In this document: positions 1 through 64,000 of the stretch, in pieces
Position numbering within the stretch: the first letter of the stretch is position 1
How the letters are laid out: the number at the start of each line of letters is the position of its first letter
NCBI GenBank assembly: GCA_045636445.1
Contig: JAZTXO010000152.1
Span: forward strand, 40,370-104,369
DNA length: 64,000 bases
Direction of reading: 5' to 3'
DNA from: Eubacteriales bacterium
GTDB taxonomy: Bacteria; Bacillota; Clostridia; Oscillospirales; CAG-272
The notes under the pieces: generated by a model
Databases searched by the model: none
Told to the model about the DNA's origin: nothing
What the model saw: only the letters and a program-made list of their open reading frames with translations
Position numbers and translations under genes: made by a program

Positions 1-218
1 TTTCGAAAATAATCGTTGACTATTTCGGCAAGAGCTTCAAGGAGCTTTTGCTTGACGAGAGAATGAAAACGGCAAAACGGCTTCTTCTTGAAAGCGATAT
101 GTCGGTTGGGGAAATAATTTACAGTGTCGGCTATGAAAACGAATCTTATTTTCACAGAGAATTTAAAAAGAGATACGGAGCAACGCCTCTGGGCATAAGA
201 CGCCAAAGGGAGCTGTAA
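1..218 (+). CDS. AraC/XylS-family transcriptional regulator, C-terminal HTH end (5' part outside window)
   Basis: Frame-3 translation reads ...FKELLLDERMKTAKRLLLESDMSVGEIIYSVGYENESYFHREFKKRYGATPLGIRRQREL*, typical of the second HTH of AraC-type regulators. Stop TAA at 216-218. Absent from the ORF track because no start lies in the window. Confidence 0.7.
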   Translation, partial: SKIIVDYFGKSFKELLLDERMKTAKRLLLESDMSVGEIIYSVGYENESYFHREFKKRYGATPLGIRRQREL

Positions 219-241
219 GCTTTTGTTTTAAAGGAGATTTT

Positions 242-991
242 ATGAAAGGATATATACATTCTAAAGAATCATTTGGCACTCTGGACGGCCCGGGAATAAG
301 ATACGTGCTTTTTATGCAAGGCTGTCCTATGCGTTGCCTTTACTGCCATAATCCCGACACCTGGAATACTCAAGGCGGCAAAGAAATCGAAATTGACGAT
401 ATAATCAAAGAATACAAAAACAACGAAGGCTTTTATCGCAGCGGCGGAATAACCGTTACGGGCGGAGAGCCGCTGATGCAAATAGACTTTGTCACCGAGC
501 TTTTCAAGGTCTGCAATAAAAACGGCATACACACCTGCATTGACACTTCCGGAATAACGTTTTCACAAAACGACCGTCAGATTGAAAAATTTGACGCTCT
601 TATGGAGCATACCGACCTTGTAATGCTGGATATAAAGCACATTGACCCGTCATCTCACAAGACTCTGACCGGCAAAGATAACGAAAATATCCTCGCCTTT
701 GCAAAATACCTTTACAAAAAAGGAATCAAGGTCTGGATAAGATATGTCCTTGTGCCGGGATACACCGACAAGGAAGAGCATCTTTTGAAACTTGCCGATT
801 TTATAGCTCCGTTAAAAAACATCCGAGCAATAGAGGTGCTTCCTTATCACACTTTAGGCGTACACAAATACGAAAGTCTTAATATTCCCTACCGCTTAGA
901 TGGAGTGCCTACGCCAACAAAGGAGCAGGTGGAAAATGCAAAAACTGTAATTGTAAGCAGAATTAAGGAAAAACGCAGCTCTGAAATATAA
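242..991 (+). CDS. pflA: Pyruvate formate-lyase activating enzyme (radical SAM)
   Basis: 249 aa. N-terminal radical-SAM cluster motif CPMRCLYCHN and a GGEPL motif, collinear with PflA. RBS AAAGGAG just upstream of the ATG. Sits directly upstream of pflB. Confidence 0.93.
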   Translation: MKGYIHSKESFGTLDGPGIRYVLFMQGCPMRCLYCHNPDTWNTQGGKEIEIDDIIKEYKNNEGFYRSGGITVTGGEPLMQIDFVTELFKVCNKNGIHTCIDTSGITFSQNDRQIEKFDALMEHTDLVMLDIKHIDPSSHKTLTGKDNENILAFAKYLYKKGIKVWIRYVLVPGYTDKEEHLLKLADFIAPLKNIRAIEVLPYHTLGVHKYESLNIPYRLDGVPTPTKEQVENAKTVIVSRIKEKRSSEI

Positions 992-1040
992 TTTTTGCAA
1001 TTTTTTCGACTTTTTGACATAAACTTCTAGGAAAGCGTTA

Positions 1041-1069
1041 TTGACTTTGAGCTAAAAATATTATATAAT
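1041..1069 (+). promoter_or_regulatory. SigA-type promoter for pflB (TTGACT-17-TATAAT)
   Basis: TTGACT at 1041-1046, exact 17-nt spacer, TATAAT at 1064-1069, about 90 nt upstream of the pflB ATG. Confidence 0.5.
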
Positions 1070-1160
1070 AAAGAGTAATAATTTTTTGCGGCAAACTTTA
1101 TTTGTTTTCACTCAAGTGAAAATGGCAGCCGCGCAGTAACTACAAGAAAGGCGAAACGAA

Positions 1161-3260
1161 ATGATTACCGATTACGCTGGCTGGGAAGGCTTCGAAAACG
1201 GAAAATGGAGAAAAGAAATTAACGTTAGAAGCTTTATCACCCATAACTATACACCATACGACGGAAACGAGGATTTCCTTGAAGGTGCAACCGAATGCAC
1301 AAAAGAGCTTTGGGACATAGTTCTTGAGCTTTCAAAGCAGGAGAGAGAAAAAGGCGGAGTCCTTGATATGGACACCAAGATAATTTCCACCATAACCTCT
1401 CACGGCCCTGCATATCTTGATAAGAATAAAGAAAAGATTGTGGGCTTCCAGACAGACAAGCCCTTCAAGCGCGCTCTTATGCCCTACGGCGGTATAAGAA
1501 TGGCGGAAAAGGCTCTTAAGGATAACGGCTACGAAATAGACCCCGAAGTAAAGAAGTTCTTTACCGTTCACAGAAAAACTCACAACGCAGGCGTTTTTGA
1601 TGCATACACTCCCGAAATGCGCGCCTGCCGTTCAAGCCATATTATTACAGGTCTGCCCGATGCTTACGGCAGAGGAAGAATTATCGGTGACTACCGAAGA
1701 GTTGCTCTTTACGGTGTTGACAGACTTATTGAGGACAAGCAGATGCAGAAGGACACCTCCCGTTCAACAATGCTTGCCGACAACATCCGTGACAGAGAGG
1801 AGCTTTCCGAACAGATAAGAGCTCTTGAAGACCTGAAGAAAATGGCTCTTTCCTACGGCTACGATATTTCCGAACCCGCAAAGGATACAAAGGAAGCTAT
1901 TCAGTGGCTTTACTTCGGCTATCTTGCAGCGGTTAAGGAGCAAAACGGAGCAGCAATGTCTCTCGGACGTACCTCCACCTTCCTTGATATTTACGCAGAG
2001 CGTGACCTTGCTCAGGGCAGATACACCGAGGAGGAAATCCAGGAGCTTGTCGACCACTTCATAATGAAGCTTCGTCTTGTAAAATTTGCAAGAACTCCCG
2101 AATATAATTCCCTCTTCTCCGGCGACCCCCAGTGGGTTACCGAATCTATTGCGGGTATGGGTATCGACGGACGCCACATGGTTACAAAAATGTCTTACAG
2201 ATATCTTCACACCCTTGAAAACCTCGGCGCTGCTCCCGAGCCTAACCTTACCGTTCTGTGGTCTACAAGACTTCCCGAGAACTTTAAGCGTTTCTGCGCT
2301 CGTATTTCTATCGAGACCTCGTCTGTTCAGTATGAGAACGACGACCTTATGCGTTTTACTCACGGTGACGATTATGCTATCGCCTGCTGCGTTTCGGCTA
2401 TGAAAATAGGAAAGCAGATGCAGTTCTTCGGCGCAAGAGCGAACCTTGCAAAGTGTCTGCTTTACGCTATCAACGGCGGTGTTGACGAAATTTCAGGCGA
2501 GCAGATAGGCCCTGAATACCGTAAGGTTGAGGGCGAATATCTCGACTTTGACGACGTTATCCGCAAGTATAACGCTATGCTTAAATGGCTCTCCGAGGTT
2601 TACGTTAACACACTTAATATCATTCACTATATGCACGACAAGTACTGCTATGAGAAGATTCAGATGGCTCTTCACGACAAGAACGTTACCCGCTGGTTTG
2701 CAACGGGTATTGCGGGACTTTCGGTTGTTGCGGACTCTCTTTCGGCTATCAAGTATGCAAAGGTTAAGCCTATAAGAGACGAAAGAGGACTTGCCGTTGA
2801 CTTTGAAATCGAGGGCGACTTCCCCAAGTACGGAAACGACGACGACAGAGTAGACTCTCTTGCTTACGACGTTATTCAGATGTTTATGAATCACATCAAG
2901 AAAAAGCAGACCTACCGCGACAGTATTCCTACCACCTCGGTGCTTACAATTACCTCTAACGTGGTTTACGGTAAGAACACCGGAGCAACCCCCGACGGCA
3001 GAAAACGCGGCGAGGCATTCGCTCCCGGCGCAAACCCGATGCACAAGAGAGACACCAACGGCGCTATCGCTTCTTTGGCGTCTGTTGCAAAGCTTCCCTT
3101 CAGAGATGCTCAGGACGGTATTTCAAACACCTTCTCTATAATCCCCGATGCTCTCGGTAAGGACGACCGCATCTTCGTTGGCGACATTGACGTGGATTTG
3201 GACTGCGGCTCGGGCGCTTGCAACGCTCCCACTCTCTTCGAGGGACTTGACGCAGAATAA
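1161..3260 (+). CDS. pflB: Pyruvate formate-lyase (formate C-acetyltransferase) catalytic core, lacking the C-terminal glycyl-radical domain
   Basis: 699 aa, collinear with PFL. Active-site Cys pair is present in [12 protein letters not shown], and homology runs to ...[22 protein letters not shown] (ends about nt 3167). It then continues with 31 unrelated codons and stops at 3258-3260. No RVSGYAV glycine loop in this ORF. Confidence 0.9.
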
Positions 3261-3367
3261 TTTCGAGAAAATCATTCTCACGCAGGAAAGTGGGAATTTC
3301 AATCTTGCAACGCAAGAATTTTACGCAGACGCAGTCTGCATTTCATCTCCAAGAAAGGAAAAATATT

Positions 3368-3610
3368 ATGGCAGCAACTCAAAATCAGATAGATAATTTG
3401 GTATCTCTCCTTGACGGATACGTTGAAAAGGGCGGCCACCACCTGAACGTTAACGTTTTCACCAAGGAAACGCTCCTTGACGCTCAGGCTCACCCCGAAA
3501 AATATCCCCAGCTTACCGTAAGAGTAAGCGGCTATGCGGTAAACTTCATTAAGCTTACCAAGGAGCAGCAGGACGAGGTAATTTCCCGTACCTTCCACGA
3601 CCAGATCTAA
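3368..3610 (+). CDS. Free-standing glycyl-radical domain protein (GrcA/YfiD-like; corresponds to the missing PflB C-terminus)
   Basis: 80 aa: [80 protein letters not shown]. Contains the RVSGYAV glycyl-radical fingerprint. Own RBS (AAAGGA) about 8 nt before the ATG at 3368. Reading frame differs from pflB. Confidence 0.85.
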
Positions 3611-3630
3611 AGTTAGAGAACGAGATTTAG

Positions 3631-3737
3631 GTAATTTTTATAAAAACGACGCAAAAACTTTTGGTCAAGGAATTTTAAACTGTAAAAAAGGGCAAAGGCA
3701 CTCATTTTCGGCGCCTTTGCCCTAAAATGTTTTTATT
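3631..3737. repeat. Direct repeat copy 1 (~107 bp, contains a terminator hairpin)
   Basis: Near-identical to 4267-4375. A 47-nt identical core is TTTTATAAAAACGACGCAAAAACTTTTGGTCAAGGAATTTTAAACTG, followed by GGGCAAAGGC...GCCTTTGCCC TAAAAT.TTTTTATT. A few substitutions and one 2-nt indel. Confidence 0.9.
3690..3722. terminator. Bidirectional intrinsic terminator (inside repeat copy 1)
   Basis: GGGCAAAGGC / GCCTTTGCCC stem. T-rich tract follows on the + strand (after the grcA-like gene) and a T6 run on the - strand (after the XRE gene). Confidence 0.65.
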
Positions 3738-3960
3738 CGCTCTTCGGCGGAACAAATTCAATCAAATCCTCGATTTTGCAATCCAAAACAGTGCAAATCC
3801 TTGCAAGAACATCTGTGTCAAGCCTTGTAATTTTGTTTTTGCAATAGTTGTTTATTTGAGTTCTTTGCATCTCCGCTTTGTGGCTGAGCTTGTTTTTACT
3901 TATGCCCTTTTCTTTTATAAGCTCATCAAGCTTGATTTTTATTTTTCCGTATTCGTTCAT
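3733..3960 (-). CDS. XRE/Cro-C1-type helix-turn-helix transcriptional regulator (75 aa)
   Basis: MNEYGKIKIKLDELIKEKGISKNKLSHKAEMQRTQINNYCKNKITRLDTDVLARICTVLDCKIEDLIEFVPPKSE, a classic small HTH_XRE pattern. I use the internal ATG at 3960, because the track's longer N-terminus runs through the promoter region. Confidence 0.8.
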   Translation of the reverse strand: MNEYGKIKIKLDELIKEKGISKNKLSHKAEMQRTQINNYCKNKITRLDTDVLARICTVLDCKIEDLIEFVPPKSE

Positions 3961-3983
3961 TACAAATTCCTCAAGTTTTAGTA

Positions 3984-4013
3984 TTGACAAATCTATTATA
4001 TATAAGTTATAAT
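3984..4013 (+). promoter_or_regulatory. Promoter for the AbrB-like gene (TTGACA-18-TATAAT)
   Basis: TTGACA at 3984-3989, TATAAT at 4008-4013. Overlaps the divergent promoter at 3995-4023. Confidence 0.55.
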
Positions 4014-4023
4014 ATAAATGTAA
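3995..4023 (-). promoter_or_regulatory. Promoter for the XRE gene (TTACAT-17-TATAAT on minus strand)
   Basis: Minus strand reads TTACAT (4023-4018), 17-nt spacer, TATAAT (4000-3995). It interdigitates with the + strand promoter. Confidence 0.5.
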
Positions 4024-4077
4024 GATGTAGAAAGTCTTGTGAGACTTCTTACACATATATGGTGCGGGAGAATTATA

Positions 4078-4257
4078 ATGGAAAAGCAGGGAATAAACAA
4101 AGAAATCGACTCGCTGGGCAGGCTTGTTATTCCGAAAGAAATGAGAAGTCTTTTCAAGATGGAAACCGAGGTAGAGCTTATTGTCACAGAAGAAGGCATT
4201 CTTGTAAGAAACCCAAAATATAAGCTTGTTGAAGTAAAAGAGAACAAGATAGATTAA
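4078..4257 (+). CDS. AbrB/MazE/SpoVT-family DNA-binding protein (59 aa)
   Basis: MEKQGINKEIDSLGRLVIPKEMRSLFKMETEVELIVTEEGILVRNPKYKLVEVKENKID. GRLVIPKEMR is the swapped-hairpin SpoVT/AbrB signature. RBS GGGAG sits 8 nt before the ATG at 4078. Confidence 0.75.
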   Translation: MEKQGINKEIDSLGRLVIPKEMRSLFKMETEVELIVTEEGILVRNPKYKLVEVKENKID

Positions 4258-4266
4258 AGGTACGGG

Positions 4267-4375
4267 GTACTTTTATAAAAACGACGCAAAAACTTTTGGT
4301 CAAGGAATTTTAAACTGCAAAACAAAAGGGCAAAGGCGCTCATTTTCGGTGCCTTTGCCCTAAAATATTTTTATT
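4267..4375. repeat. Direct repeat copy 2 (~109 bp, contains a terminator hairpin)
   Basis: See copy 1 (3631-3737). The two copies exactly bracket the XRE/AbrB pair. Confidence 0.9.
4328..4360. terminator. Bidirectional intrinsic terminator (inside repeat copy 2)
   Basis: GGGCAAAGGC / GCCTTTGCCC stem between the convergent AbrB-like (+) and MATE (-) genes. Confidence 0.65.
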
Positions 4376-4386
4376 TGGTTATTACT

Positions 4387-5754
4387 TTATTCTATTACCT
4401 TCAGTGCCTTCTTAAATCGGAAATAGAAGAGCACAGCCGTAAAGCTTACCGCAATAACGTCGGCTATCGGCTCGGCAAGATATACGGCAAAGGTTTTGTC
4501 GGCTATAAAGCTTGGAAGAATGAAAATCAGCGGCAAAAGGAGAACGAATTTTCTCATAACCGCAACAATAACCGATTCGCCTGCTCTGCCGAGTGAAACA
4601 AAGGTCATCTGGCAGGCTATCTGTATTCCGAAAATGCAAAGAGCCGCACAGTATATCCGAAGAGCTCCTGCGGTAAAGGAAATCAAATTTTCATCGGGGG
4701 TAAATATTGAAGCAAAGGCAGAGGGGAACAGCATAATAAGCGCCCACACGACAAAGGAATAGCAAAGGCTTACCGTTAGAAGATATTTATATCCCTGTTT
4801 AACTCTGTCTGCTTTCCTTGCGCCGTAATTGTATCCGATTATCGGCTGAGAGCCTTGGGCAAGTCCTTGAAGGGGAAGCATTGCAAACTGCATAACGCTG
4901 GTTAAGATAGTCATAGCTCCCACGGCAAGGTCGCTGCCGTATTTCAAAAGAGAAGCGTTAAAGCATATGGCGATAACGCTTTCGCTCGCCTGCATAACGA
5001 AGTGCGCAAGACCTAGAGCGAAGCAAGGAAGAACTATTTTCGGATAAGGGATAATAAAACGCAGACGAAGCCTTAAAATGCTTCTCTTGCTGCAAAGGAA
5101 CAAAACCACCCAAAGACACGAGACCGCCTGCGAAATAACCGTTGCCAGAGCCGCACCCTTAACACCCATTTCGAATGCGTATATAAACAAAGGGTCAAGA
5201 GCGATATTTAAAACCGCGCCGATTAGTGTTGAAATCATACCGATTCCCGAAAAGCCCTGAGCCGTTATATAGGCATTCATTCCGAGAGTCAGCTGCACAA
5301 AGAGAGTGCCTATGGCATATATCGACATATAGTCCGACGCAAAGCCTATGGTCTTGTCACTCGCGCCGAATTTCATCAGCAAACCGTCACCGAAAATCAG
5401 CAGCACGGCGGTCAACACCACCGAAACTATAATTTGAGCGCCAAAGCAGCCGCCCATAGTTTTTTCTGCCGAGTCGTTGTCGCCCTTGCCCATAAAAATC
5501 GAGGCTCTCGGCGCTCCGCCAGAGCTTGTCAGGGCGGCAAATGCCGAAACTATCATAATAAGGGGCATACAAACGCCAACACCCGTAAGCGCAAGGTCGC
5601 CAACATCGGGCATATGACCGATATATATTCGGTCAACGATATTATAAAGCATATTTATCAGCTGGGCAAGTATAGTAGGCACAGACAGCCTAAAAAGAAG
5701 CTTTCCTACCGACTCGGTTGCCAAATAGCTGTTATCTTTACTTGAAATTTGCAA
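4387..5754 (-). CDS. MATE-family efflux transporter
   Basis: 455 aa polytopic membrane protein. The N-terminus ...GKLLFRLSVPTILAQLINMLYNIVDRIYIGH is typical of MATE (MatE repeat). TTG start with AGAAAGG upstream. Confidence 0.85.
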   Translation of the reverse strand: MQISSKDNSYLATESVGKLLFRLSVPTILAQLINMLYNIVDRIYIGHMPDVGDLALTGVGVCMPLIMIVSAFAALTSSGGAPRASIFMGKGDNDSAEKTMGGCFGAQIIVSVVLTAVLLIFGDGLLMKFGASDKTIGFASDYMSIYAIGTLFVQLTLGMNAYITAQGFSGIGMISTLIGAVLNIALDPLFIYAFEMGVKGAALATVISQAVSCLWVVLFLCSKRSILRLRLRFIIPYPKIVLPCFALGLAHFVMQASESVIAICFNASLLKYGSDLAVGAMTILTSVMQFAMLPLQGLAQGSQPIIGYNYGARKADRVKQGYKYLLTVSLCYSFVVWALIMLFPSAFASIFTPDENLISFTAGALRIYCAALCIFGIQIACQMTFVSLGRAGESVIVAVMRKFVLLLPLIFILPSFIADKTFAVYLAEPIADVIAVSFTAVLFYFRFKKALKVIE

Positions 5755-5777
5755 TTTTGTAAACCTTTCTTTACGGT

Positions 5778-6242
5778 TTATAGGTTTTTAATGTATTTTG
5801 CCACCTTTTCGGGAAGAAGCTTTTCCCAATCACCCGAAGTGTCAATGCCGTCTCTTACGGCAGTAGAGCTTATGTTTTCAAAGCCTTCGTCGCACTTCCA
5901 AAGCAGAGTATCATACCCACCGTATTTTTTGTTATATTCCGCCTGCTCTCTTTCCCAGGGCAGGTCGCTTTCGTTTCTGTATCCTTTAACAATCTTATCA
6001 ATAGAATGCTCTCGCATATAATCTATAACAAGTCCGTTAGAATAGCTAACAAGAACGTTGTCGTATTCCTCTGTGGCAAGCATAAGCATAGCAACTCTGT
6101 CGTCAAGAGAAAATTTATAGTTCTTCTTGGGATTTATAAAAGCAACCACAAAAACCTCGTCAAATTCCTTTGCGGCTCTCTTGATTATTTCAAGATGTCC
6201 AATGGTTACGGGGTCGTAGCTTCCGGGTAAAATTACCTTCAA
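5778..6242 (-). CDS. coaD: Phosphopantetheine adenylyltransferase
   Basis: 154 aa. The N-terminal PGSYDPVTIGHLEII nucleotidyltransferase motif matches the CoaD pattern GSFDPxTxGH. Strong RBS GGGAGGA. Classic rsmD-coaD adjacency. Confidence 0.9.
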   Translation of the reverse strand: MKVILPGSYDPVTIGHLEIIKRAAKEFDEVFVVAFINPKKNYKFSLDDRVAMLMLATEEYDNVLVSYSNGLVIDYMREHSIDKIVKGYRNESDLPWEREQAEYNKKYGGYDTLLWKCDEGFENISSTAVRDGIDTSGDWEKLLPEKVAKYIKNL

Positions 6243-6244
6243 TT

Positions 6245-6817
6245 TTATTCCTCCCTGCCGTTATAGACAAGTATATTTACAAAGGTTTTTTTGCCGTAAT
6301 GAGTGGATTTTATTACCTCGTAGCCTGAAAGTCTTTCATCGTCGGGGGATATTTCTTCCGTGCCCGATTCAAGTATAACGAGAGCTCCGGGGATTACAAG
6401 CTCCTTTTCGGCAAGATAGTTTGCCGCATCGGCGCAACACTCCATATTGTAAGGCGGGTCAACGAAAACAAGGTCAAAACGCTCTCTTCCCGAAGCCTTG
6501 CGGATATAGTTTTTCCAATCGCTTACAAGATAACGGCACTTGTCATCAAAGCCTGTTATTTTTACGTTTTTCTTGACTATTTCCATCGCTTCTCTGGAAG
6601 AGTCGATGAACATTACCCTCTCTGCTCCTCTTGAAAGAGCCTCAAGTCCCATCTGTCCTGAACCTGCAAAAAGGTCGAGGACTATGCGGTTTTCCACCTC
6701 AAACTGTATTGAAGAAAATATGGCTTCTTTTATTCTCTCGGAAGTAGGTCTTGTTGCTTCGCCCTCAAGGGTTTCTAGCCTTTTTCCTTTAGCGCTTCCG
6801 GTAATTATTCTCATCAT
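6245..6817 (-). CDS. rsmD: 16S rRNA (guanine966-N2)-methyltransferase
   Basis: 190 aa. SAM-binding DLFAGSGQMGLEALSRGA and the DPPY motif (VFVDPPYN). Located upstream of coaD as in many Firmicutes. Confidence 0.85.
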   Translation of the reverse strand: MMRIITGSAKGKRLETLEGEATRPTSERIKEAIFSSIQFEVENRIVLDLFAGSGQMGLEALSRGAERVMFIDSSREAMEIVKKNVKITGFDDKCRYLVSDWKNYIRKASGRERFDLVFVDPPYNMECCADAANYLAEKELVIPGALVILESGTEEISPDDERLSGYEVIKSTHYGKKTFVNILVYNGREE

Positions 6818-6823
6818 TGATTT

Positions 6824-8665
6824 TTACCTCTTTTTCGTCTTGTTAGTCTTGTTTTTGAAATATTCGAAAATCCTCTTTGCATCAGCCTCGCCAATTCCCT
6901 TTACCGCCATAAGTTCTTCTGCCGTAGCGGTGCGTATCTTACCCAAGGGCATAGCCGAAAGAAGAGCCTTTGCCTTTGCCGGGCCTATTCCTTCAATCTT
7001 CTCAAGAGAGGAAGTCGTCATAGTTTTTATCTTACCTTTGCCGGAGCTTTTAACGGCAAATCTGTGAGCTTCTTCCTGCAAATTGTAAATAAAAGCGTAC
7101 ACATCGAACTCTTTTGCAATAGAAATCTCATTTTTGCCATCGGTCAACGCTCTCGTTTTATGGAAGTCATCCTTCACCATTCCGAACACCGGAATTTCAA
7201 GTCCTACGGTCTCAAGCACCGATTTTGCGACTCCAACGTGGGCATCGCCGCCATCAACCAGAATAAGATCGGGGCGTTCTCCGAGAGATGCCGATCCGTC
7301 ACCGATATGCTTTAGTCTGCGGGTGAGAGCTTCACGCATTGAGCCGTAATCGTCAGCTCCGTCTGTGGTTTTTATGGTGAAAAGGCGGTAGTCGCTCTTT
7401 TTAAGCCTTCCGTCAGTCCAAACAACCATTGACGCTACGATGTTTTCATTTCCGATGTTTGAAATATCATAGCCTTCGATTCTCTTCGGAAATTCGGAAA
7501 GTCCCATAAGAGCAGATAGCCTTTTAATATTTTTGTCTTCCCTCTCGCTTTCGAGAATTTGCTGCCTTGCTGACTCCTTGGCATTTTCAAGAGCCATATT
7601 GCAAAGAGCCTTTCCGTCGCCTCTTTCCGGCTTTTTGACGTTAACCTTGTGTCCTGCCTCTATTGAAAGATATTCCCCAAGAAGAAGCATATCCTCTTCA
7701 TCCGCATCAAATCCGAGCATTATTTCCCTGGGAGCGTGTCCCCACTCGTCGTAATGAGCAGCTATAAGCGAAATAAGCTCCTCCGGCCCCGGCTTTTCTA
7801 CTGCGGAAAGCAAAAATTCATTTTTGTTTATAAGTAGACCCTGACGCACCGAAAGCATAGCAAGAACGCCCACCGAGCTTGAAAAATCGGCAGCAAATAC
7901 GTCTCTGTTGACCTTGCCGTCGGCAACGACCTTTTGTTTTTCCGAAAGCTTATCGAGAGCAAGAAGTCTGTCTCTGAGAACTGCGGCTCTTTCAAATTCA
8001 AGATTTTCCGCAGCCTCCTCCATTTGTCTTGAAAGCTCTACCTTTACCTCGTCGGAGCTGCCGTCAAGGACTCTTGCAAGAGCCTTTATAAGCTCGGCAT
8101 ACTCTTCCTTTGACACTCCGCCGGCACAGGGAGCTACGCATCTTCCCATATCTTTATAAAGACAAGGCCGCTCTCTGCCTATATCCTTTGGGAAAGAGCG
8201 TTTGCAGGTTGGAATTCCGAAAACTCTTACCAACGCATCAATAACACCGTAAGCGGCGGAAGCACCCGAGTAAGGGCCGAAATATTTTGCCTTATCCGAG
8301 CGTCTTTCTCTCGTTACGACCAGCTTCGGATATTCCTCCGCGGTAATTTTCACGTAAGGGTAGGATTTTGAATCCTTAAGCCTTATATTATATTTAGGAG
8401 TGTGCTTTTTTATAAGCACGTTTTCAAGTGAAAGAGCTTCGATTTCGGTCTTGCAAACGATAAAATCAAAATCACGGACAAGGCTAACCATTTTTGCGGT
8501 TTTCAGGGTGTGTGTCGAGCCTACAAAGTAGCTTGTCACACGGTTTTTCAGCTTTTTCGATTTGCCTACGTAGATTATTTTGCCCTCGGAGTCCTTCATA
8601 ATGTAAACTCCGGGAGACATCGGCAAGGAATTTGCCTTATCTCTTAAGCGTTCAAGTACAGTCAC
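6824..8665 (-). CDS. uvrC: Excinuclease ABC subunit C
   Basis: N-terminal GIY-YIG (PGVYIMKD...IIYVGKSKKLKNRVTSYF), a UvrBC-interaction region, an RNase H-like endonuclease domain and a C-terminal (HhH)2 (IEGIGPAKAKALL...). I prefer the GTG at 8665, which is preceded by GGAG, over the longer track ORF. Confidence 0.93.
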   Translation of the reverse strand: MTVLERLRDKANSLPMSPGVYIMKDSEGKIIYVGKSKKLKNRVTSYFVGSTHTLKTAKMVSLVRDFDFIVCKTEIEALSLENVLIKKHTPKYNIRLKDSKSYPYVKITAEEYPKLVVTRERRSDKAKYFGPYSGASAAYGVIDALVRVFGIPTCKRSFPKDIGRERPCLYKDMGRCVAPCAGGVSKEEYAELIKALARVLDGSSDEVKVELSRQMEEAAENLEFERAAVLRDRLLALDKLSEKQKVVADGKVNRDVFAADFSSSVGVLAMLSVRQGLLINKNEFLLSAVEKPGPEELISLIAAHYDEWGHAPREIMLGFDADEEDMLLLGEYLSIEAGHKVNVKKPERGDGKALCNMALENAKESARQQILESEREDKNIKRLSALMGLSEFPKRIEGYDISNIGNENIVASMVVWTDGRLKKSDYRLFTIKTTDGADDYGSMREALTRRLKHIGDGSASLGERPDLILVDGGDAHVGVAKSVLETVGLEIPVFGMVKDDFHKTRALTDGKNEISIAKEFDVYAFIYNLQEEAHRFAVKSSGKGKIKTMTTSSLEKIEGIGPAKAKALLSAMPLGKIRTATAEELMAVKGIGEADAKRIFEYFKNKTNKTKKR

Positions 8666-8749
8666 TCTTTTTCTCCTTTCATAAATATAAGGAAAGGACG
8701 GCAGCCCAAAAGCGCACCGTCCCAAAAACGCCGCAGAGGCGGCAGATTC

Positions 8750-9016
8750 TTACTTATCGCTAAGTTCCTTTTCAACGAGATCTACAAGGCCGCCTATTGC
8801 ATCCGCTTCGTCAGCGCCATCGGCAATAAGGGTTATCTCCGATCCCTGAGCAATGCCGAGCGAAAGTACGCCAAGAAGGCTCTTCGCATTAACACGGCAA
8901 TCCTCTTTTTCTACCCAGATAGAGCTCTTAAAGCTATTAGCCTTCTGGACAAAAAATGTAGCAGGTCTTGCATGAAGACCGACGCTGTTGCGTATAGTTA
9001 CAGCACGGGAAATCAT
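8750..9016 (-). CDS. ptsH: Phosphocarrier protein HPr
   Basis: 88 aa. His15 site GLHARPA and Ser46 site NAKSLLGVLSLG. RBS AAGGAG. Confidence 0.85.
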   Translation of the reverse strand: MISRAVTIRNSVGLHARPATFFVQKANSFKSSIWVEKEDCRVNAKSLLGVLSLGIAQGSEITLIADGADEADAIGGLVDLVEKELSDK

Positions 9017-9050
9017 CAGATTTTCTCCTTAAGAGTTCATTAGTATTTAA

Positions 9051-9079
9051 AGTATAACAAATTGTAAAATAAAAATCAA
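9051..9079 (-). promoter_or_regulatory. Candidate promoter for ptsH (TTGATT-17-TATACT)
   Basis: Minus strand reads TTGATT (9079-9074), 17-nt spacer, TATACT (9056-9051). Confidence 0.4.
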
Positions 9080-9146
9080 TACTTTTTTCAAAAAATGGCG
9101 GAAAGTTTTAAAACTTTTCCCAAGGTTGCATCGGATTTAGGAAAAA

Positions 9147-10967
9147 TCAGTCATCTTCGAGGCCTACGTCGATAGCAGCAGACTCGTTGCTTCTGGCAAG
9201 AGCGTAATAAAGTATTCTTTCATCTCTGTCTCTTCGGGAAAGACGAAGCATCGCGCTCTCTATTCCGAAAACAACGAAGAACAAATAGAACATAGACGCA
9301 TCAATCCAGATATAACTGAAAAGACCGTACAACAAAAGAGAAAACAAAGCCATTGAAACCAGCGGCTGAGAAAGTCGCACCACGGAATCCTTCACGTAGA
9401 TACGGTATTTTGCCACGTGCCTTGTTCTGGTAATCACAAGGGAAAGGAAAATCAGAAGCGAAAGAACGCCCGCTTCAAGAGCAATCTCCAAGAACAGATT
9501 TCCCGAGTTGTTAAGAACAATCCCCGCCCCCTGCATCTCCTTGACAAAGCTTTCCGCGCCGATTCCTATTCCGAAGAGGAAATTAGAGCCGAATGCCGAA
9601 AGCGAAGCGAAAAGCGCAGATATGCTTTCCGTATATCCGGGAGAGGACGGAATGAAGTTAAAGAGTCTTTCCAGAAACTCGTTCGGAAGAAAATAAATTC
9701 CGAAAGGCAAAATAAACAGCAAGGGAAGCGCAAATGCAACCGCAGGGCCTTTAATCTTGAACAAGATAAATGAAATTCCGCCAAGCAAAAGAGCATACAC
9801 CGCAAAGGCTTCGCCACTCATAAACAAAGCGGACAGAATTACCAAAGCCGAAAGGTAATAGGAAATCTTCTTAATCGGCGCGTGAGTTTGAGTTGCATGA
9901 GCAACCGCAAAGCAAGCGGCAACTATGAGCAGCGTTGCAAAAATCGAACTTGAAGCGAAAACCGAGCTTTCCGCAGGTCTTACGAATTCACCCGCCTTTA
10001 CGGATTTTACAGCGTATGAAACAATAGCTATTATTGATGCGGGAACAGAGGAAACAACCACCGCATTCATCGCTCGGTCGGCAAGACGGCGGTTTGTTAT
10101 CACGTTTGAGGTTAAGAAATATCCCAAGGACATCACCATAAGCGTCGCCGATGCCGCAAAGGACTCAAATCCCTTGATGAAAACACCGCTTATAAGAATA
10201 AGAACTACAAGAGCTGTTATAAGCACGTCATACTGCTCGAAGTGAATAACTCTCTTGCCCTGGTAAACCTTTCTCAAAAAGGAAACAGCCGTAAGAAGTA
10301 TCACGAAACAGAACACGTATTTTGCCGCAAAAAACAGTCCGAGATAGGGCAGCATTATAAGAGATGCAACGTATGAAAACTCGGGAGAACCAAAAGCAAT
10401 CACAACGAAAAGAAGGCATCCGATTACGGCAGAAATCCACTCTGCCGGAACAAAGCAGGATATAATAGCTCCAAGGAGTCCCACAAAGACGGCAACGGCA
10501 GGATGAATGGAAGCCTCCCCTGTTTTTCTGTGAACTCTCTGAATACAGAAAAATTCAAAGAAAATGAAGTCAAAAAAGGGCGAATCCTGGAGCATTATAG
10601 GCAACGGCTTGTCAACAAAGAGAAGCGCCACGCCAAAAACGCACAACACAGTCCCCATAACAAGAGTTGCTGTGGATATGTCGCTGAATACTCCTAAGTA
10701 AAAGCAGAGGAACTGAGCCGCAAGTACCGCAAAGCCAAAGACCAAGGCGGCAAGACCGTAAACGCTAGCCTTAGTGTAGATAAAGAGCCTGGGCAAAAGC
10801 GAAATCAGGTCGTAAAGCCTGGATTTTGAGTGTTTTCTTGTGTTTCTGGTAGCCGATCCGCTTATTTCGCGAACGTAAAATCTTCTTCCGACGGGAAGCG
10901 GCTCACCATCATCGGAAAGCGGCTGCTCGTAGCCGTTAAGAAGATCCAAAAGCTTATTTTTAGCCAT
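9147..10967 (-). CDS. Polytopic membrane protein, O-antigen ligase/polymerase (Wzy_C)-like
   Basis: 606 aa with more than 10 predicted TM segments and a cytoplasmic N-terminal ~55 aa. The late loop ...FGSNFLFGIGIGAESF... resembles the O-antigen ligase family. Function assigned by resemblance only. Confidence 0.45.
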   Translation of the reverse strand: MAKNKLLDLLNGYEQPLSDDGEPLPVGRRFYVREISGSATRNTRKHSKSRLYDLISLLPRLFIYTKASVYGLAALVFGFAVLAAQFLCFYLGVFSDISTATLVMGTVLCVFGVALLFVDKPLPIMLQDSPFFDFIFFEFFCIQRVHRKTGEASIHPAVAVFVGLLGAIISCFVPAEWISAVIGCLLFVVIAFGSPEFSYVASLIMLPYLGLFFAAKYVFCFVILLTAVSFLRKVYQGKRVIHFEQYDVLITALVVLILISGVFIKGFESFAASATLMVMSLGYFLTSNVITNRRLADRAMNAVVVSSVPASIIAIVSYAVKSVKAGEFVRPAESSVFASSSIFATLLIVAACFAVAHATQTHAPIKKISYYLSALVILSALFMSGEAFAVYALLLGGISFILFKIKGPAVAFALPLLFILPFGIYFLPNEFLERLFNFIPSSPGYTESISALFASLSAFGSNFLFGIGIGAESFVKEMQGAGIVLNNSGNLFLEIALEAGVLSLLIFLSLVITRTRHVAKYRIYVKDSVVRLSQPLVSMALFSLLLYGLFSYIWIDASMFYLFFVVFGIESAMLRLSRRDRDERILYYALARSNESAAIDVGLEDD

Positions 10968-10982
10968 ATTTTTCTCCTAAAT

Positions 10983-11729
10983 CTATGTTTTAGAAGTTCT
11001 TTTTTTCTTTTTTTCTTTTGGGAGAAGCGAAAGCTCGATTTCAGGATGCTCTGCCAGCAGGTCGGGGCGTCTTTCTTTCGTTATCTTAACCGCTTCCTCA
11101 AGTCGCCATCTGTCAATTTTCTTATGGTCGCCAGACAAAAGAATCTCCGGCACTTCTCTGCCCCGCCACTCTCTGGGCTTTGTGTATTGGGGATATTCAA
11201 GTATTCCGGAAGCTACGCTCTCGCCCTCGTAGCATTCGCTTGACGCAAGAACTCCGTCAACAAGTCTTGAAACCGCATCAATTACTATACAAGCGGGAAT
11301 CTCGCCGCCGGTAACAACGTAATCACCGATAGAAATTTCCTCGTCAACTATCTCGTCAAGCACCCTTTGGTCAACTCCCTCGTAATGACCGCAAAGGAAT
11401 ATAAGATTATCGTACTCCGAAAGCTCCTTCGCTATGGAATGATTAAATATTCTGCCCTTTGGGGACATATAAATAACCCTGGTTTTGCCTTCGGGAAGCG
11501 TGTTTTTCACGCTTTCAAAGCAGTCGTATATAGGCTGGCAGGTCATAACCATTCCAACACCGCCGCCGTAAGGAGTATCGTCGGTTTTGCGGTGCTTATC
11601 CAAAGTAAAATCACGGATATTGTGGCATTTTACCTCAATGAGTCCGCCGCTTTGGGCTCTGCCTATAATGCTTTCGGAAAGAACACCCTTAACCATTTCG
11701 GGGAAAAGCGTTAAAACATCAAACCTCAT
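10983..11729 (-). CDS. trmD: tRNA (guanine37-N1)-methyltransferase
   Basis: MRFDVLTLFPEM... start is typical of TrmD, with a SPOUT knot region (GGEIPACIVIDAVSRL). I use the ATG at 11729, because the track's TTG at 11741 adds 4 aa. Lys-rich C-terminal tail. Overlaps the rimM stop. Confidence 0.92.
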   Translation of the reverse strand: MRFDVLTLFPEMVKGVLSESIIGRAQSGGLIEVKCHNIRDFTLDKHRKTDDTPYGGGVGMVMTCQPIYDCFESVKNTLPEGKTRVIYMSPKGRIFNHSIAKELSEYDNLIFLCGHYEGVDQRVLDEIVDEEISIGDYVVTGGEIPACIVIDAVSRLVDGVLASSECYEGESVASGILEYPQYTKPREWRGREVPEILLSGDHKKIDRWRLEEAVKITKERRPDLLAEHPEIELSLLPKEKKKKRTSKT

Positions 11730-12240
11730 CAGCCTTGTCAAAGAAGCCGGGAATCGGAAGCACCTTCATTCCCTCTTCGCTTATCTCCTTTATAAAATCG
11801 GGCACGTGAGGAATTAAAACCTCTTGCCCCTCATAGCTTACAGTATAAATTCTTCTGCCCGCAATCTCCGAAACGTCGGAAATCTCGCCTAAAGCTTCAC
11901 CGCTTTCAGCGTGGAAAACTGGCAGACCAACCATGTCCGCTATAAACATTTCCCCCTTTTTCAAGGGCAAATCGTTTCTGTGAAGATAGAAAACTCTGCC
12001 TCTTTGAGCTATGGCTTCCTCTCTTGAAGATATTCCCTCAAGAGTCAAAAGCAGAAACTGCCCGGAAACCGAAGCCGACTTTACCGCCATTTCGGTAAAC
12101 GAGCCGTCACGGTTTTTGAAAAACACACGCTTTTGCTTTGCAAGAACCTTTGCGTTGTCGCAAAAATGCTCGACCTTCAAACAGCCGGCAACGCCGTGAG
12201 CCGTACATATTCTTCCGCCCTCAAGATACTCCGCTTTCAT
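11719..12240 (-). CDS. rimM: 16S rRNA processing protein RimM
   Basis: About 173 aa with a PRC-barrel C-terminus. rimM-trmD adjacency. The ATG at 12240 is preceded by GGAG. Confidence 0.85.
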   Translation of the reverse strand: MKAEYLEGGRICTAHGVAGCLKVEHFCDNAKVLAKQKRVFFKNRDGSFTEMAVKSASVSGQFLLLTLEGISSREEAIAQRGRVFYLHRNDLPLKKGEMFIADMVGLPVFHAESGEALGEISDVSEIAGRRIYTVSYEGQEVLIPHVPDFIKEISEEGMKVLPIPGFFDKADEV

Positions 12241-12304
12241 TAAAAACTCCAAAAATTTGATTTTATATTATTTTAGCACATAAGTAAAAATAAATCAAGT
12301 ACCG

Positions 12305-12341
12305 ACAAAAGAAAAAGGGCTGCTCTAAAGAAAAGCAGCCC
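12305..12341 (-). terminator. Intrinsic terminator after the DegV gene
   Basis: GGGCTGC...GCAGCCC hairpin (12317-12341) followed on the minus strand by TTTTTCTTTT. Confidence 0.65.
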
Positions 12342-12347
12342 TAAAAT

Positions 12348-13181
12348 TTATATTTCAAATCCTACGAGAACTCCGCCCGCTTCCGCATAGAAGCTGCAAA
12401 GACCGCCCGCATTGTCTATAACTATCTCTGCAGAGGGGAATTCGGCAAGTATTGCCGCTTTTACGGCTTCTGCTGCCGCAGGGTTTTCGGCATGGTGGAT
12501 TCTTACCTTGCCGCCTATGTAACCGTCGCCCTTCATATTCGCAAAGATGTCACTTGTCGCATTCTTCGGGCCTCTTGATTTGCAAATCATCTCAAGAGTA
12601 CCGACAGTGCTTGCTCTTCCGATAGCTCGAATGCCAAGAAGTCCTGCCATTTTTGCGGTAAGATGACTTACTCTGCCGTTGTTTGCAAGGTTGTGCATAG
12701 ATTCAAGAGCAAAGAGAAGTCTTGTGTGATTAAGATTGTAGTCGGTTATCTGCTCTTTTATCTCGTTAAAATCAAGTCCTGCTTCAGCGAGAGCTGCGAT
12801 TTTTTCTATAACAAGAACCATCTCGGGGCCTGTGGAAAGGCTGTCTATTACGTGGATATTTACGTTGGGGTTCTTTTCAAGGAAGCCTGCCGCAGCGGTT
12901 TTTGCTGCATTGTAGCTGCCCGAAAGGTTGGAAGTAATTGTAATACAGAAAACGTTTTCGCTTCCTTCAAAGGCTTCCATATACTCGCCTATGCTTGGGC
13001 AGGATGTGTGGGAACGTCCCTTGTATGCTTTTAAGTCTGAAAGCATTTCAGAAACACAAAGCTCCGAATTGTCAACGTATTCCTTCTCATCGGTCATTAT
13101 TTTAAGGGGTACGCTTGCAAAATCAACACCGCAAAGCGCCTTGATGTCAGAGGAAGAATCCGAAACTATTTTAATATTCAT
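12348..13181 (-). CDS. DegV-family fatty-acid-binding protein
   Basis: MNIKIVSDSSSDI... start plus length and overall pattern typical of the DegV family. ATG at 13181 preferred over the upstream track start. Confidence 0.85.
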   Translation of the reverse strand: MNIKIVSDSSSDIKALCGVDFASVPLKIMTDEKEYVDNSELCVSEMLSDLKAYKGRSHTSCPSIGEYMEAFEGSENVFCITITSNLSGSYNAAKTAAAGFLEKNPNVNIHVIDSLSTGPEMVLVIEKIAALAEAGLDFNEIKEQITDYNLNHTRLLFALESMHNLANNGRVSHLTAKMAGLLGIRAIGRASTVGTLEMICKSRGPKNATSDIFANMKGDGYIGGKVRIHHAENPAAAEAVKAAILAEFPSAEIVIDNAGGLCSFYAEAGGVLVGFEI

Positions 13182-13406
13182 AAATCGCTCTCTTTCTTCA
13201 CCTTTTCGCATATGTTTTGCGAAAGATAATTTACAAATTCAATTTATTGTATCATTTTTTTACAGATTTGTCAATAGAAAGTCTTTTTTTGACTTTTTTG
13301 AATGAATTATTAAAACAATATATTATAATATTTCTAGAAAAATTCATATTTAAGATGTATAATAGAATCACATAAAATCCAAATTTTAACAAGGGAACAA
13401 AAATTA

Positions 13407-16400
13407 ATGCTTGAATTAAGGGAAATTAAAAAGGATTACGTCACCTCTTCCGAGGTCGTTTCGGCACTTAAAGGAATTGACATAACCTTCCGAGATAGAG
13501 AATTCGTCTCGGTGCTTGGTCCGTCCGGATGCGGAAAAACAACGCTGCTGAATATTATCGGAGGTCTTGACAAATACACCTCCGGAGACCTTATTATAAA
13601 CGGCAGAAGTACTAAATCGTATAAGGACAGAGACTGGGACGTTTACCGTAACCACAGAGTAGGCTTTATTTTCCAGAGCTATAACCTTATTCCTCACCAA
13701 TCCATACTCAGCAACGTGGAGCTGGCGCTCACTATCTCGGGAATCAGCAGAGAAGAGCGAGTTGCGCGAGCAAAGCAGGCTCTTGACAGAGTAGGTCTCA
13801 AGGGGCAGTATAACAAACGTCCCAATCAGCTTTCCGGTGGTCAGTGTCAGCGTGTAGCAATCGCCAGAGCGCTTGTTAACGACCCTGAAATTCTCCTTGC
13901 AGATGAACCTACCGGCGCTCTCGATACCGTAACGTCAGTTCAAATAATGGACCTTGTCCGTGAGATTGCAAACGAAAGGCTTGTTGTTATGGTTACTCAT
14001 AACCCCGAGCTTGCAGAAGAGTATTCCACGAGAATCGTTCGCCTTATTGACGGAAAGATTACCGAGGACACCAACCCCGTAACAGAAGAGGAACTTGCCG
14101 AGGCGGCAAGACTTGACGAAGAGAAGGCGAAAAAAGAAGCCGAAGAAGCTAAGGCTCTTTTATCTGCCGGTTTCAAGGAAAAAAGAGCAGCTAAAAAGAA
14201 GAAGGAAAAAGCGAAAATGTCCTTCCTTACCGCTGTTTCTCTCTCGCTTAACAACCTTGCTACCAAAAAAGGCCGTACAATTATGACCAGCTTTGCAGGA
14301 AGCATAGGTATTATCGGAATTGCCCTTATACTCGCCCTTTCCACAGGTATCAATGCCTTTATTGCCCAGGTGCAAGAGGACACTCTTTCAACCTATCCCC
14401 TGACTATTCAAAAGCACACCCAGGATATGTCGGCTATGCTTGCGGCTATGACCGACGTTTCAAACGAAGATAACTACCGTGATTCGGGAAAAATATACGT
14501 TGACGATTCTATGGGCACTATGATGGCGGCAATGACGTCAACGGTTGAAAACAACCTTGAAGCCTTCAAGGTGTACCTTGATGCAAACTATGATAAAATC
14601 AAGGATTACGTTTCGGACGTTCAGTACACATACGACTACGACCTGCAAGTATATACTGCCGACGGCAAAGTCAAGGTCGGTATGGAAACGGTATTTTCTC
14701 ACATGGGTGAAGCCTTCGCAGGTATGACCGAGCTTATGGAAATGAGCGGCAGTATGTCTATGGGAATGGGTGTATTCTCCGAAATGATAAACAACCAGTC
14801 CATCCTTGACCAGCAATACGAGGTTATCTCGGGCGATTGGCCGAAAGAATATAACGAGGTCGTGCTTGTGGTTAACTCCAACAACCAGATAAGCAAAATG
14901 ACTCTTTATATGCTCGGTATGCTCGACCCTAATAACATTGATGCCGAAATGAAGGATCTTATGGAAGGAAATTACGAGCCCGAAGATATTCCTCCCTTTA
15001 CCTATGAGGATATTCTCAATATGAGATTCAAGCTTCTTACCACCTCGGATTTCTTTGCCACAAACGGTACCAGCTACAAGATCGAGGGAAGCGACAAGGA
15101 ATATCCCGTATGGAATGACTTGAGAGAAGGCTTTAACTTCGATCAGGAAAACTTCGTTACCGAAAACGGCATCGAAATAAAGATTGCGGGTATCATCCGC
15201 CCCAAAGAAGGAGCTGCGGCTACAAGCATTTCCGGTGCTATTGGCTACACCAAGGCACTGACAGAGTATATTCTTGAACAGAACGCAAAGAGCGAGGTTA
15301 TAAATCAGCAAAAGGAAACACCTAACGTCAACGTGCTTACAGGTCTTGCCTTTGAAAGAACGAAATATACCCCCGAAACCATTCACGAGCTTGTTGACAA
15401 AATCGACGATGCAACGATGAAGATGTTCTATGCGTATATAACAGAGCAGATTCTTACCAACCCCGAATTCTCCGACAGAATCCAGGTTACCGATACAGAG
15501 TCCTTTATCGGTATGTTTATGCTCCTTCCCGAAGCGCAGCAAGAGGATATATTCAAAGCAGTATTCGCTGCGGCAAAGGCTAATCCTCTCAACGCTCAAA
15601 AGCTTACTAACCTCTGCGACGTGCTTTCCAAAATGCCGGGCGGCTTCCCCGTTGATTCCCAGCATCTTGACAGTTACTTCCGAAGCTTAAGTGTGGAAGC
15701 AAGACTTGTTGCTCTTATGGGTATTACCCCAAGTCCGCAGATGCCCTTTGCTATATCCGGTCTTGTTGAACTTGCAGGAAACGATACTATGCAGGTGATT
15801 TACAAGAATCTTACCGAAAGCATCAAAACTATGACGGTCAACGATGAAATCTTCATTGCTCTTCTTGCTACTCTTTCTGCCGATGACGAAGCTTTCATCC
15901 AGCTTGAAGAAGCCCTTTACAGTATGGCTCCCGGAATAGATGCAACCTACGAAAGCGTTCTTGAAACCCTTGACGATGCCGAAAAGGCGTCGCCCGCATC
16001 CATAAACTTCTACGCTAAGGATTTTGAATCCAAGGATGCGATTGAGCAGTTTATTGCAGATTACAATTCCGCAGCCGAAAAAGATGGCCGCAAAGAAGAC
16101 GTGCTTGAATACAGCGATATCGTAGGCGCAATGATGTCCTCTGTTACTATTATTATCAATGCTATCTCCTACGTGCTTATCGCCTTTGTTTCAATTTCTC
16201 TTGTTGTTTCCTCTATAATGATTGGAATTATCACCAATATCTCCGTACTTGAAAGAACAAAGGAAATAGGAGTTCTCAGAGCTATCGGCGCGTCGAAGAA
16301 GGACGTTTCCAGAGTGTTCAATGCGGAAACTCTGCTTATCGGTCTTGCATCAGGAGCTATCGGTATACTGTCAACGCTTATCCTATGCATACCTATTACG

Positions 16401-16568
16401 GCTATCGTGCAGGGACTCACGGGACTTGATAATATCAGAGCAATTCTTCCCTGGCAGGGAGCTGTCGCCCTTGTAATAATCAGTATGATTCTTACTCTTA
16501 TTGCGGGTATTATTCCCTCTCGCTCCGCAGCAAAGAAAGACCCCGTTGTAGCGCTTAGAACCGAATAA
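13407..16568 (+). CDS. Fused ABC transporter: MacB/LolD-type ATPase + FtsX-type permease with a very large extracytoplasmic domain
   Basis: 1053 aa. Walker A GPSGCGKTT, signature LSGGQCQRV, Walker B LLADEPTGALD. K/E-rich linker, TM1 near aa 290-312, about 600 aa of non-membrane sequence, then a C-terminal FtsX 3-TM bundle (...LERTKEIGVLRAIGASKKDV...). Confidence 0.85.
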   Translation: MLELREIKKDYVTSSEVVSALKGIDITFRDREFVSVLGPSGCGKTTLLNIIGGLDKYTSGDLIINGRSTKSYKDRDWDVYRNHRVGFIFQSYNLIPHQSILSNVELALTISGISREERVARAKQALDRVGLKGQYNKRPNQLSGGQCQRVAIARALVNDPEILLADEPTGALDTVTSVQIMDLVREIANERLVVMVTHNPELAEEYSTRIVRLIDGKITEDTNPVTEEELAEAARLDEEKAKKEAEEAKALLSAGFKEKRAAKKKKEKAKMSFLTAVSLSLNNLATKKGRTIMTSFAGSIGIIGIALILALSTGINAFIAQVQEDTLSTYPLTIQKHTQDMSAMLAAMTDVSNEDNYRDSGKIYVDDSMGTMMAAMTSTVENNLEAFKVYLDANYDKIKDYVSDVQYTYDYDLQVYTADGKVKVGMETVFSHMGEAFAGMTELMEMSGSMSMGMGVFSEMINNQSILDQQYEVISGDWPKEYNEVVLVVNSNNQISKMTLYMLGMLDPNNIDAEMKDLMEGNYEPEDIPPFTYEDILNMRFKLLTTSDFFATNGTSYKIEGSDKEYPVWNDLREGFNFDQENFVTENGIEIKIAGIIRPKEGAAATSISGAIGYTKALTEYILEQNAKSEVINQQKETPNVNVLTGLAFERTKYTPETIHELVDKIDDATMKMFYAYITEQILTNPEFSDRIQVTDTESFIGMFMLLPEAQQEDIFKAVFAAAKANPLNAQKLTNLCDVLSKMPGGFPVDSQHLDSYFRSLSVEARLVALMGITPSPQMPFAISGLVELAGNDTMQVIYKNLTESIKTMTVNDEIFIALLATLSADDEAFIQLEEALYSMAPGIDATYESVLETLDDAEKASPASINFYAKDFESKDAIEQFIADYNSAAEKDGRKEDVLEYSDIVGAMMSSVTIIINAISYVLIAFVSISLVVSSIMIGIITNISVLERTKEIGVLRAIGASKKDVSRVFNAETLLIGLASGAIGILSTLILCIPITAIVQGLTGLDNIRAILPWQGAVALVIISMILTLIAGIIPSRSAAKKDPVVALRTE

Positions 16569-16595
16569 TTCTAACAAAAGTTTACAAAAACAAGC

Positions 16596-16624
16596 CGACC
16601 GCCCATTTCGGGCGGTCGTTTTTC
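16596..16624 (+). terminator. Intrinsic terminator after the ABC gene
   Basis: 9-bp GC-rich stem CGACCGCCC/GGGCGGTCG with a 5-nt loop, followed by TTTTT. Confidence 0.85.
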
Positions 16625-16850
16625 GGTTAAGAACCACTGTAATTGTTTCTTATAGCGAAGAAGGGAGCGCGGAAGTTTCCAAAGTCTACTATAACGCAAG
16701 ATTTACCGACCTTTCTCCCTTGATTTCAAGCTTCAAGCAAAGATTCGGCACGGCTTCCGACAAATACAAGTCTTTTGTAAAAAGGGCAAAATGTTCAAAA
16801 AAATCCAAATTTTGATTTAAAAGTTATATATAAAATATCTTTTATATCTA

Positions 16851-16879
16851 TTGACTTTAATGTTATATTATGTTATAAT
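16851..16879 (+). promoter_or_regulatory. Promoter of the pyr operon (TTGACT-17-TATAAT)
   Basis: TTGACT at 16851-16856, 17-nt spacer, TATAAT at 16874-16879, about 35 nt before the pyrC start. Confidence 0.55.
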
Positions 16880-16912
16880 ATTACGAAATATAAAGATATA
16901 AGGAGATTGGAT

Positions 16913-18157
16913 ATGAAGGCTTTGTTCCGCGGCGCGCTTGTTTATGATAACGGCACAATGAAAAAGCTTGATATGTATTTTGACGGTAAGTCTCTTACCC
17001 CTTATATAGGTGACGTATTCTCTTTTGACGTTTCTTCCGTTTTTGATAATACCGTTATTTTTCCCGGTTTTTGTGATGTTCACGTACATCTCAGAGAGCC
17101 GGGTTTTTCTTATAAAGAGACCATAGAAACCGGCACAAAAGCATCGGCAAGAGGGGGTTATACCGCAGTTTGTTCAATGCCTAACCTCGACCCAACACCC
17201 GATTCAAGAGAAAATCTCGAAAAGCAGCTTGAAATAATCCGCAAGGATGCAAAAATTGCCGTTTTGCCCTACGCTACCATCACGAAAAAGCAGGTAGGAA
17301 AAGAGCTTTCGGATATGGAAGATTTGGCAGAGGATGCCGTAGCCTTCTCCGATGACGGCAAGGGCGTTCAGGATTCGGATATGATGCGAGAGGCTATGAT
17401 AAAGGCAAAGGCCCTCGGTAAAATGATAGTTGCTCACTGCGAGGACAATTCGCTTCTTCACGGCGGATATATCCACGATGGCGAGTATGCAAAAGCTCAC
17501 GGTCACAGAGGAATTTGCTCCGAAAGCGAGTGGGGGCCTATCGCAAGAGATATCCAACTTGCAAGAGAGACCGGTTGCGCCTACCACGTGTGCCACATTT
17601 CCACAAAGGAAAGCGTTGAAATAATCAGAAAAGCCAAGTCCGAAGGTGTAAACATCACCTGCGAGACCGGGCCGCATTACATTCTTCTTGACGATTCGCA
17701 CTTGCAAGAGGACGGAAGATTTAAGATGAATCCCCCGCTTCGTTCTCCCTCCGACAGAGAAGCAATTCTCGAAGGAATTCTTGACGGAACGATAGATATG
17801 GTGGCAACCGACCACGCTCCCCACTCGGCAGAGGAAAAGGGACGTGGACTTGAGAAGAGCGCTATGGGCGTTGTTGGAATAGAAACAGCCTTTGCAACTC
17901 TTTATACCGACCTTGTTAAAACAGGTCTGCTTCCTTTAGAGGAGCTTTGCAGACTTCTTTCGGAAAAACCGAGAAAGCGTTTTAATATAACTACCGACCC
18001 CGGCTTTACCGTCTTTGAGGTAGGGCATGAATACGAAATAAACCCCGACGACTTCTTAAGTATGGGAAAGGCTACTCCCTTTAAGGGAAAGAAAGTCTAC
18101 GGCAAATGTCTGCTTACCGTATATAACGGCGAAGCAGCATATTCAAATCTTGATTAA
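16913..18157 (+). CDS. pyrC: Dihydroorotase
   Basis: Metal-binding DVHVHLREPG motif, amidohydrolase fold pattern and pyr operon context. ATG at 16913 lies 7 nt after AGGAG; the track start at 16907 is a TTG. Confidence 0.9.
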   Translation: MKALFRGALVYDNGTMKKLDMYFDGKSLTPYIGDVFSFDVSSVFDNTVIFPGFCDVHVHLREPGFSYKETIETGTKASARGGYTAVCSMPNLDPTPDSRENLEKQLEIIRKDAKIAVLPYATITKKQVGKELSDMEDLAEDAVAFSDDGKGVQDSDMMREAMIKAKALGKMIVAHCEDNSLLHGGYIHDGEYAKAHGHRGICSESEWGPIARDIQLARETGCAYHVCHISTKESVEIIRKAKSEGVNITCETGPHYILLDDSHLQEDGRFKMNPPLRSPSDREAILEGILDGTIDMVATDHAPHSAEEKGRGLEKSAMGVVGIETAFATLYTDLVKTGLLPLEELCRLLSEKPRKRFNITTDPGFTVFEVGHEYEINPDDFLSMGKATPFKGKKVYGKCLLTVYNGEAAYSNLD

Positions 18158-18178
18158 AATTATTGGAGGATATAGAAA

Positions 18179-21100
18179 ATGGCAAAGAGAACAGACATTA
18201 AAAGAGTCATGATAATCGGCTCAGGTCCTATCGTTATCGGTCAGGCGGCAGAGTTCGATTACGCAGGTACACAGGCCTGCCTTGCACTGAAGGAAGAGGG
18301 CTACGAGGTAATTCTCGTTAACTCTAACCCGGCAACCATTATGACCGACACCACTATTGCGGACAAGGTGTATATGGAGCCACTTACCCTTGAGTATATC
18401 GCAAAAATTTTGAGATACGAGCGTCCCGACGCGCTTCTTCCCGGCATCGGCGGTCAGACCGGCCTTAACCTTGCTATGCAGCTTGAAAAGAAGGGCGTTC
18501 TTAAGGAGTGCCACACCGAGCTTCTCGGTACTTCAAGCGAAAGTATTGAAAGAGCCGAGGACAGAGAGCTTTTCAAGGAGCTTTGTCAATCTATCGGCGA
18601 GCCGGTTATCCCCTCCGAGATAACCTATAATATGGAAGAAGCAAAGGCTGCGGCTGAAAGAATCGGTTACCCCGTAGTTCTTCGTCCCGCATTTACCCTT
18701 GGAGGTACCGGCGGCGGATTTGCAAACAACGAAGAAGAGCTTTACGAAATAGGTCTTAACGCATTCAAGCTCTCTCCCGTTCACCAGGTACTTATTGAGA
18801 AGAGCGTTAAGGGATATAAAGAGATTGAGTTCGAGGTTATGCGTGACTCTAACGACCACGCAATCACCATCTGCGGTATGGAAAACATCGACCCCGTTGG
18901 TGTTCACACCGGTGACTCTCTCGTTGTTGCTCCCATTATGACTCTTTCCGAAGAAGACAAAAAGATGCTCAACGATTCTGCTATAAAGATTATCCGTGAG
19001 CTTAAAATAGAGGGCGGATGTAACGTTCAGTTTGCATTAAACCCCCATTCTTCCGAATATTACCTTATCGAGGTTAACCCCAGAGTTTCCCGTTCTTCTG
19101 CTCTTGCTTCCAAGGCATCGGGTTATCCCATTGCAAGAGTTACCGCCAAGATTGCGGTAGGTATGGCTCTTGAGGAAATCAAGATTGCAAACACCAACGC
19201 AGCCTTCGAGCCAAGACTCGACTACGTTATTGCAAAGCTTCCCAGATTCCCCTTCGACAAGTTCACTGCGGCTTCCAACACTCTCGGTACTCAGATGAAG
19301 GCTACCGGTGAGGTTATGGGTATCGGCTCTAACCTTGAGGAATGTCTTCTCAAGGGCGTAAGATCTCTCGAAATCGGTGTAAATCATATCTATCATCACA
19401 AGTTTGATAATATGACCGATGCAGAGCTTCGCGACTACATTGCTGAATTCCGTGACGACAATATCTTCGCTATTGCAGAGCTGATTTACAGAGGCGCGAC
19501 CATCGAAGAGCTCCACAACATAACAAAAATCACTCCCTTCTTCCTTGAGGCTATAAAGAACATCGTTGATATGGAAGCGACTCTTAAGGCTAACAAGATG
19601 GATCTTGAAACCCTTAAAGCGGCAAAGAAGATGGGCTTCTCTGACAAATACGTTGCAAGAATGTGGGAATGCTCGGAGATTGAAATATTCAAGTTCAGAA
19701 AGGCAAACAACCTCTTCCCCGTATTCAGAATGGTTGACACCTGCCACACCGGAGCATACATTCCTTACTTCTACTCTTCCTACACCGGTGAGAACACCTC
19801 TATCCTTACCGACAAAAAGAAGATTGTCGTTCTCGGTGCAGGTCCTATCCGTATCGGCCAGGGCGTTGAGTTCGACTACTCTACCGTTCACGCTGTAACA
19901 ACCATCAAAAACTCCGGTTACGAGGCTATAATCATAAACAACAACCCCGAAACCGTTTCTACCGACTACACTACTGCGGACAAGCTTTACTTCGAGCCTC
20001 TTACTCCCGAAGACGTTATGAACATCATTGAGTTTGAAAAGCCCGAGGGCGTTATCGCATCTCTTGGCGGACAGACTGCAATCAACCTTGCCCAGCCTCT
20101 TCACGATCTCGGCGTAAAGATTATCGGTACTGACTGCGCGGCTATCGACAGAGCAGAAAACAGAGACGCATTCGAGAAGCTCCTTAAGGATCTTAACATA
20201 CCCCAGCCTGCCGGCCGCGCGGTTACAAAGATCGAAGACGGTGTTGCAGCTGCAAAGGCTGTAGGCTATCCCGTTCTCGTTCGTCCTTCCTTCGTTCTTG
20301 GCGGACGCGCTATGCAGATCGTTGCTAACGAAAAGCAGCTTCGCCACTACCTTAAGACCGCCGTTGAGATCGACGAGGACAAGCCTGTTCTTGTTGACAA
20401 GTACATCAGCGGTAAGGAGGTTGAGGTTGACGCTATCTGCGACGGACACGACGTATTCGTTCCCGGTATTATGGAGCTTGTAGAGCGTACCGGTATTCAC
20501 TCCGGCGACTCTATCTCGGTTTACCCCACCTTCTCTATTTCCGACAAGGTTAAGGGCACTATTCTCCAGTATGCCAAGAAGCTCGGTCTCGGCTGCGGCA
20601 TCGTAGGTCTTTACAACATTCAGTTTATCGTTGTCAAGAACGACGAGGTATTTATTATCGAGGTTAACCCCCGTTCTTCAAGAACCGTTCCCTTCCTTTC
20701 AAAGTCCACCGGCTACTCTCTTGCAGACATAGCTACCGAGTGTATTCTCGGCAAGTCGCTCAAAGAGCAGGGCATCTTCTGCCTCTACCCCGAGGAGAAG
20801 AAGAGATGGTACGTTAAAGTTCCCGTATTCTCCTTCAACAAGCTTCGCGGACTTGACGCATATCTCTCTCCCGAAATGAAGTCCACCGGTGAGGCTATCG
20901 GATATGACGACGACCTTTACAGAGCATTCTACAAGGCTCTTCAGGCATCGGGTATGCACCTTCAGAACTACGGTACGGTATTTGCTACTATTGCCGACTG
21001 TGACAAGGAAGAAGCTCTTCCTCTTATTCGTCGCTTCTACAACCTCGGCTTTAACATTGAGGCTACCGAGGGAACTGCAAAGTTCCTTAAGGAAAATGGC

Positions 21101-21352
21101 ATAAGAACTCACATTCTTAAGAAGCTCTCCGAAAATTCAGAGGAAATTGCCGACTCTATCCGCCAGGGCCATATCGCTTACGTTATCAACACCTCCGATC
21201 CTTCCTCTTCGGGTGTTATCCGCGACGGCTTTGAGATAAGAAAGTACGCTACCGAGAACAACGTTACAATGTTCACCTCTCTTGACACAGTAAGAGTTCT
21301 TCTCGACGTGCTTGAGGATATTACAATCACCATTTCCACCATCGACAGCTGA
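18179..21352 (+). CDS. carB: Carbamoyl-phosphate synthase large subunit
   Basis: 1057 aa. Duplicated ATP-grasp halves (IIGSGPIVIGQAAEFDYAG... and VLGAGPIRIGQGVEFDY...) and a C-terminal MGS-like allosteric domain. Confidence 0.95.
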   Translation: MAKRTDIKRVMIIGSGPIVIGQAAEFDYAGTQACLALKEEGYEVILVNSNPATIMTDTTIADKVYMEPLTLEYIAKILRYERPDALLPGIGGQTGLNLAMQLEKKGVLKECHTELLGTSSESIERAEDRELFKELCQSIGEPVIPSEITYNMEEAKAAAERIGYPVVLRPAFTLGGTGGGFANNEEELYEIGLNAFKLSPVHQVLIEKSVKGYKEIEFEVMRDSNDHAITICGMENIDPVGVHTGDSLVVAPIMTLSEEDKKMLNDSAIKIIRELKIEGGCNVQFALNPHSSEYYLIEVNPRVSRSSALASKASGYPIARVTAKIAVGMALEEIKIANTNAAFEPRLDYVIAKLPRFPFDKFTAASNTLGTQMKATGEVMGIGSNLEECLLKGVRSLEIGVNHIYHHKFDNMTDAELRDYIAEFRDDNIFAIAELIYRGATIEELHNITKITPFFLEAIKNIVDMEATLKANKMDLETLKAAKKMGFSDKYVARMWECSEIEIFKFRKANNLFPVFRMVDTCHTGAYIPYFYSSYTGENTSILTDKKKIVVLGAGPIRIGQGVEFDYSTVHAVTTIKNSGYEAIIINNNPETVSTDYTTADKLYFEPLTPEDVMNIIEFEKPEGVIASLGGQTAINLAQPLHDLGVKIIGTDCAAIDRAENRDAFEKLLKDLNIPQPAGRAVTKIEDGVAAAKAVGYPVLVRPSFVLGGRAMQIVANEKQLRHYLKTAVEIDEDKPVLVDKYISGKEVEVDAICDGHDVFVPGIMELVERTGIHSGDSISVYPTFSISDKVKGTILQYAKKLGLGCGIVGLYNIQFIVVKNDEVFIIEVNPRSSRTVPFLSKSTGYSLADIATECILGKSLKEQGIFCLYPEEKKRWYVKVPVFSFNKLRGLDAYLSPEMKSTGEAIGYDDDLYRAFYKALQASGMHLQNYGTVFATIADCDKEEALPLIRRFYNLGFNIEATEGTAKFLKENGIRTHILKKLSENSEEIADSIRQGHIAYVINTSDPSSSGVIRDGFEIRKYATENNVTMFTSLDTVRVLLDVLEDITITISTIDS

Positions 21353-21366
21353 AAGGAAAAATCGAC

Positions 21367-22101
21367 TTGAAAGACGTAAATCTTAAAGTAATTTCCAATA
21401 AAAAAATAGCTAAAAACACCTACGAATCGGTTCTTGAGGGCGACGTCTCCGACATCACCGCCCCCGGCCAGTTCGTGAACATAAAGCTGGAAGGAAAATT
21501 CCTTCGCCGTCCCATCTCGGTTTGCGAGGTGGACGGTGACAGGCTCACCATAGTTTATAAGGTAGTAGGACAAGGCACAGAGCAAATGGCAGAATCGCCA
21601 CTCGGCACAGTCTGGCCGACTCTCACCGGACTCGGCAACGGCTACGACCTTGAAAAATCGGGCGACAAGCCTCTGCTTATCGGCGGAGGAGCAGGCGTTC
21701 CCCCTATGTTCGAGCTTTGCAAAAAACTTGCAAACGCAGGTAAGAAGCCTACCGTAATTCTCGGCTTCGGCTCTGTCGACGAGGTGTTCTACAAGGAACG
21801 CTTCGAGGCTCTTGGCGCAAAGGTTATCGTTTGCACCGTTGACGGCAGCGAGGGTGTCAAAGGCTTCGTTACCGACGGAATGGCAGGTCTTGATTATACC
21901 TACTTCTACACCTGCGGGCCTGAACCTATGCTTAAGGCAGTATATAAAGCGTCAGTTACATCCGGTCAGTTCTCCTTTGAGGAAAGAATGGGCTGCGGCT
22001 TTGGCGCTTGTATGGGCTGCTCCTGCAAAACTGTTACCGGTTACAAGAGAATCTGCAAGGACGGTCCTGTTCTTGAGAAGGAGGAAATTCTTTGGAATTG
22101 A
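21367..22101 (+). CDS. pyrK: Dihydroorotate dehydrogenase (type 1B) electron-transfer subunit
   Basis: 244 aa. FAD/NAD-binding ferredoxin-reductase fold (RRPIS motif) and a C-terminal 2Fe-2S Cys cluster CGFGACMGCSC. TTG start. Confidence 0.9.
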   Translation: MKDVNLKVISNKKIAKNTYESVLEGDVSDITAPGQFVNIKLEGKFLRRPISVCEVDGDRLTIVYKVVGQGTEQMAESPLGTVWPTLTGLGNGYDLEKSGDKPLLIGGGAGVPPMFELCKKLANAGKKPTVILGFGSVDEVFYKERFEALGAKVIVCTVDGSEGVKGFVTDGMAGLDYTYFYTCGPEPMLKAVYKASVTSGQFSFEERMGCGFGACMGCSCKTVTGYKRICKDGPVLEKEEILWN

Positions 22102-22130
22102 CAATTAACAATTGCAAAGAAAAAACCTTT

Positions 22131-23042
22131 ATGAAAAACACTAAAGTTAATTTATGCGGAATCGAGATGTCAAACCCTCTCATTCCCGCCAGCGGAACAT
22201 TTGGCTACGGCTACGAGTTCGCTGAAATTTACGACATTAACCTTCTCGGCTCTTTCTCCTTCAAAGGCACAACAAAGGACAAAAGATTCGGAAATCCCAC
22301 CCCTCGTATCGCTGAATGCGAAAGAGGTATGATAAACTCTGTCGGACTTCAGAATCCGGGTGTTGAGGACGTTATAAAATACGAGCTGCCAAAAATGAAA
22401 GCCTGCTTTAACAAGCCGGTTATGGCAAACGTTTCCGGCTTTTCGGTTGACGAATACGTTTACACCGTTGAAAAGCTTGATGCAGAAAGCCAGATCGGTT
22501 GGTTTGAGGTCAACGTTTCCTGCCCCAACGTTCACGGCGGCGGAATGAGCTTCGGTACTTCTCCCGAAGCTGCGGCAGAGGTTACAGCGGCAGTTAAAAA
22601 GGTGACGAATAAGCCTGTAATCGTTAAGCTTTCTCCCAACGTTACCGACATTGTTTCTATCGCAAAGGCTTGTGAGGGAGCAGGAGCTGACGGTATCAGC
22701 CTCATAAACACTCTTCTCGGCATGAGAATAGATCTTAAAACCAAAAAGCCTGTGGTTGCGAACAAAATGGGCGGTTTTTCCGGCCCGGCAATCAAGCCCG
22801 TGGCTTTAAGAATGGTTTACCAGGTTTATGATGCGGTTAAAATTCCCATTGTCGGCGGAGGCGGTGTTGAGACTGCCGAGGACGTAATTGAAATGATGCT
22901 TGCAGGCGCTACGGCAGTAGAAGTTGGCGCTGCAAACCTCGTTGACCCTTACGCCTGCAAAAAAATAATCGAGGATCTTCCTCGTGTTATGGAAAAATAC
23001 AGAATTGAAAATCTTACAGACATTATAGGAGGTGCCCACTAA
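22131..23042 (+). CDS. pyrD: Dihydroorotate dehydrogenase (type 1B) catalytic subunit
   Basis: [27 protein letters not shown]... and the ...[11 protein letters not shown]... active-site Cys loop. ATG at 22131 preferred. Confidence 0.92.
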
Positions 23043-23740
23043 TGGGAAAAGACGTAATTATTGCATGTGACTTTGACAGCGCTGAAAAAACCTTTGCCTT
23101 TCTTGATAAATTTACCGGAAGAAAGCCTTTCGTTAAAATAGGAATGGAGCTCTACTATGCAGAGGGCCCCTCTATCGTAAAGGAAATAAAGAAGAGAGGT
23201 CACAAGATCTTCCTCGACCTTAAGCTTCACGATATTCCCAATACCGTAAAGAAGTCTATGGCGGTTCTTTCCCGCCTTGACGTGGATATGACCAACCTTC
23301 ACGCAGCAGGAACAAAGCGTATGATGGCAGCTGCAATCGAGGGACTTACCCGTGAGGACGGAAGCCGTCCTATGCTTATTGCCGTAACTCAGCTTACCTC
23401 TACCGATGAAGAGACCATGAAGGCTGACCTTCTCATAAACGAGCCTATCGACAAGGTCGTTATGCACTACGCTCACAACGCTATGGAAGCAGGTCTTGAC
23501 GGTGTTGTTTGCTCTCCCCTTGAGGCAGGCAAGGTACACGACACCTGCGGCAAGAATTTCGTTACCGTTACCCCCGGCGTAAGATTTGCTGACGGTGACG
23601 TTGGCGACCAGAAGAGAGTTATGACTCCCGCTGAAGCGAAGAAAATAGGCTCTGACTACATCGTTGTAGGACGTCCTATCACCGCAGCAGAAGATCCCGT
23701 TGCAGCATACGAAAGATGCGTTGCTGAATTTTGCGATTAA
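23042..23740 (+). CDS. pyrF: Orotidine 5'-phosphate decarboxylase
   Basis: 232 aa. Motifs IIACDFD... and [12 protein letters not shown]. Start overlaps the pyrD stop. Confidence 0.92.
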
Positions 23741-23819
23741 GATAGAAAAAGGGACGCTTTTTGAAAAAAAGCTCGGCAAAAACTTTAATAGAAAAAATCA
23801 TTAAGAATTTTTGGAAGGT

Positions 23820-23851
23820 GCGAAAAACCTTTTTCTAAAAAGGTTTTTCGC
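23820..23851 (+). promoter_or_regulatory. Perfect 15-bp A/U-rich palindrome between pyrF and pyrE (candidate attenuator or processing hairpin)
   Basis: GCGAAAAACCTTTTT-CT-AAAAAGGTTTTTCGC. The inner CCTTTTT/AAAAAGG hairpin is directly followed by TTTTT. Lies 18 nt upstream of the pyrE ATG. Confidence 0.4.
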
Positions 23852-23868
23852 ATATAGGTAAACTAACT

Positions 23869-24519
23869 ATGGAAAGCTACAAGAGAGAATTTATACAGTT
23901 CCTTGAGAACGCAGGCGTTCTTAAGTTTGGTGATTTCACCGCAAAGTCGGGAAGAAAGATTCCCTATTTCATCAATGCAGGAATGATCAAGACCGGCGCT
24001 GATATTGCAACCCTTGGCGAATTCTACGCAAAGGCATATTTCGACAAGCTCGGCAAAAAGCCCGCAGTGCTTTACGGCCCTGCATACAAGGGAATTTCCC
24101 TTTCGGTTTCCGCAGCGGTTGCTCTTTCAAAGAACGGACTTAACGTTCCCTTCTTCTTCAACAGAAAAGAGGTTAAGGACCACGGCGAAGGCGGCGTATT
24201 CGTAGGCTACGTACCGAAGGAGGGCGAGGAGATAGTTATTATCGAGGACGTTATCACCGCAGGTACTGCTATCAGAGAGTCTATGGACATACTCTCTCAC
24301 CTTGAGGGAACAAAGGTTGCCGCTACCTTCATTATGGTAAACCGTAAGGAAAAGGGCCAGTGCGACAAGGGCGCTATGGACGAGATCGAAGAGCAGTTTG
24401 GCTTCCCCGTATATTCTATCGTTGACGTTTACGATATTATCGAATATCTTGAAGAGAAACCCGAAAACAAGGAAAACGTTGAGCGCATCAAGAAATATCT
24501 TGAGGTTTACGGCGCATAA
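23869..24519 (+). CDS. pyrE: Orotate phosphoribosyltransferase
   Basis: 216 aa. PRPP-binding loop VIIEDVITAGTA. Confidence 0.92.
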   Translation: MESYKREFIQFLENAGVLKFGDFTAKSGRKIPYFINAGMIKTGADIATLGEFYAKAYFDKLGKKPAVLYGPAYKGISLSVSAAVALSKNGLNVPFFFNRKEVKDHGEGGVFVGYVPKEGEEIVIIEDVITAGTAIRESMDILSHLEGTKVAATFIMVNRKEKGQCDKGAMDEIEEQFGFPVYSIVDVYDIIEYLEEKPENKENVERIKKYLEVYGA

Positions 24520-24569
24520 TATGCGTTTTTGCACACAATTATTTACAAAAAACGGAGTAAAATGCAGTT

Positions 24570-25631
24570 ATGAGAAATCTTGTAAACATACTTGACCTCA
24601 CAACGGAGGAAATAGACGAGCTTGTTAAGGTTGCGTCGGACATTCAGGACAACCCCGAGCTTTACATCAACTCCTGCCGCGGTAAAATTCTCGGAACGCT
24701 CTTTTTTGAGCCTTCCACAAGAACTAGACTTTCCTTTACGTCGGCTATGATGAGCCTTGGCGGAAACGTGCTCGGCTTCTCCCAGGCGGGAAGCTCTTCA
24801 ACAGCCAAGGGTGAAACGGTTGCCGATACTATAAGAATGGTAAGCGCATACTCCGACATTATAGTAATGCGTCATCCTAAAGAGGGCGCGCCTATCGTTG
24901 CATCCGAGGTGTCCGACGTGCCGGTCATCAACGCAGGTGACGGCGGTCATTTCCACCCCACCCAGACTCTTACCGACCTTCTTACCATAAAGAAGAAAAA
25001 GGGACGCTTTAACGACCTTACCGTAGGCGTTTGCGGTGACCTTAAGTACGGAAGAACGGTACATTCTCTGATTTCGGCAATGTCTCGCTATTCGGGTGTA
25101 AGATTCGTTCTTATTTCTCCCGAAGAGCTTAAGCTTCCCGACTACGTAAAGGACGAGTATCTTTACGGCGCAGGATGCGAATTTGTTGAGACCGAAAATC
25201 TTGAGGGAGCAATCCCTGCTCTTGATATTCTCTATATGACGAGAATCCAGGCAGAAAGATTCGATTCCAAGGAGGAGTACGAGAGACTTAAGGACTCTTA
25301 TATTCTTACAAGAGATAAGCTCTTCCAGGCAAAAGAGGATCTGTCCATACTTCATCCCCTTCCCCGAGTTAACGAGATCGACGTTGACGTTGACGACGAC
25401 CCCAGAGCCGATTATTTCGACCAGGCTATGTACGGAAGATATATAAGAATGGCGCTTATTCTTATGCTTCTTAAAACCAAGGGTGTTGAAGACAAGAGAC
25501 TTCACGGTGAGAAAAACCTTAATCTCATCTGTAAAAATCCCCACTGTATTTCGAGAACCGAGCGCGGTATAAAGCATCTGTTCGACGATGGAAGATGTAT
25601 TTACTGCGACCAGATGGCAGCGAAAATCTAA
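24570..25631 (+). CDS. pyrB: Aspartate carbamoyltransferase catalytic chain fused to a PyrI-type zinc domain
   Basis: 353 aa. Carbamoyl-phosphate motif STRTRLSF and the HPLPR motif. A normal PyrB would end near ...[13 protein letters not shown] (about aa 303). The extra ~50 aa ...[35 protein letters not shown] carries the 4-Cys pattern of the PyrI Zn domain. Confidence 0.9.
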
Positions 25632-25644
25632 TATTTACAAAAAG

Positions 25645-25669
25645 GCGGCAGTTTTTTGCCGCTTTTTTT
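25645..25669 (+). terminator. Intrinsic terminator of the pyr operon
   Basis: GCGGCA/TGCCGC stem followed by T7. Confidence 0.7.
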
Positions 25670-25682
25670 ATATTAAACAAGC

Positions 25683-25759
25683 TAAAATCTATTACTTTTT
25701 ATATCAAAACAAAATCTATTTTCTTTTCATATTAAAATATGTAAAATCTATTGCTTTTT
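25683..25759 (+). repeat. Three direct copies of AAAATCTATTnnCTTTT upstream of the heparinase-like gene
   Basis: Copies at 25684-25700, 25711-25727 and 25743-25759 (spacing 27 and 32 nt). The third copy overlaps the putative -35 (TTGCTT 25751-25756) of a TTGCTT-17-TATAAT promoter whose -10 is at 25774-25779. Confidence 0.55.
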
Positions 25760-25837
25760 TTGCACCTTTCAATTATAATTAGTATAAATAATGCTGCGTT
25801 ATAAGGTCGAACGGTTGCAATTTTTGAGGTGAAAACT

Positions 25838-27538
25838 ATGAAAAACTATTACGGAATTGATTTTGAAAAGAAAAGAGCCGAGCTTCTTGAAAGCGAGGCT
25901 GCAAAGCCTATCATTTCGGAGGTAATAGCCAATGCGGATGCGGCTATCAAAAAAAGCTACGATGCTCTGAAGCTCTCCGATTATATGATCTTTGCCAAAA
26001 CGGGAGACAGAAAGGCATACGAAATTAAATATTTCGAGCGCAAGAATGACCTTGCTTATATTGCCGACGCTTATTGGCTCACCGAGGACGAAAAGTACCT
26101 TGAGCCTCTGGAAAACCTGATCTTCCACGTTTGCGATGAGTTTTCCTGGTGCATTCCCGCTCACTCGCTTATCTACGAAGGAATTTCGGCGAAGGGAATT
26201 ATCGGCGAGGTCGACCTTTTCCAGGCGGAAACCGGACGTTTGCTTACCGACGTTTACGCAATGCTCGGCGACAAACTCCACTGTCTCGTAAGACAGAGAA
26301 TCGAATACGAGGTACGCCGCAGAGTAATAAAGCCCTTCAAATACAAGGAATTTCATTGGTCGAAGCCTACCTGTAAGACCAACTGGGCGGCGGTGTGCGC
26401 GGGCGGTGTTTTAGTGCCGCTTCTCGCCTTTGGTACCGATGAGGAAATCAAAGAAATCCTTCCCACACTTTTCACTGCCGTAGATCATTTCCTTGAGGGA
26501 TTTGGCGATGACGGTTGTTGTATGGAGGGCGCTTCGTATTGGAATTACGGCTTTGGGTATTTTGTAATTTTCGCAAGATTTATTCTTGAATATACGGGCG
26601 GCAAGGTCAATTATTTTGAGCGCCAAAAGGTAAAAAATATCGCCACCTCAAACTATAAATCAAGGCTCGGCAAAAAGGGCGTTGTTCCGTTTTCCGATGC
26701 TGTGCCTCGCTTCACCTTCAGCCCCGGTCTTTACAGCTACTTAAAATCCCTCTACCCCGATGAGATAAAGCTTCCGCCTATGGAGCTTAGGAATATCCGC
26801 GGAACTATACACTCGGTAAAGGAGCTTTTGTGGCTTGACACCGAGTATAAAGAGGCCAAAGAGGATCTTGGCAGCGTGTATTTTGAGAATGCCGAATGGC
26901 TGATACGCCGCAACGAGAAATACTCCTTTGCAGCAAAGGCAGGATATAACAACGAGCCTCACAACCATAACGACGTTGGCAGCTTTGCCATAGTGACCGC
27001 TGACGACAAAATGCCTCTTGCCGACCTTGGATGTGCGGTTTACGATGCATTCACCTTTACACCCGAATACCGCTACAAGCGCGTGGAAAACGCTTCCTTC
27101 GGTCATAGTGTGCCTATAATAAACGGAAAATATCAGTTGTTCGGCGCGGAATATGCGGCAAAGAACGCGAAGGCTACCAACACCACCTTCTCCTTTGATA
27201 TGGAGGGAGCTTACGAAGCAGGAATTGTAAAAAGGCTTAACCGCTCCTTTGAGCTATACGAGGACAAAATCATCCTTTGCGACAGTGTGGAATACTCCGA
27301 TCTGACCGAAACCGTTACCGAAAGGCTTGTCAGCGAGATAAAGCCCGAGATAGGCGAGGGATACGTTGACCTCGGAAGCCTTCGAGTTCTCTTCGATAAG
27401 GAAAAATTCTCCGCAAGCTTCACAACCGACAGCTACAGGCATCACCGGACCTGCGAAAACGTTACGGTCTACCTTATCGACGTCACGCCGAAAGAAGAAA
27501 ACACCACCGAATTTAAATTAGAAATAGTAATCAAATAA
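25838..27538 (+). CDS. Heparinase II/III-like (alginate-lyase superfamily) protein, no signal peptide
   Basis: About 566 aa with an N-terminal alpha/alpha toroid-like half. The motif NNEPHNHNDVGSFAI resembles the H-x-H-x-D...F signature of the Hepar_II_III family. ATG at 25838 lies 6 nt after GAGGTG. Confidence 0.55.
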   Translation: MKNYYGIDFEKKRAELLESEAAKPIISEVIANADAAIKKSYDALKLSDYMIFAKTGDRKAYEIKYFERKNDLAYIADAYWLTEDEKYLEPLENLIFHVCDEFSWCIPAHSLIYEGISAKGIIGEVDLFQAETGRLLTDVYAMLGDKLHCLVRQRIEYEVRRRVIKPFKYKEFHWSKPTCKTNWAAVCAGGVLVPLLAFGTDEEIKEILPTLFTAVDHFLEGFGDDGCCMEGASYWNYGFGYFVIFARFILEYTGGKVNYFERQKVKNIATSNYKSRLGKKGVVPFSDAVPRFTFSPGLYSYLKSLYPDEIKLPPMELRNIRGTIHSVKELLWLDTEYKEAKEDLGSVYFENAEWLIRRNEKYSFAAKAGYNNEPHNHNDVGSFAIVTADDKMPLADLGCAVYDAFTFTPEYRYKRVENASFGHSVPIINGKYQLFGAEYAAKNAKATNTTFSFDMEGAYEAGIVKRLNRSFELYEDKIILCDSVEYSDLTETVTERLVSEIKPEIGEGYVDLGSLRVLFDKEKFSASFTTDSYRHHRTCENVTVYLIDVTPKEENTTEFKLEIVIK

Positions 27539-27772
27539 AAGAGGGGCTGTCACATTTGGTGAGACCGAAAAAGTCCGAAATATAAAATAAAAAACCTCAA
27601 ATTCAGCAAAAGCCGAAAAAGAGACAATAAGCGGTTGAAATCCTGAGGATTTCTCCTATTTTTATGGACTTTTTCTATCGCCGTTTTCAAGGCTCGACGT
27701 ATGTATATACGCCTCACGCCTTGAAAAGTGACGCTTCTCCCCTAAATCCGCCTATCCCCTTATCATATTATT

Positions 27773-27811
27773 GGAGCTGCCTCAAATTTTGCATTTGAGA
27801 CAGCTCCTTTT
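27773..27811. terminator. Terminator hairpin between convergent genes
   Basis: GGAGCTGCCTCAAAT / ATTTGAGACAGCTCC (one mismatch) followed by TTTT on the + strand. Sits 10 nt from the stop of the minus-strand gene. Confidence 0.6.
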
Positions 27812-27820
27812 GCGTTAATA

Positions 27821-29641
27821 TTAAGAGTAAAAATCAAGTATCATATTTATAGTTCTTCCGCTTGCGGAAGCATTAGGCGACCAGGGAGCAAACCAAGGGT
27901 TTTTCTGGTTATATCTTTCGCACATATAATATTCGTCCGTCATAGCAAAACGAGAATTATCCCTCAGTATTTCGGCTGCCTTGTCCCGAAGTCCGTGACG
28001 CATATAATACTTGAAAATGCGGTACTCGTCGTGGCAAACGTACCAAACAACGCATTTTCCGTTTTCATCAAGATTTTCACGGCAGGCATAGTCGTTTTTC
28101 TTGTCCGCCATTCGGTAATAAAGACCGCCCCGGAACACTCCTCGCCTTCTGTAATAATTGTCAATACGCTCAAAATCGGAAAGAGGAACATCCACACCGT
28201 CAACAAAGGTGCAAACGAACGAGCCGAACTCGTAATTTGGATATATAACCTCGTCGGGAACTGCGGGAGAATAGGGAACTTTCAACTCGTCAGAGCCATC
28301 AAATGCCGATATGTATTTTTTCCATTCGGTTGTCATTCTATCAAGATAATCTTCGTACTCCGAAAGGATTTCTTCGGCTCTACAGTCTCCATACTTCTCT
28401 GCCGCCCTCGCAAGTTCCAAAAGTCCTATCATATTGTAAATATCCGTAAAGCTCCAAGCTTGGAATTTAAGAGGATCGTCACTGCACTGCATAGAGGGGA
28501 AAAGTCCCTTTGCCTCTCTATACCCCGCCTCGTCAATTCCCTCTTCCTTTACTCTGGTATTCTTTATCCAAAGGAAGCTTCGATAGGCTTCATCGGCATA
28601 TTTTTTATAAAAATCTTCGCCTTTTTGTAAAGAATAGTTTGCAAAACTGTACAAAATATTAGCTGTAACCATTGCCCAGCCGCAACCGAAAGGCTTCATT
28701 TCACCGCTTTCGGTGCTAAAGAAGGTGAAGTAGGTGTCAATTGCAGGCTCAATATAATCGGCAAAATCTCCAATGCGAGAAAGCGAGTCTAAAACCGTCA
28801 TAGACTCCATAGGCCAAACCTCTCTTTGAAGTCCGCCCTGCCTTGCGTAAAGCTCGTCTGTGGTTGTGGTATAACAGAAGCACTGCATAAGCTGAACCGC
28901 AAGATTTCTTACGGTTTTTTTATTTTCTATTCCTATTTCGGGCAATTTATTTATCCTTGAAAGCTCCTTTTCCCAGGCTTTAAGTGCTTTTTCAAGCTGG
29001 GTTTTATAATCAAAGGGTACAGCCTCGCCCTTGCCGAATGAGAAAATAAATTCGGTGGATTCCCCTGCTCCGAGAGTTGCTTCAAAGGAATATTCTCCGC
29101 CATTATATTCAAATTCTCTGTCCGAAGTAAAGAAAATTTCACCGTCACGGAAGATATTTTCCTTTTTTTCAAAGCTTTCGGGAAGATTTCTCCAAACTCC
29201 AATATCCGGCTCGTAGCTTACGTAAACGTCGGGAGCGTCAAAAACAAGAATCTGCTCAACACCACGCCTTAGCATAAATCCAAGGCCGGTTTTTTGAGAT
29301 TTGTCGGTTTTGTTGGTTAATCTTGCCTTAATATAGCAGGTAGGCTTTCTCTCAAAGCTCGAAAAGCTCTCGATCTCCAAATCTATACCGCCCAAAGAAA
29401 AGCGAAGTCCGTGTACCGGAATTGCGTCATCCCGTATTATGTTTTCGGCTTCCTTAAAATTAAGTTGTTCTCCATTGACAGTAAACCACACGCCTTGAGA
29501 AATTATATCTCCGTAAGGCTTGTTTACGGGCGCTTCAATCTCACCGAATATGATTTTTCCCTCTCGCCAAAGAGTAAACATTCTCTCGGCTTTTGGGGGA
29601 TGGATATATCTTCTTGTTGTTTTCGGCCTTTGCCATTCCAT
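27821..29641 (-). CDS. Hypothetical cytosolic protein, probable (alpha/alpha)6 six-hairpin glycosidase-like
   Basis: 606 aa, no signal peptide. N-terminal beta-rich part followed by a helical repeat region (...GCGWAMVTANILYSFANYSLQKGEDFYKKYADEAYRSFLWI...) reminiscent of six-hairpin glycoside hydrolases. Coding status is strong; function is weak. Confidence 0.45.
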   Translation of the reverse strand: MEWQRPKTTRRYIHPPKAERMFTLWREGKIIFGEIEAPVNKPYGDIISQGVWFTVNGEQLNFKEAENIIRDDAIPVHGLRFSLGGIDLEIESFSSFERKPTCYIKARLTNKTDKSQKTGLGFMLRRGVEQILVFDAPDVYVSYEPDIGVWRNLPESFEKKENIFRDGEIFFTSDREFEYNGGEYSFEATLGAGESTEFIFSFGKGEAVPFDYKTQLEKALKAWEKELSRINKLPEIGIENKKTVRNLAVQLMQCFCYTTTTDELYARQGGLQREVWPMESMTVLDSLSRIGDFADYIEPAIDTYFTFFSTESGEMKPFGCGWAMVTANILYSFANYSLQKGEDFYKKYADEAYRSFLWIKNTRVKEEGIDEAGYREAKGLFPSMQCSDDPLKFQAWSFTDIYNMIGLLELARAAEKYGDCRAEEILSEYEDYLDRMTTEWKKYISAFDGSDELKVPYSPAVPDEVIYPNYEFGSFVCTFVDGVDVPLSDFERIDNYYRRRGVFRGGLYYRMADKKNDYACRENLDENGKCVVWYVCHDEYRIFKYYMRHGLRDKAAEILRDNSRFAMTDEYYMCERYNQKNPWFAPWSPNASASGRTINMILDFYS

Positions 29642-29670
29642 TGTTTTTGCTCCAAGTGTTGTTTTAATTT

Positions 29671-29699
29671 ATTATATAGCAAACTATAACCTGTGTCAA
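29671..29699 (-). promoter_or_regulatory. Consensus SigA-type promoter (TTGACA-17-TATAAT) for the 606-aa gene
   Basis: Minus strand reads TTGACA (29699-29694), 17-nt spacer, TATAAT (29676-29671). Confidence 0.65.
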
Positions 29700-29734
29700 T
29701 GTATTTTCCCCTCGTGTTGTTGTACTTTTCACCT

Positions 29735-29771
29735 ATAAAAAGGGCAACCTGCTACAAGCCGCAGATTGCCC
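29735..29771 (-). terminator. Intrinsic terminator after trpB
   Basis: GGGCAATCTGC...GCAGGTTGCCC hairpin followed by TTTTTAT on the minus strand. Confidence 0.7.
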
Positions 29772-29780
29772 ATAAAATTA

Positions 29781-31010
29781 TTAAACTATGCCGTACTTTT
29801 TACCGTATTCCTTAAGAACGAAGTCCATATCCTTGTCGCCTCTGCCCGAAAGACAAATAAGAACAGAGCCGTGGTCACGCTCCTTTGCGAGCTTTATTCC
29901 GTAAGCTACTGCGTGAGAGCTTTCGATTGCGGGAATAATACCCTCCATTCTGGAAAGGTTGAAGAATGCGTCAACCGCCTCGTCGTCACCGACGGTATCG
30001 TATTTAACTCTGCCCAATTCCTGAAGGAACGCGTGTTCAGGGCCGGACGAGGGGTAGTCAAGTCCGGATGCTACCGAGTAAACGGGAGCAGGCTCGCCCT
30101 TTTCGTCCTTAAGCATTATACTGTTAAAGCCGTGCATAATGCCCTCTGTGCCGTACTTAAGACTTGCGGCATGGTCGCCTAAGGTTTCGCCTCTTCCGAG
30201 AGGCTCGATTCCGATTATCTCAACGGGGTCGTTAAGGAAGCCCGAGAACATACCCATAGAGTTTGAACCGCCGCCAACACAAGCAACTACCGTGTCGGGA
30301 AGATGTCCTGTCATTTCAAGGAACTGCTCTCTTGACTCCTCGCCCACAACGTGCTGGAAGTCACGAACCATCATAGGGAAAGGATGAGGGCCGACAACCG
30401 AGCCGATACAGTAGATTGCGTCCTTGTATTCTCTGGCGTATGCTTCAAAGGCTGCGTCAACCGCTTCTTTAAGGGTTGCAAGACCGTGAGTTACCTCAAC
30501 AACGTTCGCTCCGAGAATTTTCATTCTTGCAACGTTGGGCGCTTGCTTCTTAATGTCAACAGAACCCATATAAATATCGCACTCAAGTCCGAAGTATGCC
30601 GCAGCGGTAGCAAGAGCAACACCGTGCTGACCTGCGCCCGTCTCGGCAATAACCTTCTTCTTGCCCATATATTTTGCAAGAAGAGCCTCGCCCATACAGT
30701 GGTTAAGCTTGTGAGCGCCGGAATGGTTCAAATCCTCACGCTTTACGTAAAGCTGAACGCCGCCAAGACTGTTGGAAAGACGCTCAAGGTGAGAAATGGG
30801 AGTAGGTCTACCCTGAAATTCCTTACGGATTCTTCTAAGCTCCGCAATAAATTTTCTGGATTGGCAGATGGTAAAGTAAGCCTGGGTTATCTCTTCCATT
30901 GCCGCTTTAAGCTCGGGAGCAATAAAAGCTCCGCCATATCTTCCGTAGTAGCCGTTTATGTCAGGGTATCTTTGCAAATAAGTATCAAAATCAATATCGT
31001 TAAATTTCAT
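29781..31010 (-). CDS. trpB: Tryptophan synthase beta chain (stand-alone)
   Basis: 409 aa. PLP-lysine region [15 protein letters not shown], plus GAGQHGVA and GGGSN motifs. No trpA or other trp genes adjacent. Confidence 0.9.
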
Positions 31011-31102
31011 TTTTTAAAATTCCTTCCTTTTTAATATTATATATAGCGAAATTATATGTAAAGTCGCCATCGCATCTGTCTCATATTTTTCCCTCCAAAT
31101 AA

Positions 31103-31356
31103 ACAAAAAGCCCCAAGCATATATAGTATGCTCGGGGCGAAAATATCCGCGGTGCCACCCGAATTCAGGACGAGTCCTCTTACGCACAAATCTATGCGTT
31201 TTGCAGATAACGGTGCAACCGTCGAAGCCTACTCTTTAAAATTTCGGTTCGCCCTCGAAAGTCCATTCACCGTGCCGTTTTATACCGCACTCTCACCGTC
31301 TGCGGCTCGCTTTGATAACCCTATACTCGGTTACTACTCTTTCTCATAGGTTTGAT
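31103..31356 (-). promoter_or_regulatory. T-box riboswitch leader, Trp specifier (UGG), with terminator/antiterminator
   Basis: Minus strand shows a Stem I start ...GAGAAAGAGUAGUAACC..., a distal GGUGAGAG, and a specifier context GGUGAA-UGG-AC (UGG = complement of 31263-31265). The conserved T-box AAUUCGGGUGGCACCGCGG is the complement of 31147-31165. The terminator GCCCCGAGCAU...AUGCUUGGGGC (31110-31138) is followed by UUUUUG. Confidence 0.9.
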
Positions 31357-31362
31357 AGCTAG

Positions 31363-31391
31363 ATTATACAACGATTTTCGGCAATTGTCAA
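31363..31391 (-). promoter_or_regulatory. Consensus promoter (TTGACA-17-TATAAT) driving the T-box/trpB transcript
   Basis: Minus strand reads TTGACA (31391-31386), 17-nt spacer, TATAAT (31368-31363). Confidence 0.7.
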
Positions 31392-31416
31392 TAGCTTTTC
31401 TTATTTTTCCTTTATT

Positions 31417-31986
31417 TTACTCGCAGCTTAAAAATAAAGGCCGCATTTGCTTTTTCGCTAATGCCATAGACAACGCCTCGGGAATCTCCTGCATTCTTGC
31501 AACAAGGGAGTGAGGCTTCCCTATTGGATCGTCCTGCACCATTCTTACAAAATACACCGATTTTCTCGTTATGAGCTTTGCGATATTTCCGAGATTTTGC
31601 GACATCGCATCGTTTGAAGCAAGTGCGATTATTAAAGTTTTATCTCTTCTTAAATGAGCCTTTGCCGCCATAGTTACCGAGGTGTCGGTAATACCGTTTG
31701 CAATCTTTGCAAGGGTGTTTCCGGTGCAAGGGGCGATTATCATAGCGTCAAGAGGCGTTTTCGGCCCGAGAGGCTCGGCATCTGTTATGGTGTGTATAAT
31801 TTCCCTGCCGCATATTTTCTTGACCTGCTCCCGAAGCTCCTCGGCAGTACCGAATCTTGTGTCGAGGGAATAGGCGTTTTCGCTGATTATAGGCTGAATA
31901 TCATATCCCAGCGATACAAGCTCGCGAAGAGCTGAAAGCGAAGCCTTGTGAGTGCAGTAGGAAGCGCAAATAGCATAGCCTATCAT
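31417..31986 (-). CDS. dpaB: Dipicolinate synthase subunit B
   Basis: 189 aa flavoprotein-family pattern. MIGYAICASYCT..., IAPCTGNTLAKIANGITDT and ...ALASNDA... are typical of SpoVFB. 4-nt overlap with dpaA. Confidence 0.9.
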   Translation of the reverse strand: MIGYAICASYCTHKASLSALRELVSLGYDIQPIISENAYSLDTRFGTAEELREQVKKICGREIIHTITDAEPLGPKTPLDAMIIAPCTGNTLAKIANGITDTSVTMAAKAHLRRDKTLIIALASNDAMSQNLGNIAKLITRKSVYFVRMVQDDPIGKPHSLVARMQEIPEALSMALAKKQMRPLFLSCE

Positions 31987-32732
31987 TTTTCCGCCTCCAA
32001 GGAAAAGGCTTTGACTATCGCCTCGGCATACACCTCGCCTGCCGTTTGGGGATACATTTTTTCGGGAAGAGCCGGAAGCTTTATTATATTCGGCAAGGAG
32101 GGAAGCACATCCCCCGAAGCCAAGTCAAAGATAGGGCAATCCGAAATACCCGCAGTGGTTTCGTCAAAAAGCCTTGCGGGTGCAGTGTTTATAACAAGGT
32201 CAAAGCCCGAAAGGCTGACAGAGGCGTCTATAAGGCGGGCGAAAGCTCCCATCGCCCCAAGCTCTCTTGCTACCGATTCCCTCGTGGTAAGCAGGGTAAC
32301 GTCAGCTCCCAAGAAAAGCAGCAGCCTTAACATCTCCGAGCCTATTCGCCCATATCCGACAATCGCCACACGAAGAGCTGACACGTCCTTTTTCAAGTCC
32401 GAAAGTATATGTCCCAGAGCACCGTGAGCCGTAAGACGTGCGTTTTCAAGAAGAAAATCCTCGTCCATTGCAGCGTCATAGACAAAAGAGCCTGCCTCCG
32501 AAAGGCTCTCGCGGAAGTCGTCGGGCAATGCATATCCCGCAACGAGGCTTCCCTCCTCCGCAGCCTCCACCACCGACTCCCGCAAGACATTGCTGCCCTT
32601 GATAAATCCGTCGCGACTGACTGACGGAATTGGCAAAAGAATGATTCTGCCCAAATCAGCCGATACTCTTTGCTTCAGCTTATTCTGACAGTATAGCAGT
32701 CTTTCGCCACCGCCAAAAGTAATAATTTCCAT
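31983..32732 (-). CDS. dpaA: Dipicolinate synthase subunit A
   Basis: 249 aa. LLPIP motif near the N-terminus and a Rossmann GxGxxG (VAIVGYGRIGSEM). Translationally coupled to dpaB. Confidence 0.8.
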   Translation of the reverse strand: MEIITFGGGERLLYCQNKLKQRVSADLGRIILLPIPSVSRDGFIKGSNVLRESVVEAAEEGSLVAGYALPDDFRESLSEAGSFVYDAAMDEDFLLENARLTAHGALGHILSDLKKDVSALRVAIVGYGRIGSEMLRLLLFLGADVTLLTTRESVARELGAMGAFARLIDASVSLSGFDLVINTAPARLFDETTAGISDCPIFDLASGDVLPSLPNIIKLPALPEKMYPQTAGEVYAEAIVKAFSLEAEK

Positions 32733-32822
32733 GTTTTGTCCGATCTTAAAGCGTTAGAAATTTGGGTATAACTCACCCACTTCCAATATATGATTTTTTT
32801 AGGGCTTTGACAGTGGTTTTTG

Positions 32823-32993
32823 TCACATAATATCGCTTTTTCGCTTCATCATATCCTTAACGCACTTGGATTTTTCGGACACAAAATCCATTCCCTTTCG
32901 GCTGATACTGATTACCCCCGCTGCCGCCAAAGAAAATATAGCAAGCCAAGCGTAAGGATGAGCGTTCTTTTTTTCATGCTTGTTAAAAAACAT
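32823..32993 (-). CDS. Small membrane protein (56 aa), not in the ORF track
   Basis: MFFNKHEKKNAHPYAWLAIFSLAAAGVISISRKGMDFVSEKSKCVKDMMKRKSDIM*. Strong RBS GGAGGAG about 6 nt before the ATG (32993). One central TM helix and a basic C-terminal tail. Confidence 0.5.
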   Translation of the reverse strand: MFFNKHEKKNAHPYAWLAIFSLAAAGVISISRKGMDFVSEKSKCVKDMMKRKSDIM

Positions 32994-33049
32994 TCTTCTC
33001 CTCCTGATTTATTTGTATTTAGTATTTCCTCATATAGCCGAAATTTATA

Positions 33050-33082
33050 CAAAAAAAGACGGATGAAAAAGCTCATCCGTCT
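33050..33082 (-). terminator. Intrinsic terminator after the 581-aa gene
   Basis: AGACGGATGA...TCATCCGTCT hairpin followed by T7 on the minus strand. Confidence 0.8.
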
Positions 33083-33088
33083 AAAATG

Positions 33089-34834
33089 TTATTTATCCGA
33101 AGTTTCCAAGGTGTCAAGAGTAGTTACGGTAGGCCACTGGAGGAATGCATCAAGCGCCAACTCGTAATAGGTTACCTCATCGAAATATGCGCTGTCGTAG
33201 TAATCGTGAAGCTCCTTGTATCTGTCAGCCTCAAACTCTGCCCAAGCATCCTCGGAATAGGTGGACTTGTCTATGTTGTATTCCGTGCAATACTGAAGAA
33301 TGTACTCGTCGAAGTATTCCTTTTCAACCTCTACCTTCTTTGCTGCGTGCTCTTGCGCAGTAGGAACGATATTCTCGTTTCTCATAATGTAGTAGAGAAT
33401 AAGTCTTTCCTTAACAAGTCCCTCGGACATAGAACGGAGAACGCTTCTCCAATCCTTGTTTTCGGCATATTCAAGGCCAAGGTAGATTATAGCGTACTCG
33501 TCAACAGTTTCGCAGGTCTTGCTAGTGCCGAGAGCATCGGAAATAACACCGCCGCTCTGCTCGAACTGATAGAGAACGTCATTGTAGTACTCGTTGTAAA
33601 TAGAGTCAACCTTAGATGCGGGATACTTGCTTACTACCGAAACGTTCTCGTTATGGTAGTGCTCCCACATAGCTTCCTCAAGCTTGGTTCTGTATATCTC
33701 GTTATACTCGTCGTCAAGAAGCTTCTTTACGTGCTGACGAAGCTGACTTACTCTGTCACCCTCGAACGCTGCAAGGTCTTCCGCTGTAACTCCGAAATCG
33801 TCTTTGCCGAGATTTTCCTCAACAAATTCGTTAGTGAGCTTCTGCTCCTCGTATTCTACGACCGACTGAATGTAAACCTCAAAACGAGCGTCCTTGTTGT
33901 TAAGGTTGGTCATTCCGTAATCATAGGGGAAGTAGCAGTCAACGAGAATGTAATTACCCTCTTTTTCGCAGGTGGTAGCAAAGTCCACCTTAAGAGAGGA
34001 ATAGTTGTATTTTTTGCCCGAAACAGTACCTTCAAAGGTAACGCCGTCCTTCGCTCCTACCGTAAGAGTAAGGAGCTTGTCGTAGAAGCCATCGCCGTAC
34101 TTTGCGTCGATTTTTTCCTTGCCGTCAGCAAGAACAACTCTCTCTGCGCTGATTTTGGTCTTGTCCTTGTCGGCTGTGCTTCCGTCGGGAACTTTGGTGT
34201 AGCTGATATATACTACCTGGTCTGCGCTTACATTACCTTCGGTTATTCTAACGAACTTGTTAGCAGCGGAAAACTCCACGCCCGAAAGGTTGACCTCAAA
34301 ACCGGGAACAAATTTATTTGAGCCTATTTCAAGAGAAGCATAAACGTAGTTTCCGCTGGAGTCGGTACTTGCAAAGTTGCACATATTGTCAACGTAAACC
34401 TCTTCACCGTTAGCTCCTATAAGATATCCGCGATAGAAGATGTTGACAACGTCACCGGGAGTGATTGTTCCCGATTCCTGGGCAACTCCGTTATGCAAAA
34501 CCGCACCCTTTTTTGATGCAAGAAGGTTAAGTACTGCAACGTCGGTGTCAATTTCTCTGGGCTTCGCAATTGTAAGATTAACCTTATAATCCTTGTAAAG
34601 AGCCTGATCTATGGAAATATATTTCGAAAGGTCGCTTGAAAGGTAGTCGAAATTCTTATCTTCTTCCTTCTTGGTATGATCTATTATAATGAAAATCAAG
34701 CCGACAATAAAAGCTACCGCAAGCAGAGCAGAGGTTACAATACTGATAATCGCAGACGTGCTGAGCTTAGGCTTTGTGTCGATCAGTTGTGATTTTTGCT
34801 TTTTTACTTTGTTAATGTTTTTGTTTTTACTCAC
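33089..34834 (-). CDS. Membrane-anchored, extracytoplasmic trigger-factor-like / FKBP-type PPIase-like protein
   Basis: 581 aa. Basic N-terminus plus a single TM (AIISIVTSALLAVAFIVGLIFIII). LEIGSNKFVPGFEVNLSGV resembles the FKBP/trigger-factor PPIase signature (G..FIPGFE..L.G). It is followed by KLTNEFVEENLG... and a long helical region like the trigger-factor C-terminal arms. GTG start. Confidence 0.55.
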   Translation of the reverse strand: MSKNKNINKVKKQKSQLIDTKPKLSTSAIISIVTSALLAVAFIVGLIFIIIDHTKKEEDKNFDYLSSDLSKYISIDQALYKDYKVNLTIAKPREIDTDVAVLNLLASKKGAVLHNGVAQESGTITPGDVVNIFYRGYLIGANGEEVYVDNMCNFASTDSSGNYVYASLEIGSNKFVPGFEVNLSGVEFSAANKFVRITEGNVSADQVVYISYTKVPDGSTADKDKTKISAERVVLADGKEKIDAKYGDGFYDKLLTLTVGAKDGVTFEGTVSGKKYNYSSLKVDFATTCEKEGNYILVDCYFPYDYGMTNLNNKDARFEVYIQSVVEYEEQKLTNEFVEENLGKDDFGVTAEDLAAFEGDRVSQLRQHVKKLLDDEYNEIYRTKLEEAMWEHYHNENVSVVSKYPASKVDSIYNEYYNDVLYQFEQSGGVISDALGTSKTCETVDEYAIIYLGLEYAENKDWRSVLRSMSEGLVKERLILYYIMRNENIVPTAQEHAAKKVEVEKEYFDEYILQYCTEYNIDKSTYSEDAWAEFEADRYKELHDYYDSAYFDEVTYYELALDAFLQWPTVTTLDTLETSDK

Positions 34835-34888
34835 TTTTATATTTCCTTTTTGTTTTTTGCACTCCCCGCAAAACCGAAGAGCAATAAT

Positions 34889-35323
34889 TTAAGCAAAAGA
34901 ATCTGCAAACGCAGTTGCAAGAGCGTCGCATCGCTCGTTGTAGTCGTGACCGTTGTGTCCTTTAACCCAGACGAATTCAACCGTATGAGTTTCGGTCAGA
35001 GCATAAAGTCTTTCCCAAAGGTCGGGATTTTTAAGAGCATCCTTTCCTCGACGCCACCCCGCCTTTTTCCAGGACTCAACCCATCCCAAAAGGAATGCGT
35101 CCACAAGATATTTGGAGTCGGAATAAAGAGTTACTTTGCAAGGCTCTTTAAGAGCTTCAAGACCGCAAATTGCCGCCATAAGCTCCATTCGGTTGTTAGT
35201 GGTACTTGGCTCACCGCCCGAAAGCTCTCTTTCATACTTTCCCCAAACGAGAATAGCTCCGTAGCCGCCTCGACCGGGATTTCCTCGACAAGCTCCGTCG
35301 GTATAAAGCTGAACTTCTTTCAT
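34889..35323 (-). CDS. rnhA: Ribonuclease HI
   Basis: 144 aa. [16 protein letters not shown]..., TNNRMELMA and the DSKYL motif are the canonical RNase H catalytic D-E-D-D pattern. Confidence 0.92.
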
Positions 35324-35356
35324 AAAAGAATCCTTTTTAGGTTAGCTCTGTATTTT

Positions 35357-35393
35357 CAAAAAAACGGACGAGCTGTTGTTCGTCCGTTTTTTT
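35357..35393. terminator. Bidirectional intrinsic terminator
   Basis: A8-CGGACG...CGTCCG-T7. Lies after the 737-aa lipoprotein gene on the minus strand. Confidence 0.8.
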
Positions 35394-35437
35394 GTCGCGG
35401 TACTGCGGGACAATCGCAATACCTTGGTTTAATCAAA

Positions 35438-37651
35438 TCAGTTAGACTCGGAAGTAGTCTCACTCTTGATGGAGTACTTGATGTTGAAGAAATCAAGATA
35501 CTTTCCGTCTTCGGTGTACTTGTACTCGTAGTGCTTGTGATCATCCTCGCCGGTCTCAACACGGTTTGCCATAAGGAGATAGTCGAGAATGTTGGTAATC
35601 TGGATAGCAGCGCGAACGTTGCTCTCACCGTAGTAATTCAAATTCTGCTCAACAGCCTTCTTACCTATAAGATCCTTGTAATCCTTAAGTGCGGCATCAT
35701 CGAAGTAGAAGTGATTTGCGAAGAAGAGAGCCTCGTCGTACTCGCTGTAATCAGCGCCGTCGTAATTCTCTTCATCATAGAGGAACTTGTTAGCTTCGAT
35801 CTGGCCGGGCATCTTTGCATCAGCTTCGGGCGCAAGAGCCTTAGCTACAACGTAAATCTGAATAATAGGAAGAACAAGCTCTTTTGCCTGCTTTTCAAGA
35901 GCGCCGTCCTTGGCAATCTGTGCTTCAAGGAATGCGTCAAATCCGCCGTTATCCTCATACTCTTCGTAATAGGTCAAGCCGGTGGAAGAATTTGTTCCGG
36001 TGTGGAACTCGTACTCATACTGGTTCTCAAGATGAGCAATAGCCTCTTCAAGAAGACCTTCGGGATACTTGTTGGATTCCTTAAGAATAACGTTCTTCTG
36101 GATCATTGCCCAGATCTCTTTACCAACCTTCTCTACGATTTCGCTATCGTATGCTTCCTTAAGGTTGTGATAAACGTCCTTTTCGTACTGCTCAACAACG
36201 GTAGCTGCAAAGCCCTTCTCGTCGTTTTCCTTGGTAGCCTTGAGAATTTCGTCAATCTTCTTTTCAGCTGCGTCTCTTGCAGTTTCCCAAGCGGTCTTTG
36301 CATCGTCGCGAGCCTTTACTGCGTCTTCATAAGACTTCTTTGCATTGTCTCTTGCAGTCTTCTGCGCATCGGTTGCTCCCTCGCCTGCGTCGGTAACTGC
36401 CTTTTCAGCAGCATCGTATGCGGTCTTGGTGGTAGTTACAACCTTTTCAGCAGCATCATACTTGCTCTTAAGATCCTTGATCTTGGTATCGGTATTATCT
36501 GCATAAACCTGTACAAGCTCCTCAACAAGAGTCTTAACGGTCTTATCACCGTTCTTGTAAGCCTCGTCGGAGAATACGTCGAGAGAGGTAGCGGTGATCT
36601 TGTTAGCAAGAGCCTCAAGAAGGATAGACTTTGCGTCAATATCGGATACGTTATAGAAGTATACGGGGAAGATGTGATACTTTACGGTAGTGTCCTTGGG
36701 AATTACAACCTCTGCTGCGTTTTCACCATGGATGTTGTCCATCTTTGCGCTGGTGAGCTTAAGCTCAGCGGTGGTCTTGTAATCAAAGGTAATTTCGTTA
36801 CCCTCGTCTTCAACTGCGAAGAGGATCTTGAAGTTGGTGTAGGTGTAGGTCTTGTCACCCTCGGTCACGTCAAAGTTCTTGGTCTTTTCGGTATCGCTTA
36901 CCTTAACCTCAACGAAGCTGCCGATTTTGACGGTGTTGTTGGTGTTAAGAAGAACGTCTGCGATCTGCTTTTCAATACCGTCTTCAGCGTGAAGGTTGAT
37001 CTTTACGCAGTTAGCAACCTCTTTGGTTGTATCTGCCTTGTCCTTCTCGTAACGGGTGAAGGAAACGAATACAGACTTGAAGGACTCCTTGGTAACTGCA
37101 ACGGTAGCAGAAGCCGAGGTCTTATATCCCTGAATGTCTACGGGGCTGAAAGCAGCCTCCTCGCCCTCGCCGGTAGTGCCGTATGCTGCGATTGCATTCT
37201 TGATAGCAACGCTGAGCTTGTTAGCCTTTGCATCCTCAACGTCGATTGCGGAAAGCTTAACGCTGTTCTTGGGAGATGCGGTCTCCTTCATATACTCGTC
37301 TACATCGTAAGCGTAGGTTACGCCATCCTTTTCGTAGGTTGCGTAGTACGCATAGTAAACGGTGTCGTTAAGGTCGAGTTTACCTTCGGTAAGCTTATCG
37401 CGCTTGTTCTGCGCATAGGTAGCAAGAGAAGAGTAAATAGACTCCTTAACCTTCTTCTGTCTTGTAGCTTCATCGGTAGTGAAGCTGCCATCCTCAATTT
37501 TAATATCCTGAAGAGAACCAAGGAATCCGTCAAGCAAAGTAACGTATTCGCTGTAATCCTCCTCTGCGTAGTTAAAGGGCTTGGAACAGCTTGCAAAGGC
37601 TGTTGTAACCATAACTACAAGAAGAAGTAAAGCAATAATCTTGTTTTTCAT
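35438..37651 (-). CDS. Large lipoprotein (737 aa), unknown function; C-terminal half helical/chaperone-like
   Basis: Signal peptide with lipobox MKNKIIALLLLVVMVTTAFA-SC. Central Ala/Asp/Lys-rich coiled segment with repeated YDAAEK. The C-terminal helical region is loosely similar to the C-terminal half of the 581-aa protein. Confidence 0.55.
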   Translation of the reverse strand: MKNKIIALLLLVVMVTTAFASCSKPFNYAEEDYSEYVTLLDGFLGSLQDIKIEDGSFTTDEATRQKKVKESIYSSLATYAQNKRDKLTEGKLDLNDTVYYAYYATYEKDGVTYAYDVDEYMKETASPKNSVKLSAIDVEDAKANKLSVAIKNAIAAYGTTGEGEEAAFSPVDIQGYKTSASATVAVTKESFKSVFVSFTRYEKDKADTTKEVANCVKINLHAEDGIEKQIADVLLNTNNTVKIGSFVEVKVSDTEKTKNFDVTEGDKTYTYTNFKILFAVEDEGNEITFDYKTTAELKLTSAKMDNIHGENAAEVVIPKDTTVKYHIFPVYFYNVSDIDAKSILLEALANKITATSLDVFSDEAYKNGDKTVKTLVEELVQVYADNTDTKIKDLKSKYDAAEKVVTTTKTAYDAAEKAVTDAGEGATDAQKTARDNAKKSYEDAVKARDDAKTAWETARDAAEKKIDEILKATKENDEKGFAATVVEQYEKDVYHNLKEAYDSEIVEKVGKEIWAMIQKNVILKESNKYPEGLLEEAIAHLENQYEYEFHTGTNSSTGLTYYEEYEDNGGFDAFLEAQIAKDGALEKQAKELVLPIIQIYVVAKALAPEADAKMPGQIEANKFLYDEENYDGADYSEYDEALFFANHFYFDDAALKDYKDLIGKKAVEQNLNYYGESNVRAAIQITNILDYLLMANRVETGEDDHKHYEYKYTEDGKYLDFFNIKYSIKSETTSESN

Positions 37652-37698
37652 GTCTTAAATCCTTATACCTTTATATAAAATAATTTCAATTACAAATC

Positions 37699-37727
37699 AT
37701 TATACCATACAATAAGCAAAAATGCAA
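37699..37727 (-). promoter_or_regulatory. Promoter for the 737-aa lipoprotein gene (TTGCAT-17-TATAAT with TG extension)
   Basis: Minus strand reads TTGCAT (37727-37722), 17-nt spacer ending in TGG, TATAAT (37704-37699). Confidence 0.5.
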
Positions 37728-37759
37728 ATGTTTTTTTGATTTTTTAAAAATATTTTTAC

Positions 37760-40714
37760 TTAATCTGCATATCCGCCGCCTTCGCCTATGGGATAACCGT
37801 TCACAAGCTCGTAAAATGCCCTAACAACAGTCTTAAAGGCGTAGTTGGAAATGGTGAAGTAGCAGCTTTCGCTCACACCGTCGAATACTGACACGGCAAC
37901 CTTGCCGTCGTCGGTGTAGTAGAAGCTGTAAGTGTTGTGAGTGTTTGAGCCCTCAACCTCATAATCCAGCGTCATAACCGGAGCTTTTGCCATAGCCTTC
38001 TCGGCTTCCTCTTTCGAAAGAGTTCCGGTATAGTTAGTTCCGTAAATAAGGAGAAGAACGTCCTTGAAGCTGGAATCGCCAAGCCAGTCAAATCCCTCGG
38101 TCTGATTGTTGGGATCGCTGTCTCTGTAATTATATATTGCGTGAATATGCATACTTTCCTGACCGGTAGCGCGAAGTCTTTGAACAAGAAGCGTTTCGGT
38201 AAGATTGCTTCCGCTTACCGATGCGTAAACCGTAGCTGCAATATATTCCTGTTTAGAAACTATATTGGGATCATCGCCGGGATCATAGTTAAGTCTGCCT
38301 CTTGAACCGTCGGCATAGGTTACTATCCAAACGGTCGGATGAGCCACGTTGAAGTCATACTTGCCTCTGAAGCCATCCATATTGAAGTCAACCGAAAGCT
38401 TTTTCACGTATTCCTGGTCAACAAGCATTATGTCGCGTTTTGCCCAGAAATCAACAAAGTTCTCCTCAACGTAATCAAGGGTTTCGGCATCCATTTCAAC
38501 GATAATGTCGTACATATCCGAGCCAACGTATCTCTTGCCCTCGGAATTTGCTTCGCTGATATAAAGAGTGAATGTAACTTGGCTTTCACCCTCGTAATTG
38601 TTAGTGCTGTCCGGGAATCGGGGAATCGAGAACTCTACGGTATAAGCGTACAGACCGTAGTTTTTCATATTAGCGGGAGTAAGTCCGGTAGCAACCACCT
38701 TCGATCCCGAAAGTCCCTCGAATCCGAGAGAGGATGTGCCGAGAAGAGTGCCGCTTAACACTTTTATTACTCTGTCGCAGCGACGCCAGTCAACGGCATA
38801 GGAAGCGTAAGGGTGCATCTCGTCAATTTCGTTAAGAGTATTAACGTGAATGTCACCGCCGTAATAGAGATCGGGACTTGCGGTATACGCAAAGGCAGCC
38901 ACAGCCTCGCTCTCGATGAAGTAATCAATAGACTTTATTTCATAGGTAGTAAAGCTCTTCATTACCTGGTGATACCTATCGGAGGTGTAGGCGGTTTTGT
39001 CCTTCTCGTAAACGCCGTTTTGGTCAATCTGCAACCCAAGAAGCGTCGCCTTTATTCCCTTCTCAAGCTCGTCGGAGTTCTCGTCTGAAAGAGAAAGGTC
39101 AACTATCATAGTATCCTCGCTTATTACCTCTCCGTCATAAAGCATCTGGTAAACGAAGGCTACGATAGAACTGCTTGAAATCTTTTTAATTTCCGTAAAG
39201 GTCGCCTTGTCGTATATGTGAGATACGTGCTTTATTTTAAGCTCGTACACCGAAGGGGTGGAGTTTTCGGAGCTGTAAACGATATCAAACTCCAGAGGCT
39301 CGGAAAGTTCGCCAACCTGCCCGCCAAGAAGAGCAAGACGCACACTTTCGGGTACACGCTCGTCGGTAAGGTCGATAACAGCGTGAAGCTCGTCTGCATC
39401 AGCTCCCTCGTATTTAACCTCCTCACCGTCAAAGGTGCAGGAGTATCTTACCTTAACGTAGAAATTGCTTCCTCCGTCAGCGGTGTTGCAATCAATGCCG
39501 TCGGGGTTGACGAAGGCTTCGATTTCGTAGATTTTATAAGAGTAGTTCTTGCCTTCAACCGCAACGTTACGGTCGAAAATTACAGTTGAAACAAGGTTGT
39601 GATTGTAATCATCTCTGACCTCTTTGCCCACAAGGTTTCTGATGAAGCCCGAATACTCGTCGATTCCGGAAATATAATCCAGATCTACCTCGGTGGCGCG
39701 GTCAAAAACGGAGGCGTATCCGTTTTCGTCAACGGTCATTTTCTCATCGTCTTTTTCAACCTCGCTTATAGCGTAAGGCGAGGTGATTATATTAGTGGTA
39801 ATGACAACCTTTGCCTTTTCTTTTACAACGTCACCCGTCTTGCCGTAAACGGTGTTTTTCCATTGTCTGTACGAGGGGGTGTACTGGGGAGTTGTGTTCT
39901 GGTCGCCGTTGGAAAGATTTCCGGACATAATAATCTTGGGAGCAACGAAGTTGCTAAATCCGGTAAGAGCGTATTTAAAGTTTTCTGCGCTTGAAGAAAT
40001 GTATACGGTGCTATCCGCGCTGTCTCTCTTCTCGCCCTCGAAGATGTCTCCGCTGAGCTTAAGATAATAGCCGACGCCGGTAACAAGCTTGTTACCGATA
40101 TACATAGTCATTTTCCTTGTAACAGACTCGGTCTTTCCCGTTTCGGGATTCAAAACCGACTCAAGATAGGTGAAGGTCACCATCTCGCGGCTCTCTTTAT
40201 CAAGGCCGTACGCCTTAAGCTGCTCATTATAGGCTTCAAGCTTTTCTTCTCTGCTCACCGCATTTTCGGGAGCTGTAAGAGTAATTTTAGAATCATAGGA
40301 AGCATTGGCAAGGGCGTGAAGCACGTAAGAGATCTTATACACGTTCATTCCGTCGTCGGTAACCGAATAAAGAGATTCGTACTTAAATCCCGGCTCGCTA
40401 AGGCATATAGAGGGGAAATATCTTCTCTTGTCACCGTTTTCGTCTTCATAGAAAAGGTGGAACGTGCCGTCAACAAGCTGAGCGCCGATAAATCCCTCGT
40501 GAGCGTCTATTCCAAAACTTTGAATTTGGCTTGAGCTTATCGGATTATAGATGTATTCGGTATTGCTTGAACCGAGTGTTACCTCGGGAGCTGTTTTGTT
40601 TTTAATAAGAAACGAAACAACGAAATATCCCGCAACAAGAAGAGCAAGTGCCACAGAGGTAATAATGATTGCAAGAATGCTTTTTGATTTTCTGTTTTTC
40701 TTAACTTGTATCAT
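37760..40714 (-). CDS. N-terminally anchored 984-aa extracytoplasmic protein, DUF4340-like by position
   Basis: Single N-terminal TM (SILAIIITSVALALLVAGYFVVSFLI) followed by about 940 aa of beta-rich sequence. It is the last gene of the ABC-2/GldG operon, the position where DUF4340 proteins are usually found. The family call is by context, not by motif. Confidence 0.45.
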   Translation of the reverse strand: MIQVKKNRKSKSILAIIITSVALALLVAGYFVVSFLIKNKTAPEVTLGSSNTEYIYNPISSSQIQSFGIDAHEGFIGAQLVDGTFHLFYEDENGDKRRYFPSICLSEPGFKYESLYSVTDDGMNVYKISYVLHALANASYDSKITLTAPENAVSREEKLEAYNEQLKAYGLDKESREMVTFTYLESVLNPETGKTESVTRKMTMYIGNKLVTGVGYYLKLSGDIFEGEKRDSADSTVYISSSAENFKYALTGFSNFVAPKIIMSGNLSNGDQNTTPQYTPSYRQWKNTVYGKTGDVVKEKAKVVITTNIITSPYAISEVEKDDEKMTVDENGYASVFDRATEVDLDYISGIDEYSGFIRNLVGKEVRDDYNHNLVSTVIFDRNVAVEGKNYSYKIYEIEAFVNPDGIDCNTADGGSNFYVKVRYSCTFDGEEVKYEGADADELHAVIDLTDERVPESVRLALLGGQVGELSEPLEFDIVYSSENSTPSVYELKIKHVSHIYDKATFTEIKKISSSSIVAFVYQMLYDGEVISEDTMIVDLSLSDENSDELEKGIKATLLGLQIDQNGVYEKDKTAYTSDRYHQVMKSFTTYEIKSIDYFIESEAVAAFAYTASPDLYYGGDIHVNTLNEIDEMHPYASYAVDWRRCDRVIKVLSGTLLGTSSLGFEGLSGSKVVATGLTPANMKNYGLYAYTVEFSIPRFPDSTNNYEGESQVTFTLYISEANSEGKRYVGSDMYDIIVEMDAETLDYVEENFVDFWAKRDIMLVDQEYVKKLSVDFNMDGFRGKYDFNVAHPTVWIVTYADGSRGRLNYDPGDDPNIVSKQEYIAATVYASVSGSNLTETLLVQRLRATGQESMHIHAIYNYRDSDPNNQTEGFDWLGDSSFKDVLLLIYGTNYTGTLSKEEAEKAMAKAPVMTLDYEVEGSNTHNTYSFYYTDDGKVAVSVFDGVSESCYFTISNYAFKTVVRAFYELVNGYPIGEGGGYAD

Positions 40715-40724
40715 ATATACCTCC

Positions 40725-42356
40725 TTACAAATATCTGCGTTTTACGTATACAACAACGCCTGCAGCAAGTGCGATTACAGGTAATGCAAAGAGAATTACC
40801 GAGATCGTCTTGATCTCGCTCTTTTTCTCGGAATCGAATTCAAGAGTTGTATCCGCAAGGAACTTACCGCCGTAGCTGTCGAAGTTCATTGAAGTTCCGC
40901 CAAGCTCGGAGGAAGCATATCTGTCGTTAAAGATCATTTCTTCTATAAGCAAAGCCATTATTTCGCTGTTTGCGTAAGAATAATTGCCAAGCACCTCGTT
41001 AGAGAAGAAGCTTGCGCTGTTAACGCAGAAAATGTTCGATCGAGTAGCAGTATTGGTGTAGCTGTCAAGCTGGTATCTGCCGGTCATTGCCGCAAGAATC
41101 AGCTTTCCTGAATTTTCGGGAGACGAATACTCGCCCTCGGGACTCTTTGCCATAGCAATCGCAGAATCGTAAGAGCTCATAAACTCCATAAACATTCTCT
41201 CCGAAGAGTTGCCCGCCTCAATGAGAGCGTCGCCTTCACGGAAAGCGCTTTTAATATATCCCGCATCGTCAAATATAACGCCTGCTGCGCTGGGAAGAGA
41301 TGCGAAATTGCTGTAAACCAAAGCTCCGAAGCTATCCTCGTCGGTGCTGTACTCGCCAAGAATAGTATCAATGCTTTCGTCTGTTGATTCAACGTGATTT
41401 TTGTCGTCGTTGACAACGGTATCGGTGAAATGGAATCCCCAATCGGCAAGGAATGCATCAAGCGCAGGGTGACGGGACGAGCCGTCATCAAGCAAAGCAT
41501 GATCTCTTGCAACCATTACCGAGCCCTGACGAGCCACGAGATAACGGTCTATCATTTCGATCTCGGAACGGTAGTTTATATCGTCAAGCTTATCGGGATC
41601 AATATCAAAATCCTCTCTGGGATTGTTGATAACAAGGAGAACGCAGTCCTCCGGCACGCCTCCCGCTTCCGCAAGATTAACCGTTTTTACCTCAAGGCCT
41701 CTGCCCATAAGAAGGTCGTAAAGAGCCTGAGCCTTATGGTTTTCTTCTCTGGAGGGATCGGAGATATCGTAATAGGTTTCGCCGTGACCTACCGTAAAGT
41801 AGGCAACCGGACGCTCCACCGCAGTTACCGACAGAATGTAAGATGCCATCTTATATTCACCGTTATAGCTGCTGAGAGCCGTTTCACTTCCCGCCCAGAA
41901 GCTTACGGGCTTCTGAATACGGTATCTTCCGCCGTACGAAATAATTACGTCGCCGGGATCGATTACGGAAAGAGAGGTAGGCTTGTATTTCGAAACCTTG
42001 GTAGGCTCGTAAATAACGTTGACCTCTTCCACCTCAATATTATCAAACCTCTTTTCAAGCTGAAGCGCCATGAAATAGGTAAGTCTTGTTATATCTGAAG
42101 CAATAAGCTCGTCGGGATCGGCGCAGAAGGTTATCGTAACCTCGTCCTCAAGATCGTCAATGAAGGAGCACTCGCGTATCATTGCGTCGGTAAGCGAGTA
42201 AAGTCCCTCGGGAGTCAGGTCAACGTAAAGGCTTTTTCTTAAACCCAAGGAGGGCATAAGAAGGTTAATCGCCACAACGGCAACGACCAAAACGACAGTA
42301 AGAACCCCGAAAAGCTTTGATCTTAAGCTTCGTATTCCTTTTTTGTTATTATTCAT
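40725..42356 (-). CDS. GldG-like ABC-transporter auxiliary protein (copy 2)
   Basis: 543 aa. N-terminal TM plus a C-terminal TM followed by KRRYL, with a large extracytoplasmic domain between them. Same bitopic-ends architecture as GldG / ABC_transp_aux. 4-nt gap to the upstream paralogue. Confidence 0.65.
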   Translation of the reverse strand: MNNNKKGIRSLRSKLFGVLTVVLVVAVVAINLLMPSLGLRKSLYVDLTPEGLYSLTDAMIRECSFIDDLEDEVTITFCADPDELIASDITRLTYFMALQLEKRFDNIEVEEVNVIYEPTKVSKYKPTSLSVIDPGDVIISYGGRYRIQKPVSFWAGSETALSSYNGEYKMASYILSVTAVERPVAYFTVGHGETYYDISDPSREENHKAQALYDLLMGRGLEVKTVNLAEAGGVPEDCVLLVINNPREDFDIDPDKLDDINYRSEIEMIDRYLVARQGSVMVARDHALLDDGSSRHPALDAFLADWGFHFTDTVVNDDKNHVESTDESIDTILGEYSTDEDSFGALVYSNFASLPSAAGVIFDDAGYIKSAFREGDALIEAGNSSERMFMEFMSSYDSAIAMAKSPEGEYSSPENSGKLILAAMTGRYQLDSYTNTATRSNIFCVNSASFFSNEVLGNYSYANSEIMALLIEEMIFNDRYASSELGGTSMNFDSYGGKFLADTTLEFDSEKKSEIKTISVILFALPVIALAAGVVVYVKRRYL

Positions 42357-42360
42357 CGCT

Positions 42361-43959
42361 TTATCTGTTCTTTCTTCTTATAATTGTAACGGTTCCGACA
42401 GCGGCAAGCACCACCGGTATTGCAAGGAGCATACAGGTATAGAGAATAGACGTACCGAGGGTAAGGTTTTCAAGTCTTTCCTCCTGCATTTCCACACAGT
42501 CTATTCCGTAAGGCATATCAGGGCCGTCATAAAACTCATCGTAGAGTGCATATAAAAAGTCTTTGTTTGCATAGTTGTTGCTTACCATTGCATCGCTTGC
42601 TGCAAGATAAACGCTGGAAATAAATATCATTTTTGCGCTGCGGTCGAAGTTTACCTTCTTCTCCGAGCAGGCAATTACGGTGTGAGGTCCGTCCTCGCCC
42701 TCGTTCTCTCCGCCTGCAACAAGACTTGCGGAAGCAGAGGAAGTGAGCAAAGGTCTTGCTCCAAGGCTTTCGTTGCATTCAAGGGCAGCCGCATCGTTGA
42801 TTATAACGCTGCCGCCAAACCCGTCGATCTTATTTTTGATAGACTGGGCAACCGAATTGTCCGCATAATCTGCAAGAAGCGTAAAGCCGGTAAAGCCTTG
42901 AGTGTTAACACTCTGGTTAAGGTCTTTTACCATAAGACGCTCGCCGTCATCGTTGGTTTTAACGCTTATTCCGAACTCCTCGGAAACAAATTCCTCAAGT
43001 CGGGGAAGACTCTTGGCAAGGGGATCGAGAATAACGTAAAACGCTCCGCCGTTGTCGGAATATTCCTTAAGTCTCATAAGTTCGCTAACGTAATTATCGT
43101 TGGCAGCCTTTTCAAAATCGGTCTTGGGATTGGATATTATAACAAATGCCGCATCCTCGGGAACAGATTCCTTGCGCAGGTTGATTTCGTCAATGTAATA
43201 ACCCGCATAAAGCAGAGAATAGTAGAAATTAGTGCTGGGAACTTCACCGTGTCCGGTTGTAAAGTAAACGGTTTCGTGCTGGTCGTTTATTACCCAGAAT
43301 GCCATCGCAGCAAACACCTCTTCACCGTTGTAGGAGGTTACGTAGCTGTTGGCGTCAAGGGTAAAGAAGTCAACGAAAGCAGAGCTTCCCGAAACAACTC
43401 TTATATTAGAGCGAAGCAGGTTGCCGCTTTGGTCAAAGGTTTCGCACTCGAAAATAACGCTGCTTCTTGAAATTTTGTATTCGTCATAAATGGGATTTCC
43501 CGATTTATCCAGAAGAATTTCACCCGATGCATCCTTACGGGCAACCTTCTGATACTTTTCGGGGCTGAATTTCTCGCCCGATGCATCATCGTATTCGAGA
43601 GTAAAAATGTTAGCGTATCTTATGGAAATAAAATCGCTGTATTTATCTGCATAGTTCATTACGGTCTCACGAACGAACTTACCCTCGGAATGGTTCTGAA
43701 TGTCTGCCTCGCTCATACAGAAAGTAATAGTCAGATGCTTTCCTTGAGCCGCAGCATTGTCAAAATCTTCCTTAACCGCATCGCTAATGCTGAGGTCTTC
43801 TTTTTCAGCAACGGTAGCGCTCGGTCTGGTGTAGACGTAAAGCATATATATAAATGCGTTTGCAAAGATAACCGCCGCTACTATTATCGCCGTCATAACA
43901 GATGGCGAGAAGTTACGGCTGCGGACTACCCTTGTAACCGCTTTCTTAAAATTCATCAT
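42361..43959 (-). CDS. GldG-like ABC-transporter auxiliary protein (copy 1)
   Basis: 532 aa. N-terminal TM (VMTAIIVAAVIFANAFIYMLYVY) and C-terminal TM (...LLAIPVVLAAVGTVTIIRRKNR). Follows the ABC-2 permease. Confidence 0.65.
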   Translation of the reverse strand: MMNFKKAVTRVVRSRNFSPSVMTAIIVAAVIFANAFIYMLYVYTRPSATVAEKEDLSISDAVKEDFDNAAAQGKHLTITFCMSEADIQNHSEGKFVRETVMNYADKYSDFISIRYANIFTLEYDDASGEKFSPEKYQKVARKDASGEILLDKSGNPIYDEYKISRSSVIFECETFDQSGNLLRSNIRVVSGSSAFVDFFTLDANSYVTSYNGEEVFAAMAFWVINDQHETVYFTTGHGEVPSTNFYYSLLYAGYYIDEINLRKESVPEDAAFVIISNPKTDFEKAANDNYVSELMRLKEYSDNGGAFYVILDPLAKSLPRLEEFVSEEFGISVKTNDDGERLMVKDLNQSVNTQGFTGFTLLADYADNSVAQSIKNKIDGFGGSVIINDAAALECNESLGARPLLTSSASASLVAGGENEGEDGPHTVIACSEKKVNFDRSAKMIFISSVYLAASDAMVSNNYANKDFLYALYDEFYDGPDMPYGIDCVEMQEERLENLTLGTSILYTCMLLAIPVVLAAVGTVTIIRRKNR

Positions 43960-43987
43960 AACTCAGATTTCTTCCTTTTCGATTTGA

Positions 43988-44698
43988 TCAGTTATATCTG
44001 CGGCGGTCGTAAACACGTACGGTAAGATAAAGGAACAGCGCGCCGAGAGTAACGTAGAATATGATTGCAGACCAATCAAAATATCCTGCGGTAAAGGCGT
44101 TAAATCTGGAGAATATGGAAAGAGAGTCAAGCACGTATCTTATATCGTAGCTTGCGGGGATAAGACTGGAAAGAAGACCGGTCACAAGGAATGCAAATAT
44201 TATCGCTATTGTTCCTACCGCAGCGGAAAGCTGGTTTTCGGTAAGGGACGAAACGAAAAGTCCTATGGAAATAAACACCGCGCCAACCAAAAGAAGAGCG
44301 ACAATATTTCCAAGAAGCACAGCGCCCTTAAAGGTTATTGCGTAAGGTATAAGCAAAAGGAAATAAAGGGAGGTAAAAACAAGAGCCATAGCAAACATAG
44401 CGTAAGCCGCAAGGAATTTACCCAATACCATACCCGTAAGCGATACGGGGGAGGTAAGAACGAGCTGCTCGGTTTTAAGCTTTCGCTCTTCGCTGAAGGA
44501 TTTCATCGTAAGAAGAGGAAGCACGATTGCCGAAAACAGAAGCATAGCCACGAAATAGCTCGTCACGTTTGCCGACATAGAAAACAAGGTGGTAAAGCAG
44601 AATACTGCCGCAGCCATAGTGAGAAATACAACTAAAAATACATAACCCACAACGCCCGTAAAGTAAGAGCGGAATTCTCTTTTAAAAATTGCTAACAT
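43988..44698 (-). CDS. ABC-2 type transporter permease (GldF-like)
   Basis: 236 aa with 6 TM. The N-terminus MLAIFKREFRSYFTGVVGYVFLVVF is typical of the ABC-2 / GldF family. Confidence 0.8.
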   Translation of the reverse strand: MLAIFKREFRSYFTGVVGYVFLVVFLTMAAAVFCFTTLFSMSANVTSYFVAMLLFSAIVLPLLTMKSFSEERKLKTEQLVLTSPVSLTGMVLGKFLAAYAMFAMALVFTSLYFLLLIPYAITFKGAVLLGNIVALLLVGAVFISIGLFVSSLTENQLSAAVGTIAIIFAFLVTGLLSSLIPASYDIRYVLDSLSIFSRFNAFTAGYFDWSAIIFYVTLGALFLYLTVRVYDRRRYN

Positions 44699-44712
44699 TT
44701 CTTCTTTCTCCT

Positions 44713-45708
44713 TTAGTGAGCTTTTCTCATTTTGTTTTTCTTCTGCTCTGCTCCCGACTCGGACTTGTCCACAAGGTTGATGAATATGGTTTCAAGGTCG
44801 GTTCCTATGGCAGAAAGTCCAACGATAGGCCAATTGTTTGCCGCGCAAGCGCTGAAGATGGATTTTCTCATATCAATACCGGGCTGGCTTTCCGCAACGT
44901 AAACGTATGCTTCGCCGTCTCTTGCGCCGGTAGCGTCAATCTTCTTAACCGCGCCGAGAGCGCCAACAGCGGGAACAACGTCTTTAGGCTGAGCGCATAT
45001 CTTTATTTCGTAGCGGTATCCGCCCTCGATAGTCTTGGTAAGGTCGGCAGTCTTTGCATCGGCTATAATGTTACCCTTGTTGATAATTATAATTCTTTCG
45101 CAAACGGCTTGTACCTCTGCAAGAATATGGGTGGAAAGTATTACTGTGTGACGGCGGCCGAGAGTTCTTATAAGGTTTCTGACCTCCAGAATCTGCTTCG
45201 GGTCAAGACCTACCGTAGGCTCGTCGAAAATTATGATTTTAGGATCGCCTATAAGAGCCTGGGCAATACCTACGCGCTGCTTGTAACCCTTGGAAAGGTT
45301 GCGTATAAGTCTGCTCTTGACCTCGGTGAGCTTTGCTACCGAAAGGATCTCGTCAATATGAGGCTTTCTTTCAAGCTTACAGCCTTTCAGCTCGTAAACG
45401 AAATCAAGATATTCTCTTACAGTCATCTCGGGATAAATGGGCGGCTGCTCGGGCAAAAATCCGATGTTCCTTTTTGCCTCGATGGGATCTTCAAGTATAT
45501 CAACTCCGTTTATGTATGCCACGCCCGACGTTGCCGAAAGGTAACCTGTCAGAATATTCATCGTCGTACTCTTACCAGCTCCGTTAGGGCCGAGAAGACC
45601 AACGATCTCTCCTTCGTTTACCTCAAAAGAAATGTCGTTAAGAGCGTAATTTGTTCCGTATTTTTTTACAAGATTTTCAATCTTAATAACGGGATTAGTT
45701 GCTTCCAT
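44713..45708 (-). CDS. ABC transporter ATP-binding protein (ABC-2/GldA-like)
   Basis: 331 aa. Walker A GPNGAGKST, signature LSKGYKQRV, Walker B IIIFDEPTVGLD, and a C-terminal accessory domain. Confidence 0.92.
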   Translation of the reverse strand: MEATNPVIKIENLVKKYGTNYALNDISFEVNEGEIVGLLGPNGAGKSTTMNILTGYLSATSGVAYINGVDILEDPIEAKRNIGFLPEQPPIYPEMTVREYLDFVYELKGCKLERKPHIDEILSVAKLTEVKSRLIRNLSKGYKQRVGIAQALIGDPKIIIFDEPTVGLDPKQILEVRNLIRTLGRRHTVILSTHILAEVQAVCERIIIINKGNIIADAKTADLTKTIEGGYRYEIKICAQPKDVVPAVGALGAVKKIDATGARDGEAYVYVAESQPGIDMRKSIFSACAANNWPIVGLSAIGTDLETIFINLVDKSESGAEQKKNKMRKAH

Positions 45709-45904
45709 TTTTATTCTCCAAACTTTAATAAAAAATCAAATGCGACAGCCAAAAGGGCATATCGCGAATTTTCGCTATACGATTATAGCATATAAATATA
45801 AATAAAATATGAACATTTTAATAGAAATATAAAATAATTTGAAAATATATCTTACATTTGTATATCACAGGTGCGAAAGGGGGCAAAAACAAGGCTGCAA
45901 ATGC

Positions 45905-45933
45905 TTGACAAAAGCGTTTATTCGTTGTATAAT
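45905..45933 (+). promoter_or_regulatory. Consensus promoter (TTGACA-17-TATAAT) for trpS
   Basis: TTGACA at 45905-45910, 17-nt spacer, TATAAT at 45928-45933. The leader is only about 40 nt, so there is no room for a T-box. Confidence 0.65.
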
Positions 45934-45979
45934 TATATGTAAACTTTTAAGCTACCTCCCACGAAAGGATTTCATTATA

Positions 45980-46975
45980 ATGACCGGCGATAAGAAAACA
46001 GTCTTTTCCGGTGTTCAGCCCTCAGGCAACCTGACTATCGGAAATTACCTTGGAGCGATTAAGAATTTTTCACGCTTCTCCGAGGATTATAAAACCTTCT
46101 ACTGCGTTGTGGACCTTCACGCAATCACCGTAAGGCAGGTTCCCGCAGAATTAAGAAAGAGAACCTACGAAACTCTTGCTCTTTATATGGCGTGCGGACT
46201 TGATGAGAAGAAAAACACACTTTTCGTTCAGTCCCACGTTCCGGCTCACGCAGAGCTTGGCTGGATGCTCAACTGCTACACTATGTTCGGTGAGCTTTCC
46301 CGTATGACGCAGTTCAAGGATAAGAGCCAGAAGCATTCCGAAAATATAAATGCGGGACTCTTCACCTACCCCACCCTTATGGCGGCTGATATACTTCTTT
46401 ATCAAACCGACCTTGTTCCTGTGGGAATAGACCAAAAGCAGCATCTTGAACTTGCAAGAGACATCGCCGAAAGATTTAATCAAGTCTATGGCGACACCTT
46501 CGTTATTCCCGAAGGATACATTCCTACCGACACAATGAAAATTATGTCTCTTGCCGAGCCTACCGCAAAAATGTCAAAATCCGACCCCAACGCAAATGCG
46601 GTTGTGTATATCCTTGATTCCAAGGATGACGTTATGCGTAAATTCAAGAGAGCCGTTACCGACTCGGATTCTTCCGTAAGATACTCCGAGGACAAACCCG
46701 GCATCTCCAACCTCATGACTATCTACCGCGCCTTTACCGGCAAGAGCTTCGAGGAAATCGAGAGGGAGTTTGACGGCCGCGGTTACGGCGATTTCAAACT
46801 TGCCGTAGGCGAAGCTTGCGCTGACGGACTTGCTCCCGTAAGAGAAGAATTTGCACGTCTTATGGCAGACAAAGCTTTCCTTGAGCAGGTTATGAAAAAC
46901 GGAGCAGATGAAGCTGCTTACTACGCGCGTAAAACTATGTCAAAGGTCAGAAGAAAGATTGGTTTTGTAAACTAA
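45980..46975 (+). CDS. trpS: Tryptophan--tRNA ligase
   Basis: 331 aa from the ATG at 45980. SGVQPSGNLTIGNYLGAIKNF is the class-I HIGH-equivalent and KMSKS is present. The track's longer N-terminus crosses the promoter. Confidence 0.93.
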   Translation: MTGDKKTVFSGVQPSGNLTIGNYLGAIKNFSRFSEDYKTFYCVVDLHAITVRQVPAELRKRTYETLALYMACGLDEKKNTLFVQSHVPAHAELGWMLNCYTMFGELSRMTQFKDKSQKHSENINAGLFTYPTLMAADILLYQTDLVPVGIDQKQHLELARDIAERFNQVYGDTFVIPEGYIPTDTMKIMSLAEPTAKMSKSDPNANAVVYILDSKDDVMRKFKRAVTDSDSSVRYSEDKPGISNLMTIYRAFTGKSFEEIEREFDGRGYGDFKLAVGEACADGLAPVREEFARLMADKAFLEQVMKNGADEAAYYARKTMSKVRRKIGFVN

Positions 46976-47030
46976 AGTTAACTAAAACCCGTTATTTTCT
47001 CAAAAACACAAGAAAAAACAAAAACAAAAA

Positions 47031-47089
47031 AGCAATCGGTTTTATCGCCCGACAGTATGTCACAAGGCTGATTACCGATTGCTTTTTTG
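47031..47089. terminator. Bidirectional terminator between trpS and the small lipoprotein gene
   Basis: AGCAATCGGT / ACCGATTGCT 10-bp stem (large loop) flanked by an A-run and T6. Confidence 0.55.
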
Positions 47090-47101
47090 TTTTATTAAGA
47101 A

Positions 47102-47422
47102 TTACTTCTTTGTATATTTCTGACCTGCGAACTCAAAACCGTCATCATGCTTTGTGTAGTAGAACTCAACGGTTTCATCGTCATCATTGGTAAGATAGAT
47201 CTTCTTTCTGCTGGGATCGTCTTCGTCTTTTTTGATTTCGTATGTATATTCGTAGCTGCTACCACCGGTGGTATAAACGAAATTCTTACCGGAAATTTCT
47301 ACAACGCTTCCGTCAGAAGCAACGTACGTACCTTTGTCAATCTTCTTTCCGCAAGAACCGAGAACAAGAACCGAGCCAAGCAAAAGAACGCATACAAGTA
47401 ATGTGGATATGATTTTTTTCAT
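47102..47422 (-). CDS. Small lipoprotein (106 aa), paralogue A
   Basis: MKKIISTLLVCVLLLGSVLVLG-SC lipobox. The mature part GTYVASDGSVVEISGKNFVY... is paralogous to 47646-47969. Confidence 0.75.
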   Translation of the reverse strand: MKKIISTLLVCVLLLGSVLVLGSCGKKIDKGTYVASDGSVVEISGKNFVYTTGGSSYEYTYEIKKDEDDPSRKKIYLTNDDDETVEFYYTKHDDGFEFAGQKYTKK

Positions 47423-47540
47423 TTTATATTTCCTTTCCGTAAAAAAACCGATTTACTAGTTTATTTTATCACAAAACAAACTATTAGTCAATATAAAAAG
47501 AAACTTTTTTTGTTTTTTGCAAAAATATATCCCTGCTCAA

Positions 47541-47585
47541 CCATAAAACAAAGGCGCTGTCCCGTCAATAGTGAAACAGCGCCTT
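47541..47585 (-). terminator. Intrinsic terminator after small lipoprotein B
   Basis: AAGGCGCTGT / ACAGCGCCTT 10-bp stem followed by TGTTTTAT on the minus strand. Confidence 0.65.
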
Positions 47586-47645
47586 TAGCGTTTTGCGAAA
47601 ACAACCGAATTAAATCAAGCCGCACTTCGAATTTTTTATTATATA

Positions 47646-47969
47646 TTATTGCTTATAGAACTTCTCTCCGTCAAGCTCGATATACTGGCCGTCGCTGTCG
47701 CTTCCCTTGGAGAAGTCCATCTCGCCGTTAAGCTCTTCAGCCAAGTCTCCCTCGAAATCAAAGGTAATGGTGTCACCGCTGATTTTGTAAGTACCGTCGA
47801 TAGATACGCCGAACATTTCCACTTCTACGTTTTTACCGCTGAAAGTAAAGGCAACCAAACCGCTTTCATCTTCGTAAGTGCCGGAAAGAGTGCTTCCGCA
47901 AGAAGAAAGAACAAGTACGCTGCTGAGAATCATTACGCAAACGAGAACCGCTGATAAGATTTTTTTCAT
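47646..47969 (-). CDS. Small lipoprotein (107 aa), paralogue B
   Basis: MKKILSAVLVCVMILSSVLVLS-SC lipobox, followed by GTYEDESGLVAFTFSGKNVEV... Confidence 0.75.
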   Translation of the reverse strand: MKKILSAVLVCVMILSSVLVLSSCGSTLSGTYEDESGLVAFTFSGKNVEVEMFGVSIDGTYKISGDTITFDFEGDLAEELNGEMDFSKGSDSDGQYIELDGEKFYKQ

Positions 47970-48131
47970 TTCAAAAAACTCCTTTGTTTATTTTACGAGA
48001 TAACACTCTCTCGTTTAACATTATATTACTACTTTTTTTGTTTTTTGTCAATAAACAATCAATCTGTTTAATACATTTTAACTTTTTTTGGTATATATAA
48101 ACAAAATGTAATTTTCTTTTTTGTAAAACTC

Positions 48132-48160
48132 TTGACAAAAAATATCTTACATAGTATAAT
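48132..48160 (+). promoter_or_regulatory. Consensus promoter (TTGACA-17-TATAAT) for the citrate-synthase-like gene
   Basis: TTGACA at 48132-48137, 17-nt spacer, TATAAT at 48155-48160. Confidence 0.65.
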
Positions 48161-48211
48161 GGTAACAAAATTGTATGCTTGTATACAATCCGGCAAAGAA
48201 AGGAAAAAAAT

Positions 48212-49594
48212 ATGCTTGCTAAAAACAAACACTCAAACCTATTAGAGCAGTCGCAGTACAAATATTCTCTTCAGGATGTCGACGAGCCTAATCTGTACCG
48301 GGAAATATACCCTTACGATGAAATTCCGAAGGTTGCCTTCAACCACCGCCGCGTTCCTCTTGACGTACCGGAAAACATCTGGATTACCGACACTACCTTC
48401 CGTGACGGTCAGCAGTCCAGAGCCCCCTATACTGCAAGTCAGATTGTGGATATGTATAAAATGCTTCACCGCCTTGGCGGCCCGAACGGTCTTATTCGCC
48501 AGAGCGAGTTCTTCGTATACACCAAAAAGGACAGAGAAGCTGTTCTTAAATGTATGGACCTCGGTTACGAATTTCCCGAGGTTACTACCTGGATAAGAGC
48601 GAAAAAAGAGGACTTTGCATTAGTTCACGACATAGGAATCAAGGAAACCGGTATTCTCGTTTCCTGCTCCGACTATCATATATTCAAAAAGCTCGGTCTT
48701 TCCCGTAAGGAAGCTATGGACCACTACCTCGGAGTAGTTAAGAGCGCTTTTAATGCGGGAATTCGTCCCCGTTGCCACCTTGAGGATATTACAAGAGCCG
48801 ACTTCTACGGCTTTGTTGTTCCCTTTGTAAACGAGCTTAACGAACTTGCAAACGAAGCTAATATTCCCGTTAAAATAAGAATGTGCGATACTATGGGATA
48901 TGGCGTTTCCTATCCCGGTGTTGCTCTTCCCCGAAGCGTACCCGGTATCGTTTACGGTCTTCACCACTATGCCGACGTATCCTCGGATATGCTTGAATGG
49001 CACGGACACAACGACTTCTATCACGGCGTAACCAACGCTGTAAACGCTTGGCTTTACGGCTGTTCCAGCGTTAACTGCTCGCTTCTCGGAATAGGCGAAA
49101 GAACCGGAAATATTCCTCTTGAAGCTATGGTTATGGAATACGCTGCTCTTCGCGGCTCTTTCGACGGTATGGATCCTACGGTTATTACCGAGATTGCCGA
49201 GTATTTCAAGAACGAAATAGGCTACGACATTCCTCCTATGACTCCTTTTGTAGGCTCTGCCTTTAACCTTACACGCGCGGGCGTTCACGCAGACGGTCTT
49301 ATGAAGGATCAGGAGATATACAACATCTTCGATACCGAAAAAATCCTTAACCGCCCCGCAGAGGTTGCTATATCCAACACCTCCGGTACTGCAGGTATCG
49401 CATATTGGATCAATAAGCATTACAAGCTGGGTGAAAACGGTACTGTAACAAAGCAAGACCCATTGGTAATCAAAATCAAGGAAGAAATCGACCGTCTTTA
49501 TGCCGACGGAAGAACCACGCTTATGGGAGACGATGAGCTTGAACAGATCATCAATTTCTACTATCCTCGTCTATCCGGCCCCGCCGTTGACTAA
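48212..49594 (+). CDS. Re-face citrate synthase-like enzyme (homocitrate / 2-isopropylmalate synthase family, DRE-TIM)
   Basis: ITDTTFRDGQQS and EWHGHNDF metal/substrate motifs of the HCS/IPMS family. About 460 aa with no LeuA regulatory domain. Followed by aconitase, as in clostridial Re-citrate synthase loci. ATG at 48212. Confidence 0.7.
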   Translation: MLAKNKHSNLLEQSQYKYSLQDVDEPNLYREIYPYDEIPKVAFNHRRVPLDVPENIWITDTTFRDGQQSRAPYTASQIVDMYKMLHRLGGPNGLIRQSEFFVYTKKDREAVLKCMDLGYEFPEVTTWIRAKKEDFALVHDIGIKETGILVSCSDYHIFKKLGLSRKEAMDHYLGVVKSAFNAGIRPRCHLEDITRADFYGFVVPFVNELNELANEANIPVKIRMCDTMGYGVSYPGVALPRSVPGIVYGLHHYADVSSDMLEWHGHNDFYHGVTNAVNAWLYGCSSVNCSLLGIGERTGNIPLEAMVMEYAALRGSFDGMDPTVITEIAEYFKNEIGYDIPPMTPFVGSAFNLTRAGVHADGLMKDQEIYNIFDTEKILNRPAEVAISNTSGTAGIAYWINKHYKLGENGTVTKQDPLVIKIKEEIDRLYADGRTTLMGDDELEQIINFYYPRLSGPAVD

Positions 49595-49626
49595 TGCAAA
49601 AACCACGAAAAACGGAGATTTTGTAA

Positions 49627-50289
49627 ATGATTATTGACAATTCAGCCAAATCTCTTGAGCAAAGCGTGTTTTTGAAGCTTGAAGAAGAGATTCTGAACGG
49701 CGAACTGAAAAAGGGTGAAATTCTGACCGAGCTTTCCCTTTCGGCAAGACTCGGAGTCAGCAGAACTCCCATAAGGGCAGCTCTGCACAGACTTGCCGAA
49801 GAAGGGCTTATAAAGCTGGAGGCTAACCGTGGAGTTACGGTCTTGGGAGTATCCGAGGGTGACCTTTTGGATATTTACACCATAAGAATGCGACTTGAAG
49901 GTCTGGCATCCTCTGAGGCTGCTAAAAACATTTCAAAGGAAGCTCTCTCGGAACTTCGTGAATCGGTTGAGCTTTCGGAGTTTTATATTAAAAGGAAGAA
50001 TGCCGAAAAGCTCAAAGAGCTTGACACCCGTTTCCACGAAATTATATATATTGCATCCGCAAATATGCGACTTGAAAAAATACTTTCGGAGCTTCACCGA
50101 AATATAAGAGTCTACCGAAAGCTTTCCCTCTCGGTAAGCGAAAGACTTGAAAAATCGGTTGAAGAGCACAGAGAAATCCTTTCCTCTATTGAAAAGGGTA
50201 ATGCCGAGGAAGCCGACAGACTTATGACGGAGCATATACGCTCGGCTCTCAACAGTGTTTTATCTGCGGTTGAAAAGAAACAAGACTAA
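49627..50289 (+). CDS. GntR-family transcriptional regulator (FadR/FCD subfamily)
   Basis: 220 aa. N-terminal winged HTH (ELSLSARLGVSRTPIRAALHRLAEEGLI) plus an all-helical FCD-type C-terminal domain. Confidence 0.85.
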   Translation: MIIDNSAKSLEQSVFLKLEEEILNGELKKGEILTELSLSARLGVSRTPIRAALHRLAEEGLIKLEANRGVTVLGVSEGDLLDIYTIRMRLEGLASSEAAKNISKEALSELRESVELSEFYIKRKNAEKLKELDTRFHEIIYIASANMRLEKILSELHRNIRVYRKLSLSVSERLEKSVEEHREILSSIEKGNAEEADRLMTEHIRSALNSVLSAVEKKQD

Positions 50290-50310
50290 TATTAAGGAAG
50301 AAAAACTAAA

Positions 50311-52245
50311 ATGGGATACTCAATAGTACAAAAGATTATAAAAGCTCATCTTCTCTCCGGAGAAATGAGCGCAGGTCAGGAGATTGCTTTAAGAATTGAC
50401 CAGACTCTGACTCAGGACGCCACAGGTACAATGGCGTATCTTCAGCTTGAAGCTATGGAGATTGACAGAGTTAAAACCGAGCTTTCGGTAGCCTACATTG
50501 ACCACAATACACTTCAGTCGGGCTTTGAGAATGCCGACGACCACAGATACATTCAGACGGTTGCAAAAAAGCACGGCTTACGCTTCTCCCGTCCCGGTAA
50601 CGGCATCTGCCACCAGGTACATCTTGAGCGTTTCGGCAAACCCGGAAAAACCCTTATCGGCTCGGATAGCCACACTCCCACAGCCGGCGGTATCGGTATG
50701 CTCGGTATGGGCGCGGGCGGTCTTGACGTTGCGGTTGCTATGGGCGGCGGAGCATATTACATCACTATGCCCAAGGTTATCAAGGTAAATCTTGTAGGAG
50801 CTCTTTCCGACTACGTAGGAGCAAAGGACGTTATCCTTGAGGTTCTTCGTATTCTCGGCGTTAAGGGCGGTGTCGGAGCAGTTATCGAGTATGCGGGCGA
50901 GGGCGTCAAGACTCTTTCCGTTCCTCAAAGAGCTACCATCACCAATATGGGCGCAGAGCTTGGCGCGACAAGCTCTATATTCCCCTCCGACGAGCTGACT
51001 CACGCTTTCCTTAAAGCTCAAGGAAGAGAAGAGGACTACACTCCCCTCTCCCCCGATGCTGACGCTGTATACGACGCTGAATACACCGTTGACCTTTCGG
51101 AGCTTCGCCCTCTTGCGGCTTGTCCTCACAGTCCCGACAACGTAAAGGCGGTTTCTTCTCTTGCGGGAATGAAAATCGACCAGGTATGTATCGGCTCTTG
51201 CACCAACTCTTCCCTCTCGGATATGCTTACCGTTGCGGCAATGCTTAAGGGAAAAACCGTTCATCCCGACGTATCTCTCTCTATCTCCCCCGGTTCAAAG
51301 CAGGTTTACACTATGCTTGCCGAGTGCGGAGCTCTTGCGGATTTGATTGCGGCAGGCGCAAGAATTCTTGAATGCGCTTGCGGCCCTTGCATCGGTATGG
51401 GCTTCTCTCCCAAGTCTGCGGGTATCTCTCTCCGTACCTTTAACCGTAACTTCCTTGCTCGCTCCGGCACTGCCGACGCAAGCGTTTATCTCGTTTCTCC
51501 CGAGGTTGCGGCAGCATCTGCCATAGCCGGCGTATTCACCGACCCCACAACTCTCGGCAAAGCTCCCAAAATCGCTATGCCCGAGCGTTTCACCATAAAC
51601 GACAACCTTATCGAGCTTCCCGCATCGGCTGAAGATGCAGAGTCGGTGGTTGTTGAAAGAGGCCCTAACATCAAGCCTATTCCCAAGGGAGTTGCTCCTG
51701 CGGAAAATCTTGAATGTGAGCTTATTCTTAAGGTGGGCGACAACATCACCACCGACCACATTATGCCCGCAGGCGCAAAGATTCTTCCCTATCGTTCCAA
51801 CGTGCCGAAGCTTTCGGAATTCTGCTTCACCGTATGTGATAAGGACTTCCCCGAAAGAGCAAAGGCAAAGGGCGGCGGAGTAATCCTTGGCGGACAGAAT
51901 TACGGTCAAGGCTCTTCCCGTGAGCACGCAGCTCTTGTTCCTCTTTACCTTGGCGTAAAGGCAGTTATCGCCAAGAGCTTTGCAAGAATCCACATGGCGA
52001 ACCTTGTAAACTTCGGCATAGCTCCTATAACTCTCAAAAACGAGGCTGATTACGACAAAATTGCCGAAGGTGACGAGATTGTAATCGAAGGATTTGCAGA
52101 AGCTATCGCTTCCAAGTCCGAGGCAACGCTTCTCAACAAGAAAAACAGTGAAAAAATTCCTCTTGTCCTTTCCTTCTCCGAAAGACAGCGTGAAATTCTC
52201 CTTGCAGGCGGCACACTGAATTACACTAAAATGAAATCCAAATAA
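50311..52245 (+). CDS. Aconitate hydratase
   Basis: 644 aa. Aconitase motifs IGSDSHT and CIGSCTN, the Fe-S Cys ligands (ECACGPCIGMG), and a C-terminal swivel domain (GGQNYGQGSSREHAA). Confidence 0.9.
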   Translation: MGYSIVQKIIKAHLLSGEMSAGQEIALRIDQTLTQDATGTMAYLQLEAMEIDRVKTELSVAYIDHNTLQSGFENADDHRYIQTVAKKHGLRFSRPGNGICHQVHLERFGKPGKTLIGSDSHTPTAGGIGMLGMGAGGLDVAVAMGGGAYYITMPKVIKVNLVGALSDYVGAKDVILEVLRILGVKGGVGAVIEYAGEGVKTLSVPQRATITNMGAELGATSSIFPSDELTHAFLKAQGREEDYTPLSPDADAVYDAEYTVDLSELRPLAACPHSPDNVKAVSSLAGMKIDQVCIGSCTNSSLSDMLTVAAMLKGKTVHPDVSLSISPGSKQVYTMLAECGALADLIAAGARILECACGPCIGMGFSPKSAGISLRTFNRNFLARSGTADASVYLVSPEVAAASAIAGVFTDPTTLGKAPKIAMPERFTINDNLIELPASAEDAESVVVERGPNIKPIPKGVAPAENLECELILKVGDNITTDHIMPAGAKILPYRSNVPKLSEFCFTVCDKDFPERAKAKGGGVILGGQNYGQGSSREHAALVPLYLGVKAVIAKSFARIHMANLVNFGIAPITLKNEADYDKIAEGDEIVIEGFAEAIASKSEATLLNKKNSEKIPLVLSFSERQREILLAGGTLNYTKMKSK

Positions 52246-52280
52246 CCCATCAAAGCGGGCCGAAAGGTCCGCTTTGTCTA

Positions 52281-52309
52281 TTGACTTTATATTACGCATA
52301 TGTTAGAAT
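52281..52309 (+). promoter_or_regulatory. Candidate promoter (TTGACT-17-TAGAAT) for the GH20-like gene
   Basis: TTGACT at 52281-52286, 17-nt spacer, TAGAAT at 52304-52309. Confidence 0.45.
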
Positions 52310-52338
52310 AAAAATATATCTTTTTTTATTGGAGTTTT

Positions 52339-54195
52339 ATGATGAAGCTTAATTTTAAAGTAGACGATTCCTTGAATATCGGCATTGACAGACTGTCGAG
52401 CGTTCTCGGCTTTGAGTGCGGCGAGGGCATCTCGGTTACCGCCGTAAACGGCGACAAAATCGGTGTAAGCCTGAAAAATAACAATGCGGTCATTTACTAC
52501 CGCAATAAGGCACAGTTCTTCCGCGGACTGGGTGTTCTTCTTGAAAAGGCGAAAGTCTCTTCCGAGTTTGAAATTTTCGAGGACGGTTTCTTTGAAACCC
52601 TTTCCGCTATGATAGACTCCTCTCGTTGCGGTGTTCCTACCGTTAAGACCGTAAAAAGCCTTATCGACTACCTTGCGGTTATGGGCTACAATATGGTTAT
52701 GCTCTATACCGAGGACGTTGTGGAGCTTGAAGGACGCCCCTACTTCGGCTATATGCGCGGCAGATACACGGTAGCCGACCTTAAGGAAATCGACGATTAC
52801 GCATACGAATACGGCATTGAGGTAATTCCTTGCCTTGAGTGCTACGGTCATATGGAAAAATATCTTATCTGGAACGAGGCTTCTCCCATAAGAGATACCG
52901 CAGGCGTTCTTCTCGCCAGAGAGCCAAAAACCTTTGAATTCGTTGAAGAGCTTATCTCCACCGTTACAGGCGCTCTCCGTTCAAAGAGAATACATATCGG
53001 TATGGACGAAGCTTGGGATATGGGACGCGGAAAGTTCCTAGATAAACACGGCTACGTGCCTCCCTTTGACATTTTCAACGAGTTTATGGACGGCCTTATC
53101 GCTATCACTAACAAATACGGCCTTAAGCCTATGATGTGGAGCGATATGTATTTCCGTATCAGCAACAAAAACAACGACCTCTATTACGAAAAAAGCACCG
53201 TCATTCCCGACGACGTAAAGGCTAAAATTCCCGAAGAGGTAGAGCTTGTATTCTGGCATTACGGCGAAGAGCCTTGGTGCGACGATTATATGCTGAAAAA
53301 GCATAACGAGCTTGACCGAAAGGTTATTTTCGCAGGCGGAAACTGGGGTTGGATAGGTCACTTCCCCGAACACAACTATATGAGAGAAACCTCTCGCTTC
53401 TCTCTTAATGCCTGCCGTAATAACAACGTTAAGGAAGCAATGCTCACCATCTGGTGCAACGATAACGCAGAGTGCGATCCCTTTGCTAATCTTTACGGAA
53501 TGTCCTATTTCGCAGAGCTTTGCTATAACCCCAACTTCACCGAAGAAGAGTTTAAATCAAGATTTGAAAGCTGTACGGGCGCTGATGCCGATCTCTTCTA
53601 CAAGATGAGCTACTACCACAACGATTTCGAGAGAAATCCTAAGTTTGAAAGCTATAGCAGACGCTTCCTCGGCAAACCTCTCTTCTGGCAGGATATTATG
53701 GAAGGTCTTTACGACACCCACCTCTTTAGTAAGAAGATGTCCGACCACTACGAGGCTACCGCAAAGGTCTATGAAGGTAAGTCAAGCGACGAAAAATGGG
53801 GTTATCTTTACGACTACGCTTTCTGCGTTATGGATTACCTTGCTACAAAGACGTATATTGCCGAAAATCTCGTTCCCGCATACAAGTCGGGCAACAAGGA
53901 GCTTTTGAGAAATATTGCCGAAAAGCAGCTTCCTCTTCTTAAAGAAAAGACTGTCAGAGTTCATGCATCCCATAAAAACGCATGGCTCAAAAACAACAAA
54001 GTTATCGGTTGGGCAAATATGGACGTGCGTTACGGCGGTGTTGCCGCAAGATGCGACACTGCAAGTATGCTTATCCTCTCCTACCTTAACGGTGAAATCC
54101 AAAAGCTTGACGAGCTTGAAGAAACAAGACTTGAAAAGGGGCTTTCCGGCTTTGTTCACTACTCGGGAATCGTTACTCCCAACATAAAAATATAA
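52339..54195 (+). CDS. Glycoside hydrolase family 20-like (beta-N-acetylhexosaminidase-like), cytosolic
   Basis: 618 aa. TIM-barrel pattern with ...YNMVMLYTED..., ...EVIPCLECYGHME... and RIHIGMDEAWDMG, which resembles the GH20 H-x-G-x-D-E catalytic region. No signal peptide. Confidence 0.55.
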   Translation: MMKLNFKVDDSLNIGIDRLSSVLGFECGEGISVTAVNGDKIGVSLKNNNAVIYYRNKAQFFRGLGVLLEKAKVSSEFEIFEDGFFETLSAMIDSSRCGVPTVKTVKSLIDYLAVMGYNMVMLYTEDVVELEGRPYFGYMRGRYTVADLKEIDDYAYEYGIEVIPCLECYGHMEKYLIWNEASPIRDTAGVLLAREPKTFEFVEELISTVTGALRSKRIHIGMDEAWDMGRGKFLDKHGYVPPFDIFNEFMDGLIAITNKYGLKPMMWSDMYFRISNKNNDLYYEKSTVIPDDVKAKIPEEVELVFWHYGEEPWCDDYMLKKHNELDRKVIFAGGNWGWIGHFPEHNYMRETSRFSLNACRNNNVKEAMLTIWCNDNAECDPFANLYGMSYFAELCYNPNFTEEEFKSRFESCTGADADLFYKMSYYHNDFERNPKFESYSRRFLGKPLFWQDIMEGLYDTHLFSKKMSDHYEATAKVYEGKSSDEKWGYLYDYAFCVMDYLATKTYIAENLVPAYKSGNKELLRNIAEKQLPLLKEKTVRVHASHKNAWLKNNKVIGWANMDVRYGGVAARCDTASMLILSYLNGEIQKLDELEETRLEKGLSGFVHYSGIVTPNIKI

Positions 54196-54235
54196 CAAAA
54201 AGTCAATAATAGTTTACAAAAAGGCGAATTTGACA

Positions 54236-55189
54236 ATGGCAAACTTATTAAAGCATTACGCAAGCTTACATTCACATTCCACACATTCTGACGGAGTTTA
54301 TACTCCCAAGGAGCTTGTAAAAGTCGCAAAAGACGAGGGATACGGAGCAATAGCTCTTACCGACCACGACACCGTAACCGGCAACGCCGAGGTAAAGGCA
54401 GAGTGCGAAAAGGCGGGAATTGAGAGCATCTTCGGCGTTGAGTTTTCTACTCAAACTCCCGTGCTTGACCGAGAGTTCCACATGACGGCTTATCACTTTG
54501 ACCCGGAGTATCCCGAAATGAAGGAATATCTGTGGCAAATGAGCGAGAGAGAAACCGACCAGACTCGCAAACTTTTTGAACGCGGTGTTTCTATCGGCTA
54601 CATTAAGGGCATAACCTGGGATGAGGTTGTGGAATACAACAAGGGAATCAGCTGGTTCTGTAACGACCACGTTTTCAGAGCTATGAAGGCAAAAGGACTT
54701 GTTTGCGACCTTGACTATCCCGAATTTTTCAACACCTGCTTTGGTGAGCACCGTCATACAATTCCTCCGAAATACAAATTTTTAGATGCGGAAAAGCTTA
54801 TTCCCCTTGTTCATAAGGCGGGCGGAATAATCCTTATTGCCCATCCTCACACCCAGCTTGATTGCATGGAATATCTTGTGGGACTTGGCATTGACGGCAC
54901 GGAAATCTGGAGCTCTAACCTTGACGGAGCAGAACGCAGAGAAGCTCTTAAGCTGGCAGATAAATTTGACCTCTACGTTGGCGGCGGCTCTGACCACGAG
55001 GGCATTCTCGGCGGCGAGTACATTCATTACGAGCATCCCGAAGAAACTCCTATTTGGTTCCCACCCTGCGCTCTCGGAACAACAAAGTATTTCTTTGAAG
55101 AAATCCGAGATATGAAGAAAAAGGCAGACCGTCACGAGGTTATGCAAAAAATGATTGATGACTCCACTATTTGGGAAAGGATACGATAA
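54236..55189 (+). CDS. PHP-domain metal-dependent phosphoesterase
   Basis: N-terminal LHSHSTHSDG and LTDHD motifs of the PHP (polymerase/histidinol phosphatase) family. ATG at 54236. Confidence 0.75.
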   Translation: MANLLKHYASLHSHSTHSDGVYTPKELVKVAKDEGYGAIALTDHDTVTGNAEVKAECEKAGIESIFGVEFSTQTPVLDREFHMTAYHFDPEYPEMKEYLWQMSERETDQTRKLFERGVSIGYIKGITWDEVVEYNKGISWFCNDHVFRAMKAKGLVCDLDYPEFFNTCFGEHRHTIPPKYKFLDAEKLIPLVHKAGGIILIAHPHTQLDCMEYLVGLGIDGTEIWSSNLDGAERREALKLADKFDLYVGGGSDHEGILGGEYIHYEHPEETPIWFPPCALGTTKYFFEEIRDMKKKADRHEVMQKMIDDSTIWERIR

Positions 55190-55190
55190 A

Positions 55191-55745
55191 ATGAACGAAT
55201 TTGATTCACCTAATTACGCTGAATTTTCATACGAAGTAAAAAGCGAGGGAAAAGTTAAAACGCTTCGCACTCTTGCGGTTATCGGATACGTGGCGTTTGT
55301 TGCTGCATTTTTCCTGGTTTGCTACTTATCCAGAGTTATTCCCCTATTTGCTTTAGCGCCTATCTTTACCTGGATTCTCATATTCTTCACCTGGAGTCTT
55401 GTAAAATTCGACTACTATTTTGAATTCAAGACCGGAATGTTAGAGCTTGGAAAAATTACCGGCGGTAAAAAGGGCAGAAAAAAACAGCCGAAGCTTACTG
55501 TTCACGTAAAAGAAGCCGAATTTATCGCTCCCTTTGAAGGCGAATACACCGAAAAAGTGAAGGAAGCAACAGAAATTTACGACCTCTCCTCTTCACAAAG
55601 CTCGGACAAGAGAATTATTCTTCTCTACACCGACAAAGGCGTAAAACGCGCCGTAATCTTCGAGGGTACGGCAAGAATTGCCAATCTTCTCGCATCATTC
55701 TGCCAAAATTCGGTTGACCTTAAAGGAAAACAATTCCACGGATAA
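55191..55745 (+). CDS. Membrane protein of unknown function (2 TM hairpin plus soluble C-terminal domain)
   Basis: 184 aa from the ATG at 55191, which starts 1 nt after the PHP gene's stop codon (TAA 55187-55189) (translational coupling). Two adjacent TM helices (aa ~25-70) and a basic patch GGKKGRKKQPK. Confidence 0.5.
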   Translation: MNEFDSPNYAEFSYEVKSEGKVKTLRTLAVIGYVAFVAAFFLVCYLSRVIPLFALAPIFTWILIFFTWSLVKFDYYFEFKTGMLELGKITGGKKGRKKQPKLTVHVKEAEFIAPFEGEYTEKVKEATEIYDLSSSQSSDKRIILLYTDKGVKRAVIFEGTARIANLLASFCQNSVDLKGKQFHG

Positions 55746-55746
55746 A

Positions 55747-55806
55747 TAAAAAGAACGGATTTAGCTCTCCGAAAAGGAGAATTTCGCTATTTCCGTTCTT
55801 TTTTAT
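55747..55806. terminator. Bidirectional terminator between convergent genes
   Basis: AAGAACGGA / TCCGTTCTT outer stem with an inner CTCC/GGAG hairpin, flanked by an A-run and T6. Confidence 0.75.
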
Positions 55807-55809
55807 ATG

Positions 55810-57144
55810 TTAAATTCCCGCTTTTTTGCGGTTTTCTTCAAGAATTGCGATATACTTTTCGTATTCTGCTCTTCCGAAGATTGGAGGACGGTCTTTAAGT
55901 CCAAGCACGTCCATAGAGAAGTTTATGAGCTGTGGGCCGGAAATTATAGTTGCGTTTACGTCGCTTTCAGGCATATTGGGAAGCGTTACCGGCATACTCT
56001 GGGAAAGCTCGGAGGAACGGTTTTTAAGATAAGAGAATCCTCCGTCGGGCTTTCTGAACGCCTTAATTTTATTTATTGTCTTGCGAACAACCTGAACCGC
56101 ATCCTTGTAAAGAATACTTCTTATCTCGCCAACCTTTTTTTCGGCTTCCTCTTTTGAATGAGTAGCATAAATGTTGCTCATAAGGGAAGAAAGAGTGTAC
56201 CAGGAGTTGTAAACGTCGCAAACTATTCCAACAGGATCGTCGGAATAAATTCCGTCAAGAGCAACCTGAATACTTTTGTTAAGATTGGGAATCGGTCTTT
56301 TTGCCATATTATAGAGGAATGAGATTTTGAAAAGACCGTTTTGTCCGTGGTAAGGAATAAATTCCTCAGTACCCGGCTGTCTGAAATCCCAGTGTCCGTA
56401 CTCGGTGTTCTGGTGGGAGTCGAGGAAGTCAAAGAGCACCTCGAAAATTTCTCCGTTAAGCTCTTCGTTTCTCATTTTTATCTGATTTGCCTGAGCCGCA
56501 AGAGCGTTTCCGTGGCCGTAAGAGTGCTTTGCAAAGTCCATAGCCTCAAGATATTCACGGAATACCTTTCCGTCTTGAAGATGCGGAGCGTAAGTCGCTT
56601 TCGGAGCGTCAGCCTTTTTCTCTGCGTCGGGATTTTGAGCTGTCTCCATAGGTCGCTCGCCCTTTACTCCGTCGGGACAGTCATAGGTGGGAAGTACGCC
56701 ATAATTACGGAGAATACTGTTTGCCCACATTAAATCCCTGCCTCTTCTGTGAGGCTTTTTGTCGGTGTCCTCCACCGTCCACTGGGGATGATAGAAATAT
56801 CCGTTGGGGCGCTGCATATCCTTTGTAAACTTTACTATCTTCTCACCCATCCAATCGGGAAGCGCCTTTGCATATTGTCTGCCAAAATCGTCGGCAAGTC
56901 CTAGGTCGCGGAACATTTCCAGCGCCTGATGGGTACTTTCAAGGTCGGGAAGAAATCCCTCGTTATCCCTTGCTCCGTTAGAATAATAGTATCCGCCAAT
57001 CTTGGGGTCGAAAAGGTTTGCTACCCAATCAATAAGCGAATCGTCAAATACAGCATAAAATTCCTTATATGCTTCAGCGAGTTTTTGTCCGTCCTCGCCG
57101 CCAATCTGGTCGGCAAATTTTTGCCACTGTTCTTCTCTGGTCAT
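55810..57144 (-). CDS. Cytosolic alpha/alpha-toroid protein (prenyltransferase / terpene-cyclase-like repeats), unknown function
   Basis: 444 aa, no signal peptide. Repeats of the type GGYYYS....GFLPDLESTHQAL and DGGFSY.... Collinear paralogue of aa ~215-690 of the adjacent 1529-aa lipoprotein. RBS GGAGGG. Confidence 0.5.
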   Translation of the reverse strand: MTREEQWQKFADQIGGEDGQKLAEAYKEFYAVFDDSLIDWVANLFDPKIGGYYYSNGARDNEGFLPDLESTHQALEMFRDLGLADDFGRQYAKALPDWMGEKIVKFTKDMQRPNGYFYHPQWTVEDTDKKPHRRGRDLMWANSILRNYGVLPTYDCPDGVKGERPMETAQNPDAEKKADAPKATYAPHLQDGKVFREYLEAMDFAKHSYGHGNALAAQANQIKMRNEELNGEIFEVLFDFLDSHQNTEYGHWDFRQPGTEEFIPYHGQNGLFKISFLYNMAKRPIPNLNKSIQVALDGIYSDDPVGIVCDVYNSWYTLSSLMSNIYATHSKEEAEKKVGEIRSILYKDAVQVVRKTINKIKAFRKPDGGFSYLKNRSSELSQSMPVTLPNMPESDVNATIISGPQLINFSMDVLGLKDRPPIFGRAEYEKYIAILEENRKKAGI

Positions 57145-57204
57145 TTTTTAGCCCTCCATAGGCTGTTTTTTGCAAAAATGTAAATAATAGTTTGTTTTTG
57201 TTAT

Positions 57205-57228
57205 GCTACGCTCCATAAGGAGCGTAGC
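57205..57228 (+). terminator. Hairpin whose U-tract lies on the + strand, between two minus-strand genes
   Basis: GCTACGCTCC-ATAA-GGAGCGTAGC followed on the + strand by AATTTTTTAT. On the coding (minus) strand it is followed by AUAACAAAAAC. Confidence 0.35.
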
Positions 57229-57237
57229 AATTTTTTA

Positions 57238-60200
57238 TCAGTCTGCTTTTTTGAGAACTGTGTTATCAAGATACATAGTTCCCGTACCGCCGGTAGTGGG
57301 CTGAACCAAAACTTGATAGATCGAGCCGATATCCTTGGTGTTAACAGTGTGAGCGGTGAACGCCTCAACATCGTTTATATAAAGAGTAAACTTCGCTCCG
57401 GTGTCGGGATCGGTGGACTTGTCACCCGCCTTTGCCACAACACGAACGTTGAACCATCCGTCCTCGGGCACAGCTCCGCAATCCACCTTGGTTGTGCCGG
57501 TAAGACCGCCCCAAAGGTGTCCGCCGCTTACGTTAAGGTCCATAAGGAACAGGTGAGTTCCGCCGGACTGGTTAGCGAAGTAGAAGGTAACTGTGCTTTG
57601 CCAACCGCCGCTACCAAGTGAGCCCGTAAGCTTCATATCCGTTTCAAATTCGAAACTAGAGTAGGTTTTACCGTCACCGAAGTAGACGTTCACACCGTTT
57701 GAATAACTATTCACAGTCTTGTTAAGTACGAATACCTTGGTGAGTTTGCCATCACGCTCTACGTATTCAATAGTGCTGTTCTGAATGGTGTTATTGCCTG
57801 CCGCAACTCTGTTCGGATAGTTACCGATACTGCTGTACTCGTAGGTAATAACCTCGTCGGTATCATCCTTTGTGCTTCCCTCAACGCTGGGAGCAGTATA
57901 AGTAATTGTAAGTCCGTCAAGGTACATATCGTCAACCGAGATATTCTGGGCGCTAACGGTTGCGGCTGCAACCTCGCCGTACTCCGCAGAGTTGAATACG
58001 TTGGTAACAAGAATTATTTCGTCGTTGAGATAAGCCTCAAGAGCTTTTTCGTTTCCGTACAAATTAAAGACGAGATTTCCGCTGCCTCTGAATTTGCAAG
58101 AGCCTATATAATCACCAACGGCTGCATCGTTCATCATCTCGTAGAAGAAGGCCGTTTCGTCCTTAATAGTGATTACAAGTCCGATTATAGTTTTTCCTTC
58201 AGCGTCAATATATTTGACGCAAATCGTATCCTCCGGAGTTGTGTTTCTAAGCTCAATATAGAGAGAAAGCTGATGAGCCGAAACGTAAGCTGCGCGGTTA
58301 TTTACGGGAATTGTAACGTATTTATTTCCTGAAAGGCTAAGCTTACCGTTAGCGAGTATTCCGTTTGTCTTGATGCCTTCAATTTCCGAAAGGCTTTCCT
58401 CGCTGAAATCGTAAAGATTTCTGTCGATCTTAGGCTTTACTTCGTCGGCAAAGCTTGTCACTCTTCTCTCGCAGTAGATGTTGTCAATAGTTCCCTCCAT
58501 CTTTCCGGAGTAGGTTATCATAGCGCTTCCCATTTCGTAAAGGAAGCATTTTGCCGCAACACCCTGCTCGGTTGATGCAATCATCTCACCGTCAAGGTAA
58601 ATAAGCGTTGTCGCCTGATCAACGAAGAAGGCGAATTCAATATGATGTAAGCTTCCGTCAACGGGAATAGCCGCAGAGCTTATGATGGTAGTTCCCTTGT
58701 AAATCGGAGCAAGAACAAGTCCCGCGTCGGTCTTAACCGCTCTCATAGTATACGAAACGATCGTTGATCCCTTATCCGGATCCTTTAAGGCAATAGTAAA
58801 TACGTTGCCCTCCGTTACCGAGTCGACCTTAATGTCAAAGCCTAGCGCAAACACGTTGGAGTGAGTTTTTCTGTTAAGCGCAGGTACTGTAACCTTCGAT
58901 TCGTCGCCAACGCTATTAAAGTTCAATACGCCGTCAGCGAAGTCAAGCTTTGCAGTAGAGCCGCTAACCGTAAAGTTCTCAGGAGCGCCTTCCTCAAGAT
59001 CGTAGATTTCACGCTCTGCGTCAGCATCCTCGTTGATAATAAGTCCCTTTGTATTCTTTTCGTTCTTGTATTCTATCGTCTTGTATCCAAGATATACGTC
59101 GTCGAAATACATATTACAAGCCATATAGCTCATGGGGAAGAAGAGCGCCTGCTTTGCCTCGTCTGTGGGAGTGCCTGTGCCCTCGGTAAACTTGCCCATT
59201 GTATTGTCCATATAGTTTGAACTAACTGCAACTAGCTCATCGTTGGTATAAATCTTAATTCTTACGGTGTCGTGAGGAGTAAGACCGTTTTCAACGTCCT
59301 CGTAGCCGAAGTAGTATTCAACTCGGAGCTTAAACCACTCGTCAAGCCTGAATTTGCCGAGAAGTCTGTCAAAGGAGTTCTGGAAGGTGTCGGAAGAAGC
59401 TTCCCAAACCTCAACGTAATCACCGGCTATGGTGAAGTTTATAAAGTAAGGCGAATCCTTACCCATATATCCGATATACATCTGAATAAGGTAGCCCTGG
59501 CTCGTGCCTTCCTTTGCAAACATAAGCTTTGCATCGTACACAAGACAGTTGTTGTTTGCCTTAACGGTGTTGTTAGGAATTGTAACAGCATCCCAGGTGC
59601 CGGACTTTTCAAGAGACTGGAAGTGAAGCACCTTGTTAGAGGGATTGTGAGGATCGGCAACGACAACAGCCGAGCCGCCGCTTGCCGTAGCAACCGCAAC
59701 ACCCTTAGGCTCAACGTCAATATCGTCCTCTTCAAAGTTGAAGATAACGTCGGGCGGCAGAGCATCCTTTACGGAGAAGGTGTTTTCGTTGATTATATCC
59801 ACAAACATTGCAAGCTCTCTCAGTCCGAAAATTGACGGAAGGCTTACGTTAAGAGCCATGCTCATATGGTCAAGCATACCGCCGGAGCAGATAAGAGAAG
59901 CGTTAATGTCACCCTCGTTCTTTCTGAGAGCCACTACCATTCCCTGAGAGGTCTCGGAGCAATGATCGGGGAAATAGGAGAATGAGCCGTCGATCTTTTT
60001 GAATCTCGCGGTATTTTCTGCGGTTTTTCTTACCGCCATGGGAGCTATTTCTATTACTTTTTCAAGAATTTCATCTGCAATCGCGCCCCTGTTGGGATCG
60101 GGGTGATATGCTCTGATATTGCCGATAAGTCCCTTAATATCGTACCAGGTGTTATAGTCACCGCAAACGTGTCCGGGAAGCTCATCGGAGGAAAGAACGG

Positions 60201-61827
60201 CAAGCGCACTCTGCGCCGCCTGCTCTGCGTAGGGGAAAGCCACTTTAAACGCAGAATAAACCATTATAGCCTTGAAAACGGTGTTAAGTCCGTCGTAGTC
60301 TACCTCCGGACGCCAAAGACCGTTGTCCGAGCGGTGCTTCTGCTCAAACCACTCGAAGAGTACCGGCTTCAATGCTCCGTTAAGTCTCTTGTTCGCGGTG
60401 GTAAGCTGGTCAACCTGGGCTGCAAGCTCGTTTGCCGCAGTGTAGCCCTGACCGTAAACGTCCATTTTGAACTTGGAAAGATAGTTTTCAAAAGCTTCAA
60501 CAGACAAAAGGTGATCGGGAAGCGCCGATGCCGTCTGAACAAGCGCAGAAACGCTCTCTGCTGAAGAGCCGCTCATTTTTCCGGTAAGAAGCGAGCTTGC
60601 AGGCTTCGGTCTGCCGCCCGATCCCACCATACTTCCGGTGGGAGTGGTGTAATAGGGGTTAGCCGAGAGCTTACTCAAGATAGAAGTAGACCACATAAGG
60701 TCTCTCGATACTCTCGCCCAGTTCTCGCGGCTCTGCTCTATTGTCCACTGGGGATGATAGAAATAGCCGTCCTCGTGCTGAAGTCCCTTTGTAAAAGCTA
60801 TAATATCGCTTCTGAGCTGACCTTTAAGGAATGCTCCGAAGTTGCCGCCTGCTCTTTTTAACATTCCCGTCATTTCAAGGAATGTAAGAGCCTGATAGGT
60901 GGACTCTACGTCGGGAAGGAATCCTACCGTGTTTCTTGCGGAATTGGAATAGTAGAATCCGCCGTTTTTGCAAAGGTCGTTGCCGTTTTTGTCAACAGGG
61001 TGTAAGCAAACCTGAATGCCGTTCACGTAATTGTCGCAAACGCATTCTCTCGGCTCGTAAAGGTTAGCAAGCCAGGATACGATGCCGTCGCTGTAAAGCA
61101 TCTTATAGAAATCCTTGAATGCGTCGGTAAGCTCTTTTCCTACCTGCTTCTCGAGAGCTGCCCACTCGTCGTCGCGGTAAGCCTGATCCTCTTCGGCATA
61201 TATTTCGTACATATCGTAAAGCTTTGAGGAAACAACGCCCCTAGGCTTTACAAGGCTTTTATAACCCGCCCAATCGGCAAGAGTTGCGGCAATCTCGGTA
61301 AGATGCTGCGAGCCGATTTCCTCGGTGTAAGCAAGAGCAAGAGACGATCCGTCGGAATAAAGAACGTAACCGCCGATTGCGGGATCTTTATCCTCTAAAA
61401 GAGTTTCGAGCTGGGAATAAGCCATGTGGGAAATCACGCGGTTAGATTCACCGATGATTACTTCATGCTCTGCAGGATCTTCTTCGTCCGAATAAAGAAC
61501 CTTTACTCGCTCTCCAAGATTGTCCTTCATCGCCCAAACGAAATTAACGTAGACGGAAGAATCGAGACTTGCATCGGCAAGGATTATGTTAAGGCTGCTT
61601 TCGGAATTGAATATCATTCCCTCGGTATCGGAGGGAACGTCCTCTCCCTTTAGCTCGTTCGAGGGAGTGTCGGTATTGGAATTATCACCGGAATTGTTGT
61701 TTCCTGTGGAATTGTTGTTTGTTCCGCTGCCATTGCCCTTATTCCCGGTAGTGCAGGATGCGAAAATCGAAACCAGCATAGCCGAAAGAATGAGCAAGGC
61801 TGTTAACTTTTTATAAATCTTTGCCAT
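57238..61827 (-). CDS. Giant surface lipoprotein (1529 aa): alpha/alpha toroid plus multiple LamG/ConA-like jelly-roll domains
   Basis: Lipobox LLILSAMLVSIFA-SC followed by a low-complexity N/G/S/T tether. The toroid region is paralogous to the 444-aa protein. The C-terminal ~800 aa is beta-rich with repeated ...DGxxH.I/VxF... LamG-like modules. The last ~165 aa are shared with the 600-aa neighbour. Confidence 0.6.
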   Translation of the reverse strand: MAKIYKKLTALLILSAMLVSIFASCTTGNKGNGSGTNNNSTGNNNSGDNSNTDTPSNELKGEDVPSDTEGMIFNSESSLNIILADASLDSSVYVNFVWAMKDNLGERVKVLYSDEEDPAEHEVIIGESNRVISHMAYSQLETLLEDKDPAIGGYVLYSDGSSLALAYTEEIGSQHLTEIAATLADWAGYKSLVKPRGVVSSKLYDMYEIYAEEDQAYRDDEWAALEKQVGKELTDAFKDFYKMLYSDGIVSWLANLYEPRECVCDNYVNGIQVCLHPVDKNGNDLCKNGGFYYSNSARNTVGFLPDVESTYQALTFLEMTGMLKRAGGNFGAFLKGQLRSDIIAFTKGLQHEDGYFYHPQWTIEQSRENWARVSRDLMWSTSILSKLSANPYYTTPTGSMVGSGGRPKPASSLLTGKMSGSSAESVSALVQTASALPDHLLSVEAFENYLSKFKMDVYGQGYTAANELAAQVDQLTTANKRLNGALKPVLFEWFEQKHRSDNGLWRPEVDYDGLNTVFKAIMVYSAFKVAFPYAEQAAQSALAVLSSDELPGHVCGDYNTWYDIKGLIGNIRAYHPDPNRGAIADEILEKVIEIAPMAVRKTAENTARFKKIDGSFSYFPDHCSETSQGMVVALRKNEGDINASLICSGGMLDHMSMALNVSLPSIFGLRELAMFVDIINENTFSVKDALPPDVIFNFEEDDIDVEPKGVAVATASGGSAVVVADPHNPSNKVLHFQSLEKSGTWDAVTIPNNTVKANNNCLVYDAKLMFAKEGTSQGYLIQMYIGYMGKDSPYFINFTIAGDYVEVWEASSDTFQNSFDRLLGKFRLDEWFKLRVEYYFGYEDVENGLTPHDTVRIKIYTNDELVAVSSNYMDNTMGKFTEGTGTPTDEAKQALFFPMSYMACNMYFDDVYLGYKTIEYKNEKNTKGLIINEDADAEREIYDLEEGAPENFTVSGSTAKLDFADGVLNFNSVGDESKVTVPALNRKTHSNVFALGFDIKVDSVTEGNVFTIALKDPDKGSTIVSYTMRAVKTDAGLVLAPIYKGTTIISSAAIPVDGSLHHIEFAFFVDQATTLIYLDGEMIASTEQGVAAKCFLYEMGSAMITYSGKMEGTIDNIYCERRVTSFADEVKPKIDRNLYDFSEESLSEIEGIKTNGILANGKLSLSGNKYVTIPVNNRAAYVSAHQLSLYIELRNTTPEDTICVKYIDAEGKTIIGLVITIKDETAFFYEMMNDAAVGDYIGSCKFRGSGNLVFNLYGNEKALEAYLNDEIILVTNVFNSAEYGEVAAATVSAQNISVDDMYLDGLTITYTAPSVEGSTKDDTDEVITYEYSSIGNYPNRVAAGNNTIQNSTIEYVERDGKLTKVFVLNKTVNSYSNGVNVYFGDGKTYSSFEFETDMKLTGSLGSGGWQSTVTFYFANQSGGTHLFLMDLNVSGGHLWGGLTGTTKVDCGAVPEDGWFNVRVVAKAGDKSTDPDTGAKFTLYINDVEAFTAHTVNTKDIGSIYQVLVQPTTGGTGTMYLDNTVLKKAD

Positions 61828-61861
61828 AATACCTCCTTAGGTAAAAGGGATTTGCACGCTC

Positions 61862-61885
61862 GGGCGAATTTTCGCCCCGTTTTTC
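61862..61885 (+). terminator. GC-rich hairpin with a + strand U-tract in the leader region of the 1529-aa gene
   Basis: GGGCGAA-TT-TTCGCCC followed by CGTTTTTC on the + strand. Confidence 0.35.
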
Positions 61886-61911
61886 GGCTTAAATTAGCCT
61901 ATTGTCCACAA

Positions 61912-61955
61912 CTGCTAACACCCCGAAGGATGTTAGCAGTGTTTTTTGTGTTTTA
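61912..61955 (+). terminator. Canonical-looking intrinsic terminator oriented for the + strand
   Basis: CTGCTAACA / TGTTAGCAG 9-bp stem followed by TGTTTTTTGTGTTTTAT on the + strand. On the minus strand it is followed by UUGUGGACAA only. Confidence 0.45.
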
Positions 61956-61985
61956 TAGTAGTATTTAGATTAAATTATATTATAA

Positions 61986-63788
61986 TCAATCTTCTACTGT
62001 ATAGAACTTGTCGTTTCTGAAGGCAATGCTGGATTCACCTGCGTCATCGCTTGGCTCGAACTGAACGTTACCGAGCTTGTTGGTGCTGTTAAGCGCTCCT
62101 TGGTAAACGATCTGGTCGTTAATGTAAATGGTAAGAACGCCGGGAGTGGTAACACCGTCAGCGCTAAGGGCAGAAACTACGTCGATCTTAAGGGTGAACC
62201 AACCGTCGTCTGCGATAGGAGTATCGAGAGTTGTGGTTGTGGTCGTAATGCCGGTTCCCTTGATATAGAAGGAGTTCTTCTGGATCGTTATCTGGGGGTT
62301 AATAAGGTTAGAGCTGCCGGCAAGAGTCTGAAGATTTAAAAGGAAGTAGTTACGCCAGCCGGAGTTATAAAGTGCACCCGTAAGCTTCATTTCGGTTTCA
62401 AATACGGCGTGCTGAAGTCTAGTACCGTCGTAGGTAAAGTAAACCGAACCGTAATTGGTGTTTTCAGCCGCCTTGGAAACAACGACGTACTTACCGTTTT
62501 CGTCATACTCAAAGGTTGCGGTGGTGTTTGCACTGCTGTTACCAACGGTCATTATGCTGGAGGTTGCGCCAACCGAAACCGCATCAAAGGTAGCCACGCC
62601 TGCATTGGTCGTTGCGCTAACGCCGCTGAAGGAAGAGTTTTGAGTGGAGGTAAGGTCGCTCTTTGTCACGTACTCGCCGTTTACGTAGTAGAATACCACG
62701 CCCATAAGATTTTTGGTGGAAAGAACGGTGTATTCAACGCGAAGAGTTGCGCCGTTTGCCATCTCGAAGGAGGATACTCCGTCAGAAACGGTAACCTTGC
62801 CCGCACCCTCGGTGAGAGTAACGCTAAGAACGTCGGGGTTGAATTGAAGAGTCGCAGATGCACCCTCAGAGAGGATAACGTCGCCCTCAATGAAGAACTC
62901 CGAGCCGCCGTTAACGGTAACCGAATCGGGGTTGGGGATAGTTGCGGAATTTCCTGCGGGAATGGTTGCGGATACAACGTCGATGTCACCGTAAACCGCC
63001 TTAACGGTTGCGTAACCGATCTTATTAACGCTTACGGTAAGCTTGTTAAAGTCTGCATCTGCGATTATCTCGCCATTTTCATTTTCGAAATGATCGAAGA
63101 GCTTGCCGCCCGAGCTTTTGGGAGCTACAATCTGGTAGTCGGTAGGCTCTCTGAAGTTCTTAAGAGTAACGCTGCCGTCACCGTTCACGATTCTAAGACC
63201 GTAATATGCGTCGGAATAGCCGTATGCAGGCTCCTTGCCCTCGGTAATCTTCTCCGCGTTCTGTACCGAGCCGGAGAAATCAAGGGTTGCAAGGTAAAGA
63301 AGATACTGCTCGTCGGTGTAATTTCCGCTGCCGAGACGGGTCATAAGGTAATCGTAAACCGAGAAGCCAACTCTTGCGCCGCCGGCAACGATGTTACCCT
63401 GCGCGTCGGTGATAACGGGGAATGCGTAAACCTTTTTGTTAATTTCGGCAGGCTCAAAGCCGTCGGAATAAACTGCCTTATACGCCTTGCCGCCAACGGT
63501 AACGGTGCCAAAGGACGAGGAAACGAAATCAAAGTCCGCAGGGTTAAGAGTGCCTGTGGGAGCTGCGCAATTCTCGTCGTAGGAGAAGGCGATCTGCACC
63601 TTCTGTCCCGCTGCGAGAGAGGAATTATCAACTGTGTAAAGGATTCTCGTTGCGCCGTCGTAAGAAACGTTTGCAGCAACGATTTCAACCGTGGGTGCGT
63701 CTGCCGCAGATGCGGTAAGTCCTACCACTGCTCCGATAAGGAGAAGGCAGGATACTACAATAGCTAAAATCTTTTTAGTTTTCATCAT
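61986..63788 (-). CDS. Secreted 600-aa protein with a C-terminal LamG/ConA-like module
   Basis: Sec signal MMKTKKILAIVVSCLLLIGAVVGLTASA-AD, then beta-rich sequence. The C-terminal ...FETEMKLTGALYNSGW...DDGWFTLKIDV...LTIYINDQ... is paralogous to the C-terminus of the 1529-aa protein. Confidence 0.55.
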   Translation of the reverse strand: MMKTKKILAIVVSCLLLIGAVVGLTASAADAPTVEIVAANVSYDGATRILYTVDNSSLAAGQKVQIAFSYDENCAAPTGTLNPADFDFVSSSFGTVTVGGKAYKAVYSDGFEPAEINKKVYAFPVITDAQGNIVAGGARVGFSVYDYLMTRLGSGNYTDEQYLLYLATLDFSGSVQNAEKITEGKEPAYGYSDAYYGLRIVNGDGSVTLKNFREPTDYQIVAPKSSGGKLFDHFENENGEIIADADFNKLTVSVNKIGYATVKAVYGDIDVVSATIPAGNSATIPNPDSVTVNGGSEFFIEGDVILSEGASATLQFNPDVLSVTLTEGAGKVTVSDGVSSFEMANGATLRVEYTVLSTKNLMGVVFYYVNGEYVTKSDLTSTQNSSFSGVSATTNAGVATFDAVSVGATSSIMTVGNSSANTTATFEYDENGKYVVVSKAAENTNYGSVYFTYDGTRLQHAVFETEMKLTGALYNSGWRNYFLLNLQTLAGSSNLINPQITIQKNSFYIKGTGITTTTTTLDTPIADDGWFTLKIDVVSALSADGVTTPGVLTIYINDQIVYQGALNSTNKLGNVQFEPSDDAGESSIAFRNDKFYTVED

Positions 63789-63809
63789 TTTGCCCTTTCT
63801 TTATCGTTA

Positions 63810-64000
63810 TTAATTTTCTTTAACCAAATCGGTATCAACGAGACCGATGGAATAGAAGTCGTAATTATAGGTTGCGTTTGCCTGAGTTGCGATCTGCATA
63901 TAAGCAGGATGCCAGGTTCCTTCCTTCAAGGTACCGCTATAAGCGCCCTGAGGAGCTTCAAGCTCGATCTTCTCACCGTCGAGATAGAAGTTTACAACGC
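63810..64000 (-). CDS. 3' end of a further minus-strand gene (partial; start outside window), jelly-roll-like C-terminus
   Basis: Minus-strand translation ...VNFYLDGEKIELEAPQGAYSGTLKEGTWHPAYMQIATQANATYNYDFYSIGLVDTDLVKEN* with stop at 63812-63810. Not in the ORF track because no start lies in the window. Confidence 0.45.
   Translation of the reverse strand, partial: VVNFYLDGEKIELEAPQGAYSGTLKEGTWHPAYMQIATQANATYNYDFYSIGLVDTDLVKEN

Follow-up and report, generated by a model that had tools for sequence, protein, structure and literature searches.

Here, we report that the pyruvate formate-lyase (PFL) locus of a Eubacteriales bacterium (GCA_045636445.1) probably encodes a naturally split, obligate two-subunit enzyme, in which the catalytic core resides on a large subunit and the glycyl-radical domain on a separate small subunit that would act as a replaceable radical cartridge. 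The locus lies in a window of 64,000 nt (contig JAZTXO010000152.1, positions 40,370–104,369 of the forward strand), which is the whole stretch of DNA that was analyzed and to whose first letter all coordinates refer. The two-subunit reading, which had been raised in an initial annotation of this DNA, gained support because the arrangement is conserved across phyla and the small subunit has a curated family model, GrcA3. The split arrangement as such is already annotated in many gut anaerobes.

At the window start, an AraC-family regulator gene of which only the 3′ end lies within the sequence (48–218, forward strand; Pfam HTH_18 and HTH_AraC) is followed by pflA (242–991, forward strand), which encodes a PFL-activating radical-SAM enzyme of 249 aa (Pfam Radical_SAM, 1.4e-31; Fer4_12, 1.2e-21). 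A full gene with AraC_binding and HTH domains is found upstream of pflA in the syntenic relatives L084–L086, and a Radical_SAM/Fer4_12 gene adjoins the split PFL genes at every locus that yielded gene calls. A promoter-like site, TTGACT-17-TATAAT, lies 5′ of pflB (1041–1069, forward strand; 11/12 in a consensus scan), and is a pattern match only. The large-subunit gene pflB (1161–3260), an intercistronic spacer (3261–3367) and the small-subunit gene (3368–3610) then follow on the forward strand. Further downstream, a strong hairpin (3682–3736, core stem 3690–3722) with A-runs and T-runs at its flanks has a minimum free energy of −22.3 kcal/mol (z-score −4.4) that was matched by none of 200 shuffles, and is likely a bidirectional terminator shared by the pfl operon and a convergent HTH gene.

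The large subunit (699 aa) follows canonical PFL up to nt 3167, in agreement with the initial annotation: the Cys-Cys active site ACCVS is present at aa 408–412 (nt 2382–2396), and the canonical portion closes with ALGKDD (aa 664–669, nt 3150–3167). It scores 1108.7 bits against the formate C-acetyltransferase model TIGR01255 (cut-off 994.2, profile positions 2–665 of 744), matches Pfam PFL-like, and finds the PDB entries 38lb, 38la and 1h16. The chain ends within Pfam Gly_radical, of which it covers only positions 1–50 of 106, and it thus lacks strand beta10, the glycine loop and the C-terminal helix. What had been described as 31 unrelated codons ending at 3260 proved to be 30 codons and a stop (3258–3260); these codons form a tail (3168–3257) that is conserved in homologues and whose start aligns to 38lb. 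Among the best 120 large-subunit homologues (73–91% identical), 118 are 696–722 aa long, the two longer ones (P0003 and P0011) contain internal duplications, and the sequences that we read end in a tail rather than in a radical domain. The exact large-subunit protein is not on record in public assemblies.

The missing PFL C-terminus resumes at 3368 with its own ATG, preceded by AAAGGA at 3354–3359, as initially annotated, and ends at 3610. The small protein comprises a helix, strand beta10, the RVSGYAV glycine loop (aa 52–58) with the radical glycine Gly55 (nt 3530–3532), and the C-terminal helix. The Cys-Cys pair and the RVSGY loop, expected on one PFL chain, are here distributed over two, and no second glycine-radical motif was found in the 64-kb window. 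The small ORF, which also matches Pfam Gly_radical, passes the NCBIfam model NF038360 (GrcA3) with 169.3 bits (cut-off 158, profile 2–78 of 78), while it fails both the GrcA model TIGR04365 (91.9 bits, cut-off 170) and the GrcA2 model NF008341 (103.8 bits, cut-off 145). Its best 120 homologue clusters are 91–100% identical and mostly exactly 80 aa long, like the window protein, and their NCBI records bear the names GrcA or GrcA3. In all six contigs encoding an identical small protein, the gene lies directly 3′ of a PFL large-subunit gene, which encodes 699 aa in three of them and runs into the contig end in the remaining three.

Together, the two ORFs complement each other exactly. TIGR01255 (744 positions) is tiled by the large ORF (2–665) and the small ORF (664–743), and Pfam Gly_radical (106 positions) is divided between them at 1–50 and 49–106. 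Residues 10–680 of Escherichia coli PflB match the large ORF up to its residue 671, and residues 683–756 match the small ORF from its residue 9, such that the large subunit stops two residues short of the start of the glycyl-radical domain in E. coli PflB. We then compared 80 related genome loci, 78 of them complete, from several Clostridia families and Collinsella. All 78 are split at the same residue, with a truncated large gene followed directly by the small gene; the lineages include Oscillospiraceae/Acutalibacteraceae, Lachnospiraceae, Christensenellaceae and Collinsella. The distance between the two genes is not conserved, ranging from a 17-nt overlap to 118 nt (with values of 3, 4 and 13 nt among them) and reaching 273–344 nt where a third gene intervenes. 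A Shine-Dalgarno-like sequence precedes the small gene in 77 of 78 loci, and the frame of the small gene relative to the large one is 0, 1 or 2 in 19, 50 and 9 loci, respectively. This pattern shows that the split is real, and not an intron, a recent insertion or an assembly error, and that the small subunit is translated independently from its own RBS and ATG.

Among the alternatives, the one that survives best, although we consider it unlikely, is that GrcA3 is a spare-part repair protein for a full-length PFL encoded elsewhere, with the truncated pflB being a decaying or differently functioning paralogue. The NCBI family name, autonomous glycyl radical cofactor, points in this direction, and such a role would be possible should these genomes encode a full-length PFL in addition. 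However, this reading is hard to reconcile with the 73–91% identity and retained ACCVS of the truncated protein, with its invariable position immediately 5′ of the small gene (and the adjoining pflA where gene calls were returned), or with a truncation point shared by different phyla. The tiling of a single PFL profile by both ORFs, with neither gap nor overlap, and the lack of another glycine-radical motif in the window likewise speak against this alternative.

Far less probable is that the two parts are rejoined at the RNA level, by removal of an intron or another element, or by fusion through stop readthrough or frameshifting. In its favor, ~200 nt with small hairpins separates the parts in the window, and the two ORFs share a frame in the 19 loci mentioned above. 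Nevertheless, Rfam covariance models for group I and II introns gave no match in 2900–3800 at E values up to 10, the 3-, 4- and 13-nt gaps and the 17-nt overlap of relatives are too short for an intron, the tail is conserved as protein, and nearly all loci provide the small gene with its own Shine-Dalgarno sequence and ATG. Since all three frames occur, no single recoding rule fits. The RNA-level removal proposed initially is therefore refuted. The ~200 nt, which had been taken for one insert, instead consists of 93 nt of tail coding sequence and stop, the 107-nt spacer, and ~24 nt that code for the small-protein N-terminus.

The spacer itself bears three small hairpins (3274–3297, 3303–3317 and 3325–3339; fold z-score about −2) besides the RBS, and the close relatives that encode an identical small protein differ in spacer sequence and carry a different hairpin there, which counts further against an intron. 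We also considered the spacer as a conserved RNA and rejected this, as it is not conserved in relatives. A Gut-1 RNA hit (RF01706) on the minus strand at 3270–3348 reached 32.3 bits, below the gathering threshold of 50, and was absent from the whole-window scan and from 11 related loci. The internal repeats noted initially are present, although their significance is marginal: CTTGCAACGC occurs at 3217 and 3304, with an equally good match in 16 of 2000 shuffles, and ACGCAG has 25 copies per 64 kb, four of them within 3250–3329. Several of the short spacer repeats are the arms of the small hairpins. A partial duplication of the tail-coding DNA within the spacer was likewise rejected, as only a single 10-mer aligns.

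Even lower is the probability we assign to the idea that the split reflects a sequencing or assembly error, a pseudogene, or an intact pflB recently interrupted by ~200 bp. Here, the observations on its side are that the internal duplications of P0003 and P0011 look like assembly errors and that part of the spacer is indeed young: in the nearest relative, L001 (protein 96% identical), the spacer measures 16 nt and lacks ~91 nt, and these ~91 nt are therefore a recent strain-specific insertion. No other copy of the spacer was found in the 64-kb window or in metagenome contigs. Set against this alternative are the recurrence of the same split in assemblies made independently in many studies and from many hosts and phyla, purifying selection on both parts, the curated NCBI model for the small protein, and solved structures of a homologous truncated large subunit. 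As an explanation for the split, recent insertion is refuted because the split is old, being shared with Collinsella, and because the tail is under purifying selection; as a description of the ~91 nt, it holds. Finally, that a split intein joins the halves post-translationally is the least probable reading, as all that favors it is that each side of the break carries additional residues, while neither ORF has an intein/Hint Pfam domain, the extra pieces (just ~28–30 and 8 residues) vary in size and are in part missing from Collinsella, the upstream junction lacks a Cys/Ser, and the downstream junction lacks a preceding His-Asn.

The tail of the large subunit is acidic, contains a conserved cysteine pair (Cys682, nt 3204–3206; Cys687, nt 3219–3221) and a PTLFEGLD motif (nt 3228–3251), and is a conserved functional module: its protein sequence is maintained in >100 homologues and at 38 of the 80 genome loci, with a pN/pS of 0.17 and saturated synonymous sites. 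In other lineages, the same module forms the C-terminal half of a separate 60–90-aa protein, whose gene always lies between the truncated PFL gene and the small-subunit gene; of these loci, each one that yielded gene calls likewise has pflA next to the PFL genes. Profile comparison (hhalign) related the C-terminus of this middle ORF to the tail with a probability of 97.2% (E 3.3e-11) and its N-terminus to the GrcA3 N-terminus with a probability of 96.4%, the N-terminal half resembling the first helix and strand of the radical domain. The middle-ORF family comprises 170 clusters and has no Pfam match; single-sequence and profile queries alike gave no PDB match. In Collinsella-type loci, the cysteine module is absent altogether, and the tail is therefore not essential to every split PFL. 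It is a guess that a cysteine of the module replaces the radical glycine, because the tail showed no homology to the true radical domain in hhalign and the global alignment of the middle ORF with GrcA3 is unreliable past the first ~37 residues. Speculatively, the tail might assist in docking, retaining or gating either the small subunit or the activase, or it might instead be a tethered thiol/redox element beside the radical site.

We raise, as a tentative idea that is at present the less likely outcome, that split PFLs possess a third, undescribed component, namely a Cys-pair module that controls the radical cartridge, either as a separate protein or as a tail of the large subunit. The separate form would be a small "pseudo radical domain" protein, which in the window would be fused to the large subunit. 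Such a module could occupy or gate the empty barrel slot, recruit the activase, or, upon the appearance of oxygen, quench or protect the glycyl radical through a tethered thiol. If true, this would constitute a built-in activation/deactivation switch for the radical; to our knowledge, no such switch is known in any glycyl radical enzyme.

For the two-subunit enzyme itself, a mechanism can be proposed. With the small subunit either free or docked, PflA would introduce the radical at its Gly55; the strand and glycine loop of the small subunit would enter the nine-stranded barrel of the core; and the radical would pass intermolecularly to the active-site cysteine, as from E. coli GrcA to damaged PflB. 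Upon destruction of the radical by oxygen, only the 80-residue cartridge would have to be replaced, as opposed to a ~750-residue protein. Both the radical on the 80-aa protein and the activity of the large/small complex are here what we infer from sequence. As biochemical precedent, E. coli PFL truncated at 695 has wild-type activity with YfiD once activated (PMC8683613), and E. coli PflB-G734A together with GrcA produces formate in vivo (PMC12338860). Activation of the truncated E. coli PFL:YfiD complex was, however, 32-fold lower than with cleaved PFL (PMC8683613), and a truncated core is thus not automatically a good partner. Structure prediction of the concatenated large and small subunits gave a pLDDT of 34 without an alignment and of 53 with an 84-row alignment of close homologues, with residues 592–729 below 50, too low for either model to be relied on.

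In many gut anaerobes, the conversion of pyruvate to formate centers on PFL, an enzyme rendered oxygen-sensitive by its glycyl radical. Placing the radical on a cheap, exchangeable 80-residue subunit would help to explain how abundant gut bacteria, such as Collinsella and members of the Oscillospiraceae and Lachnospiraceae that carry the split, cope with transient oxygen. The small protein is probably the only radical source in split-carrying genomes; annotation pipelines name it as a "spare" cofactor, and a sole-source role matters for metabolic reconstruction. Since the free radical domain would be the activase substrate, a split PFL would offer a ready-made system for activation studies, and the natural breakpoint could guide the engineering of PFLs for formate assimilation. 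The conserved Cys-pair tail and the related family of small proteins are, in our view, the part most deserving of experiments.

The split is known to annotators and structural biologists, as evidenced by the NCBI GrcA3 model and the PDB entries 38la and 38lb, and our literature searches found no paper on split PFL, GrcA3, or either PDB entry. The window small ORF is a full-length member of NF038360 and its GenBank homologues share the GrcA3 name, which implies a repair role; for this model, we found no statement on a neighboring PFL without a radical domain, on the tail, or on the middle-ORF module. The closest solved structures of the large subunit, 38lb (739 residues, 1155 bits) and 38la (687 residues, 1110 bits), both named "Formate acetyltransferase", likewise lack a matching radical domain, as the small ORF gives no match to them. 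While 38la is cut at ALGK, 38lb has a cysteine-containing tail whose start, GNVMFGECDM, aligns to the window tail; past these ~10 aligned residues, it diverges (CDMCEMKELDDVSK), and nothing matching PTLFEGLD was seen over the part recovered by chimeric queries, which extends only to residue 707.

Other glycyl radical enzymes, such as benzylsuccinate synthase and 4-hydroxyphenylacetate decarboxylase, are multi-subunit as well, but their small subunits play accessory roles and the large chain keeps the radical glycine. In phages, genes-in-pieces ribonucleotide reductases are split within a domain and remain functional; these splits arise from homing-endonuclease insertions, of which the window locus shows no sign. 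The nearest functional parallel is E. coli GrcA/YfiD, which is also a small free-standing glycyl-radical domain that is activated by PflA and supplies a PFL core in trans, and whose residues 68–125 align to the window small ORF. E. coli GrcA, however, is 127 aa long with a disordered N-terminal half, whereas GrcA3 includes the helix before strand beta10 within its 80 aa. Moreover, the E. coli core contains a radical domain itself and falls back on GrcA after oxygen damage, whereas the window core never has one, and the small protein would therefore be obligatory.

The region reads as an operon, in which the 3' end of an AraC-type regulator gene (48-218) is followed by pflA (242-991, encoding the domains Radical_SAM and Fer4_12), then a promoter-like site (1041-1069), the large PFL gene (1161-3260, 699 aa), a 107-nt spacer, a small ORF of 80 aa (grcA3, 3368-3610), and a strong hairpin (3682-3736, fold z-score -4.4). 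In the large ORF, the active-site cysteines (ACCVS) lie at aa 408-412 and ALGKDD at aa 664-669, after which 30 further residues precede the stop codon. The small ORF, with AAAGGA located 8 bases ahead of its start, has its radical glycine at position 55, within RVSGYAV, and no further glycine-radical motif was found elsewhere within the 64-kb window. The Pfam Gly_radical model was divided between the two ORFs (positions 1-50 on the large, 49-106 on the small), and TIGR01255, the NCBI PFL equivalog of 744 positions, was tiled as positions 2-665 and 664-743, respectively. When aligned with E. coli PflB, the large ORF covered residues 10-680 and the small ORF residues 683-756; the break therefore lies between PflB residues 680 and 683, flanked by ~28 extra residues at the end of the large ORF and eight at the start of the small one. 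The coordinates in the initial annotation were correct and its observation was largely confirmed: the alignments show two cistrons that are exact complements, together forming one PFL, with the activase gene adjacent and all parts strongly conserved.

Three explanations had been offered for this arrangement: a naturally two-subunit PFL, a recent ~200-bp insertion rescued by a new translation start, and an intervening sequence removed at the RNA level. Only the first was right, and our comparisons indicate that the split is natural, old, and widespread. Among the best 120 homologues of the large ORF from a 5.8-billion-protein collection (73-91% identity), all except two were 696-722 aa long. 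The two exceptions (P0003, 805 aa; P0011, 821 aa) contain exact internal tandem duplications of ~105-120 residues, which are probably assembly artefacts in their metagenome contigs, and the homologue sequences inspected ended in a tail without a radical domain. We further scanned one genome per species, yielding 80 loci, two of which were interrupted by contig ends. In all 78 complete loci, the large gene ended at an identical point, with a small glycine-radical gene immediately 3' of it. The hosts include Acutalibacteraceae, Oscillospiraceae, Ruminococcus, Lachnospiraceae, Catonella morbi ATCC 51271, Christensenellaceae, and many Collinsella. The small subunit was more conserved than the large one (best 120 clusters 91-100% identical, mostly exactly 80 aa), and the identical small protein was found on six contigs, each with a PFL large-subunit gene directly upstream (699 aa in three, truncated at the contig end in the remaining three). 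Collinsella belongs to another phylum, Actinomycetota, yet its split PFL is 79-80% identical to the window protein over the last 211 core residues, which suggests horizontal transfer between gut phyla. These Collinsella loci (L043-L080; in L055, for example, the split genes lie at 1597-3648 and 3734-3985) possess a short cysteine-free tail and a conserved 85-nt two-hairpin spacer.

A recent insertion does not account for the split itself and holds only for ~91 nt of hairpin-rich spacer, which is recent and strain-specific. The related locus L001 encodes a 96% identical protein, yet its spacer is 16 nt long, and close relatives with an identical small protein have spacers of 77-79 nt with a different hairpin. 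The repeats noted in this region (the 10-mer CTTGCAACGC at 3217 and 3304, with an equally good match in 16 of 2000 shuffles, and ACGCAG, with four copies within 80 nt versus 25 in 64 kb) largely reflect three small hairpins of the spacer (fold z-score ~ -2). A sub-threshold Rfam match to Gut-1 was detected antisense in the spacer (3270-3348, minus strand; 32.3 bits, below the gathering score of 50, with the E-value of 3e-4 referring to a 901-nt search), where UGAAAU-like words precede each of the three hairpins. The scan of the whole window did not reproduce this match, 11 related loci lacked it, and no second copy of the element occurred in the window or the metagenome collection; it was treated as incidental. 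Removal at the RNA level is contradicted, as the Rfam search of 2900-3800 gave no intron family at any E up to 10, and the gap between the genes shrinks to 3-4 nt or to an overlap. Across loci, the gap ranged from a 17-nt overlap through 3, 4, and 13 nt up to 118 nt, with 273-344 nt confined to loci that have a third gene in between; the spacer had no conserved sequence, the small gene occupied frames 0, 1, and 2 relative to the large gene in 19, 50, and 9 loci, and a Shine-Dalgarno-like sequence was present in 77 of 78. Together, these features rule out an intron or a recoding event. An intein was likewise ruled out, since Pfam detected no intein domain in the PFL ORFs.

Between grcA3 and the convergent MatE gene, the window holds 776 nt (3611-4386) encompassing a Cro/C1-type HTH gene (3733-4056, minus strand), a divergent and overlapping AbrB/MazE-like gene (4039-4257, plus strand), and strong promoter-like sites at 3984-4013 and 4024-3995. 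Because the syntenic relatives L085-L089 hold only ~57 nt there, this stretch appears to be a small insertion carrying a regulator or antitoxin-like module. The sole Rfam family over threshold within the window was a T-box leader (31130-31356, minus strand; 109.1 bits, gathering score 93, E 3.5e-23).

The C-terminal tail of the large ORF (3168-3257), previously described as 31 unrelated codons, is instead a conserved module sharing the consensus [IV]FxGD[IL]x[VI][DE][LF][DE]C-xxGAC-xx-PTLF[ED]GLD, followed by acidic residues, across homologues and loci. Its start aligns to PDB 38lb. Most differences among the tails of the window, L001, and L002 fall at third codon positions, and over 24 loci pS was 0.79 and pN 0.13 (ratio 0.17), an estimate that is partly circular given that the loci were picked by protein pattern. 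The long window-type tail was found in 37 of the 80 loci, another cysteine-pair tail in one, and the Collinsella-type short tail without cysteines in 37. Three loci combine a short tail with an additional gene located between those for the two subunits.

The product of this middle gene is a 60-90-aa protein with the consensus KQIDDIVxMLDxFMxxGGGHMNxxV, a cysteine/PTLFEGLD-type module, and an acidic end. In profile comparisons, its N-terminus matched that of the small subunit (probability 96.4%, E 1.3e-9) and its C-terminus matched the window-type tail (probability 97.2%, E 3.3e-11); the tail did not resemble the genuine radical domain. The invariant positions of the middle protein comprise two cysteines, one proline, and the histidine of GGH; the RVSGY fingerprint is missing. 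A profile search of 1.84 billion representative proteins yielded 170 clusters (50% identity), almost all short stand-alone proteins, without a Pfam match or a solved structure in the PDB and "hypothetical" wherever named. In every locus examined, including those of the most divergent members, the middle gene (L038 3654-3998; L040 3675-3963; L069 3654-3927; L081 5001-5270; L090 4001-4192; L092 4001-4207; L094 4001-4219) is flanked by a truncated PFL gene of 680-688 aa on one side and a radical-domain gene of 79-81 aa on the other. Where genes were called, pflA follows the latter, sometimes succeeded by a small ferredoxin gene. In Lachnospiraceae-type three-gene loci, this gene encodes a 2x[4Fe-4S] ferredoxin of 55-56 aa (L081 6598-6765; L090 5433-5603), which may serve as the activase's own electron donor; the operon in the window is not followed by one. 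In the window lineage, only the cysteine/PTLFEGLD half of the middle protein seems to be present, fused to the large subunit, and an in-frame deletion from the short-tail "…VELD" to the middle-gene "…SLD-C" would give exactly this architecture.

In E. coli, the GrcA Gly102 radical is handed intermolecularly to PflB Cys419, and PflB-G734A with GrcA supports in vivo formate production (PMC12338860). PFL truncated at residue 695 and combined with YfiD reaches wild-type activity once activated, with activation 32-fold lower than that of cleaved PFL (PMC8683613). By analogy, PflA would place the radical on Gly55 of the small subunit, which would lend the core strand beta10 and the glycine finger, such that only the small chain would be lost to oxygen damage. 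The tail or middle protein may serve as a docking aid, a gate for the empty slot, a PflA recruiter, or a source of thiols near the radical. Collinsella, which lacks the cysteine module, demonstrates that a split PFL is possible in its absence.

The small ORF is a member of GrcA3, a curated NCBI family (169.3 bits, cut-off 158), falls short of the GrcA and GrcA2 models, and belongs to a family whose name already appears in GenBank records. Structures of a homologous truncated large subunit exist with the tail (PDB 38lb) and cut at ALGK (38la); the small ORF has no match to either. A 2026 review of glycyl radical enzymes covers spare parts of the E. coli type only, and no description of a natural split PFL was found in the literature searched. 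Given this family membership, GenBank naming, PDB homologues, and lack of a published description, the locus is an ordinary member of a widespread, annotated, and apparently unpublished PFL/GrcA variant, to which the proposed role of GrcA3 as an obligate subunit and the cysteine-pair module are the new elements.

Follow-up and report, generated by a model that had tools for sequence, protein, structure and literature searches.

A putative GldAFG-type ABC cassette enlarged by a second GldG-like protein and a long DUF4340-type protein in uncultured gut Clostridia

The window analysed here, a stretch of 64,000 nt from a Eubacteriales bacterium of the Clostridia, carries on its minus strand five consecutive open reading frames (positions 37760-45708) that encode an ABC ATPase, an ABC-2 permease, two GldG-like proteins, referred to as G1 and G2, and a 984-aa anchored protein (Table 1). 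The original prediction had placed these genes in tight succession, and the ORF coordinates confirmed the intergenic gaps of 14, 28, 4 and 10 nt exactly. All five ORFs begin with ATG and most of them are preceded by a purine-rich ribosome-binding stretch; near the promoter-like element upstream of the ATPase gene, a consensus promoter scan lists only a weaker site (45843-45815). Hydropathy scanning agreed with the predicted topology of a 6-TM permease, two proteins of about 540 aa with a transmembrane (TM) segment at both ends (residues 17-44 and 499-529 of G1, 10-41 and 513-540 of G2) and a 984-aa protein with a lone N-terminal TM segment (residues 9-39), and detected no TM segment in the ATPase. 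The TM segments have basic residues at their cytoplasmic ends, which places the large domains on the outside. The original prediction took the host for a spore-former, but no sporulation genes were found among the window proteins scanned.

Table 1. Features of the ABC cassette and of the genes downstream of it, in window coordinates
Feature	Position	Strand	Remarks
Promoter-like extended -10 element, TGCTATAAT	45782..45790	-	Read from sequence; ~70 nt 5' of ATPase ATG
ABC ATPase, 331 aa, GldA-like	44713..45708	-	Pfam ABC_tran 114 bits
ABC-2 permease, 236 aa, ~6 TM segments, GldF-like	43988..44698	-	Pfam, NCBIfam, hydropathy
G1, GldG-like (ABC_transp_aux / GIFT-domain) bitopic protein, 532 aa	42361..43959	-	~450-aa external domain
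G2, second GldG-like bitopic protein, 543 aa	40725..42356	-	Pfam ABC_transp_aux 36.1 bits
984-aa single-pass, N-anchored, beta-rich protein with large insertion	37760..40714	-	DUF4340 via orthologs
TM anchor of 984-aa protein, residues 10-39	40598..40687	-	Hydropathy; helix 10-39 in both models
N-terminal module, residues ~50-297	39824..40567	-	Common to shorter DUF4340 proteins
Lineage-specific insertion, residues ~298-680, with tandem repeats	38675..39823	-	Missing from L078 and L090 homologs
C-terminal module, residues ~681-978	37781..38674	-	Common to shorter DUF4340 proteins
Promoter-like site TTTGCA, 18-nt spacer, TGgTATAAT	37699..37728	-	In 108-nt gap before lipoprotein gene
737-aa lipoprotein (lipobox ...AFASC), trigger-factor-like paralog	35438..37651	-	Coiled-coil insert
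Hairpin flanked by A-run and T-run, putative bidirectional intrinsic terminator	35357..35390	-	Sequence reading; after lipoprotein gene
RNase HI (rnhA), 144 aa	34889..35323	-	Between two trigger-factor-like genes; Pfam RNase_H matches orthologs
581-aa N-terminally anchored trigger-factor-like foldase	33089..34834	-	FKBP + Trigger_C
Strong intrinsic terminator, 11-bp stem + T-run	33057..33082	-	7 nt past 581-aa stop codon

Conservation of the block was assessed in 56 related loci, comprising that of the window (L001), 53 species-level genome loci (L002-L054) and two further loci (L055 and L056), all from uncultured gut Clostridia. Gene order, strand and tight spacing are kept in 56/56 loci where the contig is long enough, with median gaps of 16.5, 18, 8 and 11 nt, and this strict order persists despite divergence of the 984-aa protein down to 23-30% identity. 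The five-gene arrangement is not due to chance, since order, strand and spacing recur in all 56 loci, and more than 50 species share the locus as a core region passed on by vertical descent. The block extends well beyond this genome, and outgroup loci from a metagenome scan hold a simpler four-gene cassette with a single GldG-like protein. In L082 and L085 this cassette consists of an ATPase, a permease, one GldG-like protein (ABC_transp_aux, 50 bits) and a 342-aa DUF4340 protein (110.8 bits), while in L078 and L090 the single-GldG cassette is trailed by DUF4340 proteins of 568 aa (81.4 bits) and 804 aa (55.7 bits), respectively. In L088 permease and GldG-like protein are fused into one chain of 727 aa, which speaks for a physical association of the two in a 1:1 ratio.

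The ATPase (61-89% identity among orthologs) has intact Walker A (GPNGAGKST), signature (LSKGYKQR), Walker B (IIIFDEP) and H-loop motifs in its translation, and its top NCBIfam match is, over full length, the GldA model TIGR03522 with 312.3 bits. The permease passes the Pfam cut-offs of both ABC2_membrane_2 (35.9 bits, cut-off 27.2) and ABC2_membrane_3 (35.6 bits, cut-off 31.6), in line with the ABC-2 assignment made earlier; its top NCBIfam match is GldF (TIGR03518, 112.7 bits, residues 1-229) and the second-best reaches only 18.8 bits. The proposed Gld-type character stands in that GldA and GldF lead the NCBIfam matches of these two proteins by a large margin, but not at equivalog level, since the cut-offs of 402.6 and 288.5 bits were missed and none of the operon proteins reached those of GldA, GldF or GldG. 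ABC-2 permeases also include exporters of drugs, ions or teichoic acids, and family membership alone therefore leaves the function of the operon unfixed. The operon could alternatively encode a common ABC-2 pump serving efflux or immunity, of the same type as DrrAB, lantibiotic-protection or NatAB systems, with a drug, bacteriocin or ion as its cargo. This would account for the additional matches of the ATPase to DrrA (205.9 bits, its second-best NCBIfam match) and to the lantibiotic-protection ATPase (181.8 bits), but we consider it highly improbable: both scores fall well short of that for GldA and also miss the models' own cut-offs, the permease matches GldF only, GldG-like and DUF4340 partners do not accompany such pumps, the surroundings contain neither regulators nor biosynthetic genes nor mobile elements, and inheritance as a core region does not fit. 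On the basis of the sub-cut-off scores, the GldF-only match and the partner proteins, we rejected an identity as a known drug or bacteriocin exporter.

The two proteins encoded next had been described as a paralogous GldG-like pair. G2 exceeds the gathering score of Pfam ABC_transp_aux (34.7 bits), whereas G1 on its own, with 29.9 bits, falls below it; across the orthologs the family was matched by 49/50 G1 proteins (best E 1.4e-13) and 48/51 G2 proteins, 97/101 combined, and some G2 orthologs are named 'Gldg family protein' in NCBI records. By contrast, the TIGR-level GldG model of NCBIfam matched none of the operon proteins. IFT52_GIFT was matched by five and OST48_N by two of the G1 orthologs, and both also by outgroup GldG-like proteins. 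GldG is related to the non-catalytic scaffold domains of IFT52 and OST48, eukaryotic GIFT-domain subunits, and the matches agree with this kinship, although they are weak and sub-threshold and the cellular context is entirely different. G1 and G2 recognise each other by BLASTP (E 2e-11), and profile-profile alignment with hhalign spans 465 columns, reaching from the N-terminal to the C-terminal TM segment (probability 100%, E 9.6e-56), which identifies them as end-to-end paralogs. G1 keeps invariant H237/E239 ('HGE') and P278/D281 ('NPxxDF'), and in G2 H191/G192/E193 are nearly invariant and N244/P246/D249 invariant; both retain these motifs of the family, and neither is a decaying copy. For single-copy outgroup GldG-like proteins the G1 and G2 profiles give nearly the same score (242 versus 237 bits for that of L090). 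As one element of the interpretation that we favour by a modest measure (see below), duplication of GldG may have given rise to two old, divergent and still constrained paralogs.

The 984-aa protein has a basic cytoplasmic tail preceding its TM anchor and belongs to a family that forms 374 clusters at 50% identity, with lengths almost all within 930-1110 aa. The protein itself has no Pfam or NCBIfam match, including no direct match to DUF4340, to which it had been tentatively linked. The link nevertheless holds through its relatives, as DUF4340 is found above the 25-bit gathering score in the orthologs P0002 (35.7 bits; 77% identical to the 984-aa protein), P0025 (44.8), P0021 (35.8) and P0018 (28.5), and DUF4340 proteins of intermediate length align to both ends. 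With hhalign, family residues 1-297 align to residues 28-249 of the 568-aa protein of L078 (97.6% probability) and residues 681-978 to its residues 360-564 (97.9%), while residues 1-264 (96.3%) and 602-976 (97.1%, to residues 395-798) align to the 804-aa protein of L090; both outgroup proteins carry two DUF4340 stretches. Ortholog match positions place the first stretch at residues ~120-300, inside the N-terminal module, and the best-conserved part of the family in the conservation profile is residues ~660-760. Between the two modules lie tandem beta-rich repeats of about 90 residues, detected by internal hhalign comparison (360-451 versus 461-542, 94.9%; 289-378 versus 500-575, 90.1%; 354-403 versus 551-601, 79%). 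The 984-aa protein is thus a DUF4340 protein with a lineage-specific insertion of about 380 residues, which accounts for its length compared with the 231-804 aa of DUF4340 proteins in four-gene cassettes; within the favoured interpretation, the tandem beta-repeats would have roughly doubled the protein between two ancestral modules. For the full-length protein AlphaFold2 gave a confident model with good packing (pLDDT 87.5, pTM 0.81), and DSSP on AlphaFold models bore out the beta-rich character predicted earlier. A Foldseek search of the PDB returned no relative of the model and no analogue hinting at a ligand, and the residues invariant across the family, which are aromatics, Gly or Pro, do not resemble a catalytic set. 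In appearance the ectodomains are structural or ligand-handling domains and not enzymes.

The original prediction suggested a wall-spanning scaffold, which is a reasonable hypothesis. The corresponding rival reading is mechanotransmission without transport, in which the ABC-2 motor would use ATP to cycle the ectodomains of G1, G2 and the 984-aa protein to do work in or across the wall. NosDFY, FtsEX and LolCDE are analogues of such a mechanism in other ABC classes, and the operon can be likened to NosDFY, in which a small 6-TM ABC-2-type permease and a big beta-rich extracytoplasmic partner are driven by ATP; NosD, however, is a beta-helix protein that handles copper and sulfur, and no sequence or fold relationship between NosDFY and the operon proteins was detected. 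In favour of mechanotransmission, about 450 + 450 + 945 extracytoplasmic residues face a minimal permease without large loops whose best Pfam family is ABC2_membrane_2, the 984-aa model is rigid, and the ectodomain has been extended by the repeat insertion in this clade specifically. We nevertheless regard this explanation as possible but rather unlikely, as wall-binding, SLH or sortase motifs were found in none of the proteins and the permease has no solved relative by sequence search.

Downstream of the cassette, extracytoplasmic chaperone-like genes had been predicted, and their trigger-factor-like nature was borne out for the 581-aa protein (TM segment at residues 23-56) by a match to TIGR00115 (E 6.7e-15, residues 291-509) and among its orthologs by Trigger_C (29/46) and FKBP_C (25/46). 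In a profile-profile comparison the 737-aa family aligns to that of the 581-aa protein over 438 columns (99.85% probability, E 1.3e-30). In nearly all related loci whose contig extends far enough, the lipoprotein gene comes after that of the 984-aa protein, with a median gap of 152 nt; it had no match in L048 and L052. RNase HI orthologs are 68-91% identical and hold the same position in every locus reaching them. The eight genes might constitute a single envelope-protein assembly module, in which the ABC complex and two tethered foldases install, fold or stabilise surface proteins. Consistent with such a module, practically all related loci preserve the order ATPase, permease, G1, G2, 984-aa protein, lipoprotein, rnhA and 581-aa protein, and the two foldases are paralogous extracytoplasmic FKBP and Trigger_C proteins. 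It would have a parallel in Flavobacterium gliding, which depends on GldAFG together with the FKBP lipoprotein GldI. In F. johnsoniae the stability of GldK requires GldF, and GldI contains a PPIase domain (PMC9127263). However, the larger gap before the lipoprotein gene contains a promoter-like site of its own, and a terminator follows the lipoprotein gene, the hairpin being listed by a terminator scan on the plus strand only. The stretch from the 984-aa gene to the promoter-like site yielded no terminator. Moreover, the outgroup loci L082, L085, L088 and L090 lack chaperone genes after the cassette, so that its fixed position beside two foldase genes is lineage-specific. Because the unrelated housekeeping gene rnhA interrupts the block and trpS and rnf genes flank it, common descent suffices to explain the synteny. 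We therefore consider one assembly module unlikely, and it is uncertain whether the lipoprotein is part of the ABC system.

Among known systems, GldA/GldF/GldG of Flavobacterium johnsoniae (Bacteroidota) has the same protein types and gene order, and its GldG likewise carries a TM segment at each end of a large external ABC_transp_aux domain. It differs from the operon, besides the equivalog scores discussed above, in having one GldG rather than two paralogs; the Clostridia operon in addition includes a DUF4340 protein, and the window, from a different lineage, gives no indication of genes for gliding or a T9SS. In F. johnsoniae, membrane localisation of GldA requires GldF and GldG (PMC9127263). 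The four-gene cassettes of the outgroups, of SAR11 (OG1814) and of Verrucomicrobium spinosum (VSP_RS39600) match in components and order; the outgroup proteins are homologous to the ATPase, the permease, G1/G2 and the 984-aa protein, and their DUF4340 protein is likewise single-pass and N-anchored, but in the operon GldG is duplicated. A study of SAR11 predicted a DUF4340 protein to be a subunit of the adjacent ABC transporter (bioRxiv 10.64898/2025.12.11.693642), and in V. spinosum a DUF4340 domain is essential (PMC12283558).

Taken together, we find it somewhat probable that the five genes form one operon encoding an enlarged, lineage-specific cassette of ATPase, ABC-2 permease, GldG-like and DUF4340 proteins, of the family of Flavobacterium GldA/GldF/GldG. 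For its mechanism we propose the following model. An (ATPase)2(permease)2 core would bear one GldG-like protein per permease protomer, and with G1 on one protomer and G2 on the other, a G1/G2 heterodimer would break the outer two-fold symmetry. The single-pass 984-aa protein would dock on this cap. Upon ATP hydrolysis in the cytoplasm, the permease would extrude an envelope component from the membrane, or detach it from there, and push it into the large extracytoplasmic assembly; this component is expected to be non-protein and probably lipid-linked or polymeric. As judged from comparison of the loci, the operon of these gut Clostridia appears to be a lineage-specific enlarged variant of a widespread and already known ABC cassette.

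The genes for an ABC ATPase, an ABC-2 permease, the GldG-like proteins G1 and G2 and a 984-aa protein form one operon. They are separated by 14, 28, 4 and 10 nt, and the positions and tight spacing of the five genes in the original prediction agree exactly with the ORF coordinates (Table). A promoter-like extended -10 element lies about 70 nt 5' of the ATPase gene, and no terminator-like sites were found between the five genes. A hydropathy scan detected no TM segment in the ATPase, about six hydrophobic segments in the 236-aa permease, a single TM segment at either end of both G1 and G2 and one N-terminal TM segment in the 984-aa protein, matching the topologies proposed for these proteins. 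Since the TM segments are flanked by basic residues, the large domains are predicted to be extracellular. The Walker A, signature, Walker B and H-loop motifs of the ATPase are all intact. On the opposite strand, trpS diverges from the core behind a perfect sigma-70 consensus and a short leader of about 45 nt, in which no T-box was found; the sole Rfam match in the window is the T-box leader upstream of trpB (RF00230, 109 bits).

Table. Coordinates of the operon, its flanking genes and signals, and other features of the window
Feature	Position	Strand	Basis or remark
ABC ATPase ORF	44713-45708	-	ORF translation
ABC-2 permease ORF, 236 aa	43988-44698	-	ORF translation
G1 ORF	42361-43959	-	ORF translation
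G2 ORF	40725-42356	-	ORF translation
984-aa protein ORF	37760-40714	-	ORF translation
Extended -10 element TGCTATAAT	45790-45782	-	promoter-like
Sigma-70 consensus of trpS	45905-45933	+	perfect
trpS	45980-46975	+	divergent from core
Promoter-like site of 737-aa lipoprotein gene	37728-37699
Trigger-factor-like 737-aa gene	35438-37651	-	paralogy with 581-aa family; lipoprotein with coiled-coil insert
Bidirectional terminator	about 35390-35357		3' of lipoprotein gene
rnhA	34889-35323	-	RNase HI
Trigger-factor-like 581-aa gene	33089-34834	-	FKBP and Trigger_C; TM-anchored
Strong terminator	33082-33057		closes 581-aa gene
T-box leader	31130-31356	-	upstream of trpB
trpB	29781-31010
Large ORF	9147-10967	-	no match in Pfam or NCBIfam
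Fused ABC ATPase-permease, 1053 aa	13407-16568	+	MacB/FtsEX type
Large ORF	25829-27538	+	no match in Pfam (Pfam scan only)
Large ORF	27821-29641	-	no match in Pfam or NCBIfam
Small lipoprotein, 106 aa	47102-47422	-	paralog of next
Small lipoprotein, 107 aa	47646-47969	-	paralog of previous
Large ORF	55810-57144	-	no match in Pfam (Pfam scan only)
Large ORF	57238-61827	-	no match in Pfam or NCBIfam
Large ORF	61986-63788	-	no match in Pfam (Pfam scan only)

The ATPase matches Pfam ABC_tran, and its best NCBIfam model is GldA (TIGR03522), which it matches over the full length with 312.3 bits without reaching the cut-off of 402.6. Similarly, the best NCBIfam model for the permease is GldF (TIGR03518; 112.7 bits, cut-off 288.5 not reached), the runner-up scoring only 19 bits. 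The permease exceeds the Pfam gathering thresholds of ABC2_membrane_2 (35.9 versus 27.2 bits) and ABC2_membrane_3 (35.6 versus 31.6 bits) and, with its approximately six TM segments and a separate ATPase gene as partner, has the features of an ABC-2 permease. The idea that the operon encodes a known drug or bacteriocin exporter, which the original prediction had raised as an alternative, could draw on the second-best NCBIfam model of the ATPase, DrrA, but that score (205.9 bits versus a cut-off of 312.45) and the one against galliderm_ABC (181.8 versus 309.75) stay below cut-off, the permease matched neither the DrrAB nor the lantibiotic-protection families in NCBIfam, and the location is core chromosomal, so that a pump of this kind is unlikely. 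Of the family assignments made at the outset, the ABC-2 permease, ABC_transp_aux and, through relatives, DUF4340 were recovered in HMM searches, but the Gld equivalog cut-offs were not reached. Since the proteins failed all three equivalog tests (GldA, GldF and GldG), the name 'gliding transporter' would be inappropriate; no gld or spr genes were found among the window proteins scanned, nor any sporulation gene that would bear out the 'spore-former' premise of the original prediction. The window also encodes a second, distinct ABC envelope system, the MacB/FtsEX-type protein (MacB model 250 bits, below cut-off).

For the GldG-like pair, G2 passes the gathering threshold of Pfam ABC_transp_aux (PF09822; 36.1 versus 34.7 bits) and G1 alone falls below it (29.9 bits), the match of both being limited to the first third of the model; neither matched any NCBIfam model, including GldG, at E <= 0.01. 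Among orthologs, 49 of 50 G1 and 48 of 51 G2 sequences match ABC_transp_aux (E <= 0.01 for G1), and a few G1 orthologs additionally match IFT52_GIFT and OST48_N. A profile comparison aligns the G1 and G2 families over their whole length (probability 100%, E 9.6e-56). These ortholog matches and the full-length homology to G2 place G1 in ABC_transp_aux, upholding the assignment first proposed for both proteins, which are bitopic with a big external domain and are encoded next to an ABC-2 permease. The HGE and NPxxDF motifs of the family are invariant or almost so in both, and neither G1 nor G2 is a decaying copy. A PDB sequence search with the permease and with G2 gave no match, and the matches listed in a homolog search with the G2 profile (at least 120) were all orthologs from the window's clade.

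The 984-aa protein itself had no match in a direct Pfam and NCBIfam scan. Its orthologs, however, match DUF4340 (PF14238) with 28.5-44.8 bits (gathering threshold 25) at residues ~120-300, among them a 77%-identical relative with 35.7 bits. More distant relatives came from outgroup cassettes, which we obtained by scanning metagenomes with the G2 profile and whose architectures were derived from local HMM searches and a Pfam scan. Two of them (L082 and L085) encode an ATPase, a permease, one GldG-like protein of 480 aa (ABC_transp_aux 50 bits, plus DUF7088) and a 342-aa DUF4340 protein (110.8 bits). L088 carries an ATPase, a permease::GldG fusion of 727 aa and a 231-aa DUF4340 protein (62 bits), L078 a permease, one GldG-like protein and a 568-aa DUF4340 protein (81.4 bits in two stretches), and L090 an ATPase, a permease, one GldG-like protein of 778 aa and an 804-aa DUF4340 protein (55.7 bits). 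In hhalign, the DUF4340 protein of L078 aligns to the 984-aa family at residues 1-297 and 681-978 and that of L090 at residues 1-264 and 602-976, both with probabilities of 96-98%, indicating that the 984-aa protein is probably a DUF4340 protein with an insertion of ~380 residues (~298-680). The single sequences of the short canonical proteins from L082 (342 aa) and L088 (231 aa) were not significant against the family profile, so that the link to DUF4340 goes through proteins of intermediate length. When the N-terminal DUF4340-like sub-alignment was used as query in a word-indexed homolog search, there were two matches only, neither informative. The original DUF4340 assignment is supported by way of orthologs and intermediates and not by a direct match of the window protein, and the predicted membership rests on transitive homology. 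In its N-terminal anchor, its gene directly 3' of a GldG-like gene and its ABC-2 operon context, the protein resembles a DUF4340 component; in all five outgroup loci the DUF4340 gene likewise directly follows the GldG-like gene. The apparent N-terminal Listeria-Bacteroides repeat (Flg_new, 45.7 bits) before the anchor region of the 804-aa protein (L090, 9316-11730, +) is a separate observation; the called start may lie too far upstream.

The insertion carries tandem beta-rich repeats of ~90 residues (hhalign 79-95% between segments). Conservation in the 984-aa family peaks at residues ~660-760, within the C-terminal ancestral module, and the positions that never vary hold an aromatic residue, Gly or Pro, with none that looks catalytic. 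AlphaFold gave a mediocre model with 13 sequences (pLDDT 74, pTM 0.48) and a confident one with 68 (pLDDT 87.5, pTM 0.81), which implies that the modelled ectodomain would be defined, well packed and multi-domain and not a loose chain of domains. Searching the PDB by Foldseek with both models returned spurious beta-rich matches only (DDB1, TcdA1; probability <= 0.15, TM <= 0.14), which gives no lead at the level of fold.

ABC-2/GldG/DUF4340-type cassettes are present in many phyla. The window system is homologous to this GldAFG-type cassette and would work alike, but differs from the usual form in that GldG is duplicated, the DUF4340 protein is about twice the usual size and the genes hold a fixed position beside two trigger-factor-like foldase genes. 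The operon is therefore new as a variant of a kind of cassette that is already known and functionally uncharacterised. Outgroup single-copy GldG-like proteins are matched about as well by the G1 profile as by the G2 profile, which fits a duplication that took place in an ancestor of the clade to which the window belongs. The fusion gene of L088 (3696-5879, +), which is followed by the 231-aa DUF4340 gene, provides 'Rosetta-stone' support for a putative 1:1 association of permease and GldG.

In a word-indexed search the 984-aa protein had just 16 relatives; an exhaustive profile search gave 374 clusters (50% identity), of which almost all are full-length (930-1110 aa). Scanning one genome per species yielded 53 loci, all in MAGs, chiefly from ruminant, yak, horse and human gut and labelled Clostridia, Eubacteriales, Oscillospiraceae or 'uncultured Ruminococcus', with one Coriobacteriaceae exception. 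This locus (L051, CAVEOF010000016.1, 'Coriobacteriaceae bacterium') contains a complete Clostridia-type block, and its label probably reflects a mistake made in binning or in labelling the source record. Wherever the contig is long enough, order and strand are constant (ATPase, permease, G1, G2, 984-aa, ~700-aa, RNase HI, ~580-aa), with trpS mostly upstream and divergent. Median gaps are 16.5, 18, 8 and 11 nt within the core and 152 nt between the 984-aa gene and the next. Conserved order, strand and spacing exclude chance adjacency of the five genes, and the block recurs far outside this one genome, across these species-level loci. Identity to the window is 82-97% for TrpRS, 61-89% for the ATPase, 56-89% for the permease, 36-80% for G2, 32-75% for G1 and 23-70% for the 984-aa protein, a drop from cytoplasm to outside that would be expected of surface-exposed proteins. 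Elsewhere in the window, no family match turned up for six large ORFs (444-1529 aa), of which the two of 606 aa are mutually unrelated, and existing families cover this lineage poorly. Two small lipoproteins encoded side by side share 49% identity over 67 residues (E 1e-14).

Downstream of the core, the 737-aa protein is a lipoprotein and the 581-aa protein is N-terminally anchored. The two are paralogous (probability 99.85%, E 1.3e-30), and 581-aa orthologs match FKBP_C (25 of 46) and Trigger_C (29 of 46). Anchoring, paralogy and these domains together indicate two membrane-tethered extracytoplasmic trigger-factor-like foldases around rnhA, giving substance to the 'extracytoplasmic chaperone-like' genes first noted there. 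The pair brackets rnhA in each related locus reaching that far; rnhA itself is found between the paralogs in more than 45 species and is 68-91% identical. In this clade, the tethered foldases may replace PrsA-type foldases. A functional tie between foldases and ABC genes is argued against by the lipoprotein gene's own promoter-like site, the two terminators and the outgroup cassettes, which have no foldase genes downstream, and we treat the linkage as conserved synteny that may or may not have a functional meaning.

That gliding in Bacteroidota depends on GldA, GldF and GldG as essential proteins has been recognised since about 2000, and we know of no substrate identified for them. How might the proteins of the window work together? 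The core would be (ATPase)2(permease)2, each permease protomer pairing with one GldG-like protein. Here, G1 and G2 would form an asymmetric cap, onto which the 984-aa protein could dock, and, driven by ATP, a non-protein component of the envelope would be exported or extracted into the assembly. Pure mechanotransmission, in which the ATPase cycle would drive the ectodomains, is the chief competing explanation. Membrane localisation of GldA requires both GldF and GldG (PMC9127263). None of the four papers found to mention DUF4340 assigns a function to it; a DUF4340 protein of SAR11 is predicted to be an ABC-transporter subunit (bioRxiv 10.64898/2025.12.11.693642), and in V. spinosum one DUF4340 domain is reported to be essential (PMC12283558). 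Going beyond the export reading of the core, the whole block could be a single, hitherto unrecognised machine of the envelope in a large clade of uncultured Clostridia. An ABC-2 motor, an asymmetric G1/G2 cap, a rigid DUF4340 ectodomain of ~945 residues and two tethered foldases would then build an ATP-driven, GldAFG-type platform that reaches the wall, exports a surface component and/or installs it there, and has chaperones of its own for the steps after translocation, but we consider this improbable.

The system offers useful natural variants: the GldG pair, probably asymmetric because it is duplicated, the separable DUF4340 insertion and the permease-GldG fusion in a relative, the practical limit being that every carrier found is uncultured. 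In gut Clostridia that are enclosed by a wall and have no gliding apparatus in view, the cassette is a core operon with vertical inheritance, which points to a general envelope role. If the single-machine reading were true, the operon would show what the GldAFG family did ancestrally, independently of gliding.

Follow-up and report, generated by a model that had tools for sequence, protein, structure and literature searches.

The window analysed in this study, a 64,000 nt stretch of a contig from an uncultured member of the Clostridia, carries two adjacent reverse-strand genes that encode a 1529 aa surface lipoprotein and a 444 aa protein, followed further along by genes for secreted proteins (Table 1). 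All of the evidence presented here is computational and is drawn from metagenome-assembled genomes (MAGs). The lipoprotein was identical (100 % match) to protein P0264 on an NCBI contig. BLASTP produced a single collinear alignment between aa 3–438 of the 444 aa protein and aa 218–682 of the lipoprotein (33 % identity, E = 2e-73), confirming the end-to-end collinearity that had been proposed from the sequence alone. The blocks quoted in that sequence-only reading were all present in the alignment, namely W(V/L)ANL(F/Y).P, GG(Y/F)YYSN.AR...GFLPD.EST.QAL, GYFYHPQWT, RDLMW..SIL and DG.FSY, and the extent given then for the shared region (nt ~59760–61185) agreed with that obtained using the family HMM.

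Table 1. Features of the toroid gene pair and its surroundings, in window coordinates
Feature	Position	Strand	Basis or remark
Heparinase-like gene	25829-27538		28 kb from the pair
Cytosolic GH20C-like hexosaminidase-type gene	52339..54195	+	Pfam Glyco_H_20C_C E = 4e-38, Glyco_hydro_20 E = 1e-13
Stand-alone toroid protein, 444 aa; whole protein is the domain	55810..57144	-	ORF, BLASTP, AF2
Surface lipoprotein, 1529 aa (signal peptide with lipobox, linker, N-domain, toroid, four beta modules)	57238..61827	-	
Four homologous ~200 aa modules (aa 694-924, 925-1117, 1118-1311, 1312-1529)	57241..59748	-	Approximate boundaries
Lipoprotein toroid, aa 211-684, paralogous to the 444 aa protein	59776..61197	-	Family HMM, BLASTP, AF2
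Four-Cys insert, aa 261-286	60970..61047	-	
Predicted N-terminal alpha/beta domain, aa 68-205	61213..61626	-	AF2 model and Foldseek
Low-complexity Asn/Gly/Ser-rich linker, aa 26-67	61627..61752	-	Sequence
Signal peptide with lipobox IFAS-C25, aa 1-25	61753..61827	-	Read from sequence
Secreted 600 aa partner with a leader of the signal-peptidase-I type; third conserved cassette component	61986..63788	-	
Second secreted-family gene, 3' end, cut at window edge	63810..64000	-	Translation matches C-terminus of L009 1735-3288

The ORF of the 444 aa protein is already the longest possible, so that a signal peptide is precluded, and a hydrophobic N-terminus was found in none of 83 stand-alone homologues compared to all 75 lipoprotein homologues, in which the hydrophobic stretch is followed by a Cys. 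Judged by these localization signals, the lipoprotein is the predicted exported form and the 444 aa paralogue the predicted cytosolic form, as had been suggested.

The predicted N-terminal domain of the lipoprotein bears a weak but consistent resemblance to its counterpart in GH84, GH20 and GH115 glycosidases. Foldseek matched its model to GH84 (6pv4_A, probability 0.98), GH20 (8pxv/8pxt and 7dvb) and GH115 (7pxq and 4c90) structures, across ~150–168 columns and with probabilities of 0.9–0.98 and E values of 0.07–0.2. In GH20, GH84, GH67 and GH115 enzymes, as in the lipoprotein, this alpha/beta domain stands directly ahead of the core; however, the core is a (beta/alpha)8 barrel in the enzymes and a toroid in the lipoprotein, and the stand-alone cytosolic toroid has no such N-terminal domain. 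A Cys-rich insert described earlier in the exported copy was also found, as the four-Cys segment ECVCDNYVNGIQVCLHPVDKNGNDLC (Cys 262, 264, 274 and 286) directly preceding the first GG(F/Y)YYS hairpin. With a strict pattern, this insert was detected in 8 of the 72 lipoprotein toroids and in none of the 76 stand-alone ones, and has thus been seen in the exported form only; P0107 and P0119 also carry it.

The C-terminal ~835 aa of the lipoprotein comprise four modules that are homologous to each other (hhalign probability 97–100 %, E 5e-11 to 6e-39), each closed by a strand of the pattern [FIVL]D[DN]x[YV]L. The repeated organization of the ~800 aa previously described as LamG/ConA-type jelly rolls is upheld, while their assignment is weak: no Pfam match was obtained over these modules in the window lipoprotein, and Laminin_G_3 matches, sub-threshold or precomputed, were seen only in relatives. 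They are probably ConA/LamG-like jelly rolls. The final module is similar to the C-terminal end of the neighbouring 600 aa protein (E = 3.5e-8), whose family gave weak Laminin_G_3 matches in 5 of 44 members. Among the lipoprotein homologues the C-terminal regions are highly variable, with total protein lengths of 675–2351 aa, and some paralogues bear CE4 deacetylase, PL-like or ConA-like modules.

Fold and family of the toroid domain

The AF2 model of the 444 aa protein (pLDDT 95.5, pTM 0.93) was all-helical with four beta-hairpins, and lipoprotein aa 55–720 were modelled with a pLDDT of 90.7. The domain common to both proteins is confidently predicted to be an (alpha/alpha)6 toroid with four prenyltransferase-type repeats, as had been recognized from its motifs. 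Its fold matches were all toroids, the best of them at E ~1e-3 and TM ≤0.46. Pfam Prenyltrans scored 15 bits across aa 34–126 of the 444 aa protein (cut-off 26.5) and matched weakly in 18 of 90 family members. Searches of NCBIfam and PDB sequences with the toroid returned zero matches, and neither a CAZy-type family nor a catalytic motif nor a relative of solved structure could be matched to it. The profile and fold searches placed the toroid in no characterized family; it is a new, unnamed family outside every curated family, and none of its 1,456 clusters is named.

The leading fold matches were class II terpene cyclases rather than glycosidases, including 8pak, annotated as a squalene-hopene cyclase of Cystobacter fuscus (E = 1.3–1.7e-3), MstE (6sbg/6sbb), drimenyl diphosphate synthase and Rv3377c. 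With these the toroid shares repeats composed of an outer helix, a G-G-aromatic hairpin and a D-x-x-x-T inner helix. An isoprenoid- or lipid-directed enzyme related to these cyclases or to prenyltransferases would act at both membrane faces, its substrates being either polyprenyl-linked envelope intermediates or terpenoids, sterols or saponins from the diet, and the weak Prenyltrans matches, the position of the toroid beside the lipid anchor and several conserved Arg and Lys residues that could bind diphosphate are in keeping with this. However, identity to the cyclases is only 10–12 % at these low TM scores, and the DxDD motif is absent, with a near-invariant D-x-E-S-T where it would be expected; P-D-x-E-S-T presumably occupies the place of the P-D-x-D-D-T of cyclases. 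Unlike the beta-gamma didomain of the cyclases, the family has a single toroid, one form of which is extracellular while the cytosolic form lacks a membrane anchor, and its conserved residues are mostly polar, whereas cyclase cavities are lined by aromatic and aliphatic side chains. The beta subunit of protein prenyltransferases (PF00432) has the same repeat pattern, but no Cys is conserved among the toroids, which therefore lack the Asp/Cys/His zinc site, and no alpha-subunit gene was seen. The recurrent neighbours of toroid loci are glycosidases and AraC regulators, with no isoprenoid genes among them. We regard an enzyme of this kind as improbable, and the label 'prenyltransferase/terpene cyclase' holds at the level of fold and repeat only, as the defining catalytic features are missing.

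The same toroid superfamily includes the thioester domain (TED) of complement and alpha2-macroglobulin, and bacterial alpha2-macroglobulins are, similar to the ~1500 aa window protein, large lipoproteins rich in beta-sandwich modules. Weak TED matches (PF07678) occurred in 4 of 90 family members, a complement C4 TED motif matched at E = 0.66 and C3/C5 folds at E 0.1–0.6. A protease trap or covalent adhesin is nevertheless largely refuted by the missing thioester, as CxEQ was present in just 1 of 173 toroids. The toroid also lies near the N-terminus, in a different domain order, no A2M or MG Pfam domains were detected, and the obligatory cytosolic paralogue, AraC control and glycosidase neighbours would be left unaccounted for, making this reading very improbable.

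The (alpha/alpha)6 families GH76, GH88/GH105, GH9 and GH15 and the toroid polysaccharide lyases belong to the same fold class and gave weak matches (4ce7, 4q88, 4d4c, 1ks8 and 5noa). The lipoprotein has a layout typical of carbohydrate-active enzymes, with an N-terminal domain, a core and putative ConA-like modules, and there are genes for exo-glycosidases in the vicinity. However, no sequence or structural match to these enzymes was significant, their catalytic residues could not be mapped onto the toroid, and the repeats are prenyltransferase-like rather than six-hairpin glycosidase-like.

Comparison of 148 domains sharing just ~37 % identity showed ~35 near-invariant positions, polar and aromatic in character. 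Aligning the paralogues, as had been proposed, revealed that nearly all conserved residues are common to both classes, with 46 columns conserved at ≥85 % in lipoprotein and stand-alone toroids alike.

Distribution and organization of the cassette

The 270 genomic matches to the family were confined to ~15 MAGs of uncultured Clostridia, and one genome holds at least 15 loci. Across 69 loci we counted 75 lipoproteins and 83 stand-alone proteins, at close to 1:1 per genome (15:17, 9:9, 11:10 and 12:10), and for 49 of the 75 lipoproteins a stand-alone gene lies on the same strand no more than 400 nt away, with a median gap of 26 nt. The canonical cassette comprises AraC, lipoprotein, stand-alone and one or two secreted proteins. 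AraC was present in 34 of 69 loci; in loci orthologous to that of the window it lies further upstream, beyond the second secreted-family gene (gene order in L001 and L009). In 44 of the 69 loci, a member of the secreted-partner family was no more than 5 kb from a toroid gene. A single window could not reveal that the pair belongs to a four-gene cassette with this pairing, at one of at least 15 loci. Far from being peculiar to this window, the pair is the core of a cassette, probably handling sugar polymers, that has been amplified in some uncultured gut Clostridia.

The glycan-processing theme proposed from the window draws real support, mainly from other loci, through AraC and through cytosolic sugar enzymes (GH20C-like, DUF4838, GH1, GH4, GH43 and GH39), which were found in 29 of 69 loci, often lying between the toroid genes in the same orientation, and were missing from the remaining 40. 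The window's own neighbours are mostly outside the conserved unit. The GH20-like neighbour is genuine, but lies on the opposite strand to the pair and outside the operon. Its family is a recurrent but loose associate that accompanies toroid cassettes in 9 of the 69 loci, where its genes are often same-strand and interleaved with the cassette. The heparinase-like gene was also confirmed, although 28 kb from the pair, while the six-hairpin protein named as a further neighbour was not.

Cognate lipoprotein and stand-alone toroids were 40.1 % identical, compared to 36.3 % for non-cognate combinations, and divergence was correlated within cognate pairs (r = 0.41; permutations 0 ± 0.05). Co-variation within cognate pairs was seen in 38 of 391 columns, without long shared DNA words. 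The slightly greater similarity of cognate copies, the high copy number and tandem arrays, and the variable C-terminal regions and protein lengths could suggest a variable surface antigen with cytosolic copies as gene-conversion donors, or a phage-defence or mobile-element module. Cognate identity, however, is just 27–57 % (median 39 %), and the longest DNA words common to cognate copies are 21–25 nt and lie inside conserved motifs, with three longer words representing overlapping ORF ends. The stand-alone genes are intact, with their own starts and all conserved residues, PADLOC gave no hits and no viral fold was matched. An antigen or mobile-element origin is accordingly most doubtful.

Proposed function

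The earlier interpretation is partly supported. Our preferred explanation, to which we assign a probability of roughly 0.5, is that the cassette serves glycan acquisition with specificity-matched toroid modules outside and inside the cell. The lipoprotein and stand-alone genes are its constant core, accompanied by those for AraC and the secreted protein(s), and a narrow clade of uncultured gut Clostridia has amplified it to 15 or more loci per genome. Each cassette would handle one glycan. The lipid-anchored protein would display its toroid at the cell surface, between a glycosidase-type N-terminal domain and variable ConA-like or other carbohydrate-type modules, where it would recognize and probably cleave the polymer. 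Its cytosolic paralogue may apply the same chemistry or recognition to an imported fragment, with co-encoded cytosolic exo-glycosidases completing the breakdown. AraC would turn the cassette on, replaced in one lineage by a fusion of a helix–turn–helix (HTH) domain to the toroid. The toroid proteins may pair an extracellular depolymerase with a cytosolic processing enzyme, as the sequence-only reading envisaged. The ligand would be a glycan, a fragment of which may be imported; none of the genes that recur across the 69 loci encodes a transporter, which leaves the outside-to-inside link unaccounted for. Within this model, we lean somewhat towards a catalytic toroid over one that only binds.

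A toroid that binds without catalysis is possible, but rather unlikely in our estimation. The lipoprotein would then be a receptor for surface capture, in the role that SusD/E/F-like proteins have in Bacteroidetes, and the cytosolic paralogue a sensor reporting the same ligand to AraC. The TED domains of complement and alpha2-macroglobulin demonstrate that the toroid fold can be a non-enzymatic module, and the 1:1 pairing and co-varying variable positions suit a common ligand. Fusions of HTH_XRE, an SRA-like domain and a toroid head the AraC-less cassettes L027 and L031, and in L031 the fusion gene stands where the stand-alone gene would be and shares a 4 nt overlap with the lipoprotein gene; such a fusion would be the sensor in one polypeptide. 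The fused toroids, presumably part of regulators, retain 32 of the 35 key residues, a result as compatible with ligand binding as with catalysis. Conversely, ~35 near-invariant polar residues, despite presumably differing ligands, look more like conserved chemistry, the AraC present in most cassettes already has its own cupin ligand-binding domain, and as many as six stand-alone copies in tandem, as seen in L007, would be odd for sensors.

The proposed glycan-acquisition cassette resembles Bacteroidetes Sus-like and Gram-positive polysaccharide utilization loci (PULs) in its many paralogous, separately regulated copies, surface lipoproteins, dedicated regulator and glycosidases, but differs in lacking SusC/D and an ABC or PTS transporter. 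We know of no described PUL type that is defined by such a pairing of a surface protein with a cytosolic paralogue of its domain.

Toroid gene pair in the window

Comparison of the 444-aa stand-alone protein with the adjacent 1529-aa lipoprotein by BLASTP revealed a collinear alignment of residues 3-438 with residues 218-682 of the lipoprotein, at 33 % identity (E = 2e-73), a similarity that is far above chance. This confirmed the paralogy that had been claimed from the sequence alone; all of the sequence blocks quoted in its support were found in the alignment, and the Cys-rich insert described for the exported copy was located at residues 261-286 of the lipoprotein. The N-terminus of the lipoprotein carries a signal peptide and a lipobox, MAKIYKKLTALLILSAMLVSIFAS-C25 (IFAS-C25), followed by an Asn/Gly/Ser-rich linker, as judged by inspection and pattern. 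This arrangement, a signal peptide with a lipobox Cys behind it, is the one used to define bacterial lipoproteins. A signal peptide is impossible for the stand-alone protein, since its listed ORF cannot be extended any further.

The cassette is cut by the edge of the window, where the end of a second gene of the secreted family was found; the orthologous loci L001 and L009 have an AraC gene on the far side of this second gene. Scanning for terminators and promoters around the pair genes gave nothing better than shuffles. A hairpin between the lipoprotein and stand-alone genes has an 11-bp stem with 7 GC pairs, and its T-run lies on the + strand, the wrong orientation to terminate minus-strand genes; a similar hairpin follows the secreted-protein gene. 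A PHP-family phosphoesterase gene (Pfam E = 4.7e-15; nearest NCBIfam model 3',5'-nucleoside bisphosphate phosphatase, below cut-off) was also found near toroid cassettes in four loci, three of them mutually orthologous. Its end is overlapped by the ORF of a 196-aa membrane protein, for which conservation beside the cassette is limited to the closest relative, and whose translation probably begins with the ATG at 55191, since the L009 homologue begins MNEFDSPNY.

Coordinates of features in the window and in the other toroid loci (L numbers)
Feature	Sequence	Position	Strand	Description
606-aa protein	window	9147-10967	-	weak Wzy_C (O-antigen ligase) match, E = 1e-3, below cut-off
Heparinase II/III-like lyase	window	25829-27538	+	569 aa, cytosolic, without signal peptide, no Pfam match
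PLP-dependent (PALP) enzyme gene	window	29781-31010
T-box leader	window	31130-31356	-	RF00230, 109 bits, E = 3.5e-23
Three large Pfam-less proteins	window	33089-45708	-	581 aa; 737 aa with lipobox-like AFASC; 984 aa
PHP-family phosphoesterase	window	54230-55189	+
Membrane protein	window	55155-55745	+	196 aa
Stand-alone toroid	window	55810-57144	-	ORF, 444 aa
Hairpin	window	57204-57229
Lipoprotein	window	57238-61827	-	ORF, 1529 aa
Hairpin	window	61862-61877
Secreted protein	window	61986-63788	-	ORF, 600 aa; co-directional with the lipoprotein and stand-alone genes
Second secreted-family gene	window	63810-64000		end of gene
Tandem array	L007	379-17921		three lipoproteins, then six stand-alone toroids
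Tandem array	L043	2080-21233		six successive lipoproteins
Tandem array	L068	5359-14273		four cytosolic toroids, each with a C-terminal extension of ~200 aa
Secreted protein-toroid fusion	L012	15839-18637		932 aa
HTH-toroid fusion	L027	5357-7411
HTH-toroid fusion	L031	457-2520

Distribution and pairing across genomes

The toroid profile matched 1,456 clusters among 1.84 billion representative proteins, 976 of them with E < 1e-30, and 270 stretches in GTDB with one genome per species. All homologues were annotated as hypothetical proteins from uncultured Clostridia, and the cluster look-up returned no names for the family. Of these, 68 loci were retained; they trace to no more than ~15 MAGs, which bear the labels Eubacteriales, Clostridia, Oscillospiraceae or uncultured Ruminococcus, with up to 15 toroid loci in a single MAG; the stated hosts were roe deer or water deer (gut).

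ORFs were called in these loci and the window (69 loci) and scanned with the family HMM, which identified 75 lipoproteins (total length 675-2351 aa, toroid at residues ~180-690) and 83 stand-alone proteins of ~405-535 aa. A hydrophobic N-terminus was present in 75/75 lipoproteins, in every case with a Cys after the hydrophobic stretch, and in 0/83 stand-alone proteins. The counts of lipoproteins and stand-alone proteins per genome were near 1:1 (15:17, 9:9, 11:10 and 12:10), and for 49 of the 75 lipoproteins a same-strand stand-alone gene lay no more than 400 nt away, with a median gap of 26 nt and some overlaps. Tandem arrays of lipoprotein or stand-alone genes were also seen, as in L007, L043 and L068 (Table).

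Toroid fold and comparison with known families

The AlphaFold2 model of the stand-alone protein, built from a 90-sequence alignment (pLDDT 95.5, pTM 0.93), is all-helical apart from four short beta-hairpins. A G-G/N-G-aromatic motif is present in every hairpin (IGGYYYS, NGYFYHP, YGHWDF and DGGFSY), and behind each come a loop and then a helix starting D/N-x-x-x-T/S/N. Judged by the sequence together with the DSSP string, this repeat is that of the prenyltransferase/terpene cyclase/TED superfamily. Foldseek against the PDB returned toroids only, namely class II terpene cyclases, GH105/GH88, GH76, GH9 and complement TED, none with E < 1e-3 and all with TM ≤ 0.46, and the viral fold library gave no match. 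The alpha/alpha toroid proposed by the sequence-only reading was thus the right fold class; the stand-alone protein does not belong to any characterized family. Searches of PDB sequences, whether with the protein alone or with profiles of the family or the lipoprotein, found nothing significant, and neither the NCBIfam scan nor the Pfam GH and PL models matched the toroid.

The description of the domain as prenyltransferase/cyclase-like held for the fold and the repeat, but not for the Pfam score, the DxDD motif or the zinc site. Class II terpene cyclases were the top fold matches (E 1.3e-3 to 7e-3, TM 0.31-0.46, rmsd 10-13 A), and this is what favours an isoprenoid- or lipid-directed enzyme. 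The Prenyltrans model PF00432 scored the stand-alone protein at 15 bits (E = 0.017) against a gathering cut-off of 26.5, with a best E of 1.1e-3 among 90 relatives, and a sub-profile restricted to repeats one and two, made to align residues with cyclases or prenyltransferases, gave only chance matches to influenza HA2 (E ~0.5). Motifs were counted in 148-173 family domains. The most frequent Cys column among 148 domains reached 57 %, and the lack of a near-invariant one means that there is no prenyltransferase-type zinc site (Asp, Cys, His). A conserved DxDD column was likewise missing, and just 10 of the 173 toroids contain a D.DD string at any position. The sole near-invariant Asp motif of this kind is D-x-E-S-T (D in 147 of 148 domains, E in 145, S in 140 and T in 146), which presumably sits at the position of the cyclase DxDD. 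Lacking both the motifs and a supporting gene context, an enzyme acting on isoprenoids or lipids is improbable.

The TED of complement and alpha2-macroglobulin is a toroid of this superfamily, and complement TED was among the fold matches. The TED model PF07678 fell short of its cut-off of 22 bits, scoring 10.1 bits, and matched, weakly, only 4 of 90 relatives; the thioester motif CxEQ occurred in 1 of 173 toroids. As there is no thioester, we rate a trap resembling alpha2-macroglobulin or TED as very unlikely. The (alpha/alpha)6 glycoside hydrolases of GH76, GH88/105, GH9 and GH15 gave weak fold matches (E 0.009-0.3) and no sequence match in the Pfam and PDB sequence searches.

Other parts of the lipoprotein

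A second AlphaFold2 model, covering residues 55-720 of the lipoprotein (pLDDT 90.7), placed an alpha/beta N-domain (residues 68-205) ahead of the toroid. Foldseek matched this domain to the N-terminal domains of glycosidases of GH84 (6pv4_A, probability 0.98), GH20 (8pxv/8pxt and 7dvb) and GH115 (7pxq and 4c90); these matches were weak and consistent, with 148-168 columns, probabilities of 0.85-0.98 and E of 0.07-0.2. The Pfam model Glyco_hydro_20b found no match in the lipoprotein.

The C-terminal ~835 aa comprise four mutually homologous modules of ~200 aa each (hhalign probability 97-100 %), every one closing with a [FIVL]D[DN]x[YV]L strand, and the last resembles the C-terminus of the 600-aa secreted neighbour (E = 3.5e-8). 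The ConA/LamG nature suggested for these modules is supported only indirectly. Pfam, including Laminin_G_3 (PF13385), gave no match to them; relatives gave sub-threshold matches to Laminin_G_3 and PA14, and some relatives carry precomputed PF13385, PF06439 or PF14099. Precomputed domains of some paralogues were Laminin_G_3, 3keto-disac_hyd, Polysacc_lyase, Alginate_lyase2 or CE4 deacetylase.

Conservation and co-variation of the toroid

The toroid domains are only ~37 % identical, although 46 columns show conservation of 85 % or more in each of the two classes, stand-alone and lipoprotein. Residues found in 138 or more of the 148 domains include the aromatics W40, Y53, Y118, W122 and W315, the motif P-D67-x-E69-S-T-x-Q73, and H119, Q121, R133, R136, D137, K273, N313, E393, D395 and N397; judging from the repeat pattern, some of the conserved Asp residues are probably structural helix caps.

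Stand-alone and lipoprotein toroids form separate classes: 139 of 148 domains have a nearest neighbour from their own class. Cognate toroids, those of one lipoprotein/stand-alone pair, were 40.1 % identical, compared to 36.3 % for non-cognate ones, and their divergences were correlated (r = 0.41 for paralogues below 60 % identity; permutations 0 +/- 0.05). Among 391 variable columns, 38 were shared within cognate pairs more than expected (p ≤ 0.002), and these cluster beside conserved residues (68/72/76, 272/276/280, 306-314, 373-384 and 405-411). These patterns indicate that cognate neighbours have a shared history or are under shared constraint. Recent gene conversion was considered as a source of the cognate similarity and rejected, the long shared DNA words being either ends of ORFs that overlap or conserved motifs (21-25 nt).

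Cassette partners and glycan context

Members of the secreted family of ~520 aa, to which the 600-aa window protein belongs, were encoded within 5 kb of a toroid gene in 44 of the 69 loci, and a cupin-containing AraC regulator was encoded at this distance in 34, the usual order being AraC, lipoprotein, stand-alone protein and secreted protein. In one locus, a secreted protein joins the N-terminal part typical of this family to a toroid at residues 457-929, an architecture also found in the homologue P0126; this fusion is a Rosetta-stone link between the secreted partner family and the toroid. Pfam scans of unusual architectures for informative fusions revealed Flg_new repeats only. PADLOC gave no match for the three window proteins and indicated no defence relationship, and we regard a module for antigenic variation or defence as highly improbable.

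Cytosolic sugar-processing genes were present in 29 of the 69 loci, including those for GH20C-like (9 loci), DUF4838 (6 loci), GH1, GH4, GH43, GH39, GFO/IDH/MocA, NagA and NagB proteins. They often lay between genes of the cassette and shared their strand, as in the orders AraC, lipoprotein, GH20C, further genes, stand-alone (L028); lipoprotein, stand-alone, secreted protein, DUF4838, GH20C (L034); and AraC, lipoprotein, stand-alone, GH4, secreted protein (L059). This interleaving supports a glycan theme more strongly than the neighbours within the window on which the sequence-only reading had relied: the GH20C-like gene is real but encoded on the other strand, and the heparinase-like protein is also real (PDB 8r75, E = 2.6e-37) but 28 kb away. 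The latter structure is entitled 'Heparinase', and the same protein matches the PL35 chondroitinase 9o3q (E = 1.7e-14). A 'six-hairpin' identity for a third neighbour (27821-29641) found no confirmation.

A dedicated regulator and known CAZymes occur among the toroid loci, as is looked for in a Gram-positive polysaccharide utilisation locus. No multi-TM or ABC-sugar transporter family recurred at distances up to 5 kb across the 69 loci, which counts against a classical utilisation locus. The best-supported model, to which we give a probability of about 0.5, is a glycan-acquisition cassette in which the surface and cytosolic toroid modules would be matched in specificity. Within this model we lean towards catalysis over pure binding, because of the invariant polar constellation of the toroid and the glycosidase-like modular layout of the lipoprotein.

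HTH-toroid fusions

About a dozen proteins of ~685 aa combine an XRE-type HTH, an SRA/mREase (methyl-directed-REase)-like domain and a toroid; they were found in two of the loci and as P0035 and ~11 relatives. In L027 and L031 the fusion heads a cassette that has no AraC gene, and in L031 it holds the position of the stand-alone protein. The fused toroids retain 32 of the 35 key positions, with three fixed changes (Q73F, W252F and Q382H), and PADLOC returned generic HTH matches only. The fusion indicates that a toroid is able to act as a ligand sensor in the cytosol, and the retention of key residues alongside an HTH keeps in contention a model in which the toroids only bind, as surface receptor and cytosolic sensor. 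We consider this binding-only model less likely than the glycan-acquisition cassette.

Significance

Multi-copy, regulator-linked cassettes of surface proteins are already known in general terms, as is the toroid fold. The toroid family itself, its union with a GH20b-like N-domain and the strict 1:1 pairing of lipoprotein and cytosolic paralogue appear to be undescribed, as no description of the family or the pairing was found in Pfam (2025), NCBIfam (2026), the PDB or the literature searched. All conclusions are computational and drawn from MAG sequences. We tentatively propose that the toroid may be the catalytic core of a new CAZyme family and the cassette an undescribed Gram-positive utilisation system with matched copies of one enzyme outside and inside the cell, or alternatively that the cytosolic copy may be a matched sensor.

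If true, such a system, with enzyme copies of matched specificity in every cassette, would provide a Sus-like paradigm for uncultured gut Clostridia; alternatively, a surface receptor and a cytosolic sensor would have been made from one domain. Were the toroid an enzyme, gut glycan degradation would gain a new catalytic family with numerous specificities, and a sensory cytosolic copy would represent a new coupling of surface capture to gene control. Single genomes devote at least 30 genes to the family, comprising ~15 lipoproteins of 1,300-2,200 aa and their partners, so it must be central to the life of these uncultured gut Clostridia. The strict surface/cytosol pairing offers a clean, testable handle, and the 444-aa protein, which is small, soluble and confidently modelled, is an easy first target for activity screening or crystallography.

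Other features of the window

A T-box leader was found upstream of the gene for a PLP-dependent (PALP) enzyme, and a 606-aa protein resembled Wzy_C weakly (Table). Downstream of the three large Pfam-less proteins come two ABC_transp_aux proteins, an ABC-2 permease and an ABC ATPase, and this region is a putative, uncharacterized envelope or export cluster.
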